From Nitrospirota bacterium (GTDB lineage: Bacteria; Nitrospirota; Thermodesulfovibrionia; SZUA-242): a DNA stretch of 64,000 nucleotides. Below are positions 1 to 64,000 of the stretch, in pieces; positions within the stretch are counted from its first letter, which is position 1, and each line of letters starts with the position of its first letter. A model generated the notes under the pieces. The model was not told the DNA's origin. It did no database searches and worked only from the letters and a program-made list of their open reading frames with translations. A program made the position numbers and the translations under genes. The stretch covers positions 7,482 to 71,481 of the forward strand of contig JACRHH010000024.1 of NCBI GenBank assembly GCA_016212095.1, read 5' to 3'.

Positions 1-95
1 TTCCGGAGCCCAAGGGTGAGCGGCTGATGTATGCGTGAGGTTAGCCGGATACACGGTATCAAATCCGTTGCACGGGAAACGTATGGCCGGGCGAT

Positions 96-205
96 TTGAC
101 CAAACCGGCTGCAAGCAGCCGGAAGTTGACCAAACCGGCTGCAAGCAACCGGAAGTTGACCAAACCGGCTGCAAGCAACCGGAAGTTGACCAAACCGGCG
201 GCCAG
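96..205. repeat. 30-bp tandem direct repeat, 3 full copies + 1 partial: TTGACCAAACCGGCTGCAAGCA(A/G)CCGGAAG, in the leader region of the AI-2E transporter gene
   Basis: Read directly: copies at 96-125, 126-155, 156-185, degenerate 186-~205. The six-frame ORF translates them as DQTGCKQPEV x3, but the membrane protein proper starts downstream. Confidence 0.85.
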
Positions 206-244
206 CCGCCGTTGCCTGTTGACGAAAGCGACAGCACCGGCGAG

Positions 245-1297
245 ATGATTCGCCGCATCATCGCCGTGTTCGCCGTGGCGGTTCTTGCCGGCGGATGCCT
301 GATGGTGCTTGCGCCGTTTGCGGTGACGCTTCTGTGGGGCGCGATTCTGGGTTACTGCACGTGGACGCCTTACGTCAGGCTTTCGGCGCTGCTTGGCGGC
401 AGGCGCGGGCTTGCGGCGGGATTGCTGGTGCTTCTGTTCATGCTTGTCCTGATCGCGCCGTTTCTGTACGCGGGCGCAAATCTGGTGTCGCACGCCGACG
501 CCATATCCGGGACGATAAGGAACTGGATCGATAACGGACTGCCGCAGCCGCCGGACTGGATAACCGGCATTCCGCTTGCCGGGCCCGCGATACGCAACTA
601 CTGGGATGCGGCCAGCCTGGCCAATCCCGAAACAATCTCCGAACTTCGCAAGCTGGCCGCGCCCACAGCCGAATGGCTGCTCTCAAGCGGAGCCTCGGTT
701 GCAAGCGGCATTCTACAGATGATATTCAGCGTGCTGATAACATTCTTCTTCTACACCGGCGGAGAGGAAATCGCCGCCATGCTCTCGGCTGGAACAAGGC
801 GCATAGCCGGGACAAAATCGGCTCATCTGCTGGAGCTTGCGGGGCGGACGATAAAGGGCGTGGTTTACGGCATTCTGGGAACCGCGCTGGCGCAGGGGGT
901 GCTTGCCGGTTTCGGCTTCTGGATTTCCGGCGTTCCGGCGGCCGGCGTGCTTGGGCTGGTAACGTTTTTCCTGTCTGTCGTGCCGATGGGGCCGGTGCTC
1001 ATCTGGGGGCCGGCGGCGCTCTGGCTCTATCACGAGGGCAGCGCGGGCTGGGCCATATTCATCGTGGTCTGGGGCATCGCGGTCGTGAGCATGGCCGACA
1101 ACATCATCAAGCCGCTTCTTATAAGCAAGGGAAGCGCGATGCCGTTTATCCTGGTGATGATCGGGGTGATGGGAGGAGCGTTCGCCTTCGGATTCCTTGG
1201 CGTGTTCACCGGCCCAACGCTGCTTGCCGTGGGTTACGCCATGCTTCGCGACTGGACGTCCGATGTTTCTGGCGATGACTCCGGTGTCGAGGCATGA
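245..1297 (+). CDS. AI-2E family transporter (PerM/YhhT-like permease)
   Basis: Polytopic membrane protein with the typical AI-2E C-terminal region. Start chosen at ATG 245 (MIRRIIAVFAV...) for a ~350 aa product; ORF is open from 35 through the tandem repeats. Stop overlaps the next start (ATGA). Confidence 0.7.
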   Translation: MIRRIIAVFAVAVLAGGCLMVLAPFAVTLLWGAILGYCTWTPYVRLSALLGGRRGLAAGLLVLLFMLVLIAPFLYAGANLVSHADAISGTIRNWIDNGLPQPPDWITGIPLAGPAIRNYWDAASLANPETISELRKLAAPTAEWLLSSGASVASGILQMIFSVLITFFFYTGGEEIAAMLSAGTRRIAGTKSAHLLELAGRTIKGVVYGILGTALAQGVLAGFGFWISGVPAAGVLGLVTFFLSVVPMGPVLIWGPAALWLYHEGSAGWAIFIVVWGIAVVSMADNIIKPLLISKGSAMPFILVMIGVMGGAFAFGFLGVFTGPTLLAVGYAMLRDWTSDVSGDDSGVEA

Positions 1298-3627
1298 AAA
1301 GGGATCACCATTCAGGCGGGCGGCGCGAGGGCGTTGGCGAGGTTTTGGCCCGCCTGAACGATCTGCGTTTCGGCCCGCTCGATCTGATGCCCCGCGCCAC
1401 GCTTGCCGAGAAACTGATCGAGCTTGCGCTTGCCGGCCCCCCGCCTGGAGCCAACGAGGCGATCGAACGCCTGCGCGAGCTTCAGGGCGGTCTTGCCGGT
1501 GTTGACACCCGCGACGCAAAGGTGGTGGTGCTTGGCGGCGGATCCGGTCTGTCGAACATCGTCGGCGGCGATTCCCGAAGCGATATGTGGCCCGCCTCCC
1601 CGTTCATGGGGCTGAAAGAGATTTTTCCGCACACAACGTCCATCGTGAGCATCGCCGACGACGGCGGTTCCACGGGCGAGCTCATCAGGCAGTTTCCGCT
1701 GATAGCGCTTGGCGACATTCGTCATGTGCTGCTTTCATCCGTCCAGATGCGTGAACTACGGAACCGGTACGGCATCCGCGACGGCGCGGCCCGCAGGATT
1801 GCGGGCGTTCTGCACCGTCTGATCAACCACCGCTTCGAGGCAAGGCCCGCCTCTCCGGAATCGCTTCTTGATGCCGCCGGCGTAAACCTGGCCGGAACGC
1901 CGCTTGCCATGGCGCATGGAATTCTCGAACTGCTCGAACTTCTATTCACACACAAGGAGCTTTCGAAGTCGCTTGATACGCCCCACTGCCTCGGCAACCT
2001 GCTTGTCGCATCGGCCATATTCAGGGCGGCGGCATCGCAGTCGGCGCGCGAAATCATGGGCGAGCATATTGTTGCGGGCGTCCGGGCTCTGGCGTCCCTG
2101 ATCGGCGCGCGCGCCGGAGCGGTTCTTCCGTGCTCTGTCACTCCGGCGCAACTCAAGGTGCTCTACAACAACGGCGTGCTTGTCACCGGCGAATACAAGT
2201 CGAGCGTCGCAAGACGCGGCTATCCGGTAGACCGGGTTTTTCTTGAGTTCGCGAGCGAGCCGGAGATTCCGGCGGAGGTCATGCGCAGGATAGACGAGGC
2301 CGACATAATCGTGCTTGCCCCCGGAAGCACATACACCAGCATCGTGCCGGTGCTTCAGGCTCCCGGCATTGCCGACGCCATCCGCCGCAACAAAGGCGCG
2401 CTCAAGATACTGGTTGCCAACCTCTGGGTTCAGCGCGGCGAGACCGATCTGGTGTACGACGATCCGGCCCGCCGCTATCATGTGTCCGATCTTATCAGCG
2501 CCTACAACCGGAACATACCCGGCGGCGTCGGCGGACTGTTCCGGCAGGTGATGGTTCTTGGGCTTCAGCGCATTCCGGGCGACGTGATCCAGAACTACGC
2601 GGTGGAGAAGAAGACGCCGATATATCTGGACAGGGCCAATGTCTCGGCGATGGGTTTCGAGCCTGTCGAGGCGATGATATTTTCGCAGGAGGCGCTCCAC
2701 GCAAGGAACGTCATCCAGCACGATCCGGCGTCGATGGCCCTGACGGTCAAAACCCTCTGGGCGATAAAGGACTATTGCAACCGCGACGACTGCGCCGAAT
2801 GGCGCGATCTTCCCCTGACGTATTCCGACAAAAAACCGATTGTGCGCAGGGACGGAGCCACGCCGTATGCCCGCATGAGGGAGGCGGGGGCCAGACTGGG
2901 CGGGCTTGACATGAACGAGGCGATGAGGGATGCCTTTACCCGGCTGCTATGGAACCACCGCGACATTCCGCTCGATCATCTGGATCTGATTAACGGCGCG
3001 GTCTTTATCGACAAGGCCGACTGGCGAAGAAGCCAGGACTGGGATAACGTGCTCTCCTTTTACGATCCGCAGGACGGCATTGTGAAGCTCAGAAGCGATA
3101 TCGAGGCCAATCCGCTGCGGTTTGAGGTGGGCCTGCTGGTTGCGATAGGCGAATCGCTGCTTGGAAACTACGCTGCGAAAAAATGGGTTGCCCCTCTTAA
3201 CGGCGGCGGCGACTGCTTCGGCAAGGTCTACAACCTGCAACTCTGCCCTCCGGATGAGCGGCGCTGTTATCTTTCGGAGGTTGAGCTGCACGACTACCTT
3301 ACGCTTGTGCGCATGTGCCGTTCCGATTCCGACGATTTTCTCTACCGCCGCGTGATCGGCGGATCGCGCGCGTTCACTCCGCCCGGCCTGATGTTCGGGC
3401 TTACATACGCATGGTATATCGACAACCGGTTCGCGTCGCATATCGAATACAAGATGTCTATCATGAAGATGGAGATAACCGACCTGATCCCGGAGCAGTT
3501 GAGCCTGCTTTTCTTCAGGAGGGCGCTTGTGGAATTCTTCAGGCGATGCGTGTTCCGGTGCGAGCTTTCGACGTACACCGGCATCAGGCGCGAGCATGGG
3601 CGTGGCGGCGCGGTCATAAATGGATAG
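1294..3627 (+). CDS. YvcK/CofD (UPF0052, gluconeogenesis-factor-like) family protein with ~300-aa uncharacterised C-terminal extension
   Basis: Motif VVVLGGGSGLSNIVGG resembles the YvcK/CofD G-rich N-terminus. 777 aa is far longer than canonical YvcK (~330 aa). ATGA overlap with the upstream transporter. Confidence 0.6.
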   Translation: MKRDHHSGGRREGVGEVLARLNDLRFGPLDLMPRATLAEKLIELALAGPPPGANEAIERLRELQGGLAGVDTRDAKVVVLGGGSGLSNIVGGDSRSDMWPASPFMGLKEIFPHTTSIVSIADDGGSTGELIRQFPLIALGDIRHVLLSSVQMRELRNRYGIRDGAARRIAGVLHRLINHRFEARPASPESLLDAAGVNLAGTPLAMAHGILELLELLFTHKELSKSLDTPHCLGNLLVASAIFRAAASQSAREIMGEHIVAGVRALASLIGARAGAVLPCSVTPAQLKVLYNNGVLVTGEYKSSVARRGYPVDRVFLEFASEPEIPAEVMRRIDEADIIVLAPGSTYTSIVPVLQAPGIADAIRRNKGALKILVANLWVQRGETDLVYDDPARRYHVSDLISAYNRNIPGGVGGLFRQVMVLGLQRIPGDVIQNYAVEKKTPIYLDRANVSAMGFEPVEAMIFSQEALHARNVIQHDPASMALTVKTLWAIKDYCNRDDCAEWRDLPLTYSDKKPIVRRDGATPYARMREAGARLGGLDMNEAMRDAFTRLLWNHRDIPLDHLDLINGAVFIDKADWRRSQDWDNVLSFYDPQDGIVKLRSDIEANPLRFEVGLLVAIGESLLGNYAAKKWVAPLNGGGDCFGKVYNLQLCPPDERRCYLSEVELHDYLTLVRMCRSDSDDFLYRRVIGGSRAFTPPGLMFGLTYAWYIDNRFASHIEYKMSIMKMEITDLIPEQLSLLFFRRALVEFFRRCVFRCELSTYTGIRREHGRGGAVING

Positions 3628-3799
3628 CACAGCTGATGCCCTCAGGCGGCGATTGACCGAAGCGGCTGTTGACGGCAGAATCTCCTGCGCGCGCGCCAGA
3701 AGGATCGCGGAGGAGCTCGGAGTATCGTACAGGGATGTCGGCGCGGCTGCCAACGGGCTTGGCCTGAAGATTTCGGCCTGCGAACTCGGCTGCTTCTGA
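3620..3799 (+). CDS. small hypothetical protein (59 aa, Cys-containing; ends ...LGLKISACELGCF)
   Basis: ATG at 3620 overlaps the upstream stop by 8 nt. Fills the gap before fdhD. Below the 60-aa cutoff of the ORF track. No recognisable family from sequence alone. Confidence 0.35.
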   Translation: MDSTADALRRRLTEAAVDGRISCARARRIAEELGVSYRDVGAAANGLGLKISACELGCF

Positions 3800-3806
3800 A
3801 ACGGCA

Positions 3807-4589
3807 ATGCTGCTAACGTCAGCCGAAGTACTGATATTGAAGGTGAGGGATGACGCCGTTGAGGAGGTGATCGACACCGTTGCCGCCGAACGATCGATTC
3901 TTCTGAAGATAAACGGCGAGCCGGTTGTTTCCCTGCTCTGCACGCCGTCCGACATCGACGCGCTTGCCGTGGGCTTTCTGATCTCCGAGGGGTTCCTGTC
4001 CGCTGCTTCGCAGCCGCGTTCGGTTGCGTTCGATGAAAAAAAACTGGAGGTTGCGGTCGAGGCGGAACTTCCAGCCGGCTGGCGCGACATGACCGAAAGC
4101 CGCGCGATTACGCCCGGATGCGGACGCGGCGTCACATTCACCGCATCATCCGGCGCGGCGCGCCTGAAAGCCGTGAAATCGCGCGTGAAGTCAAATCTGC
4201 CTGAAATTCGGGCAATCGTGGAAACGTTTCGCCGCCAATCCCTGCTTTATGCGTCAACCGGAGGCGTTCACAGCGCCGCCATATTCGGTGGTAAAATCAT
4301 GCTGTTTTTCGCCGAGGACATAGGCCGCCACAATGCGGTTGACAAGGTGATCGGCATGGCCGCGCTTTCGGGCGCTTTGCTTGACGACAAGATTCTGGTT
4401 TCGAGCGGACGCGTGTCGGGCGAGATAATGACAAAGGTTGTGCGAAGCGGCATTCCGGTGATAGTTAGCCGTGGCGCGCCCACATGCGTGTCGGTCTCGC
4501 GGGCCGAGGATTCCGGCGTCACGCTTGTCGGTTTCGCGCGCGGAAACCGGATGAACATCTACAGCCATCCGTGGAGGATCATTCAATGA
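3807..4589 (+). CDS. fdhD: formate dehydrogenase accessory sulfurtransferase FdhD
   Basis: Family-typical motifs: TPGCGRG, GGVHSAA, GRHNAVDKVIG, SGRVSGEIMTKVVRSGIPV. Confidence 0.9.
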   Translation: MLLTSAEVLILKVRDDAVEEVIDTVAAERSILLKINGEPVVSLLCTPSDIDALAVGFLISEGFLSAASQPRSVAFDEKKLEVAVEAELPAGWRDMTESRAITPGCGRGVTFTASSGAARLKAVKSRVKSNLPEIRAIVETFRRQSLLYASTGGVHSAAIFGGKIMLFFAEDIGRHNAVDKVIGMAALSGALLDDKILVSSGRVSGEIMTKVVRSGIPVIVSRGAPTCVSVSRAEDSGVTLVGFARGNRMNIYSHPWRIIQ

Positions 4590-5863
4590 CCCCTGAATCC
4601 ATCGACATGCTGGGGCGCGCGCCGCTTGTAATCCTTGCGGAGGCTGTTTCGATGATGCTTTCCCGCATACCGGCCTGCCGCCTCGATTTCGAGGATATTC
4701 CGCTTGAAGATGCCTTGGGCAGAATCACGGCCCGCGACATTGTGTCGCCGGAAGACATGCCGCCGCATCCGCGCGCCACGATGGACGGCTACGCGGTGCG
4801 CGCCCGCGACACCTTCGGCGCGATGGAATCGCTGCCGTCGTATTTCGAGATCGCGGGCGAGGTGGCCATGGGCGAAAAGCCGGACAGGCCGGTGGTTGTT
4901 GGAGCTTGCCACCGGATAGCGACCGGCGGCTTCATGCCGCCCGGAGCCGACGCGGTTGTGATGCTTGAGCATACGGTTGAGGCGGACAGGCGGATGATCG
5001 AGGTGGTGCAGCCCGTGGCGTCCGGCGGAAACGTGATTCAGGCGGGCGAGGACATGCGGCGCGGCGATGTTCTTGTTCCGGCGGGACACAGGCTTCGCCC
5101 CGCCGACATCGGCCTGCTTGCGGGCGCTGGCATGGTTTCGGCTCCTGTGCGTCGGCGCGCGCGCGTCGGAATAATTTCAACCGGCGACGAGATTGTGCCG
5201 CACGCCGAAACGCCGCCCCCCGGCAAAATGCGCGACATAAACGGCGTGAATATCGCCGCGCTTTCGAAATCATGCGGCGCGGAGCCGCGATTCTACGGCA
5301 TCGCGCCGGACGATGAATTGGCGCTGCGGGAGATGCTCGAACGCGCGATTTCCGAAAACGACCTGGTGGCGCTGTCGGGCGGAAGCTCGGTCGGAAGCCG
5401 CGACACAGCCGCCCGCGTGATGAATTTGTTTGGCCGAAACGATCGAAGCGGCGGCATAATCGTTCACGGCATTGCGATGAAGCCGGGCAAGCCGGTGATA
5501 ATCGCCTTTGCCGGAGACAAGCCGGTGTTTGGGCTTCCGGGCCATCCGGCTGCGGTATCTGTTGCGTTCCACGCGGTTGTGCGTCCGGCAATCGAGAGAA
5601 TTTCCGGGCTTGCGGACGCCTGTGTGCCGCGAATTCTGCCCGCGCGGCTTGCCCGCAGCCTGAACTCAGCGGCAGGCCGCCGCGATTTCATCCGCGTGAA
5701 GGTTGAGCGCATCAATGAGCCGCCCGGATTTTCGGCCATCCCGCTGCTCGGCAAATCAGGCGCGATCTCCACCATCGCCCGCGCCGACGGCTATGTTGTA
5801 ATCACGGAAGAACGGCAGGGAATCGCGGAGGGCGAGGCGGTGAATGTGGAGATTTTTGATTGA
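4586..5863 (+). CDS. moeA: molybdopterin molybdotransferase MoeA
   Basis: MoeA architecture (GIISTGDEIV, LSGGSSVGSRD, GLPGHPAA). Start set at ATG 4586 overlapping the fdhD stop (ATGA). The ORF-track start at 4484 lies inside fdhD. Confidence 0.85.
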   Translation: MTPESIDMLGRAPLVILAEAVSMMLSRIPACRLDFEDIPLEDALGRITARDIVSPEDMPPHPRATMDGYAVRARDTFGAMESLPSYFEIAGEVAMGEKPDRPVVVGACHRIATGGFMPPGADAVVMLEHTVEADRRMIEVVQPVASGGNVIQAGEDMRRGDVLVPAGHRLRPADIGLLAGAGMVSAPVRRRARVGIISTGDEIVPHAETPPPGKMRDINGVNIAALSKSCGAEPRFYGIAPDDELALREMLERAISENDLVALSGGSSVGSRDTAARVMNLFGRNDRSGGIIVHGIAMKPGKPVIIAFAGDKPVFGLPGHPAAVSVAFHAVVRPAIERISGLADACVPRILPARLARSLNSAAGRRDFIRVKVERINEPPGFSAIPLLGKSGAISTIARADGYVVITEERQGIAEGEAVNVEIFD

Positions 5864-5908
5864 TGAGGTATTTCCCGTGAAACCGGCGCTGAAACTGGAG
5901 CGGCATAA

Positions 5909-7144
5909 ATGCATCACATGACAGGCAACAGCGCTTCACCACTGGAAACCAGAATCACCGGTTCGCTTGTCACGCGTTTCTGGCTTGAACTTTTCGGCAA
6001 CTCGGCCCACTTCCCCATCGCAAATATCATGCTGGAGCTGCTTTCGGAGAAACCGCTCGATTATCTGGGCGCGCCCGACCTTTACACCATCGTTTCCGCA
6101 AGCCTGGTTCAGGCCTATTTGCTGGCGCGATGGAGGATCGGGCCAACACCGCGCCGTTTCTGGGGCAATCTTGTAGGCCCCGCCTTGTACACGCTGGTTG
6201 AAAGCCTGGTGGAAGGGCCGCGATTTTTTCTTGCCACGCATCATCTGGCCTATTGGGGTTTCGCCGTTGCCGTCGGCGCCATGCAGGCGCAGCGGCTCCG
6301 CCTGCCGCCCGGCTTCAGCGCGCCGCTTATCGTGATCGAAAACATAACGCGCACATCCATTCTTTTCTTCATGTATGTTGTTTTCGAAACACTGGTCAAT
6401 CCGGCGCAAACCGCTTCCCTGAGCGATTTTATCGGCGATACGAGCCATCAGTTCATCGGATTGGCCGTGCTTTTTCTTGGGCTCAGCGTCGGTCTTGCCA
6501 ATCTGACGACAGAACGTTATCTTGCCCTGTTGAAGATGACCTCGACGCAGCTCAGGACATACTCCGAGTGGCTGCTTGGCCGCGACCTGCTGGGCCAGAC
6601 ATTCGTCAATCCGTCTGCCCTGAGCCTGACCAGGCGCGAACGGACGGTGATGTTCATGGACATCCGCAGCTTCACGCGCTGGAGCGAGGCGCAATCTCCC
6701 GAAGCGGTCGTGGATCTGCTGGACAGGTATTATCAGGTTGCGGAGTCCGTTATTTCCGGTCATGGGGTCATAAAATTCAAGCTTTCGGCAGATGAGGTGA
6801 TGGCCGTTTTCCCAACCGCCGAACAGTCCGTCCGCGCCGCGCTTGAACTCCGCGCCGAAGCAAGCCGGTTATTGTCGGGCTATAATCTTGGCGTCGGCAT
6901 CGGGCTAAATAGCGGCCCGCTGGTTGAAGGGCTTCTGGGAAGCGCGGAAGTGAAATTCTACGATGTTATCGGCGATACGGTGAACACGGCCAAGCGCATG
7001 GAAAGCGCGGCCCAAACCGCCGAAGTGCTGATTTCCGAAAGCATCCGGAACGCGGTGGGCCAGACGTTTCGAACCGGCCCAAGGCGCGAGATTGTTGCCA
7101 AGGGAAAGGAAAATCCATTGGCCGTGTATCCTCTGGAAAATTAG
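5909..7144 (+). CDS. membrane-anchored class III adenylate/guanylate cyclase
   Basis: N-terminal ~220 aa hydrophobic multi-TM region, then a cyclase homology domain (VMFMDIRSFTRWSE..., GDTVNTAKRMES). Confidence 0.75.
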   Translation: MHHMTGNSASPLETRITGSLVTRFWLELFGNSAHFPIANIMLELLSEKPLDYLGAPDLYTIVSASLVQAYLLARWRIGPTPRRFWGNLVGPALYTLVESLVEGPRFFLATHHLAYWGFAVAVGAMQAQRLRLPPGFSAPLIVIENITRTSILFFMYVVFETLVNPAQTASLSDFIGDTSHQFIGLAVLFLGLSVGLANLTTERYLALLKMTSTQLRTYSEWLLGRDLLGQTFVNPSALSLTRRERTVMFMDIRSFTRWSEAQSPEAVVDLLDRYYQVAESVISGHGVIKFKLSADEVMAVFPTAEQSVRAALELRAEASRLLSGYNLGVGIGLNSGPLVEGLLGSAEVKFYDVIGDTVNTAKRMESAAQTAEVLISESIRNAVGQTFRTGPRREIVAKGKENPLAVYPLEN

Positions 7145-7153
7145 ACGGTCGAG

Positions 7154-9109
7154 ATGAACCGCAACATCTACATATCAAACACCCCGCTTGAAGACGCGCT
7201 CAAGCTCTGGAGCGCCGCGCTTGAGGCGCGCGGATGCCTTGCGCCGCTGCCGCCGGAAGCAATTCCGGTTGACGATTCCCTTGGCCGCGTGACCGCCGAG
7301 GCTGTGTTCGCGCCGCGCTCGTCGCCGTTTTATAACGCCGCCGCCATGGACGGAATCGCCGTCTCGTTTGCAAGCGCCGCGGGCGCGAGCGAGGCCGCGC
7401 CGGTGCGCCTGCGCGAAGGCGATGAGTATGTTTGCGTAAACACGGGCAGGCCGATTCCCGATGGTTTCGACGCCGTGATAATGATCGAGGATGTTCACCG
7501 GGCCGGGCCGGGCGTGGTGGAGATAATCGAGCCGGTCACGCCGTGGAAGCATATCCGCCCGATAGGCGAAGACATCGTTGCCACCGAGCTTATCCTGCCG
7601 GAAGGACATTTAATCAGGCCGATCGACGTGGGCGCGATGCTGGCCACGGGCCTTACCCGCGTGAGCGTGCGGAGGATTCCGAAGGCGCTCGTCATTCCGA
7701 CCGGCGACGAGCTTGTGCAGCCGGGCGAGCCTGTTTCGCCCGGCAACATCGTGGAGTTCAACGGGCGCGTGCTTGCCGGATATTTGCGCGAATGGGGCGT
7801 TGAGGCCGCGCGAAGCGAGATCGTGCGCGACGACACGCAACTGCTTGAGGCCGCCATATCGCGCGCGGTTTCCGGGTTCGACATCGTGATAACAAACGCC
7901 GGCGCGTCCGCCGGAACAAAGGACAACACAGCCTCCGTGATCGCCGCGCTGGGCGAGGTGATAGTGCATGGCGTGAACATCAAGCCGGGCAAGCCGGTTG
8001 TGCTTGGCATCGTCGGCGGCAGGCCGGTGATCGGGCTTCCGGGTTATCCTGTGTCGGCGGTGCTGACGATGCGGCTTTTCGCGCGCGGGCTTGCTTACGC
8101 GATGCGCGGCCTGCCGGAGCCCAGGCAGGAGACGGCCTCGGCCATGCTTGCGCGGCCTGTTTCGTCGAAGATGGGCGTGAACGAGTTCATCCGCGTGAAG
8201 CTTGGGTGCGTGGGCGAAAACCTGATGGCCACGCCGTCGGGCAGGGGAGCAGGCGCGGTGATGTCGCTTGTTCAGGCCGACGGAATTCTGGTTGTGCCTG
8301 CCGGAAGCGAGGGAATTGGCGCGGGCGAGAAGGTGACGGTTGAGCTTCTGCGCGGCATCGACGAGATAGAAAATACCATTGTTGCAATCGGAAGCCACGA
8401 CAACGCTCTGGACGCGCTGGCCAATTTTCTGCATGTTTGGCGCGATGTCCCGCGAGGCTTGCCGAGAGGCGGAAGCACCACGCGACTTTCCTCCGCGCAC
8501 GTCGGAAGCATGGGCGGCATACTGGCGATAAAGCGTGGCGAGGCGCACATGGCCGGAACGCATCTGCTGGATGAGGAAACCGGCGAGTATAACATTGCGT
8601 TTATAAAGCGTTTTCTGCCGGACACGCCGCTTTTGCTCGTGAATCTGGTTTACCGCACCCAAGGCCTGCTCGTGCCGAAGGGCAATCCGAAAGGCATCCG
8701 CGGGTTTGAAGACCTTGCGCGCCCGGACGTGACCTTCATCAACAGGCAGAGGGGCGCGGGAACAAGGCTGCTAACCGACATGTACCTGAAAAAACTGGGC
8801 ATTGCGCCGGAAAGCGTGCGCGGCTACGACCGCGAGGAATACACCCACATGACAGTGGCGTCAGCCGTGGCGTCGGGCTCGGCTGATTGCGGGCTTGCGA
8901 TTCTTGCCGCCGCCCGCGCGCTTGGTCTGGATTTCATTCCGGTTGCTGGCGAGCGGTACGATCTGATCATTCCCAAGGCATATGCCGACGATGCTAAAAT
9001 CCGCGCCCTTCTTTCGGTAATCCGCGAAAACCGCGAGTTCCGCGAAACGGTGGAACGCATGGGCGGCTACGACATGCGCGACTGCGGACGGGTGATGTAC
9101 GAACAGTAG
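7154..9109 (+). CDS. moeA: MoeA-family molybdopterin molybdotransferase fused to a C-terminal periplasmic-binding-protein-like (molybdate/tungstate-binding type) domain
   Basis: N-terminal 400 aa is MoeA-like (PTGDELV, NAGASAGTKD, GLPGYPVSA). C-terminal 250 aa resembles a PBP-like-2 / ModA-like domain (COG1910-type fusion). Confidence 0.8.
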   Translation: MNRNIYISNTPLEDALKLWSAALEARGCLAPLPPEAIPVDDSLGRVTAEAVFAPRSSPFYNAAAMDGIAVSFASAAGASEAAPVRLREGDEYVCVNTGRPIPDGFDAVIMIEDVHRAGPGVVEIIEPVTPWKHIRPIGEDIVATELILPEGHLIRPIDVGAMLATGLTRVSVRRIPKALVIPTGDELVQPGEPVSPGNIVEFNGRVLAGYLREWGVEAARSEIVRDDTQLLEAAISRAVSGFDIVITNAGASAGTKDNTASVIAALGEVIVHGVNIKPGKPVVLGIVGGRPVIGLPGYPVSAVLTMRLFARGLAYAMRGLPEPRQETASAMLARPVSSKMGVNEFIRVKLGCVGENLMATPSGRGAGAVMSLVQADGILVVPAGSEGIGAGEKVTVELLRGIDEIENTIVAIGSHDNALDALANFLHVWRDVPRGLPRGGSTTRLSSAHVGSMGGILAIKRGEAHMAGTHLLDEETGEYNIAFIKRFLPDTPLLLVNLVYRTQGLLVPKGNPKGIRGFEDLARPDVTFINRQRGAGTRLLTDMYLKKLGIAPESVRGYDREEYTHMTVASAVASGSADCGLAILAAARALGLDFIPVAGERYDLIIPKAYADDAKIRALLSVIRENREFRETVERMGGYDMRDCGRVMYEQ

Positions 9110-9133
9110 AGACGCATCGCAATGCGTCTCTAC
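9106..9133 (+). terminator. perfect palindrome GTAGAGACGCAT-cgca-ATGCGTCTCTAC overlapping the moeA-PBP stop codon. Member of a 3-copy palindromic element family.
   Basis: 12-bp stem and 4-nt loop read directly. Related copies at 27678-27723 and 34514-34541. Confidence 0.6.
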
Positions 9134-9322
9134 CCGCCCGCGCCCTCGTCATATCCGCTTGAAATCGTTTCATCCCCCTTGCAGTTGCATACACTGCCGC
9201 GTTCCTGATAACTTATCCGTTACTATCTGGGCATGTCTGTTCAGGTATTTCATCCTGACTTAAAGGCAGGGCATACGGTTTCCCACGCAGCTTGACAATG
9301 CGAAGCCGTCGCCGGTTGGAGC

Positions 9323-9811
9323 ATGCAAACTATGAACGATAACGACACATCAAAGCTCGAAGCCGTTTTCGAGCGGTATTCAACATCCGGCGGAAACATC
9401 ATCTCCGCCCTTCAGGACATGCAGGAGGAATTCGGCTATATCCCCGAAGACGCCGTTTACATGTTCGCGGACAAGTCCGGAATTCCGGCAAGCAAATTCT
9501 TCGGGGTGGCCACGTTCTATGCCCAGTTCTACCTTCACCCACGCGGCAGGAACATCGTGACAGCATGCTGCGGCACAGCCTGCCACGTGAAGGGCTCCGA
9601 CCGCATAATCTCGCGGCTTACCGACGAGCTTGGCCTGGCCCACGGCGAGCACACTACCAAGGACGGCATGTTCACGCTCGAAAAGGTGGCCTGCGTGGGC
9701 GCGTGCAGCATAGCGCCGGTGGTGATCGTCAACAAGAAGGTGTATGGCAAGATGACGCCGGACAAGACGGTGAAGGAACTCAATACATACAGGGAAGAAA
9801 AAAGTGAGTAA
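9323..9811 (+). CDS. NuoE/HoxE-like [2Fe-2S] thioredoxin-like subunit of NAD-linked formate dehydrogenase (FdsG/HndA-like)
   Basis: Cys motif CGTACHVKGS ... CVGACSIAPV typical of NuoE 24-kDa subunits. Confidence 0.85.
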   Translation: MQTMNDNDTSKLEAVFERYSTSGGNIISALQDMQEEFGYIPEDAVYMFADKSGIPASKFFGVATFYAQFYLHPRGRNIVTACCGTACHVKGSDRIISRLTDELGLAHGEHTTKDGMFTLEKVACVGACSIAPVVIVNKKVYGKMTPDKTVKELNTYREEKSE

Positions 9812-11582
9812 GGAAATTCTTGTAAACGTCTGCATGGGAACAGGCGGCATCGCCGCCGGTGGTGTCGAGGTCATGGAAGCGTTCAAGGCCGGGTTCGCGG
9901 ACGCCGGAATGGATGCGTCGGTTGAAAAGCACTGCGCGGTTCACCAGGTTGGCTGCCGGGGCTTTTGCGCCCGCGACGTGCTTGTCGATGTGGCGATCGA
10001 CGGCAACCGCGCCACATATCAGTACATAAAGCCCGACATGGTTCCGCGCATCATCGAGGAGCATGTGAAGGGTGGCGCGCCGATAGCCGAATGGATGGTC
10101 GGCGACGACTATCACAGCTTCCACGACCGTCAGGTGAAGGTGGTGCTTTCCGACTGTGGCCGGATCAATCCGGAGGATATAGACGAATATATCTCGGTTG
10201 ACGGCTACAAGGCGGCGGCCAGGGTTCTGAATGAGATGTCTCCAGCCGATACCGTTGAGGCGGTAAAGAAATCCGGGCTTCGAGGCCGCGGAGGCGCCGG
10301 ATTTCCTACCGGCGTGAAGTGGGGCTTCTGCGCGGCGAACAAGTCTGACCGGAAGTACATCATCTGCAACGCCGACGAGGGCGACCCCGGCGCGTTCATG
10401 GACAGGTCTGTAATCGAGGGCAACCCCCATGCCGTGATCGAGGGCATGACGATAGGAGCCTACGCAATAGGCGCGGACACCGGATACGTCTACATCAGGG
10501 CCGAATATCCGCTTGCCGTGGAGCGCCTGAAAAAAGCGCTCGCCGATGCGCGGGCGCACGGGTTTCTCGGTCAAGACATACACGGATCGGGCTTCAACTT
10601 CGACATAAAGATAAAACTTGGCGCGGGCGCTTTCGTCTGCGGCGAGGAGACGGCGCTTATCGCATCCATCGAGGGCGAGCGCGGAATGCCGCGCGCGAAG
10701 CCGCCGTTTCCGGCCAACAAGGGGCTTTGGGGCAAGCCGACGGTTATCAACAACGTCGAGACGCTGGCCAACCTGCCGTACATCTTCCGCAGGGGGCCGG
10801 AGTGGTTTGCCTCCCTCGGATCGGAAAAGAGCAAGGGCACTAAGGTGTTCGCCCTCACCGGCAAGATAAAGAACACCGGCCTTATCGAAGTGCCGATGGG
10901 TATTCCGCTGAAGGAGATCATCTACGACATCGGCGGCGGAATCGAGGGCGACAGGCTGTTCAAGGCCGTTCAGACCGGAGGCCCGTCTGGCGGATGCATC
11001 ACAGCCGAGCATATCGATCTTCCGGTCGATTACGAGAATCTGGTGAAAATCGGCTCGATGATGGGATCGGGCGGCATGGTTGTTCTCGACGAGACCGACT
11101 GCATGGTGAACATCGCCAAATTCTTCCTGGAATTCACGCAGGCCGAATCCTGCGGCAAATGCGTGCCGTGCCGGATCGGAACCAAACGCCTTCTGGAAAT
11201 CCTTACGCGCATAACCGAGGGCAACGGACGGCCCGGCGACATCGAGCTTCTTTTGAGCCTCGCCAACGATGTGAAGGATGCAAGCCTCTGCGGCCTTGGA
11301 ATGTCGGCCCCCAACCCGGTGCTTTCGACCATCCGCTATTTCCGTCATGAGTACGAGGCGCATATCCACGACAAGCGCTGTCCGGCTGCGGTCTGCCGCG
11401 CGCTTATCACCTTCATGATCCTCGACGACAAGTGCAAGGGCTGCGGCGTCTGTCTGCGGGCCTGCCCTGCCGGCGCCATTACCGGCGAGAAGAAGAAGCC
11501 GCACTCAATCGACCGCGCCAAATGCGTGAAATGCGGGGCATGTTTCGACGTATGCAAATTCAAGGCTGTGCTGAAGGAGTAG
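9804..11582 (+). CDS. NuoF-like flavoprotein subunit (FMN/NAD-binding, with 2x[4Fe-4S] C-terminal ferredoxin domain) of NAD-linked formate dehydrogenase (FdsB/HndC-like)
   Basis: GLRGRGGAGFPTGVKWG FMN/NADH-binding motif, C-terminal CxxCxxCxxxCP x2. Overlaps the nuoE-like gene by 8 nt. Confidence 0.9.
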   Translation: MSKEILVNVCMGTGGIAAGGVEVMEAFKAGFADAGMDASVEKHCAVHQVGCRGFCARDVLVDVAIDGNRATYQYIKPDMVPRIIEEHVKGGAPIAEWMVGDDYHSFHDRQVKVVLSDCGRINPEDIDEYISVDGYKAAARVLNEMSPADTVEAVKKSGLRGRGGAGFPTGVKWGFCAANKSDRKYIICNADEGDPGAFMDRSVIEGNPHAVIEGMTIGAYAIGADTGYVYIRAEYPLAVERLKKALADARAHGFLGQDIHGSGFNFDIKIKLGAGAFVCGEETALIASIEGERGMPRAKPPFPANKGLWGKPTVINNVETLANLPYIFRRGPEWFASLGSEKSKGTKVFALTGKIKNTGLIEVPMGIPLKEIIYDIGGGIEGDRLFKAVQTGGPSGGCITAEHIDLPVDYENLVKIGSMMGSGGMVVLDETDCMVNIAKFFLEFTQAESCGKCVPCRIGTKRLLEILTRITEGNGRPGDIELLLSLANDVKDASLCGLGMSAPNPVLSTIRYFRHEYEAHIHDKRCPAAVCRALITFMILDDKCKGCGVCLRACPAGAITGEKKKPHSIDRAKCVKCGACFDVCKFKAVLKE

Positions 11583-11589
11583 GCTTGTA

Positions 11590-14283
11590 ATGATAAACCT
11601 TACGATAGATGGAAAAACGATTAGCGTTTCCGATGGCGCTACAGTGCTGGAAGCGGCCCGCGCGGCAGGGATAGAAATTCCGACCCTCTGCCACGACCCA
11701 CGGCTCAAGCCATACGGCGGATGCCGCCTCTGCATTGTCGAGATTGCCGGGGTTCCGAGACCGGTAACCTCATGCACGACGCCGGCAACCGACGGCATGA
11801 CCGTTACAACAAGCAGCGAACGGCTTTTCAACCTGCGGCGCACTGTCGTTGAGCTTCTGCTTTCGGATCATCCCAACGACTGCATGGTCTGCGAGCGGGC
11901 GGGCGACTGCTCGTTGCAGGAACTGGCCTATTTCTACGGCCTGCGCGAAAACCGGTTTTGGGGCGAGCGGCGGCGCTACCCGAAGCAGGACATGAACCCT
12001 GTCATCAAGCGCGACATGGAAAAATGCGTTCTCTGCGGCAAGTGCGTTCGCGTCTGCGACGAGGTGCAGGGCGTGGGCGCGATCGATCTGGCCTATCGCG
12101 GCTTCGGCGCGAAGGTCTGCCCGCCGTTTGAAAAGGATCTGGACTGCGAGTTCTGCGGGCAGTGCGTATCGATCTGCCCTACCGGCGCTCTCTCCGGACG
12201 GATGTGGGCCGGAAAGGGCCGCCAGAAAGACGTGAAGGAGACCGAAACGGTCTGCCCGTACTGCGGCTGCGGCTGCGTGCTCACGCTGCATACGGCCGGA
12301 AACCGGGTGATCCGTGTTTCCTCGAAGGTCGATACCCCCAACGAAGGCTGGCTCTGCCCCAAGGGACGGTTCGGCTACGAATTCATCAACCGCCCCGACC
12401 GCCTCACAACGCCGCTTGTCCGGCGGGAAAAGGGCGGGGCGCTGGAACCGGCGTCGTGGGACGAGGCGCTCGATCTGGTTGCCGCCAGGCTTGGGGCTAT
12501 AAAAGATGCCCACGGGCCAGATGCGCTTGGCGGCCTTGCCTCGGCGCGCTGCACCAACGAGGAAAATTACGCCTTCCAGAAATTCTTCCGCGCGGGGATC
12601 GGCACAAACAACGTCGATCACTGCGCGCGGTATTGACACAGCGCCACTGTGGCCGGTCTGGCCACCGTATTTGGTTCGGGCGCAATGACCAACTCCATCG
12701 CCGAAATCGAGAACAACGACGCGCTTTTCGTGATCGGCTCGAACACCACCGAGTGCCATCCCATTGTTGCGCTCCGGATGAAGAAGGCGGCGCGCAAGGG
12801 CGCGAAGCTGATAATCGCCGATCCGCGCAGGATTCCGCTTGTGAAATTCGCCACGCTCTGGCTGCGGCACAGGCCGGGAACCGACGTTGCGCTCATGAAC
12901 TCGATCATGCATGTGATCCTTGCCGAAGGGCTGGAAGATAAAAATTTCATCGATTCCCGCACCGAGGGATTCGAAGAATTCCGCAAGGCAATCGCGCAAT
13001 TCACGCCGGAATACGGCGAAAAGATCACCGGCGTTCCGGCTGCCGACATAGTGAAGGCGGCGCGCACCTACGCGGGCGCAAAAAACGCCGGAATCTACTA
13101 CACGATGGGCATAACCCAGCATTCGATGGGCACGAATAACGTGTGGTCGGTGGCGAACATGGCGCTTCTTACCGGCAATCTGGGCAAGGAGTCGGCGGGC
13201 GTGAACCCGCTTCGCGGCCAGAACAACGTGCAGGGCGCATCCGACATGGCCTGCGCTCCGGCGGTGCTTCCAGGCTACCAGAAGGTTGCGGACGAGGCGG
13301 TAAGGAAAAAATTCGAGGCGGTCTGGGGCGGCGCGCTTCCCGCCGAACCGGGGCTTACCGCAACCGAGATGACCGACGCGATCATCGGCGGCAGGATTAA
13401 GGGGCTTTACATCATGGGCGAAAACCCGGTGATCTCCGACCCGCACATGGCGCATACCCTGAAGGCATTGAAAAAACTTGATTTCCTTGTCGTCCAGGAT
13501 ATTTTCATGACCGAAACCGCCGAGCTTGCCGACGTGGTGCTGCCTGCCTCCTCGTTTGCCGAGAAGGATGGCACGTTCACAAATACTGAGCGGCGCGTTC
13601 AGAGGGTTCGCAAGGCTGTCGATTCGCCGGGCGATGCGAAGGACGATCTTTCGATAATCCGCGCGGTTGCGGCCCGTGCCGGCTACGATTTGGGCCCGGC
13701 GTCGGCTGCCGATGTTTTCCGCGAAATTTCAGCGCTCTGGCCCGCGATGGCCGGAATGACTTACCGGCGACTGGATTCGGGCGGCCTTCAGTGGCCTTGC
13801 CCCACGGACGATCATCCGGGCACGCCGTATCTGTTCAAGGATGTTTTCCCGCGCGGAAAGGGCGCGTTTTCGCCGATTCCGTACATCGAGTCGAAAGAGC
13901 TTCCGGATGAGGCATACCCGTTTGTCCTTACAACCGGAAGGATTCTGTTCCAGTACCACACCGGAACGATGACGCGGCGTTCAGATGCGCTTGAGGCGGT
14001 GGCGCCGGAGCCGTTTATCGAGATCAGCCGCGAGGACGCGCGGAGGCTCGGCATTGCCGATGCCGGGATGCTCTCCGTCTCGTCACGCAGGGGGAGCTTG
14101 CAGGTCAAGGCAATGGTGACCGACCGCGTGGCTCCGGGCGTGGTGTTCATGCCGTTTCATTACCACGAGGCGGCGGCGAATGTGTTGACAAATGACGCGC
14201 TCGATCCGGTGTGCAAGATACCGGAGGCGAAGGTTTGCGCTGTAAGAATCGAGAAGACGGCGGAGGTTGCGGCCGGCGTCTGA
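11590..14283 (+). CDS. fdhA: formate dehydrogenase catalytic subunit (FdhA/FdsA-like, NuoG-like N-terminus), selenocysteine-containing with in-frame TGA at 12634-12636
   Basis: ORFs 11590-12636 and 12649-14283 are in the same frame, separated only by TGA. Context ...[16 protein letters not shown] matches the Sec/Cys active-site region of Mo/W-bis-MGD formate dehydrogenases. N-terminal 2Fe-2S and 4Fe-4S motifs. Confidence 0.85.
12637..12680 (+). other. candidate bacterial SECIS stem-loops immediately 3' of the Sec UGA
   Basis: Hairpins GCCACTGTGGC (12643-12653) and GGCCggtctGGCC (12651-12663) begin 7 nt after UGA. Fold not computed. Confidence 0.4.
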
Positions 14284-14290
14284 CCGGATA

Positions 14291-14307
14291 TTCGAAATAA
14301 TTTCGAA
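14291..14307. promoter_or_regulatory. 17-bp perfect palindrome TTCGAAAT-A-ATTTCGAA between fdhA and fhs (candidate operator)
   Basis: Read directly. Lies 35 nt upstream of the fhs RBS (AAGGAGGAG). Confidence 0.4.
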
Positions 14308-14341
14308 ATCAATCATATCCGTAAGGAGGAGAGTCTGTACC

Positions 14342-16105
14342 ATGCCATTGGATCCGACAAAACATCAGGACTGGGAAATTGCCGAGGCAGCCGAGAAGCA
14401 CATGAAGACGGTCTATCAGCTTGCCGAGGAGCTTGGGCTGGAGAAGGAGGAGCTTCTGCCGCACGGCCACTATGTTGCGAAGCTCGACTTCAAGAAGATT
14501 TTAAAGAGGCTTGAAAACAAGCCGGACGGCAAATATGTTGACGTGACGGCGATCACGCCAACGCCGCTTGGCGAGGGAAAGTCCACCACAACCATGGGCC
14601 TCACGCAGGGTCTTGGCAAGCGCGGCAAGAGCGTTATCGCCGCCATTCGCCAGCCTTCCGGCGGGCCCACGATGAACATCAAGGGCTCGGCGGCGGGAGG
14701 CGGACTTTCGCAGTGCGTGCCGCTCACGCCGTTTTCGCTTGGTCTCACCGGCGACATCAACGCCATCATGAACGCGCACAACCTGGCGATGGTTGCAGTG
14801 ACCAGCCGTATGCAGCACGAGTTCAACTATAACGACGCGCAGCTTGAAAAGCGCGGCCTCAAAAGGCTCGACATCGACCCGCGCAACGTTGAGATGAAGT
14901 GGATCATCGACTTCTGCGCGCAGGCGCTTCGCGACATCATCATCGGACAGGGCGGAAAGAGCGACGGCTTCATGATGCGCTCCGGTTTCGCCATCGCGGT
15001 GTCGTCCGAGGTCATGGCCATTCTTGCCGTTGCCAAGGATCTCAAGGACATGCGCGAGCGCATGGGCCGCATCGTTGTTGCGTACAGCAAGTCGGGCGCT
15101 CCGGTGACAACCGAAGACCTCGGCGTTGCCGGCGCGATGACGGCATGGATGGTCGAGGCGCTTAACCCGAACCTCATGCAGACGATCGAGGGCCAGCCCG
15201 TGCTGGTACACGCAGGGCCTTTCGCGAACATCGCCATCGGCCAGTCTTCGATCATCGCGGATCGTGTGGGATTAAAACTTGCCGACTACAACGTGACCGA
15301 GTCGGGCTTCGCCGCCGACATCGGTTTCGAAAAATTCTGGAACCTCAAATGCCGCTTTTCGGGCCTCAAGCCGAACGCGGCTGTTCTTGTCGCCACAATC
15401 CGGGCGCTCAAGTGCCACGGCGGCGCGCCGATTCCGGTTCCGGGCAAGCCGCTTCCGGAAGAGTACAGGGGCGAGAACGTGGGATGGGTAGAGAAGGGCT
15501 GCGACAACCTGATTCACCTCGTAAACGTGGTGAAAAAGGCGGGCATCAACCCGGTGGTCTGCATCAACGCCTTCTACACCGATACCGACAACGAGATCAA
15601 GGCAGTGCGCCGCATAGCCGAGGCCGCTGGAGCGCGCGTTGCGCTTTCGAAGCACTGGCAGTACGGTGGCGACGGCGCGCTTGAGCTTGCCGACGCCGTG
15701 GTTGACGCATGCAACGAGCCGAACAATTTCAAATTCCTTTACGAACTCGACACGCCGCTCCGGAAGCGCATCGAGCTTATCGCAACCGAGGTTTACGGCG
15801 CGGACGGCGTGGACTACTCCGCCGAAGCCCTTAAAAAGGCCGAACGCATGGAGGCCGATCCGGAGACCGCGAAGCTTGGAACCTGCATGGTGAAGACCCA
15901 TCTTTCGCTCTCCGACAACCCGACCAAAAAGGGCGTGCCGAAGGGCTGGAGGCTGCACATCCGCGACATCCTCACCTTCAAGGGCGCGGGATTCGTTGTT
16001 CCGGTCGCGGGCTCGATCACGCTCATGCCCGGCACGGCGTCCGATCCGGCCTACCGCCGCGTTGACGTTGACGTTGAAACCGGCAAGGTGAAGGGCGTGT
16101 TTTAA
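14342..16105 (+). CDS. fhs: formate--tetrahydrofolate ligase
   Basis: [17 protein letters not shown]... and the [16 protein letters not shown]-loop of Fhs. Start ATG 14342 is preceded by GTAAGGAGGAG. The ORF-track start at 14267 overlaps the fdhA end. Confidence 0.9.
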
Positions 16106-16138
16106 GCCCAAGCCATAAGCTGCTGGATTATTGCACGA

Positions 16139-16169
16139 AAACGGCGGCCTGAAAAGGCCGCCGTTTTAT
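16139..16169 (+). terminator. rho-independent terminator after fhs
   Basis: AACGGCGGCC-tgaaaa-GGCCGCCGTT followed by TTTATG. Confidence 0.7.
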
Positions 16170-16229
16170 GTGGGGGAGAGAGATTTTTCGCGTATTGCCA
16201 ATCTGTACGGATGTGCATACAATAACCAA

Positions 16230-16492
16230 ATGAACTATGAATGGGATCCCGCCAAGGCGAGAGCCAATCTCCGTAAGCATGGCATGGATTTCGCCGCCGC
16301 CGCCACGGTTTTTTGGATGATAACGCACTCACGATTCCGGATGACCATGCCGGGGAGGAACGTTTCATAACGATTGGAGCTGATGCAACGGGAAGAATCC
16401 TCGTGGTCGTATTCACCTTGCGAGGTCAAAATATTCGCATTATTTCGGCGCGTAGGGCCGAAAGTCATGAAAGATTGCAGTATGAGGGTTAA
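16230..16492 (+). pseudogene. brnT: BrnT-family ribonuclease toxin (DUF497), frameshifted in a T6 homopolymer at 16309-16314
   Basis: N-terminus MNYEWDPAKARANLRKHGMDFAAAATVF is in one frame. The conserved C-terminus DDNALTIPDDHAGEERFITIGADATGRILVVVFTLRGQNIRIISARRAESHERLQYEG is in the +1 frame. A T7 run would restore ...TVFLDDN... Confidence 0.75.
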
Positions 16493-16495
16493 GCC

Positions 16496-16783
16496 ATGAA
16501 AGCAAATTACGATTTCAGCCAAGGGCGACGCGGGGCGCTTGATCCGATGCCGAGCGGTAAAACGCGGATCACGATTCGGATCGATGACGATTTATTGGAC
16601 TGGTTTCGTGGTGAAGTTCATGCGGCTGGCGGCGGCAGCTACCAGACGCTCATAAATAATGCCTTACGCGAATACGTTCAAAGCCGCAAGCAGCCATTGG
16701 AAGATATTCTGCGCCGCATAGTTCGGGAAGAATTGACGGCGTCGAAAGGCGAAAACGAAGACAAAATGGCTGTTGCCGGATAA
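16496..16783 (+). CDS. brnA: BrnA antitoxin (CopG/RHH-like)
   Basis: MKANYDFSQGRRGALDPMP...RITIRIDDDLLDWFRGEV...YQTLINNALREYV is the canonical BrnA pattern. Starts 4 nt after brnT. Confidence 0.85.
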   Translation: MKANYDFSQGRRGALDPMPSGKTRITIRIDDDLLDWFRGEVHAAGGGSYQTLINNALREYVQSRKQPLEDILRRIVREELTASKGENEDKMAVAG

Positions 16784-16854
16784 TTTCATTTCCAGATCAA
16801 ACGTTCAACAACCCCTCCCAAACCAAGGGCAGGGGAAATTCCTGCGTGGCAGGA

Positions 16855-18171
16855 TTACGGGGCGGAATGGAATTCCGTCAACATCGACGCCCCAAGCGTC
16901 CGGTCGAGATATTCCTTCCTGCAATCAAGGCGCGAGGCGTCGCCGAATTCGGCAAGCGCCGAGTATCGGCAGCCGCCAAAGCAGAGCGGCAGGTAGGCGC
17001 AGCCGAGGCATTCGTCGTTCTTCCACACTCCGGGCGCGTATGCAGAGCCGTTGTCTGAGATGCCGCCCCGCACATCCCCAAGCCGGAAGCGCTCCATGCC
17101 TATAAGCGCCGGACAGCGGTAGATGCCGCCGTCGTGGTTTATCACGAACATATGATCGCGCTCCACCTGACAGACCGACGGGCCAGGTGAAGCCTTCTTG
17201 TAACCGCGCCTGAAAACCGCCGCATTTAACGCAAGATCGGCCTCGGCCATCCACTGCTCGGATGACGAAACACAGCCGTCGCAAGCCAACGACGACATTT
17301 TGTCGTCGCGGTAACTGCCGGGAACCTCAGAACCAGCAACCTTCATCACCGGAAAAAACCGCAGTTGGGCTATCTGCTCCGGCCCAAGCCCCCTCTCCTC
17401 CAGAATGTCGATAAGCTCCGGAAACCGCCTCCAGTTGCTTCGCCCGTAGTTGCCTCCGATGCCCACACGGGCGATGTCCCATATTTCGCTTATGTTTCCG
17501 GTGATTGCATCGAAACTTCCGCCGCCGTTCTTAAACGGTCGCGTCTGGTTGTGCATATCGGGCGGGCCGTCCAGGGTGATCTTTGCCCCGGCGAATCCGA
17601 GCGGGTTTAGTTCCTCCACGACGCGGCGCGTGAGAAGCGAGCCGTTGGTTACGAGCGTGAAGCTGAATTCCGCGCCATTTCCCTCGGCAAATGCCTTCGT
17701 TTTTCCGGCGATGCGCTTTATCGTCTGGCGGGCAAGAAGCGGCTCGCCGCCGTAGAAGTCGATGTTGATCTTGTTGATTTCGTTTGTAAATTTAGCCTTG
17801 ATGAACTCGACGACTTGATCCGCCGTCTCGTCCGTCATGTAGTGGCGGCCCTTGATGTCGCGCTCGTAACAGTAGACGCAGGCGAAGTTGCAGTCCAGGT
17901 TCACGATCACGGAGATGTTCATGGTGGTTGAAAGCCGGTTCAATTCATCAACGAAACCGAGCATTTCGCGCCGTTCGGCGTCGAGGTCGTCAACGATCAT
18001 TCCAAGCCGTGCAAGCGTTGCGTGTTCTTTCTCGCCGAGCGCGCCGTTTTCGGCGGCCTCAAGCGTGTTTTTGTGAACCACCGCCTTCGAGGCGCGTTTT
18101 GTGGAAAAAAGTATGACGTGATCGGGCTTGCTTGGGTGGGGGAAGGATTTTAAGTAGCAGGAAAGGGGCAT
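16855..18171 (-). CDS. radical SAM / SPASM-domain peptide-modifying maturase (anSME-like) with ~95-aa N-terminal extension (possible RRE/PqqD-like domain)
   Basis: CxxxCxxC (LDCNFACVYCYE) at residues ~105-112. C-terminal Cys-rich SPASM region (CDGC..., CQVERDH..., CPAL..., CLGCAYLPLCFGGCRY). RBS GGAG present. Alternative internal start MNISVIV would give a canonical-length enzyme. Confidence 0.8.
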   Translation of the reverse strand: MPLSCYLKSFPHPSKPDHVILFSTKRASKAVVHKNTLEAAENGALGEKEHATLARLGMIVDDLDAERREMLGFVDELNRLSTTMNISVIVNLDCNFACVYCYERDIKGRHYMTDETADQVVEFIKAKFTNEINKINIDFYGGEPLLARQTIKRIAGKTKAFAEGNGAEFSFTLVTNGSLLTRRVVEELNPLGFAGAKITLDGPPDMHNQTRPFKNGGGSFDAITGNISEIWDIARVGIGGNYGRSNWRRFPELIDILEERGLGPEQIAQLRFFPVMKVAGSEVPGSYRDDKMSSLACDGCVSSSEQWMAEADLALNAAVFRRGYKKASPGPSVCQVERDHMFVINHDGGIYRCPALIGMERFRLGDVRGGISDNGSAYAPGVWKNDECLGCAYLPLCFGGCRYSALAEFGDASRLDCRKEYLDRTLGASMLTEFHSAP

Positions 18172-18261
18172 TGGGGGGAATCTCCTTTTTTGATAGTGAA
18201 CTTATAATTCCATCGATGTCTGAACCACAGATTAACGCAGATCAAATAGATGTCACAGATT

Positions 18262-18306
18262 AAATCAGCGCAATCAGCGCAATCATTGCAATCCATTCAA
18301 TCTGCG
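18262..18306. promoter_or_regulatory. five consecutive 9-bp phased repeats (AATCAGCGC AATCAGCGC AATCATTGC AATCCATTC AATCTGCGG) in the divergent region between the rSAM gene and the HTH regulator
   Basis: Read directly. AATC recurs every 9 bp, on the local AT-rich background. Confidence 0.5.
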
Positions 18307-18473
18307 GTTCAGGCGACAAGGTTTTCCCCGCATTTTAGCAAGCATTTTCCCGCTTTTGCTCATGCGGTAATGATACTGCATGTGACATTACACGGCAAGC
18401 GTTACGGCCCCGCCTTTCCATCACTTGTGTATTTCAACTTGCCCTTTGTTCGCAATTGGGCTAACTTAATGAC

Positions 18474-18809
18474 ATGCGAAAAATAGTCTTCTATCGCTTC
18501 GAGAATGGCGAATGCCCGGTTCAGGAGACCTGTATGAGTGACTTGCAGAAGTATAAGAACAAGCGATTTAAGGAAGATCCTGAATTCTGGCGGAATTACA
18601 ACGAGCGCTTTGAAACCTTCAAGCTTGGGGTGCTCTTGAAACAGGCTCGCGTGGAAGCCGGGATGACACAGGAGCAGATTGCCCATGAACTCCAAACCAC
18701 AAAATCCGTCATTTCCCGAATGGAGAACCATGCCATCGATATCCGTTTATCCACCCTTGAGAAGTTTGCCAAAGCGGTTGGCCGACATATCCATGTTGCC
18801 TTGGTTTAA
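18474..18809 (+). CDS. XRE-family helix-turn-helix transcriptional regulator (HigA/antitoxin-like)
   Basis: HTH segment KLGVLLKQARVEAGMTQEQIAHELQTTKSVISRMEN. Short N-terminal segment with 2 Cys. Confidence 0.7.
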   Translation: MRKIVFYRFENGECPVQETCMSDLQKYKNKRFKEDPEFWRNYNERFETFKLGVLLKQARVEAGMTQEQIAHELQTTKSVISRMENHAIDIRLSTLEKFAKAVGRHIHVALV

Positions 18810-18835
18810 AACCGCACGCCTTCCCCGCCTCTTCC

Positions 18836-18867
18836 GGGAGCGTCCCTCCACGCTCCCGTGCCTTTTG
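18836..18867. terminator. bidirectional rho-independent terminator between the HTH gene (+) and the small peptide gene (-)
   Basis: GGGAGCGT-ccctcc-ACGCTCCC followed by GTGCCTTTT on + strand. T-rich run also on the minus-strand side. Confidence 0.6.
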
Positions 18868-18879
18868 GCTGGTGTTTGC

Positions 18880-18996
18880 CTACCTTAACGCCGCCGACGA
18901 CTGTTTGCAGCACTCCGTAGTCTCGGCGATTTCCTCCATCGACACGCCTTCGTCCAGCACAACGATCACTTCCTTCTGCTCCTCGATCTCTTCCAT
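18880..18996 (-). CDS. 38-aa acidic Cys-Cys peptide MEEIEEQKEVIVVLDEGVSMEEIAETTECCKQSSAALR (candidate RiPP precursor / small secreted peptide)
   Basis: Strong RBS AAGGAGGTTT 6 nt upstream of ATG 18996. 57 nt downstream of the TonB receptor stop, same strand. The 68-aa ORF-track version starts inside the receptor gene. Confidence 0.5.
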   Translation of the reverse strand: MEEIEEQKEVIVVLDEGVSMEEIAETTECCKQSSAALR

Positions 18997-19052
18997 GCGA
19001 AAACCTCCTTGAAGCGATGAGATAAGAACCGGCAATGCCGGTAAATGAAACG

Positions 19053-21002
19053 CTAGAAAAGAAGTTTCACGCCGCCCTCGATCCATCGGCGCGGGTTTTT
19101 ATAGTCAGTGTGCCAGTAGCTCGATCCGTTGAAAAGGTTATGCACGACCATGAAGAACTCCGGCTTTGCCCGTGGCGAAAGAAGAACCGTCTTGCTTGCG
19201 CCTGCGTCCACAATCACGGCGTTGTATTCCGCGCCGTCGCCTGCCGGTGCATCGTGCCAAACGTATTGGCCGGTGACGTTGGCCTTAATGGTGTCCATGT
19301 CATCATAGTGAAGACCGGCAGTGTATCGGTATTTCTTTTTCGACGCATCATCGCCGTTCGGATCGATGTCAACGAACGCCCCCCCGGCCTTGAACGAAAA
19401 GCCTTTTACCGGGCTCGTTTCAGCGTCAATTTCCAAGCCGCGCCTGTGTTCGCTCCCGGCGTTCACAAAAATATCGTTGCAAGCCGAACCGACGCATCCC
19501 GATGGGCCTCCGGCGTAATATGCCTTTTTCTGCACATCGCTTATCCGGTGGTTGAAAAACAGAGCCTTAAGACGCACGCTATTAGCCAGCAGCGTTTCCA
19601 CGCCGGCCTGATACGAGACAGTCTCCTCCGGTTTGATGTTCGGATTAGGATCGAGAAACAGTCCGCCGGCCAGAAGCTCCGCATAGGCCGGCGAGGTAAA
19701 ACCTTTTGATACAGTAGCTCTTAAAATCGTATTCTCACCGGCTCGCCATGTGGCTCCGAGGCTAGGGCTGGTGAAGTCTCCGGCGATTTCGTGATGGTCG
19801 TACCGCACTCCGGGGATAATCGTGAACTGCCCCGCAAGTATGTTGTCGTTTGCAAATACCGCCCAACGCTCGGCGTCAACGATTTTCCGCATCGCCGCAG
19901 GCGCTCCCCATCCCTGAATCGTCGGGCCATATGTTTGCAGGTTGTCAAGCTTGCCTTTTTCATAGTCGGCGCCCACGGTGATTGTCTGGAAATCGCCGCG
20001 ATACGTTACATTTGACCTTACTCCGTTTGTTGTGTCATCGCTTTGCGAACGATTGTACAGCACGCCGCCCAACTCGTTATTGGTACTATCGTATTTCAGC
20101 TTCCGTTGGAATGTCATCAGATATGCGCTGAGAGTATCGCTGATTTCGGAATCGACGACGGCAGATGCGAAGAAATTCCTGTCATTTGTTGAGACTTCAA
20201 GTCCGGTGAAGTCAAGCACGTAGCCATGGCGCGGCTCGCTGTAGCTGGAGGCGATTTTCAATGTGGTGGATTCGCCCAGCTTGAACGACAGCTTGCCGGT
20301 AACATTTGCCGCATCGTAAGACCTTCCGGCCACCAGACCGTCTGATGCCTGATGTTCGGCGTGAATGTAGAAGCCAATCGGCCCCGACCGGCCCCGCGCC
20401 TCGGCGCGAAGATCGCGCGAGTTGCCGCCGCCATACGACGCAAAGAGCGAAACCGGCGGCTGGCCGATCTTCTTCGTGTCTTTGGTGATGATGTTGATAA
20501 CGCCGCCAAGGGCCGATCCCCATGTGGACGACGCCGGGCCTTTCACTATCTCGATCCGCTCGATTATGCCCACCGGTATGTCCTGCGGCGTCGCGCTTCC
20601 CTCAACCAGCATGTTCCACGGAATGCCGTCAACCAGCAATAGCACATGACGGCTGTTCGATCCCTGAATGCTCAGCGATGCGTCGCTACCGAAATCCTGC
20701 CCGAAAAAGCCAACGAACACCCCCGTCGCCCGGTTCAAAACCTCGGCCACCGTATGCGCGCGCATCTCCTCTATCTCGCGCGAGTTGATTATCGTCATGT
20801 TCTCGGCCACCTGCGACAGCGGCTTGGGCGAGCGCGTGGCCGTTATCACAAGCTCGTCCGGATCGAAAAACATCGACAGCATGGCCAGTTCCTTCTCCGC
20901 GGCCTCGTTCATGTCGGCGGCGGACGACGGCGGCGGAGCGGAGAACAGCGCAATTGCGGCGGCAAGACAGAAAAGCGGCAACAGGCGAGACAGGCGGGGC
21001 AT
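19053..21002 (-). CDS. TonB-dependent outer-membrane receptor
   Basis: N-terminal signal peptide and plug domain (DELVITATR...). 22-strand barrel-like body. C-terminal ...GGVKLLF terminal Phe. Start ATG 21002 has RBS AAGGAG; the track start 21041 lacks one. Confidence 0.85.
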   Translation of the reverse strand: MPRLSRLLPLFCLAAAIALFSAPPPSSAADMNEAAEKELAMLSMFFDPDELVITATRSPKPLSQVAENMTIINSREIEEMRAHTVAEVLNRATGVFVGFFGQDFGSDASLSIQGSNSRHVLLLVDGIPWNMLVEGSATPQDIPVGIIERIEIVKGPASSTWGSALGGVINIITKDTKKIGQPPVSLFASYGGGNSRDLRAEARGRSGPIGFYIHAEHQASDGLVAGRSYDAANVTGKLSFKLGESTTLKIASSYSEPRHGYVLDFTGLEVSTNDRNFFASAVVDSEISDTLSAYLMTFQRKLKYDSTNNELGGVLYNRSQSDDTTNGVRSNVTYRGDFQTITVGADYEKGKLDNLQTYGPTIQGWGAPAAMRKIVDAERWAVFANDNILAGQFTIIPGVRYDHHEIAGDFTSPSLGATWRAGENTILRATVSKGFTSPAYAELLAGGLFLDPNPNIKPEETVSYQAGVETLLANSVRLKALFFNHRISDVQKKAYYAGGPSGCVGSACNDIFVNAGSEHRRGLEIDAETSPVKGFSFKAGGAFVDIDPNGDDASKKKYRYTAGLHYDDMDTIKANVTGQYVWHDAPAGDGAEYNAVIVDAGASKTVLLSPRAKPEFFMVVHNLFNGSSYWHTDYKNPRRWIEGGVKLLF

Positions 21003-21174
21003 GGCAACTCCTTGAAAATATGTGCTGAGCCTCCGGGGCATGGAGGCGTTTATAGCATTTCGGCTGAATTACCGGATAGTTTAGCGGTTTTTTCAGGAGA
21101 ATGGGGCAACAAATTGCGAGCGCGGCAATGGCGGGGGCGATTGATTCAGAATTGGAAAAACGGACAGCGCGGGA

Positions 21175-21294
21175 TCAACCCGCCAAGAAAGCCTTCATCA
21201 CAAGGGCAATCACGCCGCCGATGAGCACGCCGAGCATCCACCTGATTACAGCGAGTTCCGCCCTTATTTTATCGAATATCGTCGGAGTAGCCAT
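21175..21294 (-). CDS. possible 39-aa small membrane protein MATPTIFDKIRAELAVIRWMLGVLIGGVIALVMKAFLAG
   Basis: ORF with one predicted TM helix, no clear SD. Located between the tRNA-Ala terminator and the TonB receptor promoter region. Confidence 0.2.
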   Translation of the reverse strand: MATPTIFDKIRAELAVIRWMLGVLIGGVIALVMKAFLAG

Positions 21295-21310
21295 GCGGTT
21301 AATATATCAC

Positions 21311-21340
21311 AAAAAAGGGCTTCGCCTTGGCGAAGCCCCT
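21311..21340 (-). terminator. rho-independent terminator downstream of tRNA-Ala
   Basis: Minus-strand AGGGGCTTCGCC-aa-GGCGAAGCCC followed by TTTTTT. Confidence 0.75.
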
Positions 21341-21350
21341 GTGGTGTTTC

Positions 21351-21426
21351 TGGTGGACGATAAGGGGATCGAACCCTCGACCCCCACGTTGCGAACGTGG
21401 TGCTCTCCCAGCTGATCTAATCGCCC
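21351..21426 (-). tRNA. tRNA-Ala (anticodon CGC), CCA encoded
   Basis: Manually folded 76-nt cloverleaf GGGCGATTAGATCAGCTGGGAGAGCACCACGTTCGCAACGTGGGGGTCGAGGGTTCGATCCCCTTATCGTCCACCA. G3:U70 Ala identity pair. Anticodon loop TTCGCAA. Confidence 0.9.
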
Positions 21427-21452
21427 AAAAACGACGGTGTTAAAAACCGTCG
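21427..21452 (-). terminator. hairpin + U-tract downstream of speD (abuts tRNA-Ala 5' end)
   Basis: Minus strand ACCGTCG-ttttaac-CGACGGT then TTTTT. Confidence 0.5.
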
Positions 21453-21484
21453 AACATTATAGCATATCAAAAAGCCTTGCGGCA

Positions 21485-22294
21485 TCAATGCGCCCCCGGA
21501 TACACGTTCTTGCCGTAGAATATGTCGGTCATCTCGCGGTTCAGCATCGTCTCCACCGCGTCGCGCTCGCTTTCGGTCATGGCCACGCTTTTCACGCCGA
21601 AGAGGTAGTTGTCCAGATCCACGTCGTCGAGCACCATCTTTGTGTGGAAAAGATTCTCCTGGTGGATGTTGAAGTCTATCGTGCGGTAGCGCCGCAGAAC
21701 GGTTTTGCTTATAAACTCCTGAATGGACAATATCTTGTGGTCGATGAAAAGCTTCCTGCCGCGCGTGTCGCGGGTGAATCCGCGCACCTTGTAGTCGATC
21801 AGAACCACGTCGGACTCGAAGCTCGAAATCAGGTAATTGAGCGCCTTCAGCGGCGAAACCTTGCCGCAGGTGCTCACGTCTATGTCCACGCGGAACGTGG
21901 ATATGCCTGTGCGCTTGTTGGTTTCGGGGTATGTGTGGGAGCAGATGTGGCTCTTGTCCAGATGCGCCAGCACGATGTCCGGCGTGGCGGGCGGATTTAT
22001 CGGGGCCTCGGATATGAGCATGGTCACGCTTGCGCCCATCGGATCGTAGTCTTGCGTGGAGATGTTCAGGATGTTGGCCCCGATGATGTCGGCCACGTCC
22101 TTCATGATCTTTTCGAGGCGGCTGGAGTTGTACTCCTCGTCGATGTACTCCAGATACTCCTTGCGCGCCCTTGCGGTTGTCGCGTAGCAAATATCGTAGA
22201 TATTGAATGTGAGCGTCTTTGTGAGATTGTTGAACCCGGCCAGCCGGAGCTTTTTCTTTCTCGGCTTAGCTTTTCGCTTTGTCTTCCCCATCAA
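21485..22294 (-). CDS. speD: S-adenosylmethionine decarboxylase proenzyme (class Ib, E. coli SpeD-type)
   Basis: N-terminus [25 protein letters not shown] is near-identical in pattern to E. coli SpeD ([24 protein letters not shown]). 269 aa. Confidence 0.9.
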
Positions 22295-22426
22295 ACGACC
22301 TTCCTACAACGCTGATACTCCAGGCAGTCTAACGGCCGGAACTTTCAATTATTTAAAATATCGGCGGGAAAGTCAAACGGCGCTGTAAGTTGCTCAGAGA
22401 GAGAACCGTTCCGATTGCTTAATTAC

Positions 22427-22540
22427 GACTCCCCCCTTTGCGGCGGGTGCGAAAGCCGACTCCCCCCTTTGTGGCGGGTGCGAAAGCCGACTCCCCCCTT
22501 GCCCCCCTCATTGAGGGGGGTGGCGAAGAGCCGGGGGGAG
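22427..22540. repeat. GC-rich nested-palindrome repeat cluster: 2x 31-bp direct repeat GACTCCCCCCTTTG(C/T)GGCGGGTGCGAAAGCC, then the element CTCCCCCCTTGCCCCCCTCATTGAGGGGGGTGGCGAAGAGCCGGGGGGAG. Same family as the in-gene copies at 49337-49462.
   Basis: Read directly. Inner hairpin CCCCCCTCA/TGAGGGGGG, outer CTCCCCCC/GGGGGGAG. Confidence 0.8.
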
Positions 22541-22576
22541 GTAATAACTGAGGGTTGCCCGATTGACCGCCGCCAG

Positions 22577-23272
22577 CTACTTCACTTCCTGCTTCGGCTG
22601 ATCCTTATGCTCCTGATGCTGTCCGCCTCCCATGTAGGCAGACTCCTCGGCGGCCCGGAACGCGGAGGCTTCCTGCGCGCTTATCAGCTTGTCCTGCGAG
22701 CGGTCAACCGCCTTCAACGCGGCCAGCACTTCGCCGTCGCCGCCCTTGCCGTCCTCGAACAGCTTCAGCTTCTCGGCAAACGCCGTGTCGCGAAGCGCCC
22801 TGTAGCGAAGACCGGCCTTGTAGTCGGTGAATGCTTCGGATGAGATGTCGTAAATAATATCGCCGCTGAAGAACACCACCTTGATGCCCTTGCCGCGCAT
22901 CTTCTCGGTTTCGAGTATCTTGCTCATCTCGGCCTCGCGCGAGTCGCAACGGGCCTTCTGGTCGGCCATCTGCCCCTTGATGTCGGACATTCCCTTGTCG
23001 CAATCGGCCTTCTGGGTTGTAACGCTTCTCTCGCAATCGGCCTTCTGCGACGCAAGCTGTTCCTCGCTCTGCCTTCTAAGCTGCGATTCCTTGTTCGCGC
23101 AGTCAACCTTCTGGTCGGCCAAGAGCTTTTCCATCTGGGCCACGCTCTGCTCAAGCTCGGTAATGCGCTTCTTGCCGGTCACGTCATCCATGGACGCGCA
23201 TCCTGCAAGCCCGACAAAAGCCGCGGAAACGGCAATTACCAAAAAGCGGGACAATGATTTGTTGCTATGCAT
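22577..23272 (-). CDS. lipoprotein with four ~11-residue QKADC-type repeats (coiled-coil-like)
   Basis: Signal peptide and lipobox (LAGC) after MHSNKS start. RBS AAGGAGGGAG. Repeats QKVDCANKESQ/QKADCERSVTT/QKADCDKGMSD/QKARCDSREAE. Confidence 0.6.
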   Translation of the reverse strand: MHSNKSLSRFLVIAVSAAFVGLAGCASMDDVTGKKRITELEQSVAQMEKLLADQKVDCANKESQLRRQSEEQLASQKADCERSVTTQKADCDKGMSDIKGQMADQKARCDSREAEMSKILETEKMRGKGIKVVFFSGDIIYDISSEAFTDYKAGLRYRALRDTAFAEKLKLFEDGKGGDGEVLAALKAVDRSQDKLISAQEASAFRAAEESAYMGGGQHQEHKDQPKQEVK

Positions 23273-23453
23273 CGATACTCCCTCCTTGCACGGGATTAAT
23301 GAAATTACTGTTCCGCGTTGCGCGGATACAGGCTCTTTTCGGAAGAAACCGGCGAAACTCAATATAGCAGGGCAACGAACGGCTGTCAAACATGCCGCCG
23401 CTTTTCCGGCTTCTTTGCGTTGGCTGCCCGCTTTCACTATACTAGGCAGACAC

Positions 23454-24365
23454 ATGAAGCATCTTCAGTTAAAAAAGCCGCTCGTATTTCTCGACCTGGA
23501 AACAACCGGAACCAACACAGCATCCGACCGCATTGTCGAAATAGCCCTTGTCAAGATACTGCCGGGCGGCGCGCGCGAGGTGTTCGAAACCCGCATTAAC
23601 CCCGAACGCTCCATACCGGCGGTTGTCAGCCGCATTCACGGCATCACCGACGCCGATGTTGCCGACAAGCCGACATTCAGGGAAACCGCAGGCCGCGTGG
23701 CCGGTTTCATCGAGGGATGCGATCTTGCCGGATTCAATATCATACGGTTCGACATTCCGCTTCTGATAGAGGAATGCAGGCGGGCCGGAATAGAGCTGTC
23801 ACTGGAAGACAGGTCTCTGGTTGACGCGCAGGTCATCTTCCACAAGAAGGAGCCGCGCTCGCTTGAGGCGGCGGTTCAGTACTACTGCGAGCGAGAGCAT
23901 GTGAACGCGCATTCGGCCTTGGGCGACGTCGAGGCCACCATCGACATACTTGACGCGCAGCTTGCACGATACAAGGATGTTCCTGCCGACGCCGAGGCCC
24001 TGCACAATTTTTGCGACCAGAAGAACCCTAATTTCGTTGACAGATTCGGCAAGATGGTCTGGAAAGACGGCGAGGTCTGCATGAATTTCGGCCCGCACCG
24101 GGGCAAGCTGCTTCGCGACATCATCGAAAAGGACGCCACGTTTCTGGACTGGATGCTGCGTAAGGATTTCTCTGTCGAGGTGAAACGGATAATCTCCGAT
24201 GCTATGATGGGGAATTACCCTTCGCCGCCCGGCGATACGGAAGAACCGGCAGCACCCTTGAAACCGGTTCAGGCCGTAAAACCGGTGGCGGAGAATGGCG
24301 CGAATCCTGAGGAAGCTAAAGTGGCAGACAAACCCGCAGATTCAAAGCATCCGCGTTTCTGGTAA
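23454..24365 (+). CDS. DnaQ-like 3'-5' exonuclease (DEDDh) with C-terminal extension
   Basis: LVFLDLETTGTNTASDRIVEIALV exo I motif, HSALGDVEAT exo III motif. Start ATG 23454; the track start 22881 is antisense to the lipoprotein gene. Confidence 0.75.
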   Translation: MKHLQLKKPLVFLDLETTGTNTASDRIVEIALVKILPGGAREVFETRINPERSIPAVVSRIHGITDADVADKPTFRETAGRVAGFIEGCDLAGFNIIRFDIPLLIEECRRAGIELSLEDRSLVDAQVIFHKKEPRSLEAAVQYYCEREHVNAHSALGDVEATIDILDAQLARYKDVPADAEALHNFCDQKNPNFVDRFGKMVWKDGEVCMNFGPHRGKLLRDIIEKDATFLDWMLRKDFSVEVKRIISDAMMGNYPSPPGDTEEPAAPLKPVQAVKPVAENGANPEEAKVADKPADSKHPRFW

Positions 24366-24476
24366 TTCCATGTCGATTTGGTTGTATAGCGATGTAGACA
24401 GCGGGCTTAAGCCCGCTGTTGAGCAAGAGCATCCCCTCTACGGCAATAGTTGAAATAAAAGGGCGCAGCAAGCCGG

Positions 24477-26468
24477 TCACCTGCCCAGCAGCATGTTAAT
24501 CTTGCCGGTGAATTCGTCGATATTGTAAGGTTTCTGTATGAAGTCGTCAGCGCCCATTTTCAGGATCTCGGCAGCCGGCCCCTCCTGATCGTAGCCGCTT
24601 GAAACAAGCACCTTCATGTCGGGACGCAGTTTCTTGATCTCCGGATACGTTTCCCTTCCGCTCATGCGCTTCATTATGATGTCGAGCACCACGAGCGACA
24701 CGTCAGGATTGCGCTTCAGCTCATTGATTGCGCTGTCTCCGTCGTCCACCGCGATCACCCTGAATCCTGCCGATTCCAGTATGTCCGTTGCCACTTCGCG
24801 CACAATGTCCTCGTCATCCACCACCATGACGGTTCCCGATCCCCTCAGATCGGGAATTACTTCATGCTTGCGTAAAGCGGCTCGCGGTTCCGGCGGAGCC
24901 TGTCTGCCGATGTATTTCGCCGCCGGCCAGTAAAGCTCTATTGTCGCGCCGGCTCCTGGGATGCTTTTTGCCGTGATGAGCGCCTTGTTCGTGCGCGTGA
25001 TGCCATATATGGCGGCCATGCCAAGACCTCGGCCCATTCCCTTCGTGGAGTAGAACGGCTCGAACAGCTTGGCCAGCACCTCGTCGGTCATGCCGCAGCC
25101 GTTGTCGGTGACGGTGATGCGGACATACGCCCTGTTGGCGTCGAACTCGGTGAAATCCGGAACATCCTCCGCGAGACACGTGGATATTTTTATGACGCCG
25201 CGCCCCGATATGGCCTCCGAGGCGTTGATGATGATGTTTATCAGCGTCTGGTGAAGCTGGCCCTTGTCGGCCACCAGCGGCGGCAGATCGGGCGCGAGAT
25301 CGGTGATGACGCTTATCTGGCGGTCGATCACGCGGTTTGTGAACTCCAGGACATTGCCCAGGAAATGGTTGATGTCAACCTTCTCCGGGATGAACTTGCC
25401 GCCCTGCGCGTAGGCAAGAAGGCTGCGGGTGAGCTCTGCCATCTTGATGGCGGAATCGCGGATTATCGTGAGCAGCTTGTAGCGGTTGTCCTTGTTGTCC
25501 ACGTGTTTGAGCAGAAGCTCGGAGCTGCCCAGCACTCCAACCAGCAGGTTGTTGTAGTCGTGGGCCACGCCTCCGGCAAGGGTTCCGATGGACTCCATCT
25601 TCTGCGCCTGGAAAAGCTGTTCCTGCAGGCGCTCCTTCTCCTGAACCGCCCTGATCTCGTCGGTCACGTCGATATGCTGGATGACCGCGTTTTTGAGCCT
25701 GCCGGTTGAATCGAGAACCGGAAACATGGAAAAACGTATTATGCGTCGACCCTTTCCGGCAATTTCGTAGTCCGTCTGGAATTCAACCTGTTCGTTTTCG
25801 GCGAACACCCTGTTGACAAGATCGAGATGACCGCCCCGCTCCAGTTCGCTGTCGTCGAAAACCGAGTAGTTGCCGATTATGCCGCCGCCTTTTGTGTTGA
25901 ACATGCGGTTGTAGCGCTCGTTGTGCAGCACGCATACGCCGTCGGCGTCCGTGATCAGCGTGCTGATGGGGCTCTGCATGATGATGCCCTCAAGGAAATG
26001 GCGGGCGTAGGCATGTTCCTCAAGCGATAGGGCGAGATCGCGGCTGTACTCCTTCAGGAAATGGGCCTTCTTGTCCAGCGGCAGATGGTCTCGCCGCCCG
26101 TTGATGTACGACTCCAGCACCGAAAGAAAGCCGTCAACATCTATCGGCTTGGCGATGTAACCGTCGCAGCCTGCCACGAGGCAGCGCTCCCGCGCGCCGG
26201 GATAGGCGTTCGAGGTGATGGCAACTATCGGAATGTCATTAAGATTCTTGCTGTTTTTAAGAATCGTGGCAGCCTCGTTGCCGTCCAGGCCCGGAAGGTT
26301 TATGTCCATCAGGATCAGGTCTGGATTGGTGTCGCCTGCCGCCTTTATGCCGCTCAGGCCGTCGGATGCCTCCACAACCGTATGTCCCGCGGATTCAAGC
26401 AGCTTACGCACCAGCAAAAGATTGTTGAAATCGTCCTCGATGTGAAGAATGCGCGCCATGTTGCTCAC
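24477..26468 (-). CDS. hybrid sensor histidine kinase / response regulator (REC-PAS-HisKA-HATPase_c-REC)
   Basis: N-terminal REC (DINLPGLDG), H-box AHDYNNLL, G-boxes (DNGCGM, GLGMAAIYG), C-terminal REC (LDIIMKRMSG). Confidence 0.85.
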   Translation of the reverse strand: MSNMARILHIEDDFNNLLLVRKLLESAGHTVVEASDGLSGIKAAGDTNPDLILMDINLPGLDGNEAATILKNSKNLNDIPIVAITSNAYPGARERCLVAGCDGYIAKPIDVDGFLSVLESYINGRRDHLPLDKKAHFLKEYSRDLALSLEEHAYARHFLEGIIMQSPISTLITDADGVCVLHNERYNRMFNTKGGGIIGNYSVFDDSELERGGHLDLVNRVFAENEQVEFQTDYEIAGKGRRIIRFSMFPVLDSTGRLKNAVIQHIDVTDEIRAVQEKERLQEQLFQAQKMESIGTLAGGVAHDYNNLLVGVLGSSELLLKHVDNKDNRYKLLTIIRDSAIKMAELTRSLLAYAQGGKFIPEKVDINHFLGNVLEFTNRVIDRQISVITDLAPDLPPLVADKGQLHQTLINIIINASEAISGRGVIKISTCLAEDVPDFTEFDANRAYVRITVTDNGCGMTDEVLAKLFEPFYSTKGMGRGLGMAAIYGITRTNKALITAKSIPGAGATIELYWPAAKYIGRQAPPEPRAALRKHEVIPDLRGSGTVMVVDDEDIVREVATDILESAGFRVIAVDDGDSAINELKRNPDVSLVVLDIIMKRMSGRETYPEIKKLRPDMKVLVSSGYDQEGPAAEILKMGADDFIQKPYNIDEFTGKINMLLGR

Positions 26469-26670
26469 TTTATTTCGTAGTTCAGTCGTAAACCGTTCAA
26501 TGATTCAACGACAAGCCGTTATAGCACAACGTGTAATGATAACACAGGATCGCCCGCTGTTAATGCAACGATTTCGATCAGCGCAACGTCGCGCCGGACG
26601 CGTTGCAACGTCGCACCCGACCGAACCGGCAAGGCATCCCACCACTTCCGCATGTTTCAACGTGCGGATA

Positions 26671-26690
26671 TGACGCACTTTTTTGCGTCA
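26671..26690. promoter_or_regulatory. inverted repeat TGACGCA-N6-TGCGTCA, candidate enhancer/activator site upstream of the sigma-54 promoter
   Basis: Read directly. Additional CAACG-containing repeats lie at 26560-26640. Confidence 0.35.
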
Positions 26691-26708
26691 TTGCGTTTCG
26701 CCGGGCGG

Positions 26709-26725
26709 TTGGCACGCCATCTGCT
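26709..26725 (+). promoter_or_regulatory. putative sigma-54 (-24/-12) promoter TTGGCACGCCATCTGCT for hsp20-hsp20-clpB
   Basis: GG and GC elements spaced by 10 nt (TGGCAC-N5-CTGC). About 50 nt upstream of the hsp20 RBS GGAAGGAGGA. Confidence 0.55.
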
Positions 26726-26788
26726 TATTAGAAAGCGTCAACGCAATGCGCGTTGGATGAAATACAGATCGGAAGGAGGATGAGGAAC

Positions 26789-27229
26789 ATGTTACTTCAG
26801 GTACAGGAACGGGCATGGAACCCGTGGCATGAGCTCGAACGCATGGAGGCCGAGATCAGCCGGATTTTCGGTGATATGGGCTTAAGCGGCGCGCCCGCTT
26901 TTCCGGCGCTGAACGCATGGACAGGCGAGGAAGATGTGGTGGTGACCGCCGAACTGCCGGGCATCGAGCCAAAAGACATCGAGATTTCGGTGATCGACAA
27001 GACGCTCGCCATCAAGGGCGAGCGTACCGAGGTGAAGGAGACGGATGGAAGGACGTATCACAGGCGTGAACGGAGTTTTGGCCGGTTTGTCCGCAAGCTC
27101 GATCTGCCGTACAGGATCGAGACAGGCAGTGTTTCGGCGAAGTTCGCCAACGGCGTGCTGAAGGTTACGCTGCCGAGGGCGGAAGAGGACAGGCCGAGAA
27201 AGATCGCCATCGAGGCGACTGCGAATTGA
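26789..27229 (+). CDS. Hsp20/alpha-crystallin family small heat-shock protein
   Basis: Alpha-crystallin domain (VVTAELPGIEPKDIEISV..., GVLKVTLPR). Start ATG 26789 sits 9 nt after GGAGGA; an in-frame ATG at 26780 is also possible. Confidence 0.8.
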   Translation: MLLQVQERAWNPWHELERMEAEISRIFGDMGLSGAPAFPALNAWTGEEDVVVTAELPGIEPKDIEISVIDKTLAIKGERTEVKETDGRTYHRRERSFGRFVRKLDLPYRIETGSVSAKFANGVLKVTLPRAEEDRPRKIAIEATAN

Positions 27230-27246
27230 GCGAGGAGGTGAGGGAT

Positions 27247-27627
27247 ATGACCAGCGAGAAGACCAACGTTGAATGTTGCGCGACGACTGCTCCGGAGAAG
27301 GTGTTCCGTCCGCATACCGACATATACGAAGACGGCGATAACTTCTATATAGAGGTTGACATGCCGGGCGTGGATGAGCATGGCCTCGATCTTGCGATCG
27401 AGAGAAACATGCTCACCATATGCGGCACGGTGAAGGCGGAAGAGTTTCCGGGCCACCATCAGGTTTTCAGGGAGCATGAGGCGGGAGGCTACCGCCGGAC
27501 ATTCACGCTGCCCGATGAAACCGACCGCGACCATATTCAGGCAACGATCAAAAACGGCGTTCTTTACATGCTCGTGCCGAAGGCGGCTCCGGCAACGGCA
27601 AGAAAGATCGAGGTGACGGCGGGTTGA
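27247..27627 (+). CDS. Hsp20/alpha-crystallin family small heat-shock protein (second paralog)
   Basis: FYIEVDMPGVDEHGLDLAIE..., NGVLYMLVPK. RBS GAGGAGGTGA before ATG 27247. Confidence 0.8.
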   Translation: MTSEKTNVECCATTAPEKVFRPHTDIYEDGDNFYIEVDMPGVDEHGLDLAIERNMLTICGTVKAEEFPGHHQVFREHEAGGYRRTFTLPDETDRDHIQATIKNGVLYMLVPKAAPATARKIEVTAG

Positions 27628-27677
27628 TAACAGCGTAACATTGCATATCACAGTACGGGCGAACGGCTGTTCGCCGT

Positions 27678-27723
27678 GTAGAGACGCATGATTATGTAGA
27701 GACGCATGATTATGCGTCTCTAC
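27678..27723 (+). terminator. palindromic element copy 2: GTAGAGACGCATGATTAT x2 direct, closed by GCGTCTCTAC (10-bp stem hairpin)
   Basis: Read directly. Preceded by a second hairpin GGCGAAC-ggct-GTTCGCC (27657-27677). Lies between the hsp20 stop and the clpB start. Confidence 0.55.
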
Positions 27724-27739
27724 AAATAAGAGGAAACCA

Positions 27740-30352
27740 ATGGACTTCAACAAACTCACACAGAAATCGCAGGAGGCGTTTCAGGCGGCGCAGTCGGCGG
27801 CGGTTCGCATGGGCCATCAGGAGGTGGACGGCGAGCATATCCTGCTTGCGCTTCTTGAGCAGTCCGACGGACTTCTTCCGGGGCTGCTATCCAAAATGGA
27901 CATATCCGCGACGGCGTTCAAGGCCGACGTGGAAGGCGAGCTGAAAAAACGCCCCAGCGTATCGGGCGGCGGTTTCGAAAGCGGCAAGATATTTATCACC
28001 GCCCGCGTTCAGGCCATCGTGGACAGGGCGGAAAAAGAGGCGCAGCGCCTCAAGGACGAATACGTTTCGGTGGAGCACCTCGCGCTTGCGCTGATCGAAG
28101 AGGGCGGCTCCATGCCGGCGGGCAAAATCTTCGCCCGCTTCGCAATTACGCGAGACAAGTTTCTTTCGGCGCTCACGAAGGTTCGCGGGCATCAGCGCGT
28201 GACAAGCGCCACGCCAGAAACCGCCTACGAGGCGCTTCAAAAATACGGCGTCGATCTTGTGGATCAGGCGCGGCGCGGCAGGATCGATCCAGTTATCGGG
28301 CGCGACGCCGAAATCCGGCGCGTCATCCGCATCCTTTCGCGCAAAACCAAGAACAATCCGGTGCTTATCGGCGAGCCGGGCGTGGGGAAAACCGCCATTG
28401 TTGAAGGGCTTGCCCGGCGAATCGTAAACGGCGACGTGCCGGAATGGCTGAAAGAGCGCTCGGTCTTCTCGCTCGACATGGGCGCGCTGATGGCGGGCGC
28501 GAAATACCGGGGCGAGTTCGAGGAACGCCTCAAGGCTGTGCTTAACGAGATAAAGCAGAGCGAGGGTAAAATACTTTTATTTATTGACGAGTTGCACACG
28601 ATTGTGGGCGCGGGCAAAACCGAGGGCTCAACCGACGCCGGTAACATGCTGAAACCGATGCTCGCGCGTGGGGAACTTCACTGCATCGGCGCGACCACGC
28701 TCGATGAATACCGCAAGCATATCGAAAAGGACGCCGCGCTTGAGCGCCGCTTCCAGCCGGTGGTGGTTGACGCGCCCACGGTTGAAGACACAATCTCGAT
28801 ACTTCGCGGCCTGAAAGAACGCTTCGAGGTTTTCCACGGCGTGAAGATTCAGGACAACGCCATTGTAGGCGCGGCGGTTCTTTCGCACCGCTACATAACA
28901 GACCGATTCCTGCCGGACAAGGCGATCGATCTGGTTGACGAGGCCTGCGCCATGATCCGCACCGAGATCGACTCGATGCCTGCCGAACTTGATGAAACCA
29001 CGCGGCGCGTGATGCAGCTTGAGATCGAGGAGGCGGCGCTGAAGAAGGAGACGGACAGGGCGAGCGTCGAGCGGCTTGAGGCGCTTCGCCGCGAACTTGC
29101 CGACCTTAAGAGTGAATCGGCCTCGATGAAGGCCAGGTGGGACGCCGAAAAACAGGCAATAGGCAAAGTGCGCGCGCTTCGGGAAGAGATCGAGCGGGTG
29201 CGCGGCGAGGTGGAGCAGGCCGAACGCGCCTACGACCTGAACCGCGCCGCCGAGCTGAAACACGGCAGGCTGCCCGATCTTGAGAAGCGGCTCAAGGCCG
29301 AGGAGACAACCCTTGCGGAACGGCAGGGCGAATGCCGATTGCTGCGCGAGGAAGTTACCGAGGACGAAATCGCCGAGATCGTTTCGCGCTGGACAGGCAT
29401 TCCGGTGACAAGGCTGGTTGAGGGCGAGCGCGAAAAGCTTCTGCGCCTCGATGAAATCCTTCACAAGCGAGTGATTGGGCAGAACGAGGCGGTTAATCTT
29501 GTTGCCGACGCCGTTATCCGCGCGCGGGCCGGAATTAAAGACCCGCGCCGCCCGATCGGCTCGTTCATATTCCTTGGGCCAACCGGCGTCGGGAAGACCG
29601 AGCTTGCCAAAACCCTTGCCGAGGCGCTCTTCGACACCGAGGAAAACATCGTCCGCATCGACATGAGCGAGTACATGGAACGGCATACAGTTTCGCGCCT
29701 GATCGGCGCGCCTCCGGGCTATATCGGCTACGAGGAAGGCGGCCAGCTTACAGAAGCCGTGCGGCGCAAGCCGTATTCGGTTGTGCTCTTTGACGAGATA
29801 GAAAAGGCGCACAACGATGTGTTTAACGTGCTTTTACAGATACTTGACGACGGCAGGCTTACCGATTCGCAGGGCCGCACGGTGAATTTCAAGAACACCG
29901 TGATAATCATGACCAGCAATATCGGCTCGCAGTATCTGCTTGAAGGCGTCACCTCCGGCGGCGAGATAGCCGAACGCGCCCGCGCAGAGGTGATGCGCGA
30001 GATGCGGCATCAGTTCAGGCCCGAATTTCTAAACCGCGTGGACGACATCGTGCTTTTCAAGCCGCTGATGCTGGAGGAAATCAAGCGGATTGTCGATTTG
30101 CTCACAGCCGATCTGCGAAAAAGGCTTGCCGACCGGAACATCGGCATAGAGCTAACCGACGCCGCGCGCGAATTCGCGGCGCGTCAGGGCTTCGATCCGG
30201 TTTACGGCGCAAGGCCGCTAAAGCGATTCTTGCAGCACGAACTTGAAACGCGCATAGGGCGGCGGCTTATAGCGGGCGATGTGGCGGAGGGATCGGTTAT
30301 CACGGTGGACGCGGGTGAAGAGGGTTTGAAGATCGGGGTGAAAACAACGTAG
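27740..30352 (+). CDS. clpB: ATP-dependent chaperone ClpB
   Basis: 870 aa. Clp N-domain, two AAA+ modules ([16 protein letters not shown]), M-domain coiled coil. Confidence 0.95.
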
Positions 30353-30458
30353 CAGGCTTGGCCTTGCCGCCCGGTTATCTGGTCGGGATGCGCGGCAAGG
30401 CGCGTCCGGAAATATTCGCCGTGAAAACAACGTGGCAGGCTTGGCCTTGCCGCCCGGC
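30337..30458. repeat. 38-bp direct duplication of the clpB 3' end + downstream hairpin arm (GTGAAAACAACGT(A/G)GCAGGCTTGGCCTTGCCGCCCGG), copies at 30337-30376 and 30420-30458
   Basis: Read directly. Each copy contains the arm CCTTGCCGC; first copy pairs with GCGGCAAGG at 30400-30408. Confidence 0.7.
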
Positions 30459-30560
30459 CCTGGCCTCCGGCAAGCAACGCCGCAACATCTGATATAATTC
30501 CTGACGCGAATTTTGGCGCGGTCAGATGATGAATTGATGAATATCGGAGGTTAGGCAGCT

Positions 30561-31481
30561 ATGAGGACGAAGATTACGGTGGTCGGGGCCGGAAACGTTG
30601 GAGCGACGACAGCGGAGCTTGCGGCGCGAAAGGGGCTTGGCGACGTCGTCCTTGTGGATATCATGGACGGCGTGCCGCAGGGCAAGGCGCTGGACATGAC
30701 GCAGGCCTGCCCCATATGGGATTCATCCGCGCGCGTGACAGGAACAAACGGATACGAGGCGACAGCCGATTCCTCTGTGGTGATAGTGACCGCCGGACTT
30801 GCCAGAAAGCCGGGCATGAGCCGCGACGATCTGCTGAAGGCTAACGCCGCCATAGTGGGCGGAGTGGCCCGCGAGATAGCCAAATGGTCGCCCGACGCGG
30901 TTGTCATCGTGGTAAGCAACCCGATGGATGTGATGGCGCAGCTCACGAGGCGCGAAACCGGATTTCAGGCCGAGCGGGTTATCGGCATGGGCGGCGTGCT
31001 CGATTCCGCCCGATTCCGCGCCTTCGTGGCTATGGAGCTTGGGGTTTCGATGCGCGACGTTACCGCGCTTGTGATGGGCGGCCACGGCGATTCGATGGTT
31101 CCGCTTCCGCGATACACGTCGGTTGCCGGAATTCCGATAACCGAACTGATGCCGCCGGAACGCGTGAACGCGCTCATCGAGCGGACGCGAACCGGCGGGG
31201 CCGAGATCGTGGGGCTGCTTAAAACCGGAAGCGCCTACTACGCGCCAGCCGCCGCAGCCATCGAGATGGCCGAGGCCGTATTGCTCGATGAAAAGCGCGT
31301 GCTTCCATGCTCCGCCTATCTTGACGGCGAATACGGCGTCTCAGGCGTCTATTCCGGCGTGCCGACGAAGCTCGGAGCCGCGGGTGTTGAGGGCATAATC
31401 GAGCTCAAGCTCACCGACAGCGAGATTGATGCGTTCAAGGCGTCCGCCGAAACCGTGCGCGCCATGTTCGCAACGCTTTAG
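30561..31481 (+). CDS. mdh: malate dehydrogenase (LDH-like family)
   Basis: [15 protein letters not shown] Rossmann motif, catalytic region [11 protein letters not shown], 306 aa. Confidence 0.9.
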
Positions 31482-31501
31482 CCAAAGGTTATTAGTGCGC
31501 G

Positions 31502-32092
31502 ATGAAAAAAATCCTCGTTGCAACGCGCAATGAAAACAAGGTTCGGGAAATCCGCGCGATTCTGGGCGACGGATTTGAGCTAGTTCCGCTTCCGCCCGAA
31601 GCCCCCGACGTGGTTGAGGACGGCGCGACGTTTCTTGATAATGCGCTTAAAAAAGCACGCGAGTATTCGCGGTATTCGCATCTTCCCGCCATCGCCGAGG
31701 ATTCCGGCCTTGAGGTTGAGGCGCTGGGCGGCGCGCCCGGAGTTTATTCCGCCCGCTACGCCGGAGAAAACGCCGGAACGGCAGAAAACAACCGCCTCCT
31801 GCTCGACCGCCTCTCCGGCGTTCCAGCAGAGCGGCGCGGCGCAAGGTTCGTCTGCACGCTTGTTTATATCAATGGCGGCGAGGAGCATGTTTTCGAGGGC
31901 GAGGTCAAGGGCCACATCGCCAATGCCGGAGCCGGACGAACCGGCTTCGGCTACGATCCGCTTTTCATTCCCGACGGTTACGACAAACCGTTTGCCGAAA
32001 TGACGATTGAAGTCAAAAACTCCATAAGTCATCGATATAACGCGCTTAAAAAACTTGCCGCATATCTTGCGACGCTCCCAGGCCGTGCCTGA
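31502..32092 (+). CDS. rdgB: non-canonical purine NTP pyrophosphatase (RdgB/HAM1 family)
   Basis: ILVATRNENKVREIRAIL..., SGLEVEALGGAPGVYSARYAG, GFGYDPLF. Confidence 0.9.
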   Translation: MKKILVATRNENKVREIRAILGDGFELVPLPPEAPDVVEDGATFLDNALKKAREYSRYSHLPAIAEDSGLEVEALGGAPGVYSARYAGENAGTAENNRLLLDRLSGVPAERRGARFVCTLVYINGGEEHVFEGEVKGHIANAGAGRTGFGYDPLFIPDGYDKPFAEMTIEVKNSISHRYNALKKLAAYLATLPGRA

Positions 32093-32120
32093 TTTCTAAT
32101 CCTGCCCATCCTGTTAATCC

Positions 32121-33530
32121 ATGAAATCGTGTTCAGATCCGCTCTTGGCCGCCGTATCGGGCGCGATGCGCGGTTTCGCGGCGGCTGACTGCGGCGTGCT
32201 TGCCGCATTTTCCGGCGGCCCGGATTCCACAGCGCTGCTTTCGGCCCTTTCGGAGCTTTCCGGCGTTTTGAACCTGCGCCTTCACGCAACTTATGTTGAC
32301 CACGGACTGCGGAGCAGTGAAGAGATAGCGCGGGAGCGGAAATTCTGCGCCGATGCAGCCGCCGCGCTCGGCGCCGGTTTCTCGGCTGTTTCCATTGATG
32401 TGCGCGGAAGCGGCAAAGGCGAAAACATTCACGCCACGGCCCGGCGGCTGCGGTACGACGCGCTTTTTTCCGAGGCCGACCGTCTCGGCATCGAGTTCGT
32501 CGCAACCGCGCATAATGCCGACGATCAGGCCGAAACCGTGCTGATGCGCCTGATTCGGGGCGCGGGGCTTCAGGGCCTCTCCGGCATTCCGGCGCGGCGC
32601 GGCCATGGCCAATACGGACAAATCATCAGGCCGCTTCTTGCGGTTTCGCGCGCCGAAATCGAGGCGTATCTAGGCAGGCGCTCGCTTGGGCATGTCATCG
32701 ACAGCTCGAACCTCAAAACCGATTATTTCAGAAACCGCCTCCGCCTTGAGATTATGCCGCTTCTGGAATCGTGCAATCCGTCGCTGAAGCGCGGCCTTGC
32801 CAGAACTGCCGAACTGCTTGCGGACGAGAACAGGTTCATCGAGCGCATGGCCGATGTTGCGTTCACAAGAAACCCGCCCGCTGTAAAAGGCGGCTCAGTT
32901 GCATGGCGAGCCGACGTGTTTAACTCTGAAGACCGGGCCGTCAGGCGGCGGCTTCTGCGGCGTTTTGCTTCGATGAGTGCCGGAAACGGTTATGGAATCG
33001 AGTACCGGCATGTCGAAGACGCGCTTGACGCAATGGAAGCCGGAAAGTCGCCGGAACTTCCGGGCGGATTACGAGTGAGGCTGGAGCATGGCGGTTATCG
33101 TATATTCCGGCCTGAGCCGGTGAGCGGCATTCCGGAAACCGCGCTCGACGTGCCGGGAATTGCAATGCTTCCGGACGGCGGGAAGATCGAGACTTTTCCA
33201 TGCGACGGCCCGGAAGCCGGACAGGGTGACGTAACGACTGAAATATTCGTGCCGCTCAGCCTTCTCCAGCCGCCGCTTACGGTGCGTTCCCGGAAGGCCG
33301 GCGACCGTTTTCAGCCCGCCGGAATGGGAGGCAGATCGAAGAAATTGCAGGATTTTCTGCTGGATTCGAAGATACCGGCTTCCTTGCGGGACGGCATTCC
33401 GATAGTTGCAAGCGGCGGGCGGATTGTTTGGGTGGCGGGCTTCAGGATGGACGAGCGGTTTACGGCAAAAACCGGCAACGGGCCGGGCCGGACAATGGTA
33501 AAAATTCTATATCAATCTCACGGAGATTAA
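32121..33530 (+). CDS. tilS: tRNA(Ile)-lysidine synthetase
   Basis: PP-loop SGGPDSTALL. TilS substrate-binding and C-terminal domains. Confidence 0.85.
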   Translation: MKSCSDPLLAAVSGAMRGFAAADCGVLAAFSGGPDSTALLSALSELSGVLNLRLHATYVDHGLRSSEEIARERKFCADAAAALGAGFSAVSIDVRGSGKGENIHATARRLRYDALFSEADRLGIEFVATAHNADDQAETVLMRLIRGAGLQGLSGIPARRGHGQYGQIIRPLLAVSRAEIEAYLGRRSLGHVIDSSNLKTDYFRNRLRLEIMPLLESCNPSLKRGLARTAELLADENRFIERMADVAFTRNPPAVKGGSVAWRADVFNSEDRAVRRRLLRRFASMSAGNGYGIEYRHVEDALDAMEAGKSPELPGGLRVRLEHGGYRIFRPEPVSGIPETALDVPGIAMLPDGGKIETFPCDGPEAGQGDVTTEIFVPLSLLQPPLTVRSRKAGDRFQPAGMGGRSKKLQDFLLDSKIPASLRDGIPIVASGGRIVWVAGFRMDERFTAKTGNGPGRTMVKILYQSHGD

Positions 33531-33533
33531 TGC

Positions 33534-34508
33534 ATGACGGTTTGCGAGCGATTCAATTCCATGAACAACAGCCATCTTCTTGCCGACGCGATAACAACGC
33601 TACAGGTCAACGTGGGCTACAAGTGCAACATGTCCTGCTCGCATTGCCATCTGGCTTGCGGGCCGGGCCGCACGGAGTCGATGAGCGTGGATGTGGCGGA
33701 GGCGGTGCTGCGGGTTCTGGCGGAGAACGAGGCGATTGATACCCTCGACATAACCGGCGGCGCGCCTGAGCTGAACCCGAACTTCCGCCTGCTTGTGGAG
33801 GGAGCGTGTGAAGCAGGAAAGCATGTTATAGCCAGAACGAACCTGACCGTGTTTTTCGAGGACGGCATGAATTTTTCGCCGGATTCTCTGGCCGATTTTC
33901 TGGCCGCGCACGGCGTCGAGATTACCGCATCGCTTCCCTGCTATCTTGAAGCGAACGTGGACGCCGCACGCGGACACGGGGCATACGGGAAAAGCATCCG
34001 CGCCCTGCAGATGCTGAACGAGCGCGGCTACGGCAGCGGCTCTTCAGGCCTCGTGCTGAACCTTGTCTACAATCCGGCAGGGCCGTTTCTGTCTCCGCCC
34101 GAACGTGCGCTTGAGGGCGATTACAAAAGGGAGCTGAACGCGCGGTTCGGCATTGTTTTTGACCGGTTGTATTCGTTTTCGAACATGCCGGTTGGAAGGT
34201 TCCGCAACCGCCTTGCGTTGAACGGCGAGCTTGAGCGGTACATCGAGCTTCTCCGGAAAGCGTTTAATCCGGCCACTCTCGGCGGGCTTATGTGCAGACG
34301 CATGATCAGCGTTGGCTGGAACGGAACCCTTTACGACTGCGATTTCAATCAGGCTCTGGGAATAGGGCTGGTGGAAGATGTTTCCTGCGGCATTGAAGCG
34401 TTCGACAGAGAGCGTTTACAGACTCGGCGAATCGCCCTGGGCGATCATTGCCACGCATGTACCGCCGGGCAGGGGCTAACCTGCACCGGCGCGATAACGA
34501 TTACATGA
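33534..34508 (+). CDS. radical SAM / Cys-rich C-terminal domain protein (ArsS/DUF3641-like)
   Basis: CNMSCSHCH radical SAM motif near N-terminus. C-terminal GDHCHACTAGQGLTCTGA Cys cluster. Confidence 0.7.
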   Translation: MTVCERFNSMNNSHLLADAITTLQVNVGYKCNMSCSHCHLACGPGRTESMSVDVAEAVLRVLAENEAIDTLDITGGAPELNPNFRLLVEGACEAGKHVIARTNLTVFFEDGMNFSPDSLADFLAAHGVEITASLPCYLEANVDAARGHGAYGKSIRALQMLNERGYGSGSSGLVLNLVYNPAGPFLSPPERALEGDYKRELNARFGIVFDRLYSFSNMPVGRFRNRLALNGELERYIELLRKAFNPATLGGLMCRRMISVGWNGTLYDCDFNQALGIGLVEDVSCGIEAFDRERLQTRRIALGDHCHACTAGQGLTCTGAITIT

Positions 34509-34513
34509 AACAT

Positions 34514-34541
34514 GCAGAGACGCATTGCAATGCGTCTCTAC
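34514..34541 (+). terminator. palindromic element copy 3: GCAGAGACGCAT-tgca-ATGCGTCTCTAC, 5 nt after the rSAM stop
   Basis: Read directly. 11-12 bp stem. Confidence 0.55.
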
Positions 34542-34557
34542 TGCAATCCGTCTCTGC

Positions 34558-34956
34558 TTAAAAAGCCATGGAACGGACGATATGCTTTTCGAGAAAGAGA
34601 TTCAATGCGGCGGATTGATCCTGGCTCAGTTCCCCGAATTGAAGCCCGCAACGCCGCGTATGAACTCCCTGAACAAACATGCTCTGCCCGTATGGAATTG
34701 TGGCGTCATACACGACCTGGCATGGAATCTGTGACAGGTAAAACGCCTCAGGCGTCATAATTATGTCGATTTTTAACTGTTCATGACCGTTAAGCTTGTC
34801 GGTAAAACCGTCGAATTCCAGATATTCGAAGGCAAGTCCGGTATGGCTGATGTCTTTTATCTGCCCAAGCTTGTCGCAATAAGGTTTTAAGAGCGCAAAT
34901 GCCAGATCCTTTGCGGGATACCGTGTACTGCGCCGTTGTTCAGATGTAGTAACCAT
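34558..34956 (-). CDS. PilZ-domain protein (putative c-di-GMP receptor)
   Basis: RRSTRYP (RxxxR) and DISHTGLAF (DxSxxG) PilZ motifs. Start ATG 34956 with RBS AAGGAGGG. Longer ORF to 35016 starts at TTG. Confidence 0.7.
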   Translation of the reverse strand: MVTTSEQRRSTRYPAKDLAFALLKPYCDKLGQIKDISHTGLAFEYLEFDGFTDKLNGHEQLKIDIIMTPEAFYLSQIPCQVVYDATIPYGQSMFVQGVHTRRCGLQFGELSQDQSAALNLFLEKHIVRSMAF

Positions 34957-35384
34957 ATCGACCCTCCTTGCAACCATTGCCGAGGTGCGGGACAAGATAG
35001 CCAGTCCTCTCAACAATATGATGACGACTAAAAGTTTCCCTCAGTGCTAAAGTCACAATTACCAGAATTAAATGTTATTTATTTAGCAAATGACATGCCA
35101 GTGCAATGTCAAGCTGTTAAAACAAGTAGTTATGCAGCAGCCTGCGGATTGTATCAGACTGTAATGTAAATTATTCCGACACGTTAATCATGTCGGGCAT
35201 TGCCATTCAAATCGATGACGTTTGTCGCTAACTGTTGACCAATCCATCAGAATTTACCATTATTGCCCTCCGGGCTGAATAAACTACTGGAAACACCAGC
35301 TCAGGCAATACTTGTGATCTGAAACGACGTGGCATTGCATGAGGAGCATGTAAGATATTCCGACACAAGCATTCTGATCGTATG

Positions 35385-35433
35385 ATCCAAACGCCGCTTC
35401 CCGCCAATGAAAGGCGGGAAGCGGCGTTTGGAT
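35385..35433 (-). terminator. ~21-bp perfect-stem hairpin (ATCCAAACGCCGCTTCCCGCC-aatgaa-AGGCGGGAAGCGGCGTTTGGAT) 22 nt downstream of the glutamate-synthase operon
   Basis: Read directly. No canonical U-tract. Confidence 0.55.
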
Positions 35434-35454
35434 TGGGCGGTTTGCGAACCTCCC

Positions 35455-37860
35455 CTACTTGTTTTCGACCATCTCCCAGATGCCGCACGGACAGATGCCA
35501 GCGCAAAATCCGCAGCCGATGCACTTGTCGGCGTCAACCACATACTCGAACGCGCCGTCCTTGCCCTCCACGCGGCTTATCGCGCCCCAATAGCAAGTTA
35601 CCTCGCACATGTGACAGTCGCGGCACGAGCCGCACGACATGCACTTGTTCGCCTCGGTAACCGCCGAGAACTCGCCTATGCGGCAGACGTCGTAGTAGGC
35701 TGTCCTGATCTTCTCATACGAAATGACGTCCTTCACCTCGGAGAGATAATCGAAGTTCATCAGCATCGAATGGATCTTGTCCGCCGAGATGCGCCCCGCG
35801 CCGATTGCGTGCGTCACGAGGCCGGGCCTCGTCACGTCGCCTATCGCGAAGACCTTCGGATCGGACGTCTGGCCGGTTTCGTCAACTGTAACGTAGCCGC
35901 GCCCGGTCTGGATGTCGGCGGGCAGGAAATCGATCACCGGTGTTTCGCCGATCGAGATGATCACGTTGTCAGCCGGAAGCGACGAGCCGTCCTTGAAGAT
36001 GATTTTCTTCTTCTTTTTGTCGAACCTCTCGGTGAACTTCGGATAGAGAATCTGCGTTCCCTTGGCGGTGGCCGACTCCATCTCCTTGCCGAATGCCGCC
36101 GGAGCCTGAATATCCACAGCCGTAACGGACTTCGCGCCAAGGCTCCAGGCTTCGCAGGCTATGTCCATGCCCACGTTGCCGGCGCCGATCACAACCACGT
36201 TCTGGCCCTTGAGCTTCATCGGGCTTCCGGCGTTGATCTCCTTCAGGAAATCTATTCCGGCAATCACGTCCTCGTGGCCGTCAAACGGAATGACGCGCGG
36301 CCTGTGAGCGCCCACGGCAACCACAACCACGTCGTGATCCTTGTAGATTTTGTCGAATTTCTTTTTATCCACAGGATGATTGGCGTACACTTTCACGCCC
36401 ATCTCTGCGAAACGCGATATCTCCTTGTCGAGCACCTCAGCGGGCAGACGCTCGCGCGGAATGCACATCTCTATTTTTCCGCCGATTTTCTTGCCGGCCT
36501 CGTAGAGGTCGATTTCATGGCCTTTCAACGCCAGTTGCCACGCCGCCGAAAGTCCGCCCGGCCCGCCGCCGATAACCGCGATCTTCCTGCCGGTGGCTTT
36601 TGCCTTCTTCGGAGCCGGAATTTCGAGGCTCAGGTTGCCGAGGCTTTTTATGTCGAGCGGCTTGTCGAACCTGCCGCGCGTGCATGCGTCCATGCAGATG
36701 TTCGGGCATATCTGGCCGCAGACGGTTGCCGGAAACGGGCTGTACTGAAGCACGAGCGCAAGCGCGTCTTCCATGCGGTTCTGGCGGATGAGGCTCAGAC
36801 GCTTGTGAGAAGGAATATGCGAAGGACATGTTCCGGCGCACGGCGGCTGATACTTCTCGTTGTTCCAGACAGGCCGGTTTCTGCGGTCGCCGCCGGTGGT
36901 GATGTACGGCAGCACCGAGCGCGGATGGTCGAGATACTCGCCGAATATGCCGCCCTTGCCGACATCGGCCTCCCACGTTTTCATGCGGAAGGTTTCAATC
37001 GACGGCTTGCCGCCCCCCTTCTTCGCCGCCTTCTCGGCAGGCGTGTAGGCCACCAGTTTTTTCCATTCGCTCCTGTCGCGTGTGAGCTCCGCCTCGTAAG
37101 AGTCGCGCTGAATCGCCTTCAGGTATGGCTTCATGTTTTCGGTGAGCCACTCCCAGTCGGCGTCGGAAAGCTCCGAAAGCTTCACGTCGCCCGCGCTGTA
37201 GCCCTGAATCGGCCCGCGAAAATATATCGTGCCGCCCACCATGCCCACGCATGGCCTGTATCCAAGGATATTGTCCGGATTGCGCGGGTGTACGCCGCAT
37301 ACAACCGCTATTCCGCCCGCCTTGAATTCGGCGAACGAGTCGCCAACGTCGCGGAAATACCACGACTGAAGCGGCTCGAAACGGGGGTTGCGCTTGGTCA
37401 TCGTCTCGCAGCGCGCGCCGCCTCCGCCCTGAACGTACAGGATTCCCTGAGCGCCCGCGTTATGCGCGCCGTTGGTCACGTCGCCAAGCACCGTGATCTT
37501 CGCGCCGCAGTTTATCCACCCCACGTCGTCGGAGGCGTTTCCATGCACCACAATCTCGGTTCCGTCCATGCCCATGCAGCCAAGGCGCTGTCCGGCAGGG
37601 CCGTTTACCGTGATGCGAACCGCCTCGCCGCGCGGCCAGATTCGTCCGCCAATTCCGTGCTGCCCCTGCGCGATTACAGAAAGCTCGCGCGCACCGGCGG
37701 CAACAGCCGCCTGAATGCGCTCTTCCAGTACACGCGATTGAACGCGCTCGCCGCCGATATTCCCCTCTATAATCAAGGCGTTGCCGGATTTTACCGTTGA
37801 TCTGCCCGACTTTTTCACTGTTTTCTTTGAAGCCGCCATATTCTTGCTCCTAACAGGCAT
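35455..37860 (-). CDS. glutamate synthase-like fusion protein: GXGXG (GltB C-terminal) domain + GltD-like NAD(P)H/FAD oxidoreductase + C-terminal 2x[4Fe-4S] ferredoxin
   Basis: GXGXG domain (...CGAKITVLGDVTNGAHNAGAQGILYVQGGGG). Dinucleotide fold IAVIGGGPGGLSAAWQLA. C-terminal CIGCGFCAGICP. Confidence 0.8.
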   Translation of the reverse strand: MPVRSKNMAASKKTVKKSGRSTVKSGNALIIEGNIGGERVQSRVLEERIQAAVAAGARELSVIAQGQHGIGGRIWPRGEAVRITVNGPAGQRLGCMGMDGTEIVVHGNASDDVGWINCGAKITVLGDVTNGAHNAGAQGILYVQGGGGARCETMTKRNPRFEPLQSWYFRDVGDSFAEFKAGGIAVVCGVHPRNPDNILGYRPCVGMVGGTIYFRGPIQGYSAGDVKLSELSDADWEWLTENMKPYLKAIQRDSYEAELTRDRSEWKKLVAYTPAEKAAKKGGGKPSIETFRMKTWEADVGKGGIFGEYLDHPRSVLPYITTGGDRRNRPVWNNEKYQPPCAGTCPSHIPSHKRLSLIRQNRMEDALALVLQYSPFPATVCGQICPNICMDACTRGRFDKPLDIKSLGNLSLEIPAPKKAKATGRKIAVIGGGPGGLSAAWQLALKGHEIDLYEAGKKIGGKIEMCIPRERLPAEVLDKEISRFAEMGVKVYANHPVDKKKFDKIYKDHDVVVVAVGAHRPRVIPFDGHEDVIAGIDFLKEINAGSPMKLKGQNVVVIGAGNVGMDIACEAWSLGAKSVTAVDIQAPAAFGKEMESATAKGTQILYPKFTERFDKKKKKIIFKDGSSLPADNVIISIGETPVIDFLPADIQTGRGYVTVDETGQTSDPKVFAIGDVTRPGLVTHAIGAGRISADKIHSMLMNFDYLSEVKDVISYEKIRTAYYDVCRIGEFSAVTEANKCMSCGSCRDCHMCEVTCYWGAISRVEGKDGAFEYVVDADKCIGCGFCAGICPCGIWEMVENK

Positions 37861-39505
37861 AGCTTATCCCCAGACGCTCGGCTATGGCCCTGTCGGCCAC
37901 CGAGAGGCCGTCGGACATGCCGATTGGAAGTTCGGTGGAACGCCCCATCGGAGCGAATATTTTTTTCAACTCAACGTCGGCAACGCGGAATACGTCCACC
38001 ACGCGCTGGGCCACCATGTCGGGGTCGAGCCTGCGATAGAGGCGCGGATCCTGCGTTGTGATTCCGCGCGGGCAGCGCCCGGTGTTGCAGAGGTTGCAGC
38101 GGTTATACTCGTCGCCCAGGCAATTGCCGGCCGACTGCATGATGTACTTGCCGATGTCAACGGCTGACGCGCCGAGCATTATCATCGCCGCAGCGTTTGC
38201 GGCCAGATGGCCGCCCTTGCCCATGCCGCCCGCCGCGATAAGCGGAAGCTCGTTCTGCTTGCCCTGGCTAACCAGATCGAGGTAGCACTCGCGGATGTTC
38301 GAGGCGATGGGGTGTCCCATCTTGTCCATCGAAACGTTGTATGCCGCGCCTGTTCCGCCGTCCTCGCCGTCGATGCAGAGAGCGGCGGCGTATGGATTGC
38401 GGGCCAGATTGTTCAAAACCGCGCGCGCCGTCTTTGAGCCGGATATTTTCGGATAGACCGGCACGCGGAAGCCCCAAGCCATCGACATCGCCTGAATCAT
38501 CTTGGCGACAGCCTCTTCAATCGAGTATTTGGTCTGATGAGTTGGCGGAGAGGCCAGATCGATAAACTCCGGAACTCCGCGAATCTTCGCGATAAGTTTC
38601 AGAACTTTGTACGCCATCAGAAGTCCGCCGTCGCCCGGCTTCGCGCCCTGGCCATACTTGATTTCGATTGCCGCCGGGTCTTCCTTCATGTCGGGAATCG
38701 CATGAACGATCTCGTCCCAGCCGAAGTAACCGGAGGCAATCTGAAGAATGAAATACTTCGCAAAACGCGATTTCAGCAGCCGCGGCGGCAGTCCGCCCTC
38801 GCCGCTGCACATCACAACCGGCATGCCCTCAACCTCGTTCAGGTAGGCAACGCCCATCGCAAGCCCTTCCCACATTGTCGGGGAAAGCGCGCCCACAGAC
38901 ATGCTGCCTATGCGGATCGGGAAAATTTCGCGCACCGGCGGGATGAACTTCTCGTTCATCTTCACAAGCTTGCCGTCTTTCACCGCAAGCGGAAGCTCCT
39001 CAGGCGGCAGGATGCGGCCCAGAAGCGAACGAACGCGGAACTCGTGGCGTCCGGCGTCGAGCGCCGGATCGGTGAGCATCGAGATGCGGGTGAACTTCAG
39101 CTTGTCAACAGTCGAGATGGACGGATCGTTCCTGCGTCCGCCGCGCTTGAAGGCGTCGCCCTTCTTGTTCTTGTAGATCAGGAAACGGTTGTGCGAATTG
39201 TAGACCGGCTTGATCGCCTCCGCCGGGCATACCAGACTGCATGTGCCGCAGCCGGTGCAGTAGCGGTCTATGTCGCGCGATTGAACAACAACATGGCGCG
39301 TGACCTTTTTGCTTGTCGGCATGGGCGATGCGCCTTCCGATTCCACCAGTCGCTGGGCCGCAACCGACGGCGTGATAGCCTTCACCGGGCAGACGGCGGT
39401 GCATTTGCCGCAGCGCGTACAGCGGTCTTCCCGCCACTCGATGATATACGGGAAATCCTGTATCGACAGATCGTAGTTGCTGTCTAGTTGCGAAGCTGGT
39501 TCCAA
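37850..39505 (-). CDS. glutamate synthase FMN-binding (GltB central) domain protein with N-terminal 2x[4Fe-4S] ferredoxin
   Basis: CTRCGKCTAVCP and CTGCGTCSLVCP. FMN-domain body (GAKPGDGG..., AAGGMGKGGH). Putative TTG start at 39505 with GAGGAGGTGA RBS overlapping the upstream stop. Confidence 0.75.
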   Translation of the reverse strand: MEPASQLDSNYDLSIQDFPYIIEWREDRCTRCGKCTAVCPVKAITPSVAAQRLVESEGASPMPTSKKVTRHVVVQSRDIDRYCTGCGTCSLVCPAEAIKPVYNSHNRFLIYKNKKGDAFKRGGRRNDPSISTVDKLKFTRISMLTDPALDAGRHEFRVRSLLGRILPPEELPLAVKDGKLVKMNEKFIPPVREIFPIRIGSMSVGALSPTMWEGLAMGVAYLNEVEGMPVVMCSGEGGLPPRLLKSRFAKYFILQIASGYFGWDEIVHAIPDMKEDPAAIEIKYGQGAKPGDGGLLMAYKVLKLIAKIRGVPEFIDLASPPTHQTKYSIEEAVAKMIQAMSMAWGFRVPVYPKISGSKTARAVLNNLARNPYAAALCIDGEDGGTGAAYNVSMDKMGHPIASNIRECYLDLVSQGKQNELPLIAAGGMGKGGHLAANAAAMIMLGASAVDIGKYIMQSAGNCLGDEYNRCNLCNTGRCPRGITTQDPRLYRRLDPDMVAQRVVDVFRVADVELKKIFAPMGRSTELPIGMSDGLSVADRAIAERLGISYAC

Positions 39506-40596
39506 ACCGTCACCTCCTCGGCGTTGGGCGAAATGATGACCATGTCGTACTTCATCGGGTAGATGTCGGTTGACTGATCGCGCTCCGGAATCGCCCGCGT
39601 GATGCCGCATTCCTCCGACATGAGCGCATACTTGCCCTTCACGCCGCCGACCGCGCCGGGCCGGAGTTTCTTTGAATCCTGAACCATGAAGACAGTGCCG
39701 TCGGGCGTGAAGCCGATCACGCAGTTCGGGCCGTCGATGCATAGCGGACGGAGCGATTTTTTCATCAGCCCAAGCGCCTCGCGGTCGCTTCGCCCCTCGA
39801 TCTCGCTGTCCTTGAGCGGCGTGATCACATCTTTATAGTAATTAAGCGGAAAACCGAGCGTCCGGCAGGTGTAGTGCAGGATGTGGGTGAAAACCTCGCT
39901 GTCCGAGTTGTAGCCTATATAGCCGGGGTTGCCCCGGCTCATCAGGAATTCGCGGATCGGCACGAAGGCGGTGTTCTCGCCGTTGGTCATCGATGCGTAG
40001 CCCTGAATGAAAAACGGGTGACAGGCGTACAGGTAAATTGCGTAGTTGGTGTTCTGGCGGCCTTGCGCCAGCGCGATTTTGGCCTTCAGGGAATCGGACT
40101 TGTCGAGGCCGAAAAACTGGGCAACCTCAAGCGGATCGCCAACTTCCTTAAGCGTAAGCACGTCGGGGTAGAACGAAAACGCGAATATCGACTGATCCGG
40201 TTCGCCGATTGCGCGAAGCTCAAGGCGGGTGCGCATGAGCAGGTCTTCCTTCTCGGACATCGGCCTGTCGCGCCACTCTTCCGGATATTCGTATGCCTTG
40301 GCGATGTAGAAATCGCGTTTCTGTATGCCGGGCATCGGCTTGATCCTGGGCGTCCACATATGCTTAACGCGGAAGCCCTTCGACTTCATGAAGTCGTCCA
40401 GAAGGGTCATGCCCTTCTGGGAGCATATGCCCGAAAGGATCGGATACTCCTTCAATCCCTCGAAATCCCCGCCAAGGTTCTTGAGCATCAGCCCAAGCCC
40501 GGAGCCGTCGTGGCCTTCCTTCATGGTTTCGAGGGCCATGATGGTTTCCATGGGCGAGAAATAGTCACTGGCTGTAATAGCGCTCAAACGGCACAT
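39484..40596 (-). CDS. class-II glutamine amidotransferase (GltB N-terminal domain-like, archaeal-type glutamate synthase subunit)
   Basis: MCRLSAI N-terminal Cys1 nucleophile directly after Met. RBS GAGGTGA. Confidence 0.8.
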   Translation of the reverse strand: MCRLSAITASDYFSPMETIMALETMKEGHDGSGLGLMLKNLGGDFEGLKEYPILSGICSQKGMTLLDDFMKSKGFRVKHMWTPRIKPMPGIQKRDFYIAKAYEYPEEWRDRPMSEKEDLLMRTRLELRAIGEPDQSIFAFSFYPDVLTLKEVGDPLEVAQFFGLDKSDSLKAKIALAQGRQNTNYAIYLYACHPFFIQGYASMTNGENTAFVPIREFLMSRGNPGYIGYNSDSEVFTHILHYTCRTLGFPLNYYKDVITPLKDSEIEGRSDREALGLMKKSLRPLCIDGPNCVIGFTPDGTVFMVQDSKKLRPGAVGGVKGKYALMSEECGITRAIPERDQSTDIYPMKYDMVIISPNAEEVTVWNQLRN

Positions 40597-40957
40597 AATT
40601 TCACCTCGTCGTGTTTGGGAGAACACCGGAATGCCGCAAAATCGCGTAGTGCCGGAACATCTCCAGACAGCTAGATAATTTATTACAAAGGTGGAAGTTC
40701 AGTCAAATTCAGGGCAGAAGCGGAATTAGCCGCATGTTGATACGTTTTTCTTGACTTCCAGCAAAACCGGCGGCTATTTTACGGCATCCGTGCGGTATGC
40801 CAAGGGGGGGGAGCAGTGCAGGATAGTCTCTGGCGGCAGCGAAAAATTCAACGAGAAACCGCCTGTCTATTCTGAAATAAGCCTTCTCTGGCCGGCTGGT
40901 GGCGGGAGATTATTGTGGCGATCGGATAAGCCCGGCTGCAATCAGGCCCATACAAGC

Positions 40958-42274
40958 TCACATCCCCTCGCTCATCGCCTTTTTCGACACCTTCCACGGA
41001 TTCCATGGGTCTTCGTAGGAACGCTTGTAGAAGAACTCAAGCGTGTAGGCCACCGTCCGCACAACCCGCAGGTAAAGTCCGGCGTAGAGCGGCGCGAGCG
41101 GGAGGTAGATGAAGAGCTTCACATCGTTGCGCCATCTTTCCGAGAGCGAGAGCATCACGATGAACTGAAGCAGGTTGAACGAGAGGTAGATGAGATAGTT
41201 CATCGGGATGATGAACTTCAGCATCGAGTGGTAGTTGTAGGCCATGTCGGCCATGTAGACGAACCACTTTATGTCGAGCACCACGTTGAAGAAGATGTTT
41301 TCAACAAACGAGAAAAAGTTTGAGAAAGAGAAGTTCTCGGTAGGCAGATACACATCCTTGTGCTTGCGAATGCGGAACCGCACCAGCGATTTATACCACC
41401 GAAGGCGCTGTTTCGTAAGCCCTGTGTACGTGGCCGGAGCGGTGGTGAAGCAGATGGCGGTCTTTTCGAAATGAATCTTGTAGCCGATCTTTCGAATCTT
41501 CACCGTAATGTCGCCGTCCAAACCGGGGCCGATGTCCCAGCCTCCCACGCGGTCGAGAATCTCGCGCCGGAACGCGCCGAATGCTCCGGGTATCACCCGG
41601 TAGATCCCCAGAAACGAGGCCACAGCCCGGCCAACAGAGATCGATTTCAGATACTCGACAGCCTGCATGCTGGTGCAGACGCTCTCGTCGGCGTTTCTCA
41701 CCTTGATATTGCCGCCTATTGCGCCGATCTCGTCGTCCATGTAGAACGGAACGAGGATGTTTTCAACCGCGTCGCGGTCGAACGACGAGTCGGCGTCAAG
41801 CAGAAGCACCAGCCCGCCTTTCGAGTACCGCAGGCCCAAGTTCGACGCCGACGCCTTTCCGCCCCTGATCTCGCTTCGCAGGTAGACGTCCAGAAAGCCG
41901 TTTTCCTTCAGATCGTCGCAGATGGTCTTGGTGTCGTCGTCCGAGCCGTCGTCAACCACGATGATTTCGAGGTTCTTGTACGTCTGCTCCCTGAGCGAGC
42001 GCACGAGCTTGTAGATGTTCTCGCCCTCGTTCTTTCCGGGAACTATCAGCGAAACCAGCGGAAGTTCGTCGAACAGCGCCTTTCTGGCCAGCCGCTCCCT
42101 GTTTCTGCTTGCAAAGCGCTTGACATGATACGCGCCCAGGAATACGAAATCGAAAACCACGTATCGCGGGAATTCCAGTATGAACGCGAACCAGAAGAAC
42201 CGGACGAGCTTGTGCGGATCGACGGTCTGCCAGAAGTTGAAGAACTCCAGAATGGGGTCTATGAAATCGTCCAT
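40958..42274 (-). CDS. family-2 processive beta-glycosyltransferase (NodC/chitin-synthase/PgaC/cellulose-synthase-like), multi-TM
   Basis: LVSLIVPGKNEGENI, DDGSDD (DxD), QRLRW (QxxRW) processivity motif. N- and C-terminal TM helices. Confidence 0.8.
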   Translation of the reverse strand: MDDFIDPILEFFNFWQTVDPHKLVRFFWFAFILEFPRYVVFDFVFLGAYHVKRFASRNRERLARKALFDELPLVSLIVPGKNEGENIYKLVRSLREQTYKNLEIIVVDDGSDDDTKTICDDLKENGFLDVYLRSEIRGGKASASNLGLRYSKGGLVLLLDADSSFDRDAVENILVPFYMDDEIGAIGGNIKVRNADESVCTSMQAVEYLKSISVGRAVASFLGIYRVIPGAFGAFRREILDRVGGWDIGPGLDGDITVKIRKIGYKIHFEKTAICFTTAPATYTGLTKQRLRWYKSLVRFRIRKHKDVYLPTENFSFSNFFSFVENIFFNVVLDIKWFVYMADMAYNYHSMLKFIIPMNYLIYLSFNLLQFIVMLSLSERWRNDVKLFIYLPLAPLYAGLYLRVVRTVAYTLEFFYKRSYEDPWNPWKVSKKAMSEGM

Positions 42275-42278
42275 GCAA

Positions 42279-43682
42279 TTATGGCGGGGCGATTTTGCCC
42301 ACGAAGGCGTCGAGGCTGAATTCCCCGGAAATTGGTACTATTTCGGTTTCGATCTTCGGTTCGAAGCCTGTGAAGTTGTCGTGGATCAGTTTGAGCAGAT
42401 TAGCCTTCAGCCGTTCCACCGGAATGCTTGCGGCCTCCAGAGGCGTGTCCGTGAAGAAGAACAGCAGCGTTGCCTCGTCGAGGTAGGAGATCATGTCGCT
42501 TGGCCGGATGCTGCCCTTTATGATCTCGATGATCTCCGGGAATATCTTTTCCCTGGTAACGCCCCGCACATAAAGATCGTAGAAGTTCACGAAATGCAGA
42601 TGGGCGACGCAGCCGTTTCTGGCCACGCGCTTGAAGCGCTCCACCTCGTATTCGATGTATTTGTTGAAGATGCCCATGTCCACAAGGCCTGGAATGCGTA
42701 TCACGTCCTTCATCGAGATGGTCACGCCGTATATGGCGGCGTGCTCGCCCTTCGATGTGAGCCGGTAGCTTTTCACGTCTTTTTCGATGAGGTTTTCTAC
42801 CAGAGTGTCGTTCTTGCAGTTGAAACAGAAGGCGCGCACCTTCGGATCCTGAAATTTTTCATTGCAGGTATTGCAGAAGTTGAGCGTGGCCGGCTTGTCG
42901 TAATCCACGCCGATGTGGCGCACCAGCCTGCCGCACTTGGGGCATATCATGTCGGCGCCCTCCTGCTTCCGGAAGTCGCTTTCCGGGCCGACGTAGGCGC
43001 AGGTGAAGTGATGCACGAGGTCTTCGGTCTTCAGGTTCGGGCCGCCGCACTTGGGGCAGGCCTCCCTGAAATTCAGGAATCCGCTGAAGCACTTGTCGCA
43101 AAGATGAATCCTGTCAACGAAAGTCCCCTCGATAAGGGTTTCGTGCTCGGCCATGTCGATGATGCTGAAGACGCGATGCTGATCCTCGCGGTCGAAGTTC
43201 ACCGAAACAAGCGGAAAGCTGTACCCGACGCGCGAACACGAATCGAGAACCGGCTCCATAACCATCTCCCTTGTGTAGAGAAACCGCAGCATCTTCATCA
43301 TGACGTACATCTCGAACGATTCGGTCTTGATGAGCTCCAGCCTGCTGATCCTGTCCTGAAGGTTTTTCATCCTGTAACCGATTTTCGACATTACAGCCGG
43401 ATCGATCTCTCCGTCGGAGAGCGCAAGAAGCGAGGCGTCCTTCACGCCCTCGTGAGATATGAGAAAAACCGGCTTCAGATATATGTTGTTCAGATCGAAG
43501 GTTCTCAGGCGCTTCAGGATGACGCGGGCGGCGTCGGTGTCGGTTGCGTCAAGCACCACGCCGTTATACTTGATGAACGTCTGCGCGTTAATCTCGTCCG
43601 GCTCGGAGAACGAAACCAGTTCAACCTCCTCGTTGCTGTTGTTGAACGAGGAGCCTTCCCGTATTATCTTGCTGATGCTCAT
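42279..43682 (-). CDS. Zn-ribbon-rich protein with C-terminal degenerate GGDEF domain (SYLDEA replaces RYGGDEF; RxxD I-site retained): candidate c-di-GMP receptor of the synthase operon
   Basis: Three CxxC...CxxC pairs (CDKC...CPKC, CPKCG..., CNTCN...CFNCK). C-terminal 170 aa align with the GGDEF fold (IPGLVDMGIFNKY... / RPSDMISYLDEATLLFFFTDTPLEAASIPVERLK). Confidence 0.6.
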   Translation of the reverse strand: MSISKIIREGSSFNNSNEEVELVSFSEPDEINAQTFIKYNGVVLDATDTDAARVILKRLRTFDLNNIYLKPVFLISHEGVKDASLLALSDGEIDPAVMSKIGYRMKNLQDRISRLELIKTESFEMYVMMKMLRFLYTREMVMEPVLDSCSRVGYSFPLVSVNFDREDQHRVFSIIDMAEHETLIEGTFVDRIHLCDKCFSGFLNFREACPKCGGPNLKTEDLVHHFTCAYVGPESDFRKQEGADMICPKCGRLVRHIGVDYDKPATLNFCNTCNEKFQDPKVRAFCFNCKNDTLVENLIEKDVKSYRLTSKGEHAAIYGVTISMKDVIRIPGLVDMGIFNKYIEYEVERFKRVARNGCVAHLHFVNFYDLYVRGVTREKIFPEIIEIIKGSIRPSDMISYLDEATLLFFFTDTPLEAASIPVERLKANLLKLIHDNFTGFEPKIETEIVPISGEFSLDAFVGKIAPP

Positions 43683-43700
43683 TGGCTAATAATGTCTCCG

Positions 43701-44750
43701 CTATATCGATTTCCGTAGAAAAACCTTCACGCTCAGTTTATAGTACTGCTTCCACTCAAGCCCTGCCTCCCTGTTTGGCGGCTCGATGTCCACGACAACC
43801 GTCCGCTTCACCGGCTCGTAACGCTTCTGGAACTCAGGCGGCAGGGGCTGGGTGGCGAAATAGTATCGTCTTATCACCCCGGTTGCCCGCGTGCCGTCAG
43901 GAAACCGAATTGAAACCTGCGCGCCGTTTCGCAGGTGCTTAATGTCCTCCTGCTCGAAAAACGCCTTTATTGCAATCTCTTCGGGCTTGTATATCTCCAT
44001 GATGGTGTCGCCCTTGAGCACAACCTCGTGGTCGTTGGGGTAGATGCGCGTCACCACGCCGTCTTCCAGCGCCAGGAATGTCTTTGCTCCGGCGGCAGAC
44101 TGGGCGGACTGCGCGGCCTGCCAGGCTTGCAGGTTTCTTGCCGATGCCGTTGCATTGATCCCGCGTATCCGGCCCAGATACTCCTTCATGATTCTTATCT
44201 CTTCGCCCGCCTTCGCGACAAGCGATTCGGTGTTTCTGATGCTCTCGGCCATTTCGCCAAGCCTGCCCGGATAATGCGCGTCGAGCAGCGCCTGGTTTTT
44301 AATCGTATCGTAGCCTGACTTGAGCTTTGCAAGCGATTCCTCGTAGCCTTTCCTGTCCAGCTCCCTGAGTTGGATGGCCTGAATCGTGCGGGAAATTTCC
44401 CGCTCGATGTCGGGCGAATAGAACGAGCTGTCCGATGCCTGCCGGAGGGCTGCATCGCCGCGCGATTCCTCCGCGTATGTGAAAAGCCTGTCGTTTCGCT
44501 TTACGGACGCGCCCTCCTTCACGAATATCTTCAACACCCGGATGTCGCTTGTATGCTGGATGTAGAGCTTGTCGAATATCACCTGCCCGTCGCCTTCGGC
44601 ATGGATCGAGCTGTCGATGAAGTAAAAGATGACGCTGATGACAATCAGGCCCAGCACCAGGAAATAGATATACTTGCCCCAGTTGCGCTTTCGCTCAGGC
44701 GGCTTTTCGTCGGTCGATCTGAAATAGCTGAACCGCTTGTTGAGTCTCAT
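43701..44750 (-). CDS. HlyD-family periplasmic adaptor (membrane fusion protein)
   Basis: N-terminal TM anchor, lipoyl-like and coiled-coil segments. C-terminal beta-barrel segment. Confidence 0.75.
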   Translation of the reverse strand: MRLNKRFSYFRSTDEKPPERKRNWGKYIYFLVLGLIVISVIFYFIDSSIHAEGDGQVIFDKLYIQHTSDIRVLKIFVKEGASVKRNDRLFTYAEESRGDAALRQASDSSFYSPDIEREISRTIQAIQLRELDRKGYEESLAKLKSGYDTIKNQALLDAHYPGRLGEMAESIRNTESLVAKAGEEIRIMKEYLGRIRGINATASARNLQAWQAAQSAQSAAGAKTFLALEDGVVTRIYPNDHEVVLKGDTIMEIYKPEEIAIKAFFEQEDIKHLRNGAQVSIRFPDGTRATGVIRRYYFATQPLPPEFQKRYEPVKRTVVVDIEPPNREAGLEWKQYYKLSVKVFLRKSI

Positions 44751-44754
44751 CCTG

Positions 44755-46890
44755 TTACTGCCGCCTTTGTAGTGGAAGCGCCTCGTTCATGCTCTTCTCG
44801 TCAAGCTCGATCAAGCCCTGCATGTCATGCACAGCCACTCGCGAAACGCCGGTTGCGTCGATCACCTTGCCGATGAATTCCTCCATCTCAAGCCGGTTTG
44901 CGAAATCCTTCGTCCGTATCGCGATGACTGTTTTTGGGCCGAAGGCGTCAATCTCCTCGCGCACCTTCCGCTTCAGCTTTTCGATGTCGGTTATCTCGTA
45001 GGCCATCACATATATCCTGTCGGCAAGCGAAGCGATCTGCCGCAATGTTTCCTCCGGGAAAAAGACAGGAATCGATACGCCCAGTTCCAGCTTCGCCGCG
45101 GAAGTTGCCTCCCGCGCCGCCTTGAGCATCGCAATGAAGGCCGCAAGCAATTCATCTTTCTTCTCCCTCCACTCCGGAAGCGTATGCGGCTCAACGTCGA
45201 GATGAACGCCGTCGAAGCCGAGCGAATGGGCCTGTTCGGCTATTTGGGCAAGCTTGGCGTGGTTTGCGGGACGTACAAGCTCGTTCGATCCGGCAAGCGC
45301 GTCTGTTTTCATGCCGCTCTCTCGCGCCTTTGCAAGTAACGCGGAAAGCCTGCCGGTGTCGGTTTTTTCGCCGATGGACAGCATTACGCCGCGCATCTCC
45401 TGATGCGCAAGATACATGGCAAGGAAACCGGTATCGATGCCGTTTACAGCCGCCGACCAAACGTATATTGATCGCTCGCCGCGATAACGCTCCGGCTCGC
45501 CGGGATTTTTCACGACGGCAACATGATCGAACACCGCCTCGCCGCCGGAAATCCGCTGAATTTCCAGCAGTTTCAGATATAGCATCTGCTTGACCTCTAC
45601 GCTCTCGAACTCCACGGCGAACTGTTCGTCCAGATACTGCATCATGTTCAGCGGGCTGTAGAGCGGATCGTCATACCCGCGTCTGACATCCTCCCTGCGT
45701 ATGCGTTCCCCGATCAGCCGCTTCTTGTGCGCGAGCTTCAGGTAATCGCTCATCTTGTACTGATATTCGTAATACGCGTCGCGCAGACGGTTCAGGTCGG
45801 CTTCGCGCCGTTTTTCCGCGTTCAGTTCGGCAAGCCTCTCCTCGATGTCGCCTATCTTCGAGTAATCGCGCCCGGACGCCGGAATCGGAACGCGGATGCT
45901 GACTCCGGCGGCCACGCTGTCGCGCATTCCACCGGCGAAAAGGTTGTCCATGTTGTAGCGGGCGAATACGCGCAGATTTGTTTCGGCAAGCAGATAATTG
46001 TCAGGACGCTTCAGCCGCTGCTTCTCGGCGTCGATCACATCGCCGTAGAACGGGTCTTTTTCCGCATCGCCAAGCAACGCGCCGATGTCGATGTCAAGCA
46101 CAGGCAGGTCTTTAGCGGCATCCGGCAGTTCCATTTCAGGTGTCGGCGCAAAAGTTCTGTTGAAGTTCAGGTAGTTGCGAAGCATTGTCTGGACGGAGGC
46201 CTTTTCCTGCTCAAGCCGGATGACATCCTCCCACTGAAACAGCCTGTAATGGCCCAGCTTGCGGGTGATTTCGATGTATCTGCCAAGCTCGTCCAGCCGT
46301 TCCTGAAGCATCCGCATCTTTGCAAGATTGAACAGGTAGATCGCGCGGTAGTAACTTCGCCCGAACGATTCGTCAACAGCCGCCCGCCGCGCCAGAACCT
46401 CTGCAAGCCTGATCTCGCCGCGCAGTCGTTCCTTCTCCGTGCCGCCGCCGAAATAGCCGTCTTTAAGCAGCTCCCATTCAAGCCCCAGATACGACGAACT
46501 GTCCAGCGTATCCCGCGCCTCATCGATCACCCCGTTTTTCAGGTTTGTGGCATACGATCCGGTGAGTTTCAGGCCAAAATCTTTTTCGATGGATGCGAGC
46601 CGTTCGATTCCGATCCTGCGCCTTAGTTCCTCCCCGGTCTCGCCGGCTGATGTCCCGGCCAGGAATCTTCTTGCGTTTTCAAGCTCGTTGCCGACTGGCG
46701 GCTCGCCGATGGTCAGCCTGGAATCGATGATGCGCTCGATTTCCTGAAAAAGACCTGCCGCGCTGCCGGTATTGGCCGAATTGGCGGCTTCGGCAGTATC
46801 CGCCGCTTCCACCTGAACTGCCTGAACTGGAACAACGCAGGCCAGAAACGCCAGCGCGGCCACAATAATTGCCTTCCATCCATGGAACAT
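44755..46890 (-). CDS. TolC-like outer-membrane factor fused to a C-terminal GH18-like (chitinase-fold) domain
   Basis: Signal peptide MFHGWKAIIVAALAFLACVVPVQA. OMF-like alpha/beta repeats in N-terminal 420 aa. C-terminal FDGVHLDVE (DGxDxDxE-like) and YVMAYE (MxYD-like) GH18 signatures. Start uncertain (ORF open to 47064). Confidence 0.55.
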   Translation of the reverse strand: MFHGWKAIIVAALAFLACVVPVQAVQVEAADTAEAANSANTGSAAGLFQEIERIIDSRLTIGEPPVGNELENARRFLAGTSAGETGEELRRRIGIERLASIEKDFGLKLTGSYATNLKNGVIDEARDTLDSSSYLGLEWELLKDGYFGGGTEKERLRGEIRLAEVLARRAAVDESFGRSYYRAIYLFNLAKMRMLQERLDELGRYIEITRKLGHYRLFQWEDVIRLEQEKASVQTMLRNYLNFNRTFAPTPEMELPDAAKDLPVLDIDIGALLGDAEKDPFYGDVIDAEKQRLKRPDNYLLAETNLRVFARYNMDNLFAGGMRDSVAAGVSIRVPIPASGRDYSKIGDIEERLAELNAEKRREADLNRLRDAYYEYQYKMSDYLKLAHKKRLIGERIRREDVRRGYDDPLYSPLNMMQYLDEQFAVEFESVEVKQMLYLKLLEIQRISGGEAVFDHVAVVKNPGEPERYRGERSIYVWSAAVNGIDTGFLAMYLAHQEMRGVMLSIGEKTDTGRLSALLAKARESGMKTDALAGSNELVRPANHAKLAQIAEQAHSLGFDGVHLDVEPHTLPEWREKKDELLAAFIAMLKAAREATSAAKLELGVSIPVFFPEETLRQIASLADRIYVMAYEITDIEKLKRKVREEIDAFGPKTVIAIRTKDFANRLEMEEFIGKVIDATGVSRVAVHDMQGLIELDEKSMNEALPLQRRQ

Positions 46891-47030
46891 GATCTGTCCG
46901 AATAACCTCTTAACTTCATTATCGTTTTTTTGCTGGATTTCTTGAGCGGAGAAGGTGAACTCTTGTTCCGGCGTCATGCTAAGATTAAATCCATGAGACT
47001 CTCTTGTTTCGGGAATGGAGGAGTACTTGC

Positions 47031-47267
47031 ATGGTAATGATTGAAGCAACCGTGGTTGACCCAACCCATTTGGAACTCGCGCAGCCCATCGCGGCGCTTC
47101 GAGGCCAGACTATTTTGGTTTCTGTCGCAGATATGCTTGGAGAGGATTCTGAGCGGCGAGATTGGCTGGATGTTTCAACCATATCGTTGCAGGCTGCGTA
47201 TGGCGATTCCGAACCCGACTACTCGCCTTCCATGGTCAAAGAGAACAATCCGGATTACGTTGCATGA
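47031..47267 (+). CDS. mazE: MazE/AbrB-like antitoxin
   Basis: Small acidic C-terminus, SpoVT/AbrB-like N-terminus (MIEATVVDPTHLELAQPIAALRGQTILVSV). Stop overlaps the toxin start (ATGA). Confidence 0.6.
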   Translation: MVMIEATVVDPTHLELAQPIAALRGQTILVSVADMLGEDSERRDWLDVSTISLQAAYGDSEPDYSPSMVKENNPDYVA

Positions 47268-47605
47268 AGGAAGCCGATATCATTCTCATGCCTTTGCCTC
47301 AGGCTGACGGGATAGTTAAAAACCGTCCGGCGCTTCTGCTTCGCGAGCTTCCGCCGTTTGGCGACTTCCTTGCCTGCGGCATCAGTACCCGGTTGCATCA
47401 AGCCGTTCCCGGATTTGACGAGATAATATCCGAAAACGATGCGGATTTTGCGGACTCCGGCCTTCTTACAGACTCTGTTGTGCGCCTTGGATTCCTGGCT
47501 GTTCTGCCACGAGAACGAATCCGTGGCACCATAGGCCAAATAGCTCCCGCGCGCCACTCCCGTCTGCTGGTGAAGCTCAGCAAGTATTTGGTGGCCAAGC
47601 TCTGA
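47264..47605 (+). CDS. mazF: MazF/PemK-family endoribonuclease toxin
   Basis: DIILMPLPQADG..KNRPALLL...GDFLACGISTR matches PemK/MazF. Confidence 0.8.
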   Translation: MKEADIILMPLPQADGIVKNRPALLLRELPPFGDFLACGISTRLHQAVPGFDEIISENDADFADSGLLTDSVVRLGFLAVLPRERIRGTIGQIAPARHSRLLVKLSKYLVAKL

Positions 47606-47648
47606 GCCTTCCGTTGACCTTCCCGCCGCCCGCATTGTAGGCTTTGCG

Positions 47649-48863
47649 ATGAAATTTGATAAATCAATGCGCGTAAAAACAGGCATCGACCGGATTAATC
47701 AGCGCTTTCCCGCGCAGCTTCGCGCCTGCCGCGTTGGCTTGCCGCGCGCCTGCCGCGTTGGTCTAATCGCCCATCAGGCGTCTGTCGATTGCCGTCTGCG
47801 CCATGCCGCAGACATCTGCCTCGCCTCGAAGAATTTCCGCCTGGCCACCCTGTTCGGCCCGCAGCACGGGTTCACCGGACACACTCAGGACAACATGATC
47901 GAGTGGCATGGATTCCGCGATCCGCGCACCGGGCTTCCGGTTTACAGCCTCTACGGCGAAACGCGCAAGCCGTCGCCCGACATGCTGGACGGCATCGACG
48001 CTCTTGTCATCGACATGCAAGACGTTGGCGCGAAATATTACACATTTATATGGACGATGGCGCTCTGCATGGAGGCCGCCGCCGAGGCGGGCAAGGCGGT
48101 GGTTGTGCTCGACCGCCCGAATCCGCTTGGCGGCGCGATGGAAGGCCCGGCAACCAGGCCTGAATGGGCGTCGTTCGTGGGCCTGAAACCGCTTCCGGTT
48201 CGCCACGGCATGACGATTGGCGAGATAGCGCTTTATCTCAAGGGCGAGTTCTATCCTTCTGTCGATCTCACGGTCATTCCCATGCGTGGCTGGCGGCGCG
48301 GGATGTATTTCGATGAAACCGGCCTGCCGTGGGTGATGCCGTCGCCCAACATGCCCACGCTCGACACAGCGATTGTCTATCCGGGCATGTGCCTGCTCGA
48401 AGGAACCAACATCAGCGAGGGGCGCGGCACCACGAGGCCGTTCGAGCTGTTCGGCGCGCCGTTTATTGATTCCGCCCGGCTTATCGCCCGGCTGAACGAT
48501 TTCCGGCTTCCGGGTGTTTTCTTCCGCCCAGCCTCGTTTCTGCCCACGTTTCAGAAACATGCCGGAGAACTCTGCGGCGGGGCGCAGATTCATGTAACCT
48601 CGCGTCGGGCGTTCAAACCGTTCAAAACCGCAGTGGCGATCCTGAAAGCAGTTCGCGAGCTCTGGCCGGATGAACTTAAATGGAAAGAGCCGCCGTACGA
48701 GTACGAGTCTGAAAAGCTGCCGATAGACATACTGGCCGGAAGCGACCGGCTGAGAATGGGGATAGATTCGGGCGAGGGGCTTGACGCGATGGAGAGATGG
48801 TGGGCCGCGGAATGCCGCAGCTTCGCGCGGCGATATGCGGAGAGGTATCGATTATATGAATAG
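47649..48863 (+). CDS. namZ: DUF1343 / NamZ-like exo-beta-N-acetylmuramidase
   Basis: DUF1343 body (RVGLIAHQASVD..., GIDALVIDMQDVGAKYYTF...). Contains an in-frame 21-bp tandem duplication near the N-terminus. Confidence 0.7.
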   Translation: MKFDKSMRVKTGIDRINQRFPAQLRACRVGLPRACRVGLIAHQASVDCRLRHAADICLASKNFRLATLFGPQHGFTGHTQDNMIEWHGFRDPRTGLPVYSLYGETRKPSPDMLDGIDALVIDMQDVGAKYYTFIWTMALCMEAAAEAGKAVVVLDRPNPLGGAMEGPATRPEWASFVGLKPLPVRHGMTIGEIALYLKGEFYPSVDLTVIPMRGWRRGMYFDETGLPWVMPSPNMPTLDTAIVYPGMCLLEGTNISEGRGTTRPFELFGAPFIDSARLIARLNDFRLPGVFFRPASFLPTFQKHAGELCGGAQIHVTSRRAFKPFKTAVAILKAVRELWPDELKWKEPPYEYESEKLPIDILAGSDRLRMGIDSGEGLDAMERWWAAECRSFARRYAERYRLYE

Positions 48864-50814
48864 ATCGGGCGGTTTTACCGCCTTCATTCCGGCAGCCGGT
48901 TTCGGCACGCGGTTGCGGCCCATAACCAATCACATGCCCAAGGCTCTTTTGCCTGTAATCGGCCAGCCGCTTGTCGGGCTTGTTGCGGCGCGTGTGGTTG
49001 AGGCGGGTGCATCTGCCATTGGCATAAATGCGCGTCACCTGCCGGATATGATTGCGGCATGGGCGGCGGAGTTGGAGTATGCAAAACTCATAACGCTGTT
49101 TCGTGAGCATGAGGTTCTTGGCACAGGCGGAGCCATATGGAACGCGCGCGATTTCCTGCGCGGCGACTACTTTCTGCTTCACAACTGCGACATCCTCTCT
49201 GACATCGATCTGCGGCGGCTGATCGCGCATCACGAGGCGTCCGGCAACCTGATAACGCTTGCGGTGCATGACAGGCCGGGGCTGAATAATCTGCGATTGA
49301 ACCCGGACGGCTTGCTGGTGGGTGTGGAGAGAAGCAACTCCCCCCTTGCCCCCCTCAATGAGGGGGGTGGCGAAGCCGGGGAGTTTGCCACTACAACTCC
49401 CCCCTTTACAACTCCCCCCTTGCCCCCCTCATTGAGGGGGGTGGCGAAGCCGGGGGGAGTTTCTTCTTCCGCCTACACCGGCATCGCCGTCTATTCCCGC
49501 CGGTTCATCGATTACCTGCCCGTCGGCCCGTCCGATGTGGTGGCCGGATGGCTTCGAGCGGCTGCCATCGGTGAGAGAATCGGCGCGCTCGATTTCACCG
49601 GATGCTTCTGGGAAGACCTCGGCACGCCAGCCGCCTACGCCTCCGTTGTCTGGCGGATGCTCCGCGCCGAAGGCGAACGCGCGTTTTTCAATCCCGCAGC
49701 CAGGGGCTGCAACATGGCGGCGCTCATGGGCATGGCGTCGGTTGAGGCGGGCGCGCGAATAACCGGCCCGGTTACGTTCGATCATGCAATCGTGCTTCCT
49801 GGCGCGAATATCGGCGGCGGCGAGGCAGTGATGGAGGTAATTGCCAACTCAATCGCCGGGCCGGATTATCGAATAGCCATACCGCCGCCCGATGACGCCG
49901 GCAATGTTAGCGGCGGCGGTTCAGACCGGGTTTACCGGCGCGTCCGGCGTGATGGCGGCACGGTTATTTCGATGTCAACTAGCTCAACCGATCCGGATTA
50001 CGAGCGCCAGATTGCGTATTCAAGATATTTCGCCGCGCGAGGTATTCCGGTTCCGAGGCTGATCGACGCCGACGCCGATGCGCGAACAGCCGTTTTCGCC
50101 GATCTTGGCGACCGCTCGCTCTACACATTCGGCAAATGCGCCGAAGCGCGCGGGCTTGTCGAGCCGGTTTATCTGGCGCTGATGAAAACAATGGCGCAAC
50201 TCCACGCGCCGTTCGATGCAGAAGCCGCTCCGGCGTTCCGGATGTTCGACTACGAGCATCTTCGATGGGAAACCTATTATTTTTTAAACGAATTTGTGCG
50301 CGGGCTTTGTGGCATGGAACCTGCTGATCCGAAGCGTCTGGACGCCGAATTCCATGCGCTTGCCGTGAAGGTGGACGGCTTCGGCAAGCGGATTGTGCAT
50401 AGAGACTGCCAATCGCAGAACATCATGCTTGCGCCCGATGGCTCCCCGTATCTCATTGACTATCAGGGCGCGAGGCTCGGCCCGCCCGCCTACGACATGG
50501 CGTCGCTTCTGTGGGATCCGTATGTGCCGATGCCGGATGATATGCGCGAAAGGCTGGTTTCGGCGTATGAAGCCGCGCGGAAAGAGAACGAGGGCGCGGC
50601 GTTCGACATGGCCGAGTTTCGTGCGTCGCTTCTGCCATGCCGCCTCCAGCGCCACATGCAGGCGCTTGGGGCCTACGCGTTTCTGTCCGGAAAGAAGGGG
50701 AAGACGTATTTCAGGAAGCACATCCCGGCGGCGGTTGAGATGCTTCGCGCCGAGGCGGCTCTGGTTGCGGATGAGATGCCGGAGTTGGCGGGGGTTGTGA
50801 GGGGGCTGAAGTAA
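48856..50814 (+). CDS. fused N-acetylmuramate-1-phosphate uridylyltransferase (MurU-like NTP-transferase) + N-acetylmuramate/N-acetylglucosamine kinase (AmgK-like APH-fold), with two MITE-like repeat copies inserted in-frame in the MurU domain
   Basis: AAGFGTRLRPIT NTP-transferase motif. Domain resumes after the insertion (YTGIAVYSRRF...WEDLGTPAAY). Kinase motifs HRDCQSQNIML, IDYQGARLGP. Start ATG 48856 overlaps the namZ stop. Confidence 0.75.
   Translation: MNRSGGFTAFIPAAGFGTRLRPITNHMPKALLPVIGQPLVGLVAARVVEAGASAIGINARHLPDMIAAWAAELEYAKLITLFREHEVLGTGGAIWNARDFLRGDYFLLHNCDILSDIDLRRLIAHHEASGNLITLAVHDRPGLNNLRLNPDGLLVGVERSNSPLAPLNEGGGEAGEFATTTPPFTTPPLPPSLRGVAKPGGVSSSAYTGIAVYSRRFIDYLPVGPSDVVAGWLRAAAIGERIGALDFTGCFWEDLGTPAAYASVVWRMLRAEGERAFFNPAARGCNMAALMGMASVEAGARITGPVTFDHAIVLPGANIGGGEAVMEVIANSIAGPDYRIAIPPPDDAGNVSGGGSDRVYRRVRRDGGTVISMSTSSTDPDYERQIAYSRYFAARGIPVPRLIDADADARTAVFADLGDRSLYTFGKCAEARGLVEPVYLALMKTMAQLHAPFDAEAAPAFRMFDYEHLRWETYYFLNEFVRGLCGMEPADPKRLDAEFHALAVKVDGFGKRIVHRDCQSQNIMLAPDGSPYLIDYQGARLGPPAYDMASLLWDPYVPMPDDMRERLVSAYEAARKENEGAAFDMAEFRASLLPCRLQRHMQALGAYAFLSGKKGKTYFRKHIPAAVEMLRAEAALVADEMPELAGVVRGLK
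49337..49462. repeat. two tandem copies of the nested-palindrome GC-rich element (ACTCCCCCCTTGCCCCCCTCA(A/T)TGAGGGGGGTGGCGAAGCCGGGG(GG)AG) inside the murU-amgK coding sequence: 126 nt, 42 codons, in-frame
   Basis: Read directly. Same family as 22427-22540. Translates as SPLAPLNEGGGEAGEFATTTPPFTTPPLPPSLRGVAKPGGVSSS. Confidence 0.85.
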
Positions 50815-50843
50815 CGCGGCGGGGGGCTACATATATGCCGGTA

Positions 50844-51053
50844 TCAGGCTGTAGTCAGCTCGGCTTCAAGCGGGTTTCCCTTCCGAAAGCGGCTTACGTT
50901 GAATATGCTGAAGCCGATGATATGTCCCTCGGTGTCTATCCGCTCCATGACATCATCGTGAGATGTTTCCTTCTCATATCCGGCTGCATCCGAGAAGCGC
51001 ACCTCAAGAAAATCCGCTTCAGCATCGAACCATACTTTCAGCTTGTCGGCCAT
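50844..51053 (-). CDS. DUF2283-family small protein (putative antitoxin partner)
   Basis: MADKLKVWFDAEADFLEVRF...GHIIGFSI pattern. Overlaps the upstream DUF4258 gene by 16 nt. Confidence 0.65.
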   Translation of the reverse strand: MADKLKVWFDAEADFLEVRFSDAAGYEKETSHDDVMERIDTEGHIIGFSIFNVSRFRKGNPLEAELTTA

Positions 51054-51349
51054 AGTGTTTCTCCTGTTTTCGGTCTGTCGGTCAGATATGATGTGACCGC
51101 AAACGCGTCGCTCTCACTGTATTTCACCACAACACATAGCCATTTGTCCCCAACCAATGTCCGGGTGTAATACTCGTAAAAAAGCCTCGTCGTTTCGTCG
51201 GAGCGCGAACGGCGCACGAATTGAGGAAGTTTCAGCACATGTCCGATCTCCGATGCCAGGTCAATCATTTCCGGATGTTCCAGAATGTGGGCAAGTCTTT
51301 CGTCCGTAAGCCTCACCATGTTGCCGAAGCAGTCTTCGAAAATCTTCAT
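51038..51349 (-). CDS. DUF4258-family protein (putative toxin partner)
   Basis: 103 aa. Paired with DUF2283 in the canonical two-gene arrangement. Confidence 0.6.
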   Translation of the reverse strand: MKIFEDCFGNMVRLTDERLAHILEHPEMIDLASEIGHVLKLPQFVRRSRSDETTRLFYEYYTRTLVGDKWLCVVVKYSESDAFAVTSYLTDRPKTGETLWPTS

Positions 51350-51370
51350 CGTAGAGTAACGGCCTCCATG

Positions 51371-52300
51371 TTATCCCATCCCCCGCAGCCGTTCAACCAA
51401 TTCCGCCATGTCGGCGGGCGGGGCAACCGAGCGGAAGATTTCCTCGCCGGTTGCCGGATGGATTATGCCAAGCGTTTCGGCATGTAGCATCTGGCGCGGG
51501 ATTTCAAGCCCGCCGACGCGTGTCTTTTTCCCGTAAACCGCGTCGCCAAGCACCGGATGGCCGGTTGCCGCGAAATGCACGCGAATCTGGTGCGTTCTGC
51601 CGGTTTTAAGCCGCGCCTCCACCAGCGACGCGCCCCTGAACAGTTCGATTACGCGCCAGTGCGTGACAGCCTGCTTTTTCTCGTGGCGCGTTCTGGTGGT
51701 CATGCGCTTGCGGTCGCTGTCCGATCTGCCTATCGCCGCGTCGATGACGCCCGATTCCACGCTCATCCGGCCATGCACAAGCGCCAGATAGCGCCGCGTG
51801 ATCGTCCGGTCATCGAACTGCTTCCGCAGATGATGATACGCCTCGTCGGTCTTGGCCACCACCATCACGCCCGATGTGTCTTTGTCTAGCCGGTGAACCA
51901 CGCCGGGGCGAAGCGGGCCGCCAACCGACGCCAGATGATCGCAGTGGTGGCGAAGCGCGTTCATGAGCGTGCCGCGCGGATGCCCGGCAGCCGGATAGAC
52001 CACCAGCCCGGCGGGCTTGTTCACCATTATCAGATGATCGTCCTCGAACAGGATTTCAAGCCGAATCGGCTCAGGCACAAGTTCATCGCCGGAATTATTT
52101 GTCGGCGGAATGTCGATGGAAACAACATCGCCAAGCCGCAGGGTTCTGTTTGTTTTGAGCGCCGGATGGCCGTTTACCGAAACGCGCCCGGCTTCGATCA
52201 GCTTCTGAATGCCTGAGCGGCTTGTTTCTGCCATTTTGGCGCATAATGAGTCCAGCCGTCCGCCGGTGTCATCGGCGGAAACCGTGAATTGCAGATTCAT
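51371..52300 (-). CDS. rluD: RluA-family 23S rRNA pseudouridine synthase (RluD-like)
   Basis: S4-like N-terminus. HRLDKDTSGVMVVAKT catalytic motif. Confidence 0.85.
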   Translation of the reverse strand: MNLQFTVSADDTGGRLDSLCAKMAETSRSGIQKLIEAGRVSVNGHPALKTNRTLRLGDVVSIDIPPTNNSGDELVPEPIRLEILFEDDHLIMVNKPAGLVVYPAAGHPRGTLMNALRHHCDHLASVGGPLRPGVVHRLDKDTSGVMVVAKTDEAYHHLRKQFDDRTITRRYLALVHGRMSVESGVIDAAIGRSDSDRKRMTTRTRHEKKQAVTHWRVIELFRGASLVEARLKTGRTHQIRVHFAATGHPVLGDAVYGKKTRVGGLEIPRQMLHAETLGIIHPATGEEIFRSVAPPADMAELVERLRGMG

Positions 52301-52356
52301 GTGGCTGTAACAAAAAAGCCGGAGCCTCGCGGCTCCGGCTTGAACGGGCGCTTCAA

Positions 52357-53181
52357 TTACTTTGTTTCCATGACCGCGCGCTTGTTTACAGGCTGAACCG
52401 GACGGGCGTTAATGCCCATCGCCTTGGAGAGCTTCGTTATCTGATCCTTCGAAGCCTCGATCGGCGTCTTCATCACGCTCCAGTTCACGCCCTCGCTGCA
52501 CGGCGGAGTGGTGAGCGAGCCGCTGTAATGGAAGTAGGCCGGGCTTGCGGGCATCATCTCGGTGGCGTTGATGTTCACGCTTGCGACTGTCTTCTCCTTG
52601 TTCTTTTCCTTCGGCATGTTCTTTATGATCGAGGCCAGCATTTTGTTCTCCTTGCCTTCCTTGAACATCACGCCGACCACCGCAAGCTCGCCCTTGTCGT
52701 TCTTGTGTACGAGGTGAACCTCTATCAGGGCGGGTTTGCCGTCGATCAGGTGCTCGCTTGGGCCGTGAAAATGGAACTGAACGAGTTCGAAGGTCTTGCC
52801 GTCAACCGTGAACGTGCTTCCGGGCGCGTAGTTGACCTGAATGGTGTGGCCGTTGTTCAACAGTTTGAGGGGTGCTGCCTTGTAGTCGGTTTTCAGGTTT
52901 TCAAGCGCTGCCGCGGTTGTATTCTTCAGATCGATCGGCGACTGCGACATGCCGGTTTTACATGCTGCAAACTTCTCCTCCAGATCGCCCCAGTGCGCCG
53001 GGCCTGTCGGGCCTTCATAGCTCCAGTGCGGGGCATGTGCGGCGTGCGAGTCATGCTTTTTGGCGTCATGTTTTGCCGGCGCCGGATGTTTTGCGTCGCC
53101 ATGATCTGCCGCGAATCCGCCCGACACTAGAACAAGCGACAGCGCAAACGCCGCCGGAACGGCCCAAAATGCTTTCTTCAT
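52357..53181 (-). CDS. alpha-class carbonic anhydrase, secreted
   Basis: Signal peptide MKKAFWAVPAAFALSLVLVSGGFA. HWSYEG...QSPIDL...FELVQFHFHGPSEH zinc-ligand histidines. RBS AGGAGGAG. Confidence 0.85.
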   Translation of the reverse strand: MKKAFWAVPAAFALSLVLVSGGFAADHGDAKHPAPAKHDAKKHDSHAAHAPHWSYEGPTGPAHWGDLEEKFAACKTGMSQSPIDLKNTTAAALENLKTDYKAAPLKLLNNGHTIQVNYAPGSTFTVDGKTFELVQFHFHGPSEHLIDGKPALIEVHLVHKNDKGELAVVGVMFKEGKENKMLASIIKNMPKEKNKEKTVASVNINATEMMPASPAYFHYSGSLTTPPCSEGVNWSVMKTPIEASKDQITKLSKAMGINARPVQPVNKRAVMETK

Positions 53182-53258
53182 AAACATCTCCTCCTGAATT
53201 TTCGGTTTCCCGCGATTAATAAAAAGCCGCGAAAGGCTGATGCCCCCGCGAAACATCA

Positions 53259-53822
53259 TCAGATCATGCCGCCGGATTGAAGCTTCCGCCACGTTTCGCG
53301 TATCGTCTCAACGGAAATGCGGTATTCGCCGCCCTCCTGGCCGCCATGCAGAATAACCGGCGAGCAGCTTCCCAGACCCTCTTTCAGCTCCTTAAGGGGA
53401 TAGTGAACCCCGCAATATACGCATTCGAGAGCCGTGCCGTCAATCCGGTAACCTTTTCTGTACGGATAGCATTTCCGGCAGGCGTCAAGGTACGATTCGA
53501 TCTTGCCGTCTATTCTTACGATGAAGAAATTGATTTTCTCGCCGCCAATATCTATGGAGTAAAAAACCGGCTTGCCCTCGGCAATCTCCGATGTCTTTAC
53601 CGTCACGACGCCGTCGCGCACGGGAGGCGCGGAATACGTGGAACGCGAACTGCACGAAGCAAGCGTCAATAGCGCCAACGCCAACGCAAATGCCAACGCA
53701 AGCGCAAGCGCAGACGCAGACGCAGGCATGGCGATGCGTAACGGTGCATCTTTGGCATATCGGCTATGAGCGGTCATCGGAACTGAAAAAGAATACAGCA
53801 AAATCGCGGGAGATTCCAGCAT
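53259..53822 (-). CDS. lipoprotein with Cys-rich (CxxC...CxxC) C-terminal domain (DUF2318-like)
   Basis: Ala/Leu-rich signal sequence with lipobox LASC. CRKCYPYRKGY...CVYCGV. Start uncertain (53822 or 53777). Confidence 0.55.
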   Translation of the reverse strand: MLESPAILLYSFSVPMTAHSRYAKDAPLRIAMPASASALALALAFALALALLTLASCSSRSTYSAPPVRDGVVTVKTSEIAEGKPVFYSIDIGGEKINFFIVRIDGKIESYLDACRKCYPYRKGYRIDGTALECVYCGVHYPLKELKEGLGSCSPVILHGGQEGGEYRISVETIRETWRKLQSGGMI

Positions 53823-53871
53823 GTAACGTTTATTGCAAGCCGGATGAATTCTTGCCGTCCGTCCGCCGCGC

Positions 53872-54558
53872 GTGATAACTTACCCACGATATGGGGAGCG
53901 CGCGTTGACCGGCATACTGGGAGGAACCTTCAATCCCGTCCACTTCGGCCATCTACGGGCAGCGGAGGAGGTGAGAACTGCGCTGGGGCTCGATTCCGTC
54001 ATCTTCATTCCTGCCTCGCGCCCGCCGCACAAGACGGAAGAAATAGCCGACGCATCGCATCGCATGAACATGGTTCGCGCCGCCATAAGCGGGCATCCGG
54101 CGTTTTCGGCGTCCGACATCGAAATCAAACGGCCTGACATATCCTATTCCGTCAATACGCTGGAAGAGCTTCGCCGCCTGCGTCCCGGCCACGAATTCTG
54201 TTTCATCCTTGGAATGGACGCGTTTCTTGATCTTGCGTCGTGGAAAAGCCCTGAGCGGGTCGTTTCGCTTGCCGACATCGCGGTTATAACCCGTCCGCCG
54301 TATCGTTTCGCCGAGCTGGCCGCTTCGCCGTTTCTTCAGGGTTTTCAATCGGACACGCTGGCGGCGATGGATTCCGGCGGCGCAAGGGCTGAAAGCGTGA
54401 AAATGCTGTCCGGAAGATCGGCGCATATTGTTCCCGTCACCGCAATGGACATCTCATCGACGGCGATACGACGGATTGTAAAAAGCGGGGGAAGCATTCG
54501 TTACCTCTTGCCAGAGGCGGTTGAGTCCTATATACTTTTCAACAAGTTGTACCAGTAA
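53872..54558 (+). CDS. nadD: nicotinate-nucleotide adenylyltransferase
   Basis: GILGGTFNPVHFGHL (H/T-x-G-H) motif. True start may be the internal TTG near 53906. Confidence 0.85.
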   Translation: MITYPRYGERALTGILGGTFNPVHFGHLRAAEEVRTALGLDSVIFIPASRPPHKTEEIADASHRMNMVRAAISGHPAFSASDIEIKRPDISYSVNTLEELRRLRPGHEFCFILGMDAFLDLASWKSPERVVSLADIAVITRPPYRFAELAASPFLQGFQSDTLAAMDSGGARAESVKMLSGRSAHIVPVTAMDISSTAIRRIVKSGGSIRYLLPEAVESYILFNKLYQ

Positions 54559-54603
54559 AACCGGAGGTTTGCACCAGTCCTGGATACCCTCAGAAAAACG
54601 CTT

Positions 54604-54960
54604 GTGGCAGCGCAGGCAGCCGCCGATAAAAAGGCCAGCGATATAGCGATACTTGAAATGGGCGGCGTTTCCGATTTCACCGACTACTTCATCATTTGCG
54701 ACGGCGACAACTATACGCAGGTTCAGGCGATAACGGACAGCATCGACGAAACCATGCGCAGGCGCGGCGTCAGGCCGCTTCATGTGGAGGGATACGAGCC
54801 GGGCGCAAGCTGGATTCTTATGGACTACGATGATTTCATCGTGCATGTCTTCACGCGCGAAGTCCGTGAGCATTATGGCATTGAAAAGCTCTGGATGGAC
54901 GCGCCACGGATAAAATTTGAGGAAGATACGTCTCGTCTGGGTAGGAAAAACGAAGGATAG
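54604..54960 (+). CDS. rsfS: ribosome silencing factor RsfS (Iojap)
   Basis: ILEMGGVSDFTDYFIICDGDNYTQVQAI pattern. Confidence 0.85.
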   Translation: MAAQAAADKKASDIAILEMGGVSDFTDYFIICDGDNYTQVQAITDSIDETMRRRGVRPLHVEGYEPGASWILMDYDDFIVHVFTREVREHYGIEKLWMDAPRIKFEEDTSRLGRKNEG

Positions 54961-55369
54961 CTTCATCGGCGAGGCTATCGAAAAATACCTCAAGCTGATT
55001 TCGCCGTACATGAAGGTTGAGGTTGTTGAACTTCGCGAGGCAGCCGACGCCGATCCGGCTGCGGCTCGCAAGCGGGAGGCCGCGAGGATACTGGAGAAGA
55101 CCTCGTCGTTTGTGCTGCTTGACGAGGGCGGTGATGAAATGACATCGCCGGAATTCTCCGGATTCATCAGAACACTGGCGGAGTCGTCGGCATCCATGGA
55201 TCTGGTGATCGGCGGCGCGTTCGGGACTTCGGACGAGGTGAAGGGCGCGGCGGCGCGGAAGATCGCGCTTTCGCGCATGACGTTCACGCACCAGATGACA
55301 CGGATCATCCTGCTTGAACAACTGTACAGGGCGTTTACAATAATCAGGGGGAAGACGTACCATTACTGA
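54917..55369 (+). CDS. rlmH: 23S rRNA (pseudouridine1915-N3)-methyltransferase RlmH
   Basis: SPOUT fold. N-terminus MRKIRLVWVGK... Overlaps rsfS by 44 nt. Confidence 0.8.
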   Translation: MRKIRLVWVGKTKDSFIGEAIEKYLKLISPYMKVEVVELREAADADPAAARKREAARILEKTSSFVLLDEGGDEMTSPEFSGFIRTLAESSASMDLVIGGAFGTSDEVKGAAARKIALSRMTFTHQMTRIILLEQLYRAFTIIRGKTYHY

Positions 55370-55419
55370 ATGTTGAGTCTCATGGCATATACTAAAAATT
55401 TCTTTCGCATGGTGCGCAA

Positions 55420-56733
55420 ATGAACCTTTTCATGCTTCTCATCCTTATAGTGTTTCTGGCCGTGACGGCGGTGCTCACGTTCCTGAACATCGATCCGACA
55501 ACCGTATCCCTCTGGCCAGGCTATACCTATCAAGCCCCGAAGTTTGGTCTGATGCTCATTCCGTTTGTGTTTGGCGGCGTGCTTGTGTTCATCGCCTATG
55601 TCATTCGCGACACGAAGCGGTACATAGACGGCTGGAAAGACCTCAAGATGAAGCGCCGGGAAACGCGCATACACGATCTCTACTCAAAGGGCGCAAACGC
55701 CGTGCTGGGCGAAAAGCCGGACGATGCGCGGGATTTCTTCCGGAAGATACTTGAGGAGCGCCCGGATCACCTCGACACGCTCATGCGCCTTGGCGATCTT
55801 GCGATGAAATCCGGCAGTCTCAAGGAGGCCGCCGATTATTACAAGAAAGCGCGCGAGGGCGAGCCAAGGAATCTGGAAACGCTCTTTTCACTTGCCCGTT
55901 GCCTTGACGCTGCCGGCAAGCAGGAAGAGGCGATGGGCATCTACGACGAGATACTGCGCATAGACGAGGACAGCCTTGCCGCGCTTATGGCAAAGCGCTC
56001 CCTCTACGAGCGGATAGAGCGGTGGGACGAGGTTAACGAACTTGAGCGGCGGGTGATAAAGCTTCAGGCGAATCCGGCGCTTCGGGCGGCTGAGCAGAAA
56101 TACCTGATCGGCTTCAAGTACGAGCTTGGCAGGTACAACCTCGAAGGCGGAAATCTTGAAAAGGCGGTGCGCGCATTCAAGACAATCCTGCGCATCGACA
56201 AGAATTTCGTGCCGGGCTATCTTGGGCTTGCCGAGGTGTTTCTGCGCGAGGAGAAGTCCGACAGCGCTGTCGAGCTTCTCGAAAACGGCTACGGGGCCAC
56301 CGGCTCGCTCACACTTCTGATGCGCCTTGAAGACCTTCTGCTGAACCTCGGCGACCCGAACCGGATCATCGGCGTGTATCAAAAGACGCTTGCATCCGAT
56401 CCTGGCAATGCCAAGCTTCAGTTCTTTCTTGCCAAGCTTTATCACAGGCTTGAGATGCTGGACGATTCGTTCGACATCCTTTCGAAGCTGGACACCGGCG
56501 AGGTTTCCTATCCCGACAAGCACAAGCTTCTGGGCGACATCTACATGCGCCGCGGCAACCACGAGCTGGCCGCGCAGGAGTTTCGCAAGGCCCTCGGCAT
56601 GAAGCGGATGATGGTGATTCCGTACAAGTGTTCGTCTTGCGGCCACACGCGGCAGGGATGGTCGGGGCGTTGCCGCGGCTGCGGGCAATGGGATACGCTG
56701 ACGCTGGAACCGGCGGCGGAAAAGAGAAGCTGA
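55420..56733 (+). CDS. lapB: LapB (YciM)-like TPR protein with N-terminal LapA-like membrane segment and C-terminal rubredoxin-type Zn finger
   Basis: 2 TM helices at N-terminus. Multiple TPRs. C-terminal CSSCGH...CRGCGQW. Confidence 0.75.
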   Translation: MNLFMLLILIVFLAVTAVLTFLNIDPTTVSLWPGYTYQAPKFGLMLIPFVFGGVLVFIAYVIRDTKRYIDGWKDLKMKRRETRIHDLYSKGANAVLGEKPDDARDFFRKILEERPDHLDTLMRLGDLAMKSGSLKEAADYYKKAREGEPRNLETLFSLARCLDAAGKQEEAMGIYDEILRIDEDSLAALMAKRSLYERIERWDEVNELERRVIKLQANPALRAAEQKYLIGFKYELGRYNLEGGNLEKAVRAFKTILRIDKNFVPGYLGLAEVFLREEKSDSAVELLENGYGATGSLTLLMRLEDLLLNLGDPNRIIGVYQKTLASDPGNAKLQFFLAKLYHRLEMLDDSFDILSKLDTGEVSYPDKHKLLGDIYMRRGNHELAAQEFRKALGMKRMMVIPYKCSSCGHTRQGWSGRCRGCGQWDTLTLEPAAEKRS

Positions 56734-56766
56734 AAGCGCAAGCTGACCGGTTTAGCCGGAAACAAT

Positions 56767-56805
56767 AAGGCGGCGGAAGGGTTAACCTCCGCCGCCTTTG
56801 TTGTC
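56767..56805. terminator. bidirectional rho-independent terminator between lapB (+) and tRNA-Leu (-)
   Basis: AAGGCGGCGGAAGG-gttaac-CTCCGCCGCCTT followed by TGTTGTC. Confidence 0.7.
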
Positions 56806-56824
56806 TAAAGTCCATCGATGAAGA

Positions 56825-56913
56825 TGGTGCCGAAGGCGAGACTCGAACTCGCACGGCCTTGCGACCACCAGACCCTGAACCTGGCGCGTCTACCAATTCC
56901 GCCACTTCGGCGC
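56825..56913 (-). tRNA. tRNA-Leu (anticodon CAG), long variable arm, CCA encoded
   Basis: Manually folded 89-nt sequence GCGCCGAAGTGGCGGAATTGGTAGACGCGCCAGGTTCAGGGTCTGGTGGTCGCAAGGCCGTGCGAGTTCGAGTCTCGCCTTCGGCACCA. Anticodon loop TTCAGGG. Confidence 0.85.
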
Positions 56914-57109
56914 ACCGTCAGATTGAAAGTATAAATTCGGCGATGGCGTTGTGTCAAATTCAATGCGGTTTTGTGTCAAGAGTTCATAATCTGTCCGGTT
57001 CCATCTATGTCCGGCGAATGAGAAAAAGGTGATGAGCCGGGAGATGTGGCAGGGTCTTGCAAGTATCCCTTCCGGCTTGACAACCAGCCGGTGTACCTGT
57101 TTCAATGTA

Positions 57110-57136
57110 TTAGCACTCTCACCAAGGGAGTGCTAA
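57110..57136 (+). promoter_or_regulatory. CIRCE operator TTAGCACTC-N9-GAGTGCTAA (HrcA binding site) upstream of hrcA-grpE-dnaK-dnaJ
   Basis: Perfect match to the CIRCE consensus. TTGACA -35-like hexamer at 57078-57083. Confidence 0.9.
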
Positions 57137-57177
57137 TTTGTATTGATCGGCTAACACCGGGACAGGCAGCGCAATAC

Positions 57178-58230
57178 ATGGATGAAAGAACCATCAGGAT
57201 ACTGACAGCCGTTGTGGAGAACTATATCGAGACGGCCGAGCCGGTGGGGTCGCGCACCCTGACCAAACGGTTCGATTTCGGGCTTTCACCCGCAACAATC
57301 CGCAACATAATGGCAGACCTCGAAGACATCGGCCTTCTCATGCAGCCGCACACATCCGCCGGGCGGATGCCCACCGGCAAGGGCTATCGCTACTACGTAA
57401 ACAACTGCATGGGCGAAAGCGTGAAGGACGAGCGGCTGATGGCGTTCCGCTCTGAGGTTCAGACCCGGCTGGATTCAATAAAAAAGGACGTTTCCTCGCT
57501 TCTGGAAGATGTGGCCCACGAACTGTCGCGTTCGTCCCATCATATAGGAATAACCGTGGCTCCGCGCATGTCTAAAAGCAGGCTTTCGCGCGTTGAACTG
57601 ATTCAGGTGAAGGGGCCGCGAGTTCTGGCCGTGGTGATAACCGAGGAGGGAATTGTTAAAAATTTCCTTATCGAGCTTGAGGAGAGCATCGCCCAGAAGC
57701 ATCTGAACAAGATAAGCGCATGGATAAACAGGACGCTCTGCGGCCTTACCTACGACGAGGCCCGGCGCACGCTTGTGCGTCAGGTTTACGAGGACAAGGC
57801 AGTTTACGACATTCTGGTTTCGCGCGCGATGCACATAAGCCGCGAGATAGTCGATCGCCAGACCGACGAGAACATATACGTTGGCGGATATTCGGAGGTT
57901 CTGGCCCAGCCGGACTTCGTGAACATCGACGCCATAAAGGACATCTTTCGCGCCATCGAGGACAAGCACATGATGCTTCGCCTGCTGGGTATCGTCGAGC
58001 AGATGGACGATCACGGCGTCACGGTTCTGATCGGCTCCGAAAATCCTATCGGCGAGATGCATGATTGCAGCATGGTATTCTCTCCATACCTGCGGGGCGG
58101 CAAGGTGATCGGAACCGTCGGTGTTATCGGCCCAATAAGGATGCATTACCCGGAAGTGATCTCGATGGTTGACAACACCGCCCAGTATTTAACCAATGTA
58201 TTTTCAGACAAGCAGGAGGGTTCAGAGTAA
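57178..58230 (+). CDS. hrcA: heat-inducible transcription repressor HrcA
   Basis: MDERTIRILTAVVENYIETAEPVGSRTL. Start set after the CIRCE element; the track start 57046 would include the operator. Confidence 0.9.
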   Translation: MDERTIRILTAVVENYIETAEPVGSRTLTKRFDFGLSPATIRNIMADLEDIGLLMQPHTSAGRMPTGKGYRYYVNNCMGESVKDERLMAFRSEVQTRLDSIKKDVSSLLEDVAHELSRSSHHIGITVAPRMSKSRLSRVELIQVKGPRVLAVVITEEGIVKNFLIELEESIAQKHLNKISAWINRTLCGLTYDEARRTLVRQVYEDKAVYDILVSRAMHISREIVDRQTDENIYVGGYSEVLAQPDFVNIDAIKDIFRAIEDKHMMLRLLGIVEQMDDHGVTVLIGSENPIGEMHDCSMVFSPYLRGGKVIGTVGVIGPIRMHYPEVISMVDNTAQYLTNVFSDKQEGSE

Positions 58231-58233
58231 ACA

Positions 58234-58824
58234 ATGCCGACACCTGACGAACAGGACGAGATGAACGCAAAGCCGGAAGTTTCTCCGGAATCTCAGCCGA
58301 AAACCGTTGCCGAGGTTTCGGAACTGGAGAAGCTTAAAGACGAGGCGAAGGCCGCAAACGATAAATATCTGCGTCTTTACGCCGAGTTCGACAATTTCAA
58401 GCGCCGCGCCGCAAGGGACAGGGAGGAACTTCAGAAGTTCGCGGTCGAGGGACTGGTCTGCGATCTTCTTTCGGTTGCCGATCATCTGGAGATGGCGATA
58501 AAGCATTCGAAGCAGGGCGAGGGCGACGCGCTCGACAGCTTGGTGAAGGGCGTGGAGCTGACGCTGAAGGAGCTTGAGCGCGTGCTCGAAAAGCACGGAG
58601 TATCGGCGATAACCGCGATAGGCGAGCCGTTCGATCCGGAAGTGCATCACGCCATGACCCGCATGGCCACAACCGCGGTTGCCGAAAACTGCGTGGCCGA
58701 GGAATTTCGCAGGGGTTACAGGCTGAGGGAGAAGGTTATCCGCCCGACAATGGTGGCGGTGGCCATGGCTCCGCAGAAGGAAGGCGCGAATCAACAGGAA
58801 CCGCCGCAGGGCGAAGGCGCGTAA
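58234..58824 (+). CDS. grpE: nucleotide exchange factor GrpE
   Basis: LRLYAEFDNFKRR and C-terminal GrpE fold. Confidence 0.9.
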   Translation: MPTPDEQDEMNAKPEVSPESQPKTVAEVSELEKLKDEAKAANDKYLRLYAEFDNFKRRAARDREELQKFAVEGLVCDLLSVADHLEMAIKHSKQGEGDALDSLVKGVELTLKELERVLEKHGVSAITAIGEPFDPEVHHAMTRMATTAVAENCVAEEFRRGYRLREKVIRPTMVAVAMAPQKEGANQQEPPQGEGA

Positions 58825-58908
58825 GGCGCATACATATCTTTACACCGCATGGCAAGCCACGCGGGACATTAACGCAATTTATCGTTATATAACGAGGAGG
58901 AATAGATT

Positions 58909-60834
<1,926 letters not shown>

Positions 60835-60848
60835 TTTCAGATAGATAA

Positions 60849-62021
60849 ATGGCCGCCAACGACTACTACGCTTCACTCGGCGTCGAGAAGAACGCAAGCG
60901 ACGCCGAGATTAAAAAGGCATACCGGAAGCTTGCGCTCAAGTATCACCCCGACCGCAACCCCGGCGACAAGGCGGCGGAAGAGAAGTTCAAGCAGATAAA
61001 CGAGGCTTACTCCTGCCTGAGCGACGCCCAGAAGCGGGCCAATTACGACCGCTACGGCTCCGCCGAGGGGCCGGGCGCTGGCTTTGGAGGATTTGGAGCG
61101 GGGGCAGGCGCGGCTGGATTCGGCGGATTCGGCGATGTGTTCGAGGATCTTTTCGGAGCAGCGTTCGGCGGCGCGGGCGGACGCACGAGGGCCGCGCGCG
61201 GAACAGACCTTCGCTACGACCTGAACATAACGCTTGAAGAGGCGGTATTCGGCGCGGAAAAGGAGATTACTGTTCCGCGCTGGATGCGCTGCGACACATG
61301 CGACGGCTCCGGCGCGAAGCCCGGCACATCGCCAACAACCTGCGCCACATGCAAGGGGCATGGCGAAGTCCGCACCCAGCAGGGTTTCTTCAGCATGGTT
61401 CGCACCTGTCCGCGCTGCGGCGGCGCGGGCCGTATCATCAGCGATCCTTGCGGCACGTGCAAGGGCGGCGGAAAGGTTCGGCGCGAGCGGACGATTTCGG
61501 TGAAAGTGCCTGCCGGAGTGGATAACGGCATCCGGTTGAAGATGACCGGCGAGGGCGAGCTTGGCGCAAGCGGCGGGCCTCCGGGCGATCTCTATATCGT
61601 GATGAACGTTGCGGAGCACCAGGTGTTTCACCGCGACGGCGACGACCTTGGCTGCGATTTCCATATCTCATTCGCCCAGGCAGCGCTTGGCGCCGAGTTC
61701 GTCGTGCCGACGCTCGACGGCAAGGGCGCGGCCCTGCGCGTTCCGCCCGGAACCGCGTCGCACGAGGTTTTCCGCCTGCGCGGCAAGGGCGCGAAAAGCC
61801 TTCGCGGCGCTTTTCACGGCGACCAGCTTGTGCGCGTGGTTATTGACGTGCCAAAGAAGCTGACCGACAGACAGAAGGAACTGCTGCGGGAGCTCGAAAT
61901 GATCGGTTTAAGCGCAAAGCAGCCGCACGGCAAAGGTTCGAGCACCCACGACAAAGGCTCGCCCCACGACAAAGGCGTGGTTGAGAAGCTTGGCGACACG
62001 GTGCGGGATTTGTTCAGGTAA
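60849..62021 (+). CDS. dnaJ: molecular chaperone DnaJ
   Basis: J-domain HPD (KYHPDRNP). G/F region. Four CxxCxGxG zinc-finger repeats. Confidence 0.95.
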
Positions 62022-62041
62022 GACGCAGGGAGATACCGAAT

Positions 62042-62140
62042 ATGCCAACAATCAGCATGTTTTATGGAATAGTCATATACCTTTATTTCCTCGACAACCA
62101 GAAACACAATATTCCCCTCAACATCGAGCCATTGCGATAG
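62042..62140 (+). pseudogene. truncated DUF4160-family gene (32 codons, MPTISMFYGIVIYLYFLD...)
   Basis: N-terminus matches the DUF4160 signature MPtIsmFyGi.I..Y..D. Premature stop after 32 aa; full-length members are ~75-80 aa and usually pair with DUF2442. Confidence 0.5.
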
Positions 62141-62149
62141 GCGCTTGCC

Positions 62150-62389
62150 ATGGAATCGGTCATAAGGGTGACACCTCGCGAGAATTACCTCCTTGAACTG
62201 GAGTTTGGCACGGGTGAGGTGCGGCTTTTCGACGTGCGCCCATACCTGGAAACGGGCGTCTTCCGACAGTTGAAGGTACTATCACTGTTTGCAAAGGCAT
62301 ACGTCGCCTTCGATACTGTTTGCTGGCCCGGCGAAATCGATATTGCTCCGGAAACGCTATATCGCCTTTCAGTGCCGGTGGCAAGATAA
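62150..62389 (+). CDS. DUF2442-family small protein
   Basis: 79 aa. Adjacent to the DUF4160 remnant in the canonical pair arrangement. Confidence 0.6.
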   Translation: MESVIRVTPRENYLLELEFGTGEVRLFDVRPYLETGVFRQLKVLSLFAKAYVAFDTVCWPGEIDIAPETLYRLSVPVAR

Positions 62390-62432
62390 ATCCGCGTGTT
62401 AATCGCGCGCCGATAGCAACAGCCGCGTTGAG

Positions 62433-63155
62433 TTGATGCCCCCCTCAATCCTCCTCCCAGCCTCCTCCCTCGCCGGCGGCATATCGGTTGAAGGCGATCA
62501 GGCGCATTATCTGGGCCGGGTGCTGCGGCTTGCGCCGGGCGATGCCGTTTATCTGCTCGACGGACGCGGAAGCCGCTGCCGGGCGGTAATCGTTTCGATA
62601 GACCGCAGGCGGGTTCTGCTTGAGCCGGGCGAGATCGAAACGCTCGACACCGAATCAGCGCTTCGCATTACGCTGGTTCAGGGGCTGCCCAAGGGCGAAA
62701 AGATGGACTGGATCGTTCAGAAGGCAACCGAGCTTGGCGTTGCCGCAATCGCGCCGGTTATTACAGAACGCTCGCAGGTTCGCCACACCGGAGGTGCTGA
62801 CAGATGGCGGCGGATAGCGGTATCGGCGGCGGCTCAGAGCGGGCGCGGGGTTGTGCCGGAAATATTTGAACCGCAGACACTTGCCGGGTTCTATCGGGCG
62901 CATGATGCGTCCGAACGTGGAATCATCTTCTGGGAGGGCGCAATCGTGCCGCTTGCCGATGCGATAAACGGATGGCGGCGCGGCGGCGGTTTATGCGCGC
63001 TGGTTGGGCCGGAGGGCGGTTTTTCCGCGGATGAGGCGGGCGAGGCTGTGAAGCATGGATTTGTTCCGGCATCGCTTGGCAGGCGGATTCTGCGCGCCGA
63101 GACAGCGGCTGTTGCGGCTGTCGCAATTCTGCAATACGCGATGGGAGATGTGTAA
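62433..63155 (+). CDS. rsmE: 16S rRNA (uracil1498-N3)-methyltransferase RsmE
   Basis: PUA-like N-terminus and SPOUT C-terminus (LVGPEGGFSADE). Confidence 0.85.
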   Translation: MMPPSILLPASSLAGGISVEGDQAHYLGRVLRLAPGDAVYLLDGRGSRCRAVIVSIDRRRVLLEPGEIETLDTESALRITLVQGLPKGEKMDWIVQKATELGVAAIAPVITERSQVRHTGGADRWRRIAVSAAAQSGRGVVPEIFEPQTLAGFYRAHDASERGIIFWEGAIVPLADAINGWRRGGGLCALVGPEGGFSADEAGEAVKHGFVPASLGRRILRAETAAVAAVAILQYAMGDV

Positions 63156-63239
63156 CCTGTTGGGATAATTCATGAATCCTGCCGCCATCGTATTTCCACC
63201 CGGCGTATGTTAAGATAACGCGAAACTATCCTTTTTATA

Positions 63240-64000
63240 TGTCGAAAACCGTTGTAATTGCAAATCAGAAGGGCGGCGTGGGTAAAACCACCACCGCCGT
63301 AAATATAGCCGCGTCCTTGGCCGTGGCCGAAAAGCGGGTGTTGCTTGTCGATACGGACAGCCAGGGCAATACCACAAGCGGCCTTGGTTTCGACAGAAAC
63401 GATCTCGGTCATTCGCTCTACGATTTCTATACCGGCGCCTCATCGATGCGGGAAATCATCCGTGGCACGATGCTTCCATTTCTAAAAATTGTGCCGTCGT
63501 CCGTTGACCTGATCGGCGCCGAAATAGAGCTTGTGGGCAGCGATGGCAAGGAAACGCTGCTTCGCGAAGGAATTCGCTCCGTAAGCGACATGTTCGATTA
63601 CGTCATCATCGACTGCCCTCCATCGCTTGGAATCCTCACTCTGAACGCGCTTGTGGCCGCCCAAACCGTGCTCGTGCCGGTTCAGTGCGAGTATTACGCG
63701 CTTGAAGGGCTTGGCCAGCTCATGCGGACGGTGGAGCTTGTGCGCGGATCGTTCAATCCGGAACTCGAAATAGAGGGCATTCTGCTTACGATGGTGGATA
63801 TGCGGAACACTCTGGCCCGTCAGGTTGCCGACGAGGTGAAGAAACATTTCGGCGACAAGGTTTACCGCACGGTTATCCCGCGCAACGTAACCCTTAGCGA
63901 GGCTCCAAGCCACGGCAAGCCGGTGATGCTCTACGATGTCCGCTCCAGCGGAGCCCAGAGCTATCTGGCGCTTGCGCGTGAGGTGTTGGGCGGGCAGGAA
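63240..64000 (+). CDS. ParA/Soj-family partitioning ATPase (3' end truncated by window edge)
   Basis: Deviant Walker A KGGVGKTTTAVNIAASLA. ORF runs off the window. Confidence 0.85.

Follow-up and report, generated by a model that had tools for sequence, protein, structure and literature searches.

Do four adjacent genes of a Nitrospirota bacterium, encoding a glycosyltransferase, a soluble regulator and two envelope proteins, constitute a secretion system of their own, and if so, what would it export and how would it be controlled? A sequence-only reading of the window (the whole stretch of 64,000 nucleotides analysed here) had proposed a c-di-GMP-gated system for a chitin-like polysaccharide. 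Its description of four minus-strand genes lying head-to-tail 4-18 nt apart was confirmed, with spacers of 4, 18 and 4 nt between the open reading frames, and all four domain assignments (GT2, GGDEF, HlyD, TolC-like/GH18) hold by profile and fold searches. The genes are numbered here from the start of the operon:

44755..46890, minus strand: gene 1 (711 aa), the operon's first gene, encoding a secreted protein in which a TolC-like outer-membrane duct is fused to a GH18-like glycanase
43701..44750, minus strand: gene 2 (349 aa), an HlyD/EmrA-type membrane fusion protein (Pfam HlyD_3)
42279..43682, minus strand: gene 3 (467 aa), a soluble regulator with pseudo-receiver, TackOD1 and degenerate GGDEF domains (Pfam TackOD1, AlphaFold2)
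40958..42274, minus strand: gene 4 (438 aa), a membrane-embedded processive family-2 glycosyltransferase, the synthase (Pfam, NCBIfam)

The same four genes occur in identical order in practically all related loci (about 85 examined, counted where the contig is long enough), which come from Bacteroidota, Desulfobacterota, Nitrospirota, Campylobacterota and Aminicenantes. The flanking genes are unrelated between these loci, and no conserved fifth gene was found among the neighbours of the cassette. Because the four genes recur together and in the same order, the arrangement is not due to chance and represents a conserved unit; the gene-neighbourhood comparison suggested earlier thus came out in its favour across at least five phyla. 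The regulator is present in at least 570 species genomes, and the relatives of gene 1 form 718 clusters at 50% identity, nearly all of them full length. Most of the cassettes are held by Bacteroidota.

The enzyme at the centre of the cassette is encoded by gene 4, which scores above the cut-offs of Pfam GT2 families (Glycos_transf_2, E=1.5e-28; Chitin_synth_2, 6.7e-13), has transmembrane segments at both ends, and matches the sequences of solved hyaluronan (HAS), cellulose (BcsA) and chitin synthases. Its processivity motif is located as follows:

41396..41410, minus strand: QRLRW (aa 289-293), the processive-synthase motif of gene 4

Further motifs are DDGSDD (aa 108), DAD (aa 160), GAFGAF (aa 230) and LDGD (aa 252). 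The processive GT2 with a QxxRW motif recognised earlier is borne out, since DDGSDD, DAD, LDGD and QRLRW are all at least 95% conserved among 75 homologues; with its full motif set, gene 4 qualifies by sequence as a processive membrane GT2 synthase. No PilZ domain was detected in profile searches of the cassette proteins.

Which sugar this synthase polymerises is less firmly indicated. The best curated NCBIfam match is PgaC_IcaA (TIGR03937; 5.2e-52), whose 177.2 bits lie far under the cut-off of 422.3, so that gene 4 was rejected as a PgaC/IcaA equivalog and is regarded as a distant relative. The NodC model (E=1.6e-19, 70 bits) and chitin synthase match more weakly than PgaC/IcaA, and the CelA model reaches 35.6 bits (E=2.7e-9). 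PgaC/IcaA is a beta-1,6-GlcNAc synthase, and PgaC/IcaA, NodC and chitin synthases all use UDP-GlcNAc. As these similarities suggest, gene 4 most likely uses UDP-GlcNAc or some other 2-acetamido sugar as its substrate; a match so far below the equivalog cut-off would fix neither sugar nor linkage. The chitin-like beta-1,4 polymer proposed earlier is therefore left unproven, the nearest relative being a beta-1,6 enzyme.

For the passage across the envelope, gene 2 supplies an adaptor. It matches Pfam HlyD_3 with 37.7 bits (cut-off 22.2) and, below cut-off, the NCBIfam models type_I_hlyD, RND_mfp and EmrA; its family profile matches solved T1SS adaptors, EmrA, HlyD and MacA (8dck at 1.5e-8). A single N-terminal transmembrane anchor (aa 23-51) precedes a helical hairpin with some 40 residues per helix, a rough estimate made by eye from the alignment. 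The hairpin tip reads LDxxxPxxL and is unlike R-L-S, reportedly the TolC-binding motif of adaptor hairpin tips, a point against the export model given below. The HlyD-type periplasmic adaptor recognised earlier is upheld by the Pfam score, the anchor and the profile matches, which assign gene 2 to the HlyD/membrane fusion protein family with a predicted inner-membrane anchor, and judging from its relatives it is an adaptor of the class serving transporters without a large periplasmic domain (T1SS adaptors, EmrA, MacA).

The outer part of the conduit is predicted in gene 1. Although a TTG at 47064 would lengthen its reading frame, translation from the ATG at 46890 begins with a signal peptide, MFHGWKAIIVAALAFLACVVPVQA, and gives a protein identical to the 711-aa database entry P0121. 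The FLAC sequence in this peptide could be a candidate lipobox, which would make the protein a lipoprotein; its Cys is missing in some relatives. Gene 1 is organised as follows:

46819..46890, minus strand: signal peptide (aa 1-24), from the translation and its hydrophobic segment
45547..46635, minus strand: TolC/outer-membrane-factor-like domain (aa 86-448), from the AlphaFold2 model and Foldseek
44758..45522, minus strand: GH18-like (beta/alpha)8 barrel (aa 457-711), the C-terminus of gene 1
45190..45204, minus strand: HLDVE (aa 563-567), corresponding to the catalytic D-x-E pair of GH18, where strand 4 ends C-terminally
44995..45006, minus strand: MAYE (aa 629-632), corresponding to GH18 MxYD, where strand 6 ends

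Structure prediction, which had been named as a check on the fusion, gave a model (pLDDT 89.5, pTM 0.81) combining a TolC fold with a C-terminal GH18-like TIM barrel. The duct domain is built as a twofold repeat; both halves contain a pair of beta strands and long antiparallel helices, and the helices (146-214 and 340-405) are TolC-like in length. The top 38 Foldseek matches are all outer-membrane factors (E 1e-11 to 1e-8), among them TolC, CusC, OprN, SilC, VceC, CmeC, OprM and MtrE, with target TM-scores of about 0.5-0.6. Pfam OEP (PF02321) does not match the window protein at E up to 1; it matches 33 of 72 relatives at E up to 0.1, the best at 3.6e-13. In the model the N-terminal part has the fold of an outer membrane factor or TolC protomer, in agreement with the outer-membrane-factor-like protein postulated earlier.

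The nearest structures of the C-terminal TIM barrel are GH18 chitinases, and D565-x-E567 and M629-x-Y631 are conserved at the expected places on strands 4 and 6. Among 72 sequences H563 and D565 never vary, and E567 and P568 show at least 90% conservation; M629 and Y631 also reach this level. The GH18 catalytic DxxDxDxE is nevertheless incomplete: its middle Asp is replaced by the invariant His (H563) and its first Asp lacks conservation. In MAYE, Glu follows the Tyr where GH18 MxYD has Asp. The Pfam GH18 model (PF00704, cut-off 29.6 bits) gives borderline scores, 26.7-26.9 bits with the whole protein and 29.8 bits with the isolated domain, and at E up to 0.1 it matches 7 of 20 relatives as isolated domains and 9 of 72 at full length. 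The GH18-type signatures noted earlier thus stand with respect to the fold and fail with respect to the complete catalytic motif, and the barrel is best described from its sequence as a divergent GH18-like family, not as a clear GH18 member.

In TolC the C-terminus is found at the equator of the periplasmic barrel, on its outer face, and the GH18-like barrel is predicted to be attached at the duct's equator, within the periplasm. To our knowledge, every other synthase-dependent system has a periplasmic glycanase (BcsZ, the PgaB C-terminal domain, PelA, AlgL, XcsC), and the barrel may be the in-cis equivalent, shortening or removing stray polymer in the periplasm. Against a trimming role it counts that a glycanase outside the duct of a sealed adaptor-duct conduit would have the polymer hidden from it. 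Dedicated lytic enzymes open the cell wall for assembly in other secretion systems, and within the same architecture the barrel might be a local peptidoglycan hydrolase that opens the wall for the envelope-spanning complex. We consider this unlikely; if it were so, the barrel would say nothing about the chemistry of the polymer.

The product itself could also be smaller than a matrix polymer. The cassette might export a glycolipid or short oligosaccharides, in which case a NodC-like GT2 would make chito-oligosaccharide-type signals for the efflux-type adaptor and duct to pump out. In favour of this, the GT2 has only 438 aa, being small like NodC and PgaC, the NodC model does match, the usual cargo of adaptor-duct systems is small molecules or unfolded proteins, and the cassette lacks a partner corresponding to PgaD or BcsB. 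The PgaC/IcaA model, however, scores 177 bits against 70 for NodC, the cassette has no linked acyltransferase or deacetylase of the Nod type, an endo-type GH18-like barrel fused to the duct is better suited to a polymer, and polymer export via HlyD/TolC has precedents (PMC13438883), so that we give such a product only a slim chance. Long-chain export by the synthase, adaptor and duct is the reading followed below; it has against it that no deacetylase or other modifying enzyme was found within the cassette.

How this export would be controlled depends on gene 3, a protein of 467 aa in which no transmembrane segment is predicted. The top matches of its AlphaFold2 model (pLDDT 85.5) in a fold search are the REC-GGDEF proteins PleD, WspR and DgcR, and it can be divided as follows:

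43344..43682, minus strand: receiver-like domain (aa 1-113), from alternating beta/alpha elements and from the match of the whole chain to the folds of PleD and WspR
42759..43301, minus strand: TackOD1 zinc-cysteine domain (aa 128-308), Pfam PF18551
42282..42695, minus strand: degenerate GGDEF domain (aa 330-467), from family profile and fold
42411..42506, minus strand: candidate residues of a c-di-GMP inhibitory site, RPSD (aa 393-396) and R424, from alignment to 3ign and DgcR

The receiver-like domain, as read from the alignment, is without the acidic pair and conserved Lys of true receivers; some relatives do match Pfam Response_reg. TackOD1 (E=2.6e-52, 177.5 bits against a 32-bit cut-off) forms the protein's invariant core; it contains one HxxC and five CxxC motifs, whose Cys and His are invariant or nearly so in 31 sequences, eleven Cys being conserved; the motif count agrees with the published description of the domain (PMC5847659). 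TackOD1 is a known Pfam family of unknown function. The GGDEF domain is recognised through the family profile, which matches the crystal structure 3ign at E=1.9e-11, and by Pfam GGDEF (PF00990) in 9 of 31 relatives, the window protein alone giving only faint NCBIfam GGDEF matches. At the GG[DE]EF position it has DEATL (aa 402-406), the family consensus there being N/S/D-x-S-T-L and never GG, and strand 1 no longer has its metal-binding Asp residues, which rules out an active diguanylate cyclase. Taken together with the fold matches, this substantiates the catalytically dead GGDEF fold of the sequence-only reading; its label of a GGDEF/Zn-ribbon protein was right about the degenerate GGDEF but missed that the protein is chiefly the named family TackOD1, plus a pseudo-receiver.

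Could the dead domain still bind c-di-GMP? An inhibitory site, defined as an RxxD five residues upstream of the GGDEF position together with a second Arg, is found in the window sequence: in the alignment to 3ign and DgcR, RPSD falls on their RxxD and R424 on the Arg of their 'ER' motif. All three residues are kept by the window protein and its closest clade; among 191 relatives R393 occurs in 35% and the full set of R393, D396 and R424 in 37 (19%). R424 accompanies R393 in 37 of 43 cases, against about 15 expected if they were independent, a figure inflated by relatedness of the sequences. The c-di-GMP gating proposed earlier is plausible for the window on these residues, but most relatives lack them, which excludes c-di-GMP as the general signal of the family.

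Indeed, there is nearly an even chance that the regulator senses no c-di-GMP at all and that its GGDEF domain is a structural or docking module only, the signal arriving either by the receiver-like domain, through phosphorylation where a lineage has a real one, or by TackOD1 (metal or redox state). Bacteroidota, with most of the cassettes, encode few c-di-GMP enzymes, in keeping with this reading. The scarcity of R393 and of the full set, the genuine Pfam receiver domain of some cassettes and the invariance of TackOD1 with its eleven Cys all point the same way, as do archaeal TackOD1 proteins, in which the domain is a response-regulator output domain with no GGDEF attached (PMC5847659). The retention of all three site residues in the window protein and its closest clade speaks against it, as does the co-occurrence of the two Arg, inflated as it is. 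These archaeal proteins (REC-TackOD1 or REC-wHTH-TackOD1, near type IV pilus loci) share with gene 3 the five CxxC and one HxxC motifs and a receiver-type partner, whereas gene 3 has a dead GGDEF in addition and belongs to a cassette with a polysaccharide synthase.

PelD had been suggested as the model for such gating. Dead-GGDEF accessory proteins of synthases with an RxxD site, like gene 3, comprise BcsE, PelD, PssE and YdaK, of which BcsE is the closer analogue: this protein of E. coli-type cellulose systems is a soluble, degenerate REC*-GGDEF* c-di-GMP receptor with an inhibitory site (PMC8892547), and the same pairing is seen in gene 3. Gene 3 differs in the 180-residue TackOD1 between receiver and GGDEF, in the absence of the BcsE N-terminal domain and of BcsQ, BcsR and BcsF partners, and in that only a minority of its family keeps RxxD.

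Is the cassette as a whole a known system? Maeda et al. 2018 reportedly described the cyanobacterial extracellular cellulose system XcsA/XcsB/XcsC with TolC. A synthase with an HlyD-like adaptor and TolC has been proposed for this XcsAB-TolC system, which is c-di-GMP-controlled (PMC8892547, PMC12430437), and BgsAB-TolC has been reported for the mixed-linkage beta-glucan of Sinorhizobium meliloti (PMC13438883, PMC5567048), so that pairing a synthase with a tripartite adaptor/outer-membrane-factor conduit, presented earlier as possibly undescribed, is already a known kind of export. The Xcs synthase is a BcsA homologue with built-in PilZ making cellulose; Xcs relies on a shared housekeeping TolC whose gene lies elsewhere, and its glycanase is a separate endoglucanase. 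The cassette has a PgaC-like synthase without PilZ, a dedicated duct within the operon, the GH18-like barrel fused to that duct, and its regulator is a separate TackOD1 protein. Bgs resembles the cassette in its operon of GT2 synthase and HlyD-like adaptor, its requirement for TolC and its activation by c-di-GMP, a plausible trait of the cassette; the ligand, however, is bound by BgsA's own C-terminal domain, and Bgs uses housekeeping TolC, has no glycanase in the module and makes a glucan. The cassette belongs to tripartite synthase-adaptor-TolC export by architecture only, its proteins not being orthologues of XcsA/B or BgsA/B, as seen from the mere 35.6 bits with the CelA model and the missing PilZ domain. 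A Pga/Ica system (PgaABCD) was rejected: no PgaA (TPR-porin), PgaB (deacetylase) or PgaD domains were found in profile searches of the four proteins or among conserved neighbours, and export would proceed through adaptor and TolC-like duct instead. The statement that the locus does not follow Bcs, Pga, Pel, Alg or Nfr layouts remains valid, and the literature searched contains no description of the four-gene cassette.

We consider it probable that the four genes make up a self-contained module for the synthase-dependent secretion of an exopolysaccharide, built on a tripartite, efflux-pump-like plan. From the folds, motifs and gene order observed, we infer how it may assemble, what it may make, which ligand it may bind and what its glycanase may do. 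The synthase at the inner membrane would polymerise a nucleotide sugar and thread the chain across that membrane, the HlyD-type adaptor would oligomerise around it with its helical hairpin reaching up, and the TolC-fold domain of gene 1 would serve as the dedicated outer-membrane exit duct. The regulator (pseudo-receiver/TackOD1/dead GGDEF) would control the synthase post-translationally, in this organism probably by binding c-di-GMP at the retained inhibitory site, like BcsE, PelD and PssE, and in other lineages probably through a real receiver domain or another signal.

The general kind of machine, a synthase with an efflux-pump-like duct, is known; this particular combination of parts was found in no paper searched, and its dedicated, glycanase-fused duct, its TackOD1 regulator and its likely N-acetylhexosamine polymer look new. 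Most likely, the cassette is a compact and widely conserved module by which a sugar polymer is made at the inner membrane and exported through an efflux-pump-like duct of its own.

The cassette at 40958-46890 comprises four minus-strand genes, separated by intergenic spacers of 4, 18 and 4 nt:

44755-46890, minus strand: gene 1, duct/glycanase ORF, 711 aa, transcribed first
43701-44750, minus strand: gene 2, adaptor ORF, 349 aa, transcribed second
42279-43682, minus strand: gene 3, regulator ORF, 467 aa, transcribed third
40958-42274, minus strand: gene 4, synthase ORF, 438 aa, transcribed last

The sequence-only reading had placed the four genes correctly. Although the gene 1 ORF stays open upstream as far as a TTG at 47064, the better start is the ATG at 46890, because a ribosome-binding site (AAGAGG) precedes it, a typical signal peptide begins there, and the 711-aa product is identical to the one annotated in the source, a metagenome-assembled Nitrospirae genome. 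The domain assignments made for the four parts were likewise borne out by Pfam, family-profile and fold matches, the last domain being GH18-like only. Promoter and terminator scans gave matches no more numerous than in shuffled sequence.

Conservation of the gene neighbourhood, which had been put forward as a check on the operon, was found across phyla. In the best 80 loci and five more reached via protein look-ups, the four genes stand in identical order and close together wherever the contig is long enough, with variable flanks. Of the species genomes scanned, at least 570 encode a relative of the regulator. Besides the window's Nitrospirae genome, carriers are mostly Bacteroidota, and include Desulfuromonadales, Desulfobacteraceae, a genome labelled Deltaproteobacteria, Aminicenantes and Nitratifractor. 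A fifth conserved gene beside the cassette was considered and rejected, the largest flanking gene cluster being present in only 13 loci. In several Bacteroidota loci from other genomes (L021, L028, L030, L034, L057, L069) an extra GT2-like ORF lies just upstream of the duct gene.

The neighbouring ORFs of the window were also rejected as parts of the cassette; a glutamate synthase group lies downstream, while upstream, on the opposite strand, are namZ and a PemK/MazF-like ORF:

within 35455-40626, minus strand: glutamate-synthase-like gene with GXGXG, 4Fe-4S cluster and pyridine nucleotide oxidoreductase domains
within 35455-40626, minus strand: gene with a Glu_synthase domain and ferredoxin motifs
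within 35455-40626, minus strand: 380-aa ORF beginning MCRLSAI, no Pfam match
47162-47605, plus strand: PemK/MazF-like toxin ORF (Pfam PF02452, E=3.9e-6), in the gap between cassette and namZ
47649-48863, plus strand: NamZ gene, exo-beta-N-acetylmuramidase, divergent from the cassette
48781-50814, plus strand: fused nucleotidyl-transferase and APH-type kinase ORF, following namZ

The glutamate-synthase-like genes just downstream of the cassette are split, and the 380-aa ORF looks like the amidotransferase subunit belonging to them. Two small ORFs upstream of the PemK/MazF-like ORF (47004-47307; neither matched Pfam) could encode an antitoxin, and namZ with the fused ORF (47649-50814) resembles a unit for recycling cell-wall sugars of the AmgK/MurU type, merged into one protein. 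The G+C content is 0.52-0.57 at 16001-28000 and 34001-36000 and about 0.60 elsewhere in the window.

The product of gene 4 is a family-2 glycosyltransferase (Pfam PF00535, E=1.5e-28) with hydrophobic segments at each end, in which the motifs DDGSDD, DAD, GAFGAF, LDGD and QRLRW are each at least 95% conserved among 75 homologues. Its sequence matches solved membrane-integrated hyaluronan, cellulose and chitin synthases, and the top curated model is that of PgaC/IcaA (TIGR03937, 5.2e-52), at 177 bits far under the 422-bit cut-off, followed at a distance by NodC (70 bits) and CelA (36 bits). Owing to this motif set, the matches to solved synthases and a best model that stays below its cut-off, gene 4 is classed as a putative processive synthase that forms its own clade, with GlcNAc-polymerising enzymes as its closest neighbours. 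Its conservation across phyla is very high (E-values of 1e-150 to 1e-237). The C-terminal tail SYEDPWNPWKVS (aa 419-438; 40958-41014, minus strand) is near-invariant in the 75 homologues, which come from several phyla, and could be where the regulator or the adaptor docks.

The product of gene 2 belongs to the membrane fusion proteins, with a Pfam HlyD_3 score of 37.7 bits (cut-off 22.2) and a single N-terminal anchor. A direct search of the single sequence against solved structures gave no match; the family profile matches solved type I secretion adaptors, EmrA, HlyD and MacA. Adaptors of this class serve inner-membrane partners without large periplasmic domains, and gene 2 would for this reason suit a synthase.

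For gene 1, an AlphaFold2 model built on an alignment of 72 database proteins (pLDDT 89.5, pTM 0.81) predicts for aa 86-448 the plan of a TolC protomer, with two repeats of two strands and long helices each, and the top 38 Foldseek matches of this part are all outer-membrane factors, including TolC, CusC, OprN and OprM. The window protein has no match to Pfam OEP, which is matched by 33 of the 72 relatives (best 3.6e-13), and its profile found no TolC among solved structures by sequence. The sole match of that profile is weak (E=3e-4 to 1e-3) and concerns 10yv_A, a Cellulomonas fimi protein of 275 aa that was entered in the PDB as "Putative GH97" and has the motif LDVEPxTLPxW in common with the barrel (45190-45204, minus strand), a hint that the barrel may belong to a wider family of stand-alone proteins.

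Within the barrel (aa 457-711), H563 and D565 are invariant and E567, M629 and Y631 nearly so, and in the model these residues lie where strands 4 and 6 end, the positions of D-x-E and M-x-Y-D in GH18. Since the GH18 signature has lost its middle aspartate to the invariant histidine H563, and since the Pfam GH18 score lies at the 29.6-bit cut-off (whole protein 26.9 bits, isolated domain 29.8), the barrel is termed GH18-like rather than a member of GH18. The exhaustive search with representatives recovered the gene 1 family, in which fusion of duct and barrel is the norm: its 718 clusters at 50% identity are nearly all 650-720 aa long and match end to end. Unlike the synthase, gene 1 evolves fast. 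We know of no TolC-family protein with a duct fused to a glycanase.

In the simplest reading, the cassette would be a complete synthase-dependent secretion module of tripartite type, in which the synthase would polymerise and translocate the chain, the adaptor would span the periplasm and the TolC-fold domain would form the exit through the outer membrane. The C-terminus of TolC lies outside the periplasmic barrel, at the equatorial domain, and for this reason the fused GH18-like barrel should lie in the periplasm, three copies of it surrounding the duct. To our knowledge, no synthase-dependent system characterised so far lacks a glycanase or lyase in the periplasm, and the barrel may be this enzyme provided in cis. 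A weakness of this model is that a sealed conduit would conceal the chain from an enzyme mounted outside the duct; removal of stray polymer is one possible role. A fair rival is that the barrel cuts peptidoglycan locally rather than the polymer, as suggested by the presence of Cwp19 and SleL among its matches.

If the barrel acts on the polymer, as the tripartite model proposes, its residues bear on the nature of the chain. Substrate-assisted catalysis in GH18 uses the D-x-E pair and a tyrosine; their retention in the barrel, together with a synthase nearest to PgaC, NodC and chitin synthase, points to a polymer of a 2-acetamido sugar. The earlier proposal of a chitin-like beta-1,4-GlcNAc polymer goes beyond the evidence: the linkage is not readable from sequence, and the synthase clade appears nearest to PgaC/IcaA.

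The regulator encoded by gene 3, for which membrane-segment prediction returned none, is built around a central TackOD1 domain (aa 128-308; Pfam, E=2.6e-52) with five CxxC and one HxxC, the same motifs as described for the family. Three tests identify the C-terminal part (aa 330-467) as a GGDEF domain: the family profile matches GGDEF crystal structures (E=1.9e-11), 9 of 31 relatives match Pfam GGDEF, and the best fold matches of the AlphaFold2 model (pLDDT 85.5) are the REC-GGDEF proteins PleD, WspR and DgcR. This domain is predicted to be catalytically dead, because DEATL stands in place of GG[DE]EF and the metal-binding aspartates are lost. The fold of the N-terminal part (aa 1-113) is receiver-like, without the acidic pair and the lysine of true receivers, as assigned by reading the alignment; some relatives do score as true receivers. 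A metagenomic variant locus (L084:7615-9452) has a regulator with a genuine Pfam receiver and an extra 119-aa gene between adaptor and regulator.

Alignment to solved GGDEF domains places R393-P-S-D396 on the RxxD inhibitory site of c-di-GMP binding and R424 on the second arginine of that site. Among 191 relatives, D396 is retained in 89%, R393 in 35% and R424 in 23%, and all three occur together in 37, including the window protein and its nearest clade; R424 accompanies R393 in 37 of 43 cases against about 15 expected under independence, a figure inflated by shared ancestry. Binding of c-di-GMP by the window regulator is thus plausible, with the chances about evenly divided; the suggested c-di-GMP gating exceeds the evidence, and such binding is not the rule across the whole family. 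The general signal of the family is probably a different one, because TackOD1 is the invariant part and a true receiver is present in some lineages.

The layout is less unusual than the sequence-only reading had claimed. A combination of synthase, HlyD-like adaptor and TolC as the exit was proposed for the cyanobacterial cellulose system Xcs, which also has a separate endoglucanase, XcsC (PMC8892547, PMC12430437); this tripartite-export model is still unvalidated, partly since TolC is encoded elsewhere (PMC12430437). Likewise, the mixed-linkage glucan that BgsA/BgsB make in rhizobia was recently shown to depend on TolC (PMC13438883). In both systems TolC is a housekeeping protein and the c-di-GMP sensor lies inside the synthase, whereas the cassette has a dedicated duct fused to a glycanase, a separate TackOD1 regulator and a synthase that is PgaC-like, not BcsA-like. 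The Pga system itself was ruled out, PgaA, the deacetylase and PgaD all being absent. The closest known analogue of the regulator is BcsE, a soluble REC*-GGDEF* partner of cellulose synthase (PMC8892547). The function of TackOD1 was described as obscure in 2018 (PMC5847659), and among the open-access papers and preprints searched in full text, the domain appears in that paper only. The same literature yielded no description of the cassette, in keeping with the claim that the system is undescribed, and one may exist elsewhere.

We give an even chance to the larger proposition that the cassette represents an undescribed, phylum-spanning class of exopolysaccharide machinery, in which a PgaC-like synthase exports an N-acetylhexosamine polymer via a dedicated TolC-fold duct carrying its own GH18-like enzyme. 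The class would extend to at least 570 species genomes, with Bacteroidota the commonest carriers. The cassette would also give the orphan TackOD1 its first functional context: the domain would form the core of a regulator bound to the synthase, responding to c-di-GMP in some lineages and, in others, to phosphorylation or a different signal.

Synthase-dependent systems, such as those for cellulose, PNAG, Pel and alginate, underlie much of bacterial biofilm biology, and very little is known about the matrix polymers of environmental Bacteroidota, Nitrospirota and Desulfobacterota. With all the parts encoded in a single operon of about 6 kb that occurs in hundreds of species, the idea of tripartite export becomes directly testable. 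The cassette also offers a way into the function of TackOD1, and its patchy inhibitory site would permit c-di-GMP-dependent and -independent control of one machine to be compared.

Follow-up and report, generated by a model that had tools for sequence, protein, structure and literature searches.

What does a soluble protein that NCBI lists as a 'hypothetical protein' do between the genes for a polysaccharide synthase and those for an export apparatus, and does it sense c-di-GMP? The protein in question, here termed the regulator, is encoded at positions 42279..43682 of the window (the whole stretch of DNA that was analyzed, 64,000 nucleotides in length); this gene and all other features for which coordinates are given below lie on the minus strand. 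The 467-aa regulator is identical in sequence to P0001 from a Nitrospirae MAG, was found to have no hydrophobic segment by hydropathy analysis (maximum KD19 = 1.1), and was modeled by AF2 with a pLDDT of 91.8. Its domain order is a CheY-like pseudo-receiver, the Zn-ribbon module TackOD1, and a degenerate GGDEF domain (GGDEF*). Searches of the literature on TackOD1, on the combination of Zn ribbons with degenerate GGDEF domains, and on the combination of adaptor, TolC, GT2, and GGDEF proteins, the coverage of which was incomplete, revealed no description of the regulator or of its operon. Based on its residues and gene neighborhood, the regulator is probably a subunit that serves as the c-di-GMP receptor in a tripartite exopolysaccharide system not described so far.

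The C-terminal region (aa 320-467, with an approximate start; 42282..42725) was found to have the diguanylate-cyclase (GGDEF) fold, such that this suggestion of the preliminary description was borne out by a preset fold test. Pfam and NCBIfam calls made with the query alone were unusable and, thus, the assignment was made through the family profile and the predicted structure. When searched on its own, the query had no match to Pfam GGDEF (PF00990) at an E-value ≤ 1 and matched PDB and NCBIfam GGDEF entries weakly (E-values of 0.05-0.2), whereas the family profile matched the solved cyclases 3IGN and DgcR at E-values of 2.6e-12 and 5e-12, respectively, and PF00990 was matched by 33 of 104 relatives at an E-value ≤ 0.01. 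GGDEF homology is therefore established via the family and not by the query alone. An ungapped alignment to the GGEEF of 3IGN and DgcR placed the GG(D/E)EF motif position at 42465..42479, where the regulator reads D402-E-A-T-L406, and the spacer between the upstream RPSD and D402 (MISYL) has the canonical five residues. The active site is thus degenerate as previously stated, but the string then assigned to it, SYLDEA (399-404), is offset by three residues, the true pentapeptide being DEATL, and the spacing of four residues between the RxxD and this motif has to be corrected to five. By pairwise alignment, the positions of the first metal-binding Asp, the Lys, the Asn, and the guanine-binding Asp were found to be deleted or occupied by V, Y, or E. 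With GG[DE]EF detected in 0 of the 262 relatives examined, these residues indicate that the C-terminal GGDEF domain of the regulator is unable to make c-di-GMP.

The residues expected to bind c-di-GMP present a different picture. The RxxD of the primary I-site, R393-P-S-D396 (42495..42506; translation checked), corresponds to R206xxD209 of DgcR; in the pairwise as well as the family profile alignments, RPSD was aligned gap-free to RQSD (3IGN) and RKSD (DgcR), in agreement with the earlier claim that it occupies the I-site position of active cyclases. The I-site mutant of DgcR (6ZXB) differs precisely at the R and D that align with RPSD. The third primary I-site residue, R424 (42411..42413), is found at the position of PleD R390 and DgcR R237, which have been equated with one another (PMC8041772), and was co-conserved with the RxxD. 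In addition, R352 (42627..42629) corresponds to DgcR R163, the arginine of the secondary I-site, as determined by pairwise alignment to 6ZXM with the numbering of PMC8041772; this equivalence is one of sequence position, not of geometry. WspR R198 has the same secondary-site role, with the R198A variant purifying nucleotide-free, and the binding of c-di-GMP by PelD requires R367, D370, and R402. Thus, the suggestion that this protein is a c-di-GMP receptor rather than an enzyme is supported by the degenerate motif together with the co-conserved R424 and R352, from which binding is predicted.

Conservation across clades was consistent with this prediction. When two tree-defined clades were compared with the rest of the family, the most clade-specific of the 467 columns were R424, R352, and R393, each of which was 100% conserved within these two I-site clades and found at 4-18% outside of them (4% for R424 and 8% for R352); D396 was likewise 100% conserved in the I-site clades. 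The mean top-residue frequency of the degenerate GGDEF domain was 0.44, and invariance of the I-site residues across deeply diverged clades in a domain that averages 44% identity is more than would be expected by chance. The full set of R352, R393, D396, and R424 was identified in 35 sequences, with three of the four found in a single sequence only; when relatives were clustered at 50% identity, 65 of the 142 representatives had it. Named members with the full set included those of (i) Nitrospirae, (ii) Deltaproteobacteria/Desulfuromonadales, (iii) Aminicenantes, (iv) Nitratifractor, and (v) Methyloprofundus. By comparison, R352, R393, and R424 were jointly missing from the Bacteroidota homologs, as well as from a sister clade in which the receiver is canonical, and the full set was lacking in about 80 Bacteroidota members, most of the family. 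Diguanylate cyclases are absent from early Bacteroidetes genomes and, as judged from the sequences compared, the co-conserved arginines are confined to clades from c-di-GMP-using phyla. A raw Fisher test of the R393-R424 pair gave a P-value of 2e-17, which is inflated by shared ancestry, and parsimony on a tree derived from the TackOD1 region revealed that the co-conservation represents only about three independent transitions. Because these transitions are few, we rely on the all-or-none pattern and the deep-clade conservation instead of the Fisher P-value, and phylogenetic inertia may still contribute to the co-conservation.

The same comparison bears on an alternative in which the regulator is a structural or assembly subunit that does not sense c-di-GMP, with GGDEF* serving as a scaffold and the arginines contacting, for example, the synthase or an acidic lipid. 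Many Bacteroidota members that carry none of the three arginines were found to retain GGDEF* with its hairpin motif N-x-S-T-[LF], which means that the domain must serve some purpose for which neither c-di-GMP nor the I-site is needed, and the I-site may be no more than a minor addition to it. Also in line with a scaffold, a motif scan of the 64-kb window identified no gene for a diguanylate cyclase or a phosphodiesterase; a PilZ-domain gene located 7 kb away was counted as a sign that the organism uses c-di-GMP. However, the clades differ at the very four positions that contact c-di-GMP in DgcR, PleD, WspR, and PelD, these residues come and go together, and their presence tracks the phyla that use c-di-GMP, such that we regard a purely structural subunit as unlikely, though it is the best placed of the alternatives. 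With c-di-GMP sensing as the preferred reading, the presence of R352/R393/D396/R424 could be used as a sequence rule to split likely c-di-GMP-responsive family members from non-responsive ones.

The central part of the regulator (aa 128-308; 42759..43301), composed of a helical part and three Zn ribbons, was identified as TackOD1 (Pfam PF18551, E-value 2.6e-52) with a score of 177.5 bits compared with a cut-off of 32, and this domain was detected in all 104 of the family members searched. Its 11 Cys residues form five CxxC motifs (at 195, 209, 247, 270, and 286) which, together with an HxxC at 225, make up three four-ligand pairs of Zn-ribbon knuckles: C195/C198-C209/C212, H225/C228-C247/C250, and C270/C273-C286/C289 (42816..43100). 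These ligands were invariant or almost so among the relatives, and their arrangement agrees with the description in the study that defined TackOD1 and called its function obscure (PMC5847659). Three paired knuckles ahead of the GGDEF domain had been noted in the preliminary description, and this Zn-ribbon module can now be given the name of a known, although functionally obscure, domain.

The operon in which the regulator resides has the gene order TolC-like/GH18-like fusion, HlyD-like adaptor, regulator, and PgaC-like GT2 synthase; thus, the location of the regulator between synthase and export genes, as initially described, was confirmed, with the GT2 gene downstream and the HlyD-like and TolC-like genes upstream. 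Gene order and strand do not vary among about 80 loci drawn from at least four phyla, where the genes abut or overlap; in the window, the regulator stop codon is separated from the GT2 start by 4 nt, and the junction between adaptor and regulator is 18 nt. The synthase (40958..42274; 438 aa) is a processive GT2 enzyme of the PgaC/NodC/chitin-synthase-like type (Pfam Glycos_transf_2, E-value 1.5e-28), as its translation includes the processive-GT2 motif Q(R/Q)xRW in the form of QRLRW, its PDB matches are hyaluronan, cellulose, and chitin synthases, and it matched TIGR03937 PgaC_IcaA at an E-value of 5e-52, yet under the cut-off of that model; the polymer that it makes may be of the GlcNAc type. 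The adaptor (43701..44750; 349 aa) is an HlyD-like periplasmic membrane-fusion protein that scored 37.7 bits against Pfam HlyD_3 (cut-off 22.2) and was weakly matched by two NCBIfam models, type_I_hlyD and RND_mfp. The fusion protein (44755..46890; 711 aa, start from P0121) has a signal peptide, a putative TolC-like outer-membrane-factor half, and a C-terminal GH18-like TIM barrel. Its AF2 model, which was built from 7 homologs only, is of low confidence overall (pLDDT 65, reaching ~90 in the barrel and falling below 50 for residues 1-152); Foldseek searches with this low-confidence model returned TolC, OprN, VceC, and CmeC at ~3e-6 over ~430 columns, together with chitinases among generic TIM barrels. 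Pfam GH18 scored 26.7 bits on this protein, which is below the 29.6 cut-off, and the barrel carries a conserved G-V-H-L-D-V-E-P-H motif (45184..45210) similar to the GH18 DxDxE, the H, D, and E of which were invariant or almost so in 80 homologs. Scanning of the operon for promoters and terminators revealed nothing beyond the shuffled expectation.

This fixed arrangement is of importance to a second alternative, that the regulator is a c-di-GMP-responsive transcription factor which uses the Zn ribbons of TackOD1 to bind DNA and thereby sets the expression of its own operon or of further genes, instead of acting on the synthase protein. Binding to nucleic acid is common among Zn ribbons, the regulator had weak PDB matches to the Zn finger of reverse gyrase (E-value 0.08), and the archaeal TackOD1 is an output domain of response regulators, sometimes found with a wHTH (PMC5847659). 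On the other hand, a recognizable DNA-binding domain is absent from the regulator, its gene is fixed between those of the adaptor and the synthase in ~80 loci, as would be expected of a stoichiometric subunit, and the characterized GGDEF* receptors from polysaccharide operons all act post-translationally. A role in transcription is, thus, considered somewhat less likely still than a structural one.

The N-terminal domain (aa 1-118; 43329..43682), which had been reported without further specification, was found to have a CheY-like receiver fold. No match to Pfam REC (PF00072) was detected in this domain by Pfam search, and hhalign comparison to the sister-clade REC, which is canonical, returned a probability of 0.3%, with no profile similarity. 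By MAFFT alignment, the acidic pair after strand 1 was apparently missing in the query clade, and the lysine of the K-P pair found in the sister clade was apparently exchanged for Asp or Glu (D94-P95 in the query); these residue comparisons were unsupported by hhalign. Since the REC profile match is lacking and these phosphorylation residues are apparently missing, the domain is designated a pseudo-receiver. The sister clade, which shares the same operon but with an extra ORF of 107-119 aa, has a canonical receiver (Pfam E-value 1e-24) and no RxxD, and across clades the canonical REC and the I-site were mutually exclusive. In principle, the regulator could still be a phosphorylation-controlled response regulator that takes its true input through the CheY-like domain and has a relic I-site, given that the receiver fold is present, the Asp with which the third strand ends (D45) is retained by 128 of 181 relatives, and the receiver of the sister clade is fully canonical. 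The apparent loss of the acidic pair and the K-P lysine (seen by MAFFT, unsupported by hhalign), the failure to resemble either Pfam REC or the sister-clade receivers, and the segregation of canonical REC and I-site into separate clades render this improbable. An unorthodox active diguanylate cyclase or GTP sensor, although variant motifs such as AGDEF are tolerated in some cyclases according to the title of PMC3974145, was rejected on the residue evidence (the DEATL motif, the deleted or changed catalytic positions, and the universal loss of GG[DE]EF among the relatives) and is considered most improbable.

The folds, residue equivalences, clade-specific co-conservation, and fixed operon together make it rather likely, in our estimation, that the regulator is the cytoplasmic c-di-GMP-binding subunit that switches on a four-gene synthase-dependent exopolysaccharide machine. 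This machine would consist of the PgaC-like GT2 in the inner membrane, the HlyD-like adaptor in the periplasm, and the TolC-like channel fused to the GH18-like barrel in the outer membrane. The ligand most likely bound would be an intercalated c-di-GMP dimer, held by a primary site of R393, D396, and R424 and by R352 at the secondary-site position. In active cyclases, it is another GGDEF domain that provides the secondary-site arginine; the likeliest consequence of ligand binding would therefore be the cross-linking of two regulator molecules or a new packing of their domains. TackOD1, with its invariant Zn ribbons, may then relay this change to the synthase, a contact suggested by gene order, and thereby turn on polymer synthesis and export.

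That degenerate-GGDEF I-site receptors activate polysaccharide synthases is already well established, with PelD, PssE, and BcsE being receptors of this type that are encoded in polysaccharide operons. The regulator was found to differ from each. PelD of the Pseudomonas aeruginosa Pel system is composed of four TM helices, a GAF domain, and GGDEF*, whereas the regulator is soluble and has the pseudo-receiver and TackOD1 instead; PelD works with the GT4 enzyme PelF and a TPR/porin route, while the regulator is encoded with a GT2, an adaptor, and a TolC-like route. No sequence-level match was found between the regulator and PelD, pel genes were absent from the operon by Pfam and NCBIfam searches, and the regulator had no GAF domain by Pfam and no TM segment. 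BcsE of E. coli-type cellulose systems is similar in that it is a soluble cytoplasmic subunit of a GT2 system with a REC*-GGDEF* 'GIL' portion and an RxxD I-site that binds c-di-GMP; however, BcsE (i) starts with a dead ATPase-like domain and lacks a Zn-ribbon module, (ii) has its REC* adjoining GGDEF* and supplying a second RxxD, while TackOD1 stands between the two domains here, and (iii) acts via BcsRQ and BcsF beside a synthase that bears PilZ, a domain not present in the synthase of this operon. PssE of Listeria monocytogenes, encoded with a GT2-type synthase in pssA-E, has a GGDEF* with the motif DKDDA and an RxxD five residues upstream, binds two c-di-GMP per protein with a Kd of 0.8 µM, and is needed for polysaccharide synthesis; the logic by which its function was predicted is the one used here. 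PssE differs in being a Gram-positive, membrane-anchored protein with one domain beyond its TM part and in being without receiver, TackOD1, or outer-membrane export parts. A system comparable to PssE is YdaK of Bacillus subtilis. Tripartite machines in which a c-di-GMP-activated inner-membrane GT2 synthase works with an HlyD-like adaptor and a TolC channel are the BgsA/BgsB/TolC system of Sinorhizobium mixed-linkage glucan and, as an efflux-pump-like variant, that of cyanobacterial cellulose synthesis. There, the synthase carries the c-di-GMP-sensing domain (PilZ, or the C-terminus of BgsA) and TolC is encoded elsewhere by a housekeeping gene that is shared, whereas here the putative sensor is a separate protein and the TolC-like channel has its gene within the operon, in fusion with a GH18-like barrel. 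The archaeal REC-TackOD1 response regulators have the same TackOD1 downstream of a receiver, but are without GGDEF* and are tied to type IV pilus loci instead of a glycosyltransferase operon.

The architecture of the regulator, undescribed in the searchable literature, ties the functionally obscure TackOD1 to a concrete machine, and the four-gene operon, which encodes a TolC-like channel of its own joined to a glycosidase-like barrel, looks like a distinct synthase-dependent export system. We tentatively propose that TackOD1 may be the directly synthase-gating effector of a widespread and hitherto unrecognized family of tripartite exopolysaccharide nanomachines with swappable sensory inputs, a possibility we hold to be appreciably less secure than the c-di-GMP-dependent switch itself; if true, it would provide the first function for TackOD1 and a natural series of on-switch variants. 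In this scheme, the inputs placed on the same chassis would be the complete I-site in Nitrospirota, Desulfobacterota, Campylobacterota, and Gammaproteobacteria, the phosphorylatable receiver in the sister clade, and neither of these in Bacteroidota. Since the key residues are all present or nearly all absent within one orthologous family, built-in negative controls are available for the gain, loss, or swap of an input, and the sister clade with its canonical receiver offers a further control as an alternative input on a fixed output. A homolog is present in at least 569 species genomes, which would be the range of the proposed GT2/adaptor/TolC-GH18-like family, and the operon, present in hundreds of species, was found to be especially frequent in environmental Bacteroidota.

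The regulator, a 467-aa protein encoded on the reverse strand (ORF 42279..43682, −), was found to be identical to P0001, a Nitrospirae MAG record listed as a "hypothetical protein" with no annotation. The protein has no hydrophobic segment (highest 19-residue Kyte-Doolittle mean 1.1) and is thus predicted to be cytoplasmic and soluble. TackOD1 (PF18551) was its sole strong Pfam match (aa 128-308, E 2.6e-52, 177.5 bits at a cut-off of 32). Neither GGDEF nor REC was matched by Pfam with the regulator sequence alone, and NCBIfam returned weak matches to the cyclases DgcR and SiaD over aa 331-432 (E 0.06-0.2). The three Zn-ribbon pairs of the preliminary description were borne out, as five CxxC (positions 195, 209, 247, 270, and 286) and one HxxC (225) within TackOD1 provide three pairs of four ligands each. 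This pattern agrees with TackOD1 as published, the function of which was termed obscure (PMC5847659). The central TackOD1, including the ligand residues and an HIGVDYDKP motif, was the most conserved region of the regulator.

The C-terminal region had been described as a cyclase fold with an RxxD motif at the inhibitory site (I-site), and both assignments were upheld. An AF2 model built from 104 relatives was confident (pLDDT 91.8, pTM 0.77), and its top Foldseek matches in the PDB were exclusively diguanylate cyclase GGDEF domains (probability 1.0, E 5e-7 to 1e-4; TM 0.6-0.69 against isolated GGDEF domains). Likewise, the family profile matched 3IGN (E 2.6e-12) and DgcR (6ZXM, 5e-12), with 24 of 24 matches to solved structures being GGDEF-domain proteins; Pfam GGDEF was reached at E ≤ 0.01 by 33 of the 104 relatives. 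Pairwise and profile alignments to the cyclases were ungapped from before the I-site to past the active-site hairpin and matched R393-P-S-D396 to 3IGN RQSD and DgcR RKSD. Structure 6ZXB, the R206A/D209A I-site mutant of DgcR (PMC8041772), departed from the alignment at precisely the two residues aligned with R393 and D396. With chain positions counted in the HMMER alignments and residue numbers taken from the DgcR paper (PMC8041772), the equivalences were: (i) R393 and D396 with DgcR R206 and D209, the primary RxxD; (ii) R424 with R237, equated in that paper with PleD R390, the third primary-site residue; and (iii) R352 with R163, the secondary-site Arg. In DgcR, a second GGDEF domain supplies this secondary-site Arg from its helix, completing the site that surrounds an intercalated dimer of c-di-GMP (PMC8041772). 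R198 of WspR has the same role, with the R198A mutant purifying nucleotide-free (PMC2270323), and c-di-GMP binding by PelD depends on R367, D370, and R402 (PMC8461298).

Conservation of these four residues was examined by ranking all 467 alignment columns for clade specificity, blind to the known I-site positions and with the two clades that carry the full set (I-site clades) defined on a tree of the TackOD1 region only. The three best clade-separating columns were R424, R352, and R393, each at 100% in both I-site clades and at 4%, 8%, and 18%, respectively, outside; D396 was also at 100% in both. Within the degenerate GGDEF domain of the larger I-site clade, where the mean top-residue frequency was 0.44, only R352, R393, D396, R424, and E346 were invariant. 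The pattern was nearly all-or-none, with all four residues in 35 of 181 sequences and three of four in one. When 1.8 billion cluster representatives were searched exhaustively, 398 family members were recovered at E ≤ 1e-30, and the full set was present in 65 of the 142 best representatives covering the I-site columns (clusters at ≤50% identity). The raw association of R393 and R424 (Fisher p 2e-17) is inflated by shared descent, with parsimony giving about three transitions, and therefore the case for the I-site lies in lasting invariance within deep clades together with joint loss. On these sequence grounds, the I-site is judged to be complete and under selection.

Among the named subset of sequences, the full set was found in Nitrospirae, Deltaproteobacteria/Desulfuromonadales, Aminicenantes, Nitratifractor, and Methyloprofundus, and about 80 Bacteroidota members had no I-site arginines. 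The most serious rival, that the degenerate domain is a scaffold with no c-di-GMP sensing, draws on these Bacteroidota homologues, which keep the domain; it leaves the co-variation of exactly four ligand-contacting positions unexplained, and we regard it as rather unlikely. Loss of the I-site where the messenger is unused fits an early (2005) census, in which the first Bacteroidetes genomes were without diguanylate cyclases (PMC1183210). In the source organism, c-di-GMP appears to be used, since the window encodes a 152-aa PilZ-domain protein (34558-35016, −; RRxxR ... DISxxG; Pfam 23.6 bits at a cut-off of 22.5). This ORF, 7 kb off the operon, is a candidate second, independent c-di-GMP receptor; no cyclase genes were found within the 64-kb window.

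The regulator gene lies between synthase and export genes, as initially proposed, in the reverse-strand order 711-aa protein (44755-46890), HlyD-like adaptor (43701-44750; Pfam HlyD_3 over cut-off), regulator, and GT2 synthase (40958-42274), with junctions of 18 nt and 4 nt flanking the regulator. The start of the 711-aa gene follows record P0121: a PemK/MazF-type toxin gene (47162-47605, +) and the overlapping small ORF that precedes it, a likely antitoxin (47004-47267, +), overlap the 5′ extension of ORF 44755-47064, and the start was therefore placed at Met 46890, as in the NCBI record. Gene order and strand were constant in essentially all loci with sufficient flank (about 80 examined, from Bacteroidota, Desulfuromonadales, Deltaproteobacteria, Aminicenantes, and Campylobacterota), and relatives occur in at least 569 species-representative genomes. 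This fixed intra-operon position is a poor fit to a transcription factor working via the Zn ribbons, which we hold to be distinctly unlikely.

The GT2 synthase has a QRLRW motif, its best models were PgaC/IcaA, NodC, and chitin synthase, and its PDB matches included synthases of hyaluronan, cellulose, and chitin. A signal peptide is present in the 711-aa protein, which was modeled from 7 sequences (pLDDT 65 overall, about 90 in a C-terminal TIM barrel). Its N-terminal half may be TolC-like, as Foldseek aligned about 430 columns with TolC, OprN, VceC, and CmeC (about 3e-6) in this part, where the model is weak. Among generic barrels, the Foldseek matches of the TIM barrel included GH18 chitinases and endo-beta-N-acetylglucosaminidase, and Pfam GH18 scored 26.7 bits, slightly below cut-off. 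A motif resembling GH18 DxDxE, G-[IVL]-H-L-D-[IV]-E-P-H, was conserved in 80 homologues (H and D invariant, E in 79). In Nitratifractor (L004 10722-11465), the GH18-like barrel is an unfused 247-aa gene directly after the GT2 synthase, showing that the barrel is a module in its own right within the system. One Bacteroidia locus had a weak polysaccharide deacetylase match in a gene adjoining the cassette. Together with the barrel and a LysM domain at one sister-clade locus, this deacetylase-like neighbor suggests, by inference only, a GlcNAc-containing polymer.

The N-terminal domain (aa 1-118) had no Pfam receiver match and aligned to sister-clade receivers at an hhalign probability of 0.3%; its sequence is not that of a receiver, and we term it a pseudo-receiver. 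In a tentative MAFFT mapping, unsupported by hhalign, the acidic pair after strand 1 was apparently missing and Asp-Pro occupied the canonical Lys-Pro position. Control by phosphorylation, which would use these apparently missing residues, is thus very improbable in the query clade. The sister clade has the same operon and no RxxD, and carries a canonical receiver with DD pair, acceptor Asp, Thr, and Lys-Pro (Pfam E as low as 1.2e-24); therefore, the sensory input of the family looks interchangeable. In this clade (L085 1-15461, L086 6615-6974), the cassette has an additional 107-119-aa ORF immediately upstream of the regulator, and at locus L085 the entire cassette is in tandem duplicate and the large outer-membrane protein bears LysM. 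An RxxD-like motif, R60-T-F-D63 (43492-43503, −), was present in the query pseudo-receiver and kept in 5 of 6 query-clade sequences displayed. In BcsE a second RxxD in a degenerate receiver holds a second c-di-GMP; the motif here may be a chance occurrence.

The GG(D/E)EF motif is degenerate, as first described, with a different register: the pentapeptide aligns with D402-E-A-T-L406, three residues off the SYLDEA string originally read, and the RxxD lies just upstream at five residues (the canonical spacer MISYL) rather than four. Compared with 3IGN, the regulator has a deletion at the D-x-D metal site, Val in place of the FK Lys, and Tyr and Glu in place of the guanine-binding Asn and Asp. 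GG[DE]EF was found in 0 of 262 collected relatives, and the domain is predicted to be catalytically dead across the whole family. An active cyclase or GTP sensor is ruled out on this residue evidence, the catalytic positions being lost. The hairpin in place of GGDEF (42465-42479, −) has its own family motif, N-x-[SN]-T-[LF] (Asn in 71 and Thr in 54 of 104 sequences), which suggests a new conserved role, possibly protein contact.

The loss of catalytic residues and the conserved full I-site agree with the original reading of a c-di-GMP receptor rather than an enzyme, and the best-supported model is a cytoplasmic receptor subunit that would control the synthase post-translationally. The I-site would bind an intercalated c-di-GMP dimer bridging two degenerate GGDEF domains, after DgcR, PleD, and WspR, a mode favored because the secondary-site Arg is conserved together with the primary site; TackOD1 would then relay dimerization or domain re-packing to GT2. 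To the observed folds, residue equivalences, conservation pattern, and operon, the model adds what we infer of binding, stoichiometry, dimerization, partner, sign of regulation, and polymer. That a polysaccharide operon may encode a dead cyclase serving as I-site receptor is a principle established already, and PelD, PssE, and BcsE have a like mode of action. The regulator belongs to none of these families: it lacks the TM and GAF regions of PelD and the dead-ATPase domain of BcsE, and its neighborhood is free of pel, bcs, and pss genes. The proposed export route is paralleled by the c-di-GMP-activated BgsA/BgsB/TolC mixed-linkage glucan system and by the cyanobacterial cellulose system of synthase, HlyD-like adaptor, and TolC, also c-di-GMP-activated (PMC13438883). 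No description of the regulator or operon was found in the literature searched, of limited coverage. New here are the regulator architecture, the TackOD1 link, the putative channel-glycosidase fusion, and a natural series of variants with I-site, receiver, or no input.

Three adjoining genes in the window (35455-40626, −) look like an archaeal-type glutamate synthase in split form. They encode an oxidoreductase of GXGXG/FAD-NAD type that has Fe-S, a Glu_synthase core that has ferredoxin domains, and a 380-aa protein that begins with Met-Cys and had no Pfam match at E ≤ 0.001. Beside the operon on the opposite strand (47649-50814, +) are genes for a NamZ exo-beta-N-acetylmuramidase and a fused nucleotidyl-transferase/APH-type kinase, which presumably resembles MurU/AmgK amino-sugar recycling; these genes could supply UDP-amino-sugar pools.

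Follow-up and report, generated by a model that had tools for sequence, protein, structure and literature searches.

The GC clusters and double-hairpin elements of fungal mitochondria are GC-rich mini-elements that spread through their genome, protein genes included, where they can lie in frame. The palindromic repeats known as RPEs, which are known only from Rickettsia, are about 100-150 bp long and AT-richer, and their short forms are CGTC-tagged. REP, BIME and REPIN sequences are short, dispersed, imperfect palindromes that occur singly or clustered and are mostly intergenic. Intragenic REP and RPE elements have been described, with some copies tolerated in frame (PMC3733652, PMC6006769), and RPEs keep the reading frame of the many unrelated and apparently functional genes that they have entered, adding surface peptides to the products (PMC3733652). 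At the level of DNA structure, mini-hairpin motifs of the form GCGNNAGC or GCGNAGC are characterized by a closing C:G pair and by G and A at the ends of the loop (PMC13037366).

The present analysis concerned a palindromic repeat that interrupts a MurU-like gene in a window of 64 kb (the whole stretch of DNA analysed). With a probability of roughly 0.6, the 126-nt genic segment is read here as palindromic DNA that is selfish and defined by its structure, belongs with the REPs and RPEs in kind, is tolerated in the gene and would have been spread by templated copying.

Repeat copies and their fold

Both loci of the original prediction, the genic insert and the region upstream of speD (22426-22540), were recovered at their coordinates, and the genic insert had the predicted length and was free of stop codons (Table 1). 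A search of the 64 kb with the family HMM gave exactly three full copies, located at these two loci. The string ACTCCCCCCTT occurred 7 times (6 exact) against 0.64 expected, a count reached in 0 of 100 shuffles, and the 48-mer had 0 matches in 100 shuffles, so that chance is excluded. Canonical GTAG...CTAC REPs also occur in the same window.

Within the genic insert, copy 1 has the loop CAATGAG and a 3' arm (GGGGAG) that is shorter by two G, and the 15-nt unit ahead of copy 2 reads as a tandem duplicate of the start of that copy. The full intergenic copy equals copy 2 over 39 nt, followed by a 2-nt insertion within the mini-hairpin. It is placed between the 3' end of ORF 22577-23455 (minus strand) and a promoter-like site for speD (22376->22348), the product of which is AdoMet_dc, and is antisense to both neighbouring genes; neither a terminator-like site nor a T-tract terminator was found at this copy. 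The intergenic copy had been predicted to share the reading frame used in the gene, which applied to copy 2 and not to copy 1, these two being read in different frames. Stop-freeness by itself says little, since the element is open in 4/6 frames.

Table 1 Features of the repeat and of its host locus (window coordinates)
Feature	Coordinates	Strand	Details
Two 31-nt partial units (CGACTCCCCCCTTTG[C/T]GGCGGGTGCGAAAGC)	22426-22487	+	period 31, 97% match; GCGAAAGC at 22449-22456 and 22480-22487
Intergenic full copy	22490-22540	+	-21 kcal/mol; HMM match
NamZ exo-beta-N-acetylmuramidase gene	47649-48863	+	Pfam NamZ_N E 7e-83, NamZ_C E 9e-54
Host gene, fusion of MurU-like nucleotidyltransferase (N-terminal) and AmgK-like APH-fold kinase (C-terminal)	48856-50814	+	652 aa
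Whole in-frame insert	49337-49462	+	126 nt, 42 codons, stop-free; inside ORF 48856-50814
Element copy 1	49338-49383	+	read as SPLAPLNEGGGEAGE; -16.6 kcal/mol; HMM E 2e-10; P1 5' arm 49338-49345, P2 hairpin 49349-49367, P3 GGCGAAGCC 49369-49377, P1 3' arm 49378-49383
Spacer TTTGCCACTACA between copies 1 and 2	49384-49395	+	12 nt
Partial unit ACTCCCCCCTTTACA	49396-49410	+	15 nt; TRF period 15, 2.0 copies, 100% match, 49392-49421
Element copy 2, perfect nested palindrome	49411-49459	+	read as TPPLPPSLRGVAKPGGV; HMM E 2e-11; P1 5' arm 49412-49419, P2 49423-49441, P3 49443-49451, P1 3' arm 49452-49459

Each copy of about 48 nt can be folded on either strand as a three-way junction, consisting of an outer stem P1 (CTCCCCCC/GGGGGGAG, arms of 8-9 bp), an inner hairpin P2 (CCCCCCTC-loop-GAGGGGGG), which is missing from both 31-nt units, and a 3-bp mini-hairpin P3 (GGC-GAA-GCC). 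As DNA, copy 2 folded into the predicted nested palindrome with -20.7 kcal/mol (z -4.5 on both strands), and the predicted RNA fold of the whole insert had -83 kcal/mol (z -6.4). Each of the 3 full copies contains GCGAAGC and each 31-nt unit GCGAAAGC, by which the repeat carries the mini-hairpin DNA motif. For the family, a structural parse and an HMM were used and no covariance model; a MAFFT alignment put P1 and P2 out of register. The free pair of P3 covaried (GC 33, CG 17, AU 3, UA 1, unpaired 3) to an extent reached in 0 of 500 shuffles, and the unconstrained P1 pairs were Watson-Crick in 73/75 and 68/75 parsed elements. At the Rfam gathering threshold, the whole window gave two tRNAs only and no family matching the element; permissive scans of both loci gave only generic hairpin (miRNA) models, far under their thresholds.

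Host gene and its orthologues

The host protein matched Pfam NTP_transferase in its N-terminal part, a MurU-like sugar-1-phosphate nucleotidyltransferase, and Pfam APH in its C-terminal part. Its top NCBIfam matches were MurU (N-acetylmuramate alpha-1-phosphate uridylyltransferase, NF045761, 92.8 bits against a cut-off of 250) and AmgK (MurNAc/GlcNAc anomeric kinase, NF045759, 70.5 bits, cut-off 550), neither of which reached its curated cut-off. MurU was also the best PDB sequence match (E 9e-15), and the best fold match of the nucleotidyltransferase domain in the AF2 model (4Y7T/4Y7V, TM 0.86-0.87, about 40 extra columns); the C-terminal domain was matched to the kinase 3CSV with a TM of 0.75. 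The domain designated MurU in the original prediction is best read as MurU-like, its NCBIfam score being under the cut-off although its fold agrees with MurU. No support was obtained for the suggestion that the enzyme looks essential. The NamZ gene lies directly upstream of the fusion gene, and the two may plausibly form a MurNAc salvage set; the same gene neighbourhood is present at L001 and L004.

As anticipated, the insert encodes a Pro/Gly/Thr-rich segment and splits the nucleotidyltransferase domain, which it does in a loop between two beta-strands (residues 153-157 and 203-214, pLDDT 85-95). In the AF2 model, the insert (42 residues) forms a disordered surface loop, residues 161-200 having a pLDDT of about 30. 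The only close orthologues found (P0003 and P0002, 75-78% identity) carry related inserts of other sizes at the unchanged site with a shared 3' junction, GGGGGGA(G)/TTTTC, so that the insertion is not private to this genome. The P0003 allele was identical across three independent assemblies. Among the orthologues the insert size ranges from 20 to 42 aa, neither length nor sequence being conserved: the L001 orthologue has one decayed copy and a remnant, the single copy being preceded by GCCAC(A/T)ACAA, homologous to the spacer TTTGCCACTACA, and the L004 orthologue has two CCCCCCTTT..AAAGGGGGG hairpins. At the insert site, the loop of remoter homologues is about 10 aa long. The element is shown to have entered the MurU-like loop before the known orthologues diverged, and then to have been duplicated or eroded differently in each lineage. 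Slippage, which had been foreseen as a potential, is real, since copy number was changed by tandem duplication and deletion among the orthologues. We infer that the insert is without a demonstrated role for the enzyme.

The wider family and its mode of spread

The element of the window is a local, lineage-specific variant of a large and very widespread family, members of which occur in several phyla and also in phage contigs. The consensus of the family is (A)ATCCCCCC-NN-CCCCCCTT(T)-NNN-(A)AAGGGGGG-T-GNC-GAA-GN'C-GGGGGGAT(T). This multi-phylum membership had been missed by the original prediction. No published description was found in the literature searched and the family is apparently undescribed so far; an earlier description may exist. 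A metagenome scan yielded at least 120 loci with at least 129 elements. Among the matches listed, 50/132 elements were spanned by long ORFs (about 40% genic) and about 60% of the sampled copies were intergenic. A Microvirga/Methylobacterium repeat that was matched by a loose pattern proved unrelated to the family. Genic hosts confirmed by Pfam were ValRS, AcnB, glycogen debranching enzyme, Mu portal, MmeI-like enzyme, DNA methylase, TnpB (two loci) and RpoD, in which the insertions are in frame and stop-free in conserved intact ORFs of unrelated functions, as for RPEs. The proposal of a dispersed palindromic repeat that is tolerated in frame in a real gene, in the manner of REPs and RPEs, was supported.

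Genic copies favoured the sense orientation by about 10:1 (mini-hairpin on the coding strand in about 90%). The GAA of the mini-hairpin was a Glu codon in about 70% of genic copies, matching the GAAG phase in host genes, and GGGEAGG was the predominant reading frame; intergenic copies had no orientation bias relative to flanking genes. Three candidate sources of the sense bias were ruled out: stop codons, because antisense frames are open to the same extent; the replication strand, because no bias is seen in intergenic copies; and GAAG strand asymmetry, which on its own yields only 1.5-1.9:1. The 5' half of the element is abundant in phage contigs, where variants with GCGTAGC or GCGCAGC occur. 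In viral contigs the P3-containing form gave 6 hits, too few to replicate the sense bias, and the lineage-specific variant of the window gave no match. BLAST of the consensus found nothing in plasmids and, in phages, one partial copy in the portal gene of Haemophilus phage SuMu, the low-complexity filter probably hiding more. A tblastx comparison of the window with L009 and L015, which hold near-identical elements, found no genes in common.

Filled and empty alleles could be paired for two hosts. In ValRS, 54 nt stand in place of 12 nt, and in AcnB, 51 nt in place of 24 nt, with the ancestral in-frame GAAGAC kept within P3; target-site duplications or flanking direct repeats were absent from both pairs. 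This absence, together with the replaced target bases, speaks for templated copying and against a cut-and-paste transposition. Of the MITE/REP label used previously, REP-like tolerance was retained, and a strict MITE was discarded for want of a target-site duplication in these pairs. In ValRS and MurU, sister lineages differ in the hairpin-family member that occupies the same site. Filled AcnB alleles of different genera have a common non-element 'CCT' junction and may therefore descend from a single event. The likeness of the replaced target bases to P3 could be chance. The 'empty' sites of glycogen debranching enzyme genes were rejected as empty alleles, being probable deletion remnants and uninformative.

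From the two filled/empty pairs, we infer that copies would arise, or be renewed, with other copies as the template, either by gene conversion or by a template switch where single-stranded DNA is prone to form hairpins, and possibly anchored on short homology. Genic copies would survive only where the loop is permissive and the insertion keeps the frame and brings in no stop. Random insertion with a reading-frame filter does not predict the strong genic sense bias. The covariation and the conservation across phyla could equally mean that the structure is functional instead of merely selfish. Because the coding strand carries the strand-specific GCGNAGC mini-hairpin in some 90% of genic copies, with GAA read as Glu in about 70%, an undescribed DNA-level class of three-way junctions that colonises genes of several phyla without a transposase may be put forward tentatively, as an unlikely reading. 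Either short homology would guide insertion, anchored at GAAG-like codons and with recurrent hotspots, or transcription would filter orientation, a hyperstable template-strand hairpin not being tolerated.

Movement of a REP-type element by a single-strand-specific HUH/Y1 transposase (RAYT or IS200/IS605-like TnpA), which would recognise the hairpins and the conserved foot, is considered unlikely. The hairpins with their foot of (A)AT or ACT followed by C6 and the absent target-site duplication would fit such an enzyme, as would P3, a GCGNAGC mini-hairpin; this motif is far less stable in RNA than in DNA (PMC13037366), which suggests that the form involved is single-stranded DNA. In-frame REPs are known even inside RAYT genes, and, given the canonical REPs of the window, a RAYT may exist in the genome. 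However, the element lacks the defining GT[AG]G guide tetranucleotide, a non-systematic look beside the copies showed no Y1 transposase gene, target bases are replaced and not merely interrupted, and the intergenic copies, unlike IS200/IS605 elements, are without strand bias relative to their neighbours. A functional nucleic-acid signal under selection, such as one that stabilises or attenuates mRNA, or a priming or SSB-excluding site in single-stranded DNA, with the genic copies incidental, is distinctly improbable: no Rfam family matches, intergenic copies lie in both orientations to flanking genes, a T-tract terminator is lacking, and the occurrence of copies as tandem arrays, within a MITE and within ORFs of unrelated kinds resembles parasitic DNA, although P3 and P1 covary, the architecture is near-identical across phyla, the 5' half abounds in phage contigs, and GCGNAGC and CCGAAGG mini-hairpins mark primase/ssi sites and bind SSB poorly (PMC13037366).

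Selection of the Pro/Gly-rich loop as a linker or regulatory loop would make the insert an adaptive protein feature, in keeping with its retention at one site in three lineages and with the predominance of the GGGEAGG frame among genic copies. This is very improbable, as the orthologue inserts differ in sequence and length, the loop is modelled at low pLDDT, copies 1 and 2 use different frames, and this DNA recurs both between genes and within dozens of unrelated proteins. Hardly credible is an assembly artefact, be it a wrong join that put an intergenic repeat into the gene or an error in the assembled copy number. The allele, with two copies as assembled, is known from a single MAG contig and tandem repeats are handled poorly by short-read assemblers, but frame and conserved protein sequence run on at both sides, copies 1 and 2 differ at diagnostic positions, same-site inserts are found in orthologues from independent JGI, Logan and ENA assemblies, and the element recurs in >20 unrelated host proteins.

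Consequences and comparison with known systems

The element adds Pro/Gly-rich loops of 14-42 residues to conserved enzymes, e.g. ValRS, aconitase B and RpoD, and also yields spurious ORFs of the 'PPLxKGG' type, so that its recognition would lead to better gene models and alignments. Permissive loops are seen to act as long-lived landing pads with turnover of their content, and as a source of protein length variation and disorder. The combination of a three-way junction, a DNA-specific mini-hairpin, replaced target bases, no target duplication and a sense bias of about 10:1 goes beyond what current models of REP/RAYT or MITE systems explain; a three-way-junction class, if true, would constitute a general route from structured DNA to new protein loops.

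With the mini-hairpin motifs of the G4 origin, ssiA and the N4 promoters (GCGNAGC/GCGNNAGC), the element has P3 in common, which is GCGAAGC or CCGAAGG, whereas the known motifs are single functional sites on single-stranded replicons and not dispersed repeats; on this analogy, a priming or SSB-exclusion role might be speculated upon. Fungal GC clusters are, in contrast, organellar, unrelated in sequence and without a mini-hairpin module. Like MITEs, the element is small, non-coding and multicopy with terminal inverted repeats (the P1 arms), and one family member is embedded in a 125-nt MITE with 28-nt TIRs; unlike MITEs, it left no target-site duplication in the two filled/empty comparisons (ValRS, AcnB), is, with about 50 nt, under the usual MITE size, and has no known parent IS. 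REP, BIME and REPIN sequences share its dispersed palindromic form, its occurrence singly or clustered and, among the sampled copies, its mostly intergenic placement, but the GT[AG]G tetranucleotide that lies 0-2 nt 5' of the hairpin foot in REPs is replaced by a foot of ACT or (A)AT followed by C6 in 3/3 window copies and about 75 parsed family members. REPs are, moreover, single hairpins and species-specific, whereas the window element is a compound three-way junction and near-identical across phyla. As with RPEs, members of the element family lie in frame within many unrelated genes, and they differ from RPEs in their length of about 50 nt, their C6/G6 runs and their broad taxonomic range.

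Element copies in the window and their fold

The repeat originally predicted inside the ORF at 48856–50814 and upstream of speD was recovered in both places by sequence inspection, shuffled controls and profile searching. A family HMM run on the 64 kb returned exactly three full copies, the two genic and one intergenic. The 48-mer had zero occurrences in shuffled sequence, and the 11-mer ACTCCCCCCTT occurred 7 times (6 exact) vs. 0.64 expected. Copy 2 is a perfect palindrome identical to the intergenic full copy (over 39 nt, after which the latter has a 2-nt insertion), a match that must reflect either recent exchange among the copies or strong structural constraint. The insert is stop-free over its 126 nt (42 codons), as had been noticed, which is unremarkable because four of the six frames of the element are open. 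A single frame for genic and intergenic copies had also been claimed; this does not hold for the genic pair, which is read in two different frames (SPLAPLNEGGGEAGE and TPPLPPSLRGVAKPGGV).

Folding as single-stranded DNA gave the same three-way junction for each copy on either strand (−20.7 kcal/mol, z −4.5), composed of an outer stem P1 (CTCCCCCC/GGGGGGAG), an inner hairpin P2 (CCCCCCTC-loop-GAGGGGGG) and a 3-bp mini-hairpin P3 (GGC-GAA-GCC). The whole insert as mRNA folded at −83 kcal/mol (z −6.4). GCGAAGC within P3 and GCGAAAGC within the 31-nt units both fit the canonical 'mini-hairpin DNA' motifs GCGNAGC and GCGNNAGC, which melt near 76–82 °C as DNA vs. 39 °C for r(GCGAAAGC). Such motifs occur in priming sites on single-stranded DNA and have little affinity for SSB (PMC13037366).

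Positions and composition of the repeats and genes described (window coordinates unless a locus is named)
Feature	Position	Composition or remark
Genic insert	49337–49462	copy 1, 12-nt spacer, 15-nt partial unit (duplicate of copy 2 start, TRF), copy 2: ACTCCCCCCTTGCCCCCCTCAATGAGGGGGGTGGCGAAGCCGGGGAG-TTTGCCACTACA-ACTCCCCCCTTTACA-ACTCCCCCCTTGCCCCCCTCATTGAGGGGGGTGGCGAAGCCGGGGGGAG
Genic copy 1	49338–49383	
Genic copy 2	49411–49459	
Intergenic array	22426–22540	two 31-nt units without inner hairpin, then full copy (22490–22540); between genes
GTAG...CTAC repeat	9104–9133	gives TAG stop of MoeA/PBP-like gene 7145–9109
GTAG...CTAC repeat	27677–27724	18-nt tandem duplication
GTAG...CTAC repeat	34513–34543	
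30-nt tandem repeat	96–206	3.7 copies, 96% match (TTGACCAAACCGGCTGCAAGCAACCGGAAG); small hairpin in each unit (CCGGCTGCAAGCAGCCGG)
namZ and fusion gene	47649–50814	compact putative MurNAc salvage set
namZ repeat	47721–47761	17-nt exact repeat, 24-nt spacing
Orthologous locus L001	7873–11941	Xre-family antitoxin/RES toxin pair between namZ and fusion gene
SuMu portal gene gp29 (L229)	1500–1534	5' half of element AAATCCCCCCTAGCCCCCCTTTTTCAAAGGGGGG; JF832915.1 15687–15720

The window also holds a second, unrelated family (GTAGAGACGCA-loop-TGCGTCTCTAC), the canonical 'double-foot' GTAG...CTAC REP, whose presence suggests that a RAYT system exists in this genome as well.

Host gene and age of the insertion

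The host product combines an NTP_transferase and an APH kinase domain. Its best NCBIfam matches are MurU and AmgK, both well under the curated cut-offs, and its best PDB sequence match is MurU 4Y7T. An AlphaFold model computed with 18 homologues as input superimposed on MurU with TM 0.86–0.87 and on the kinase 3CSV with TM 0.75, and the gene for NamZ (exo-N-acetylmuramidase) lies directly upstream. Taking these matches and the NamZ adjacency together, 'MurU-like/AmgK-like MurNAc salvage enzyme' is a reasonable name with putative membership. Nothing points to the gene being essential, contrary to what had been surmised. The namZ repeat yields an in-frame 8-residue duplication (LRACRVG LPRACRVG) close to the NamZ N-terminus.

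In the model, residues 161–200 had a pLDDT of ~30 between confident strands (153–157 and 203–214, pLDDT 85–95), so the insert forms a disordered loop. In homologues at ≤51% identity the corresponding stretch is just ~10 residues long. Just two close orthologues were found, and both carry inserts at the site; the insertion is therefore not private to this genome. P0003 (locus L001, 75% identity) has a single decayed copy ACTCCCCCCAAGCCACCCTCAATGAGTGGCGTGGCGAAGCCGGGGGGAG, preceded by a remnant AAATCCACCCC..GGCCCCGG, and P0002 (L004, 78% identity) has two sister-type hairpins, CCCCCCTTTgacAAAGGGGGG and CCCCCCTTTattAAAGGGGGG. These two and the window's own gene (P0001, from a 'Nitrospirae bacterium' MAG) have GGGGGGA(G)|TTT(T)C in common as 3' junction. 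The insertion is therefore old, its content having since turned over. The P0003 allele is identical across three assemblies (two from JGI, one from Logan), so the phenomenon itself is no assembly artefact. Most likely, the insert is neutral selfish DNA that has settled in a loop where the MurU-like enzyme tolerates it; what makes the case interesting is the family at large, with its sense bias and with junctions unlike those of a transposon.

The wider family and its sense bias

A metagenome scan for the P2–P3 core yielded at least 120 loci with at least 129 elements and the consensus (A)ATCCCCCC-NN-CCCCCCTT(T)-NNN-(A)AAGGGGGG-T-GNC-GAA-GN'C-GGGGGGAT(T). The N positions of P3, left free by the search, were complementary in 124/129 elements among the matches listed; in a 57-sequence alignment this pair was GC in 33, CG in 17, AU in 3, UA in 1 and unpaired in 3, counts not attained by any of 500 shuffles. 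The P1 5' arm, likewise left free, was found in most copies, its two outer pairs being Watson–Crick in 73/75 and 68/75 elements (A:T in the general family vs. C:G in the window's lineage). The P2 loop and linker vary freely. Carriers include a 'delta proteobacterium' MAG (L009, L015; near-identical CT..AG copies), a Burkholderiales MAG (L024; tandem array), other Nitrospirae MAGs (L043, L051), Competibacteraceae, Crocosphaera and Snowella, and, as variants, cyanobacterial and Bacteroidia MAGs. No Rfam family was matched, and no prior description was found in the searchable literature, which did not extend to key subscription papers.

The 5' half (P1 arm and P2) is abundant in IMG/VR phage contigs, where P3 is optional or reads GCGTAGC or GCGCAGC, both still fitting GCGNAGC. 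At L307, L304, L285, L281 and other IMG/VR loci, AGAAA...ATG frequently comes after ATCCCCCC-NN-CCCCCCTTT..AAAGGGGGG, which places the half element just 5' of a start codon; the G-run of this half element might also serve as a ribosome-binding site, or might come after a terminator. The cultured Haemophilus phage SuMu has a half element translated as KSPLAPLFQRG, and Mu-type portal genes of metagenome loci L142 and L161 contain a full copy. An element also sits at the centre of a ~125-nt MITE with 28-nt terminal inverted repeats (TTATTAATCCGGCAACTATTTATGCAAA...), present in at least 17 copies at 95–99% identity (L116, L118, L121, L138, L143, L146 and 11 more; JGI Ga0334722), and thus hitch-hikes within another mobile element. 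A distinct alphaproteobacterial repeat, CCCTCCCCCCTTTGCGGGGGAGGGTGGCGAACGnAGTGAGCCGGGAGAGGGG, which a genome scan hit repeatedly (L006, L013, L017, L023, L047, L053 and others; Microvirga, Methylobacterium), may be distantly related to the family.

An element counted as genic when an open frame ran through it and continued for 50 codons or more in both directions. This applied to 50/132 among the matches listed, whereas 65% of positions drawn at random from those loci qualified; the family's depletion in genes is therefore about two-fold, a long way from exclusion. Pfam-confirmed hosts are valyl-tRNA synthetase (ValRS), aconitase B (AcnB), glycogen-debranching enzyme (two sites), Mu-type portal, an MmeI-like restriction-modification enzyme, DNA methylase, TnpB (two loci scanned) and RpoD; further spanning ORFs resemble a 2951-aa glucan synthase, a polyketide synthase and more TnpB copies. 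The typical encoded peptide is IPPNPPLxKGGGEAGGI. Four TnpB (IS605 OrfB/Cas12f-like) genes (L111, L132, L139, L198) carry in-frame elements at two or more sites, which may just reflect TnpB abundance in cyanobacteria; a link with IS200/IS605 biology is possible.

Genic copies were oriented 42 sense vs. 7 antisense (45 vs. 8 with a crude gene caller). Grouping them by host protein gave 19 sense and 4 antisense clusters; two of the latter were spurious opposite-strand ORFs of real sense hosts, leaving roughly 19:2 (binomial p ~2e-4). Stop codons were rejected as the cause, open frames being similar on both strands (sense 76, 93, 83; antisense 106, 76, 65; 131 elements), as was replication-strand bias, intergenic copies showing no preferred orientation with respect to their neighbours (same strand as the upstream gene in 27 cases, opposite strand in 34). 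Frame use of sense copies (GAA-codon 29, AAG-codon 8, CGA-AGC 5) mirrors the GAAG codon phase in 39 kb of host coding DNA (151, 60, 9); the excess of GAAG on the sense over the antisense strand is, however, just 1.5–1.9-fold. Candidate explanations of the bias would be integration anchored by homology on GAAG-like codons, or selection against a DNA mini-hairpin on the template strand.

Mode of entry and comparison with known systems

Filled and empty alleles could be compared at two sites. In ValRS of Competibacteraceae (83–88% identity), 54 nt stand in place of 12 nt (empty CTGGCCGGC|GTGGCGGGCGAC|TCCATC, filled CTGGCCGGG|AAAATCCCCCCCAACCCCCCTTTGGAAAAGGGGGGTGCCGAAGGCGGGGGGATT|TCCATC). E. coli ValRS matches the empty allele in length, suggesting that the empty state is ancestral. 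At this site, sister lineages show copies that have decayed or grown to three hairpins, or hairpins of another family. A different G/C-run hairpin, CTCCCTCCCCCCTCGCGGGGGAGGGTTGGGGTGGGGGGGAT (peptide LPPSPLAGEGWGGG), was seen in the same loop of other Competibacteraceae, in L353 (ENA ERZ15185726), P0048, P0056 and P0064; the loop is either a hotspot or unusually permissive. In AcnB of Crocosphaera (94–95% identity), 51 nt replace 24 nt (empty ...CGTCCC|AGTGTACCA-GAAGAC-ACAGGCAAA|GGCTTT, filled ...CGTCCG|ATCCCCCCTTCCCCCCTTAGTAAGGGGGGTGTC-GAAGAC-GGGGGGATACCT|GGCTTC); here the empty state is ancestral, since its peptide is conserved over cyanobacterial genera. The in-frame GAAGAC that was kept makes up the 3' half of a rare P3 variant, GTC-GAA-GAC. 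Filled AcnB alleles of different genera have a common non-element 'CCT' junction and may therefore descend from one event.

No target-site duplication was present in either pair, which speaks against DDE-type cut-and-paste and makes HUH-type insertion a poor fit. Both junctions, a thin sample of two, would be compatible with templated copying in which another copy is the donor, via gene conversion or template switching. That the family represents a distinct, transposase-independent mechanism is considered rather unlikely.

The original prediction of MITE/REP-like behaviour was apt in kind: REP and RPE are closest in behaviour, and in-frame genic copies of both are documented (PMC3733652, PMC6006769). 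In the particulars the element departs from REPs and MITEs: it is without the GTAG foot that defines REPs, and the target duplication expected of a MITE is absent from the two compared sites. Relative to REP, RPE and MITE, the three-way junction, the mini-hairpin DNA module and the near-identical sequence across phyla are peculiar to the element.
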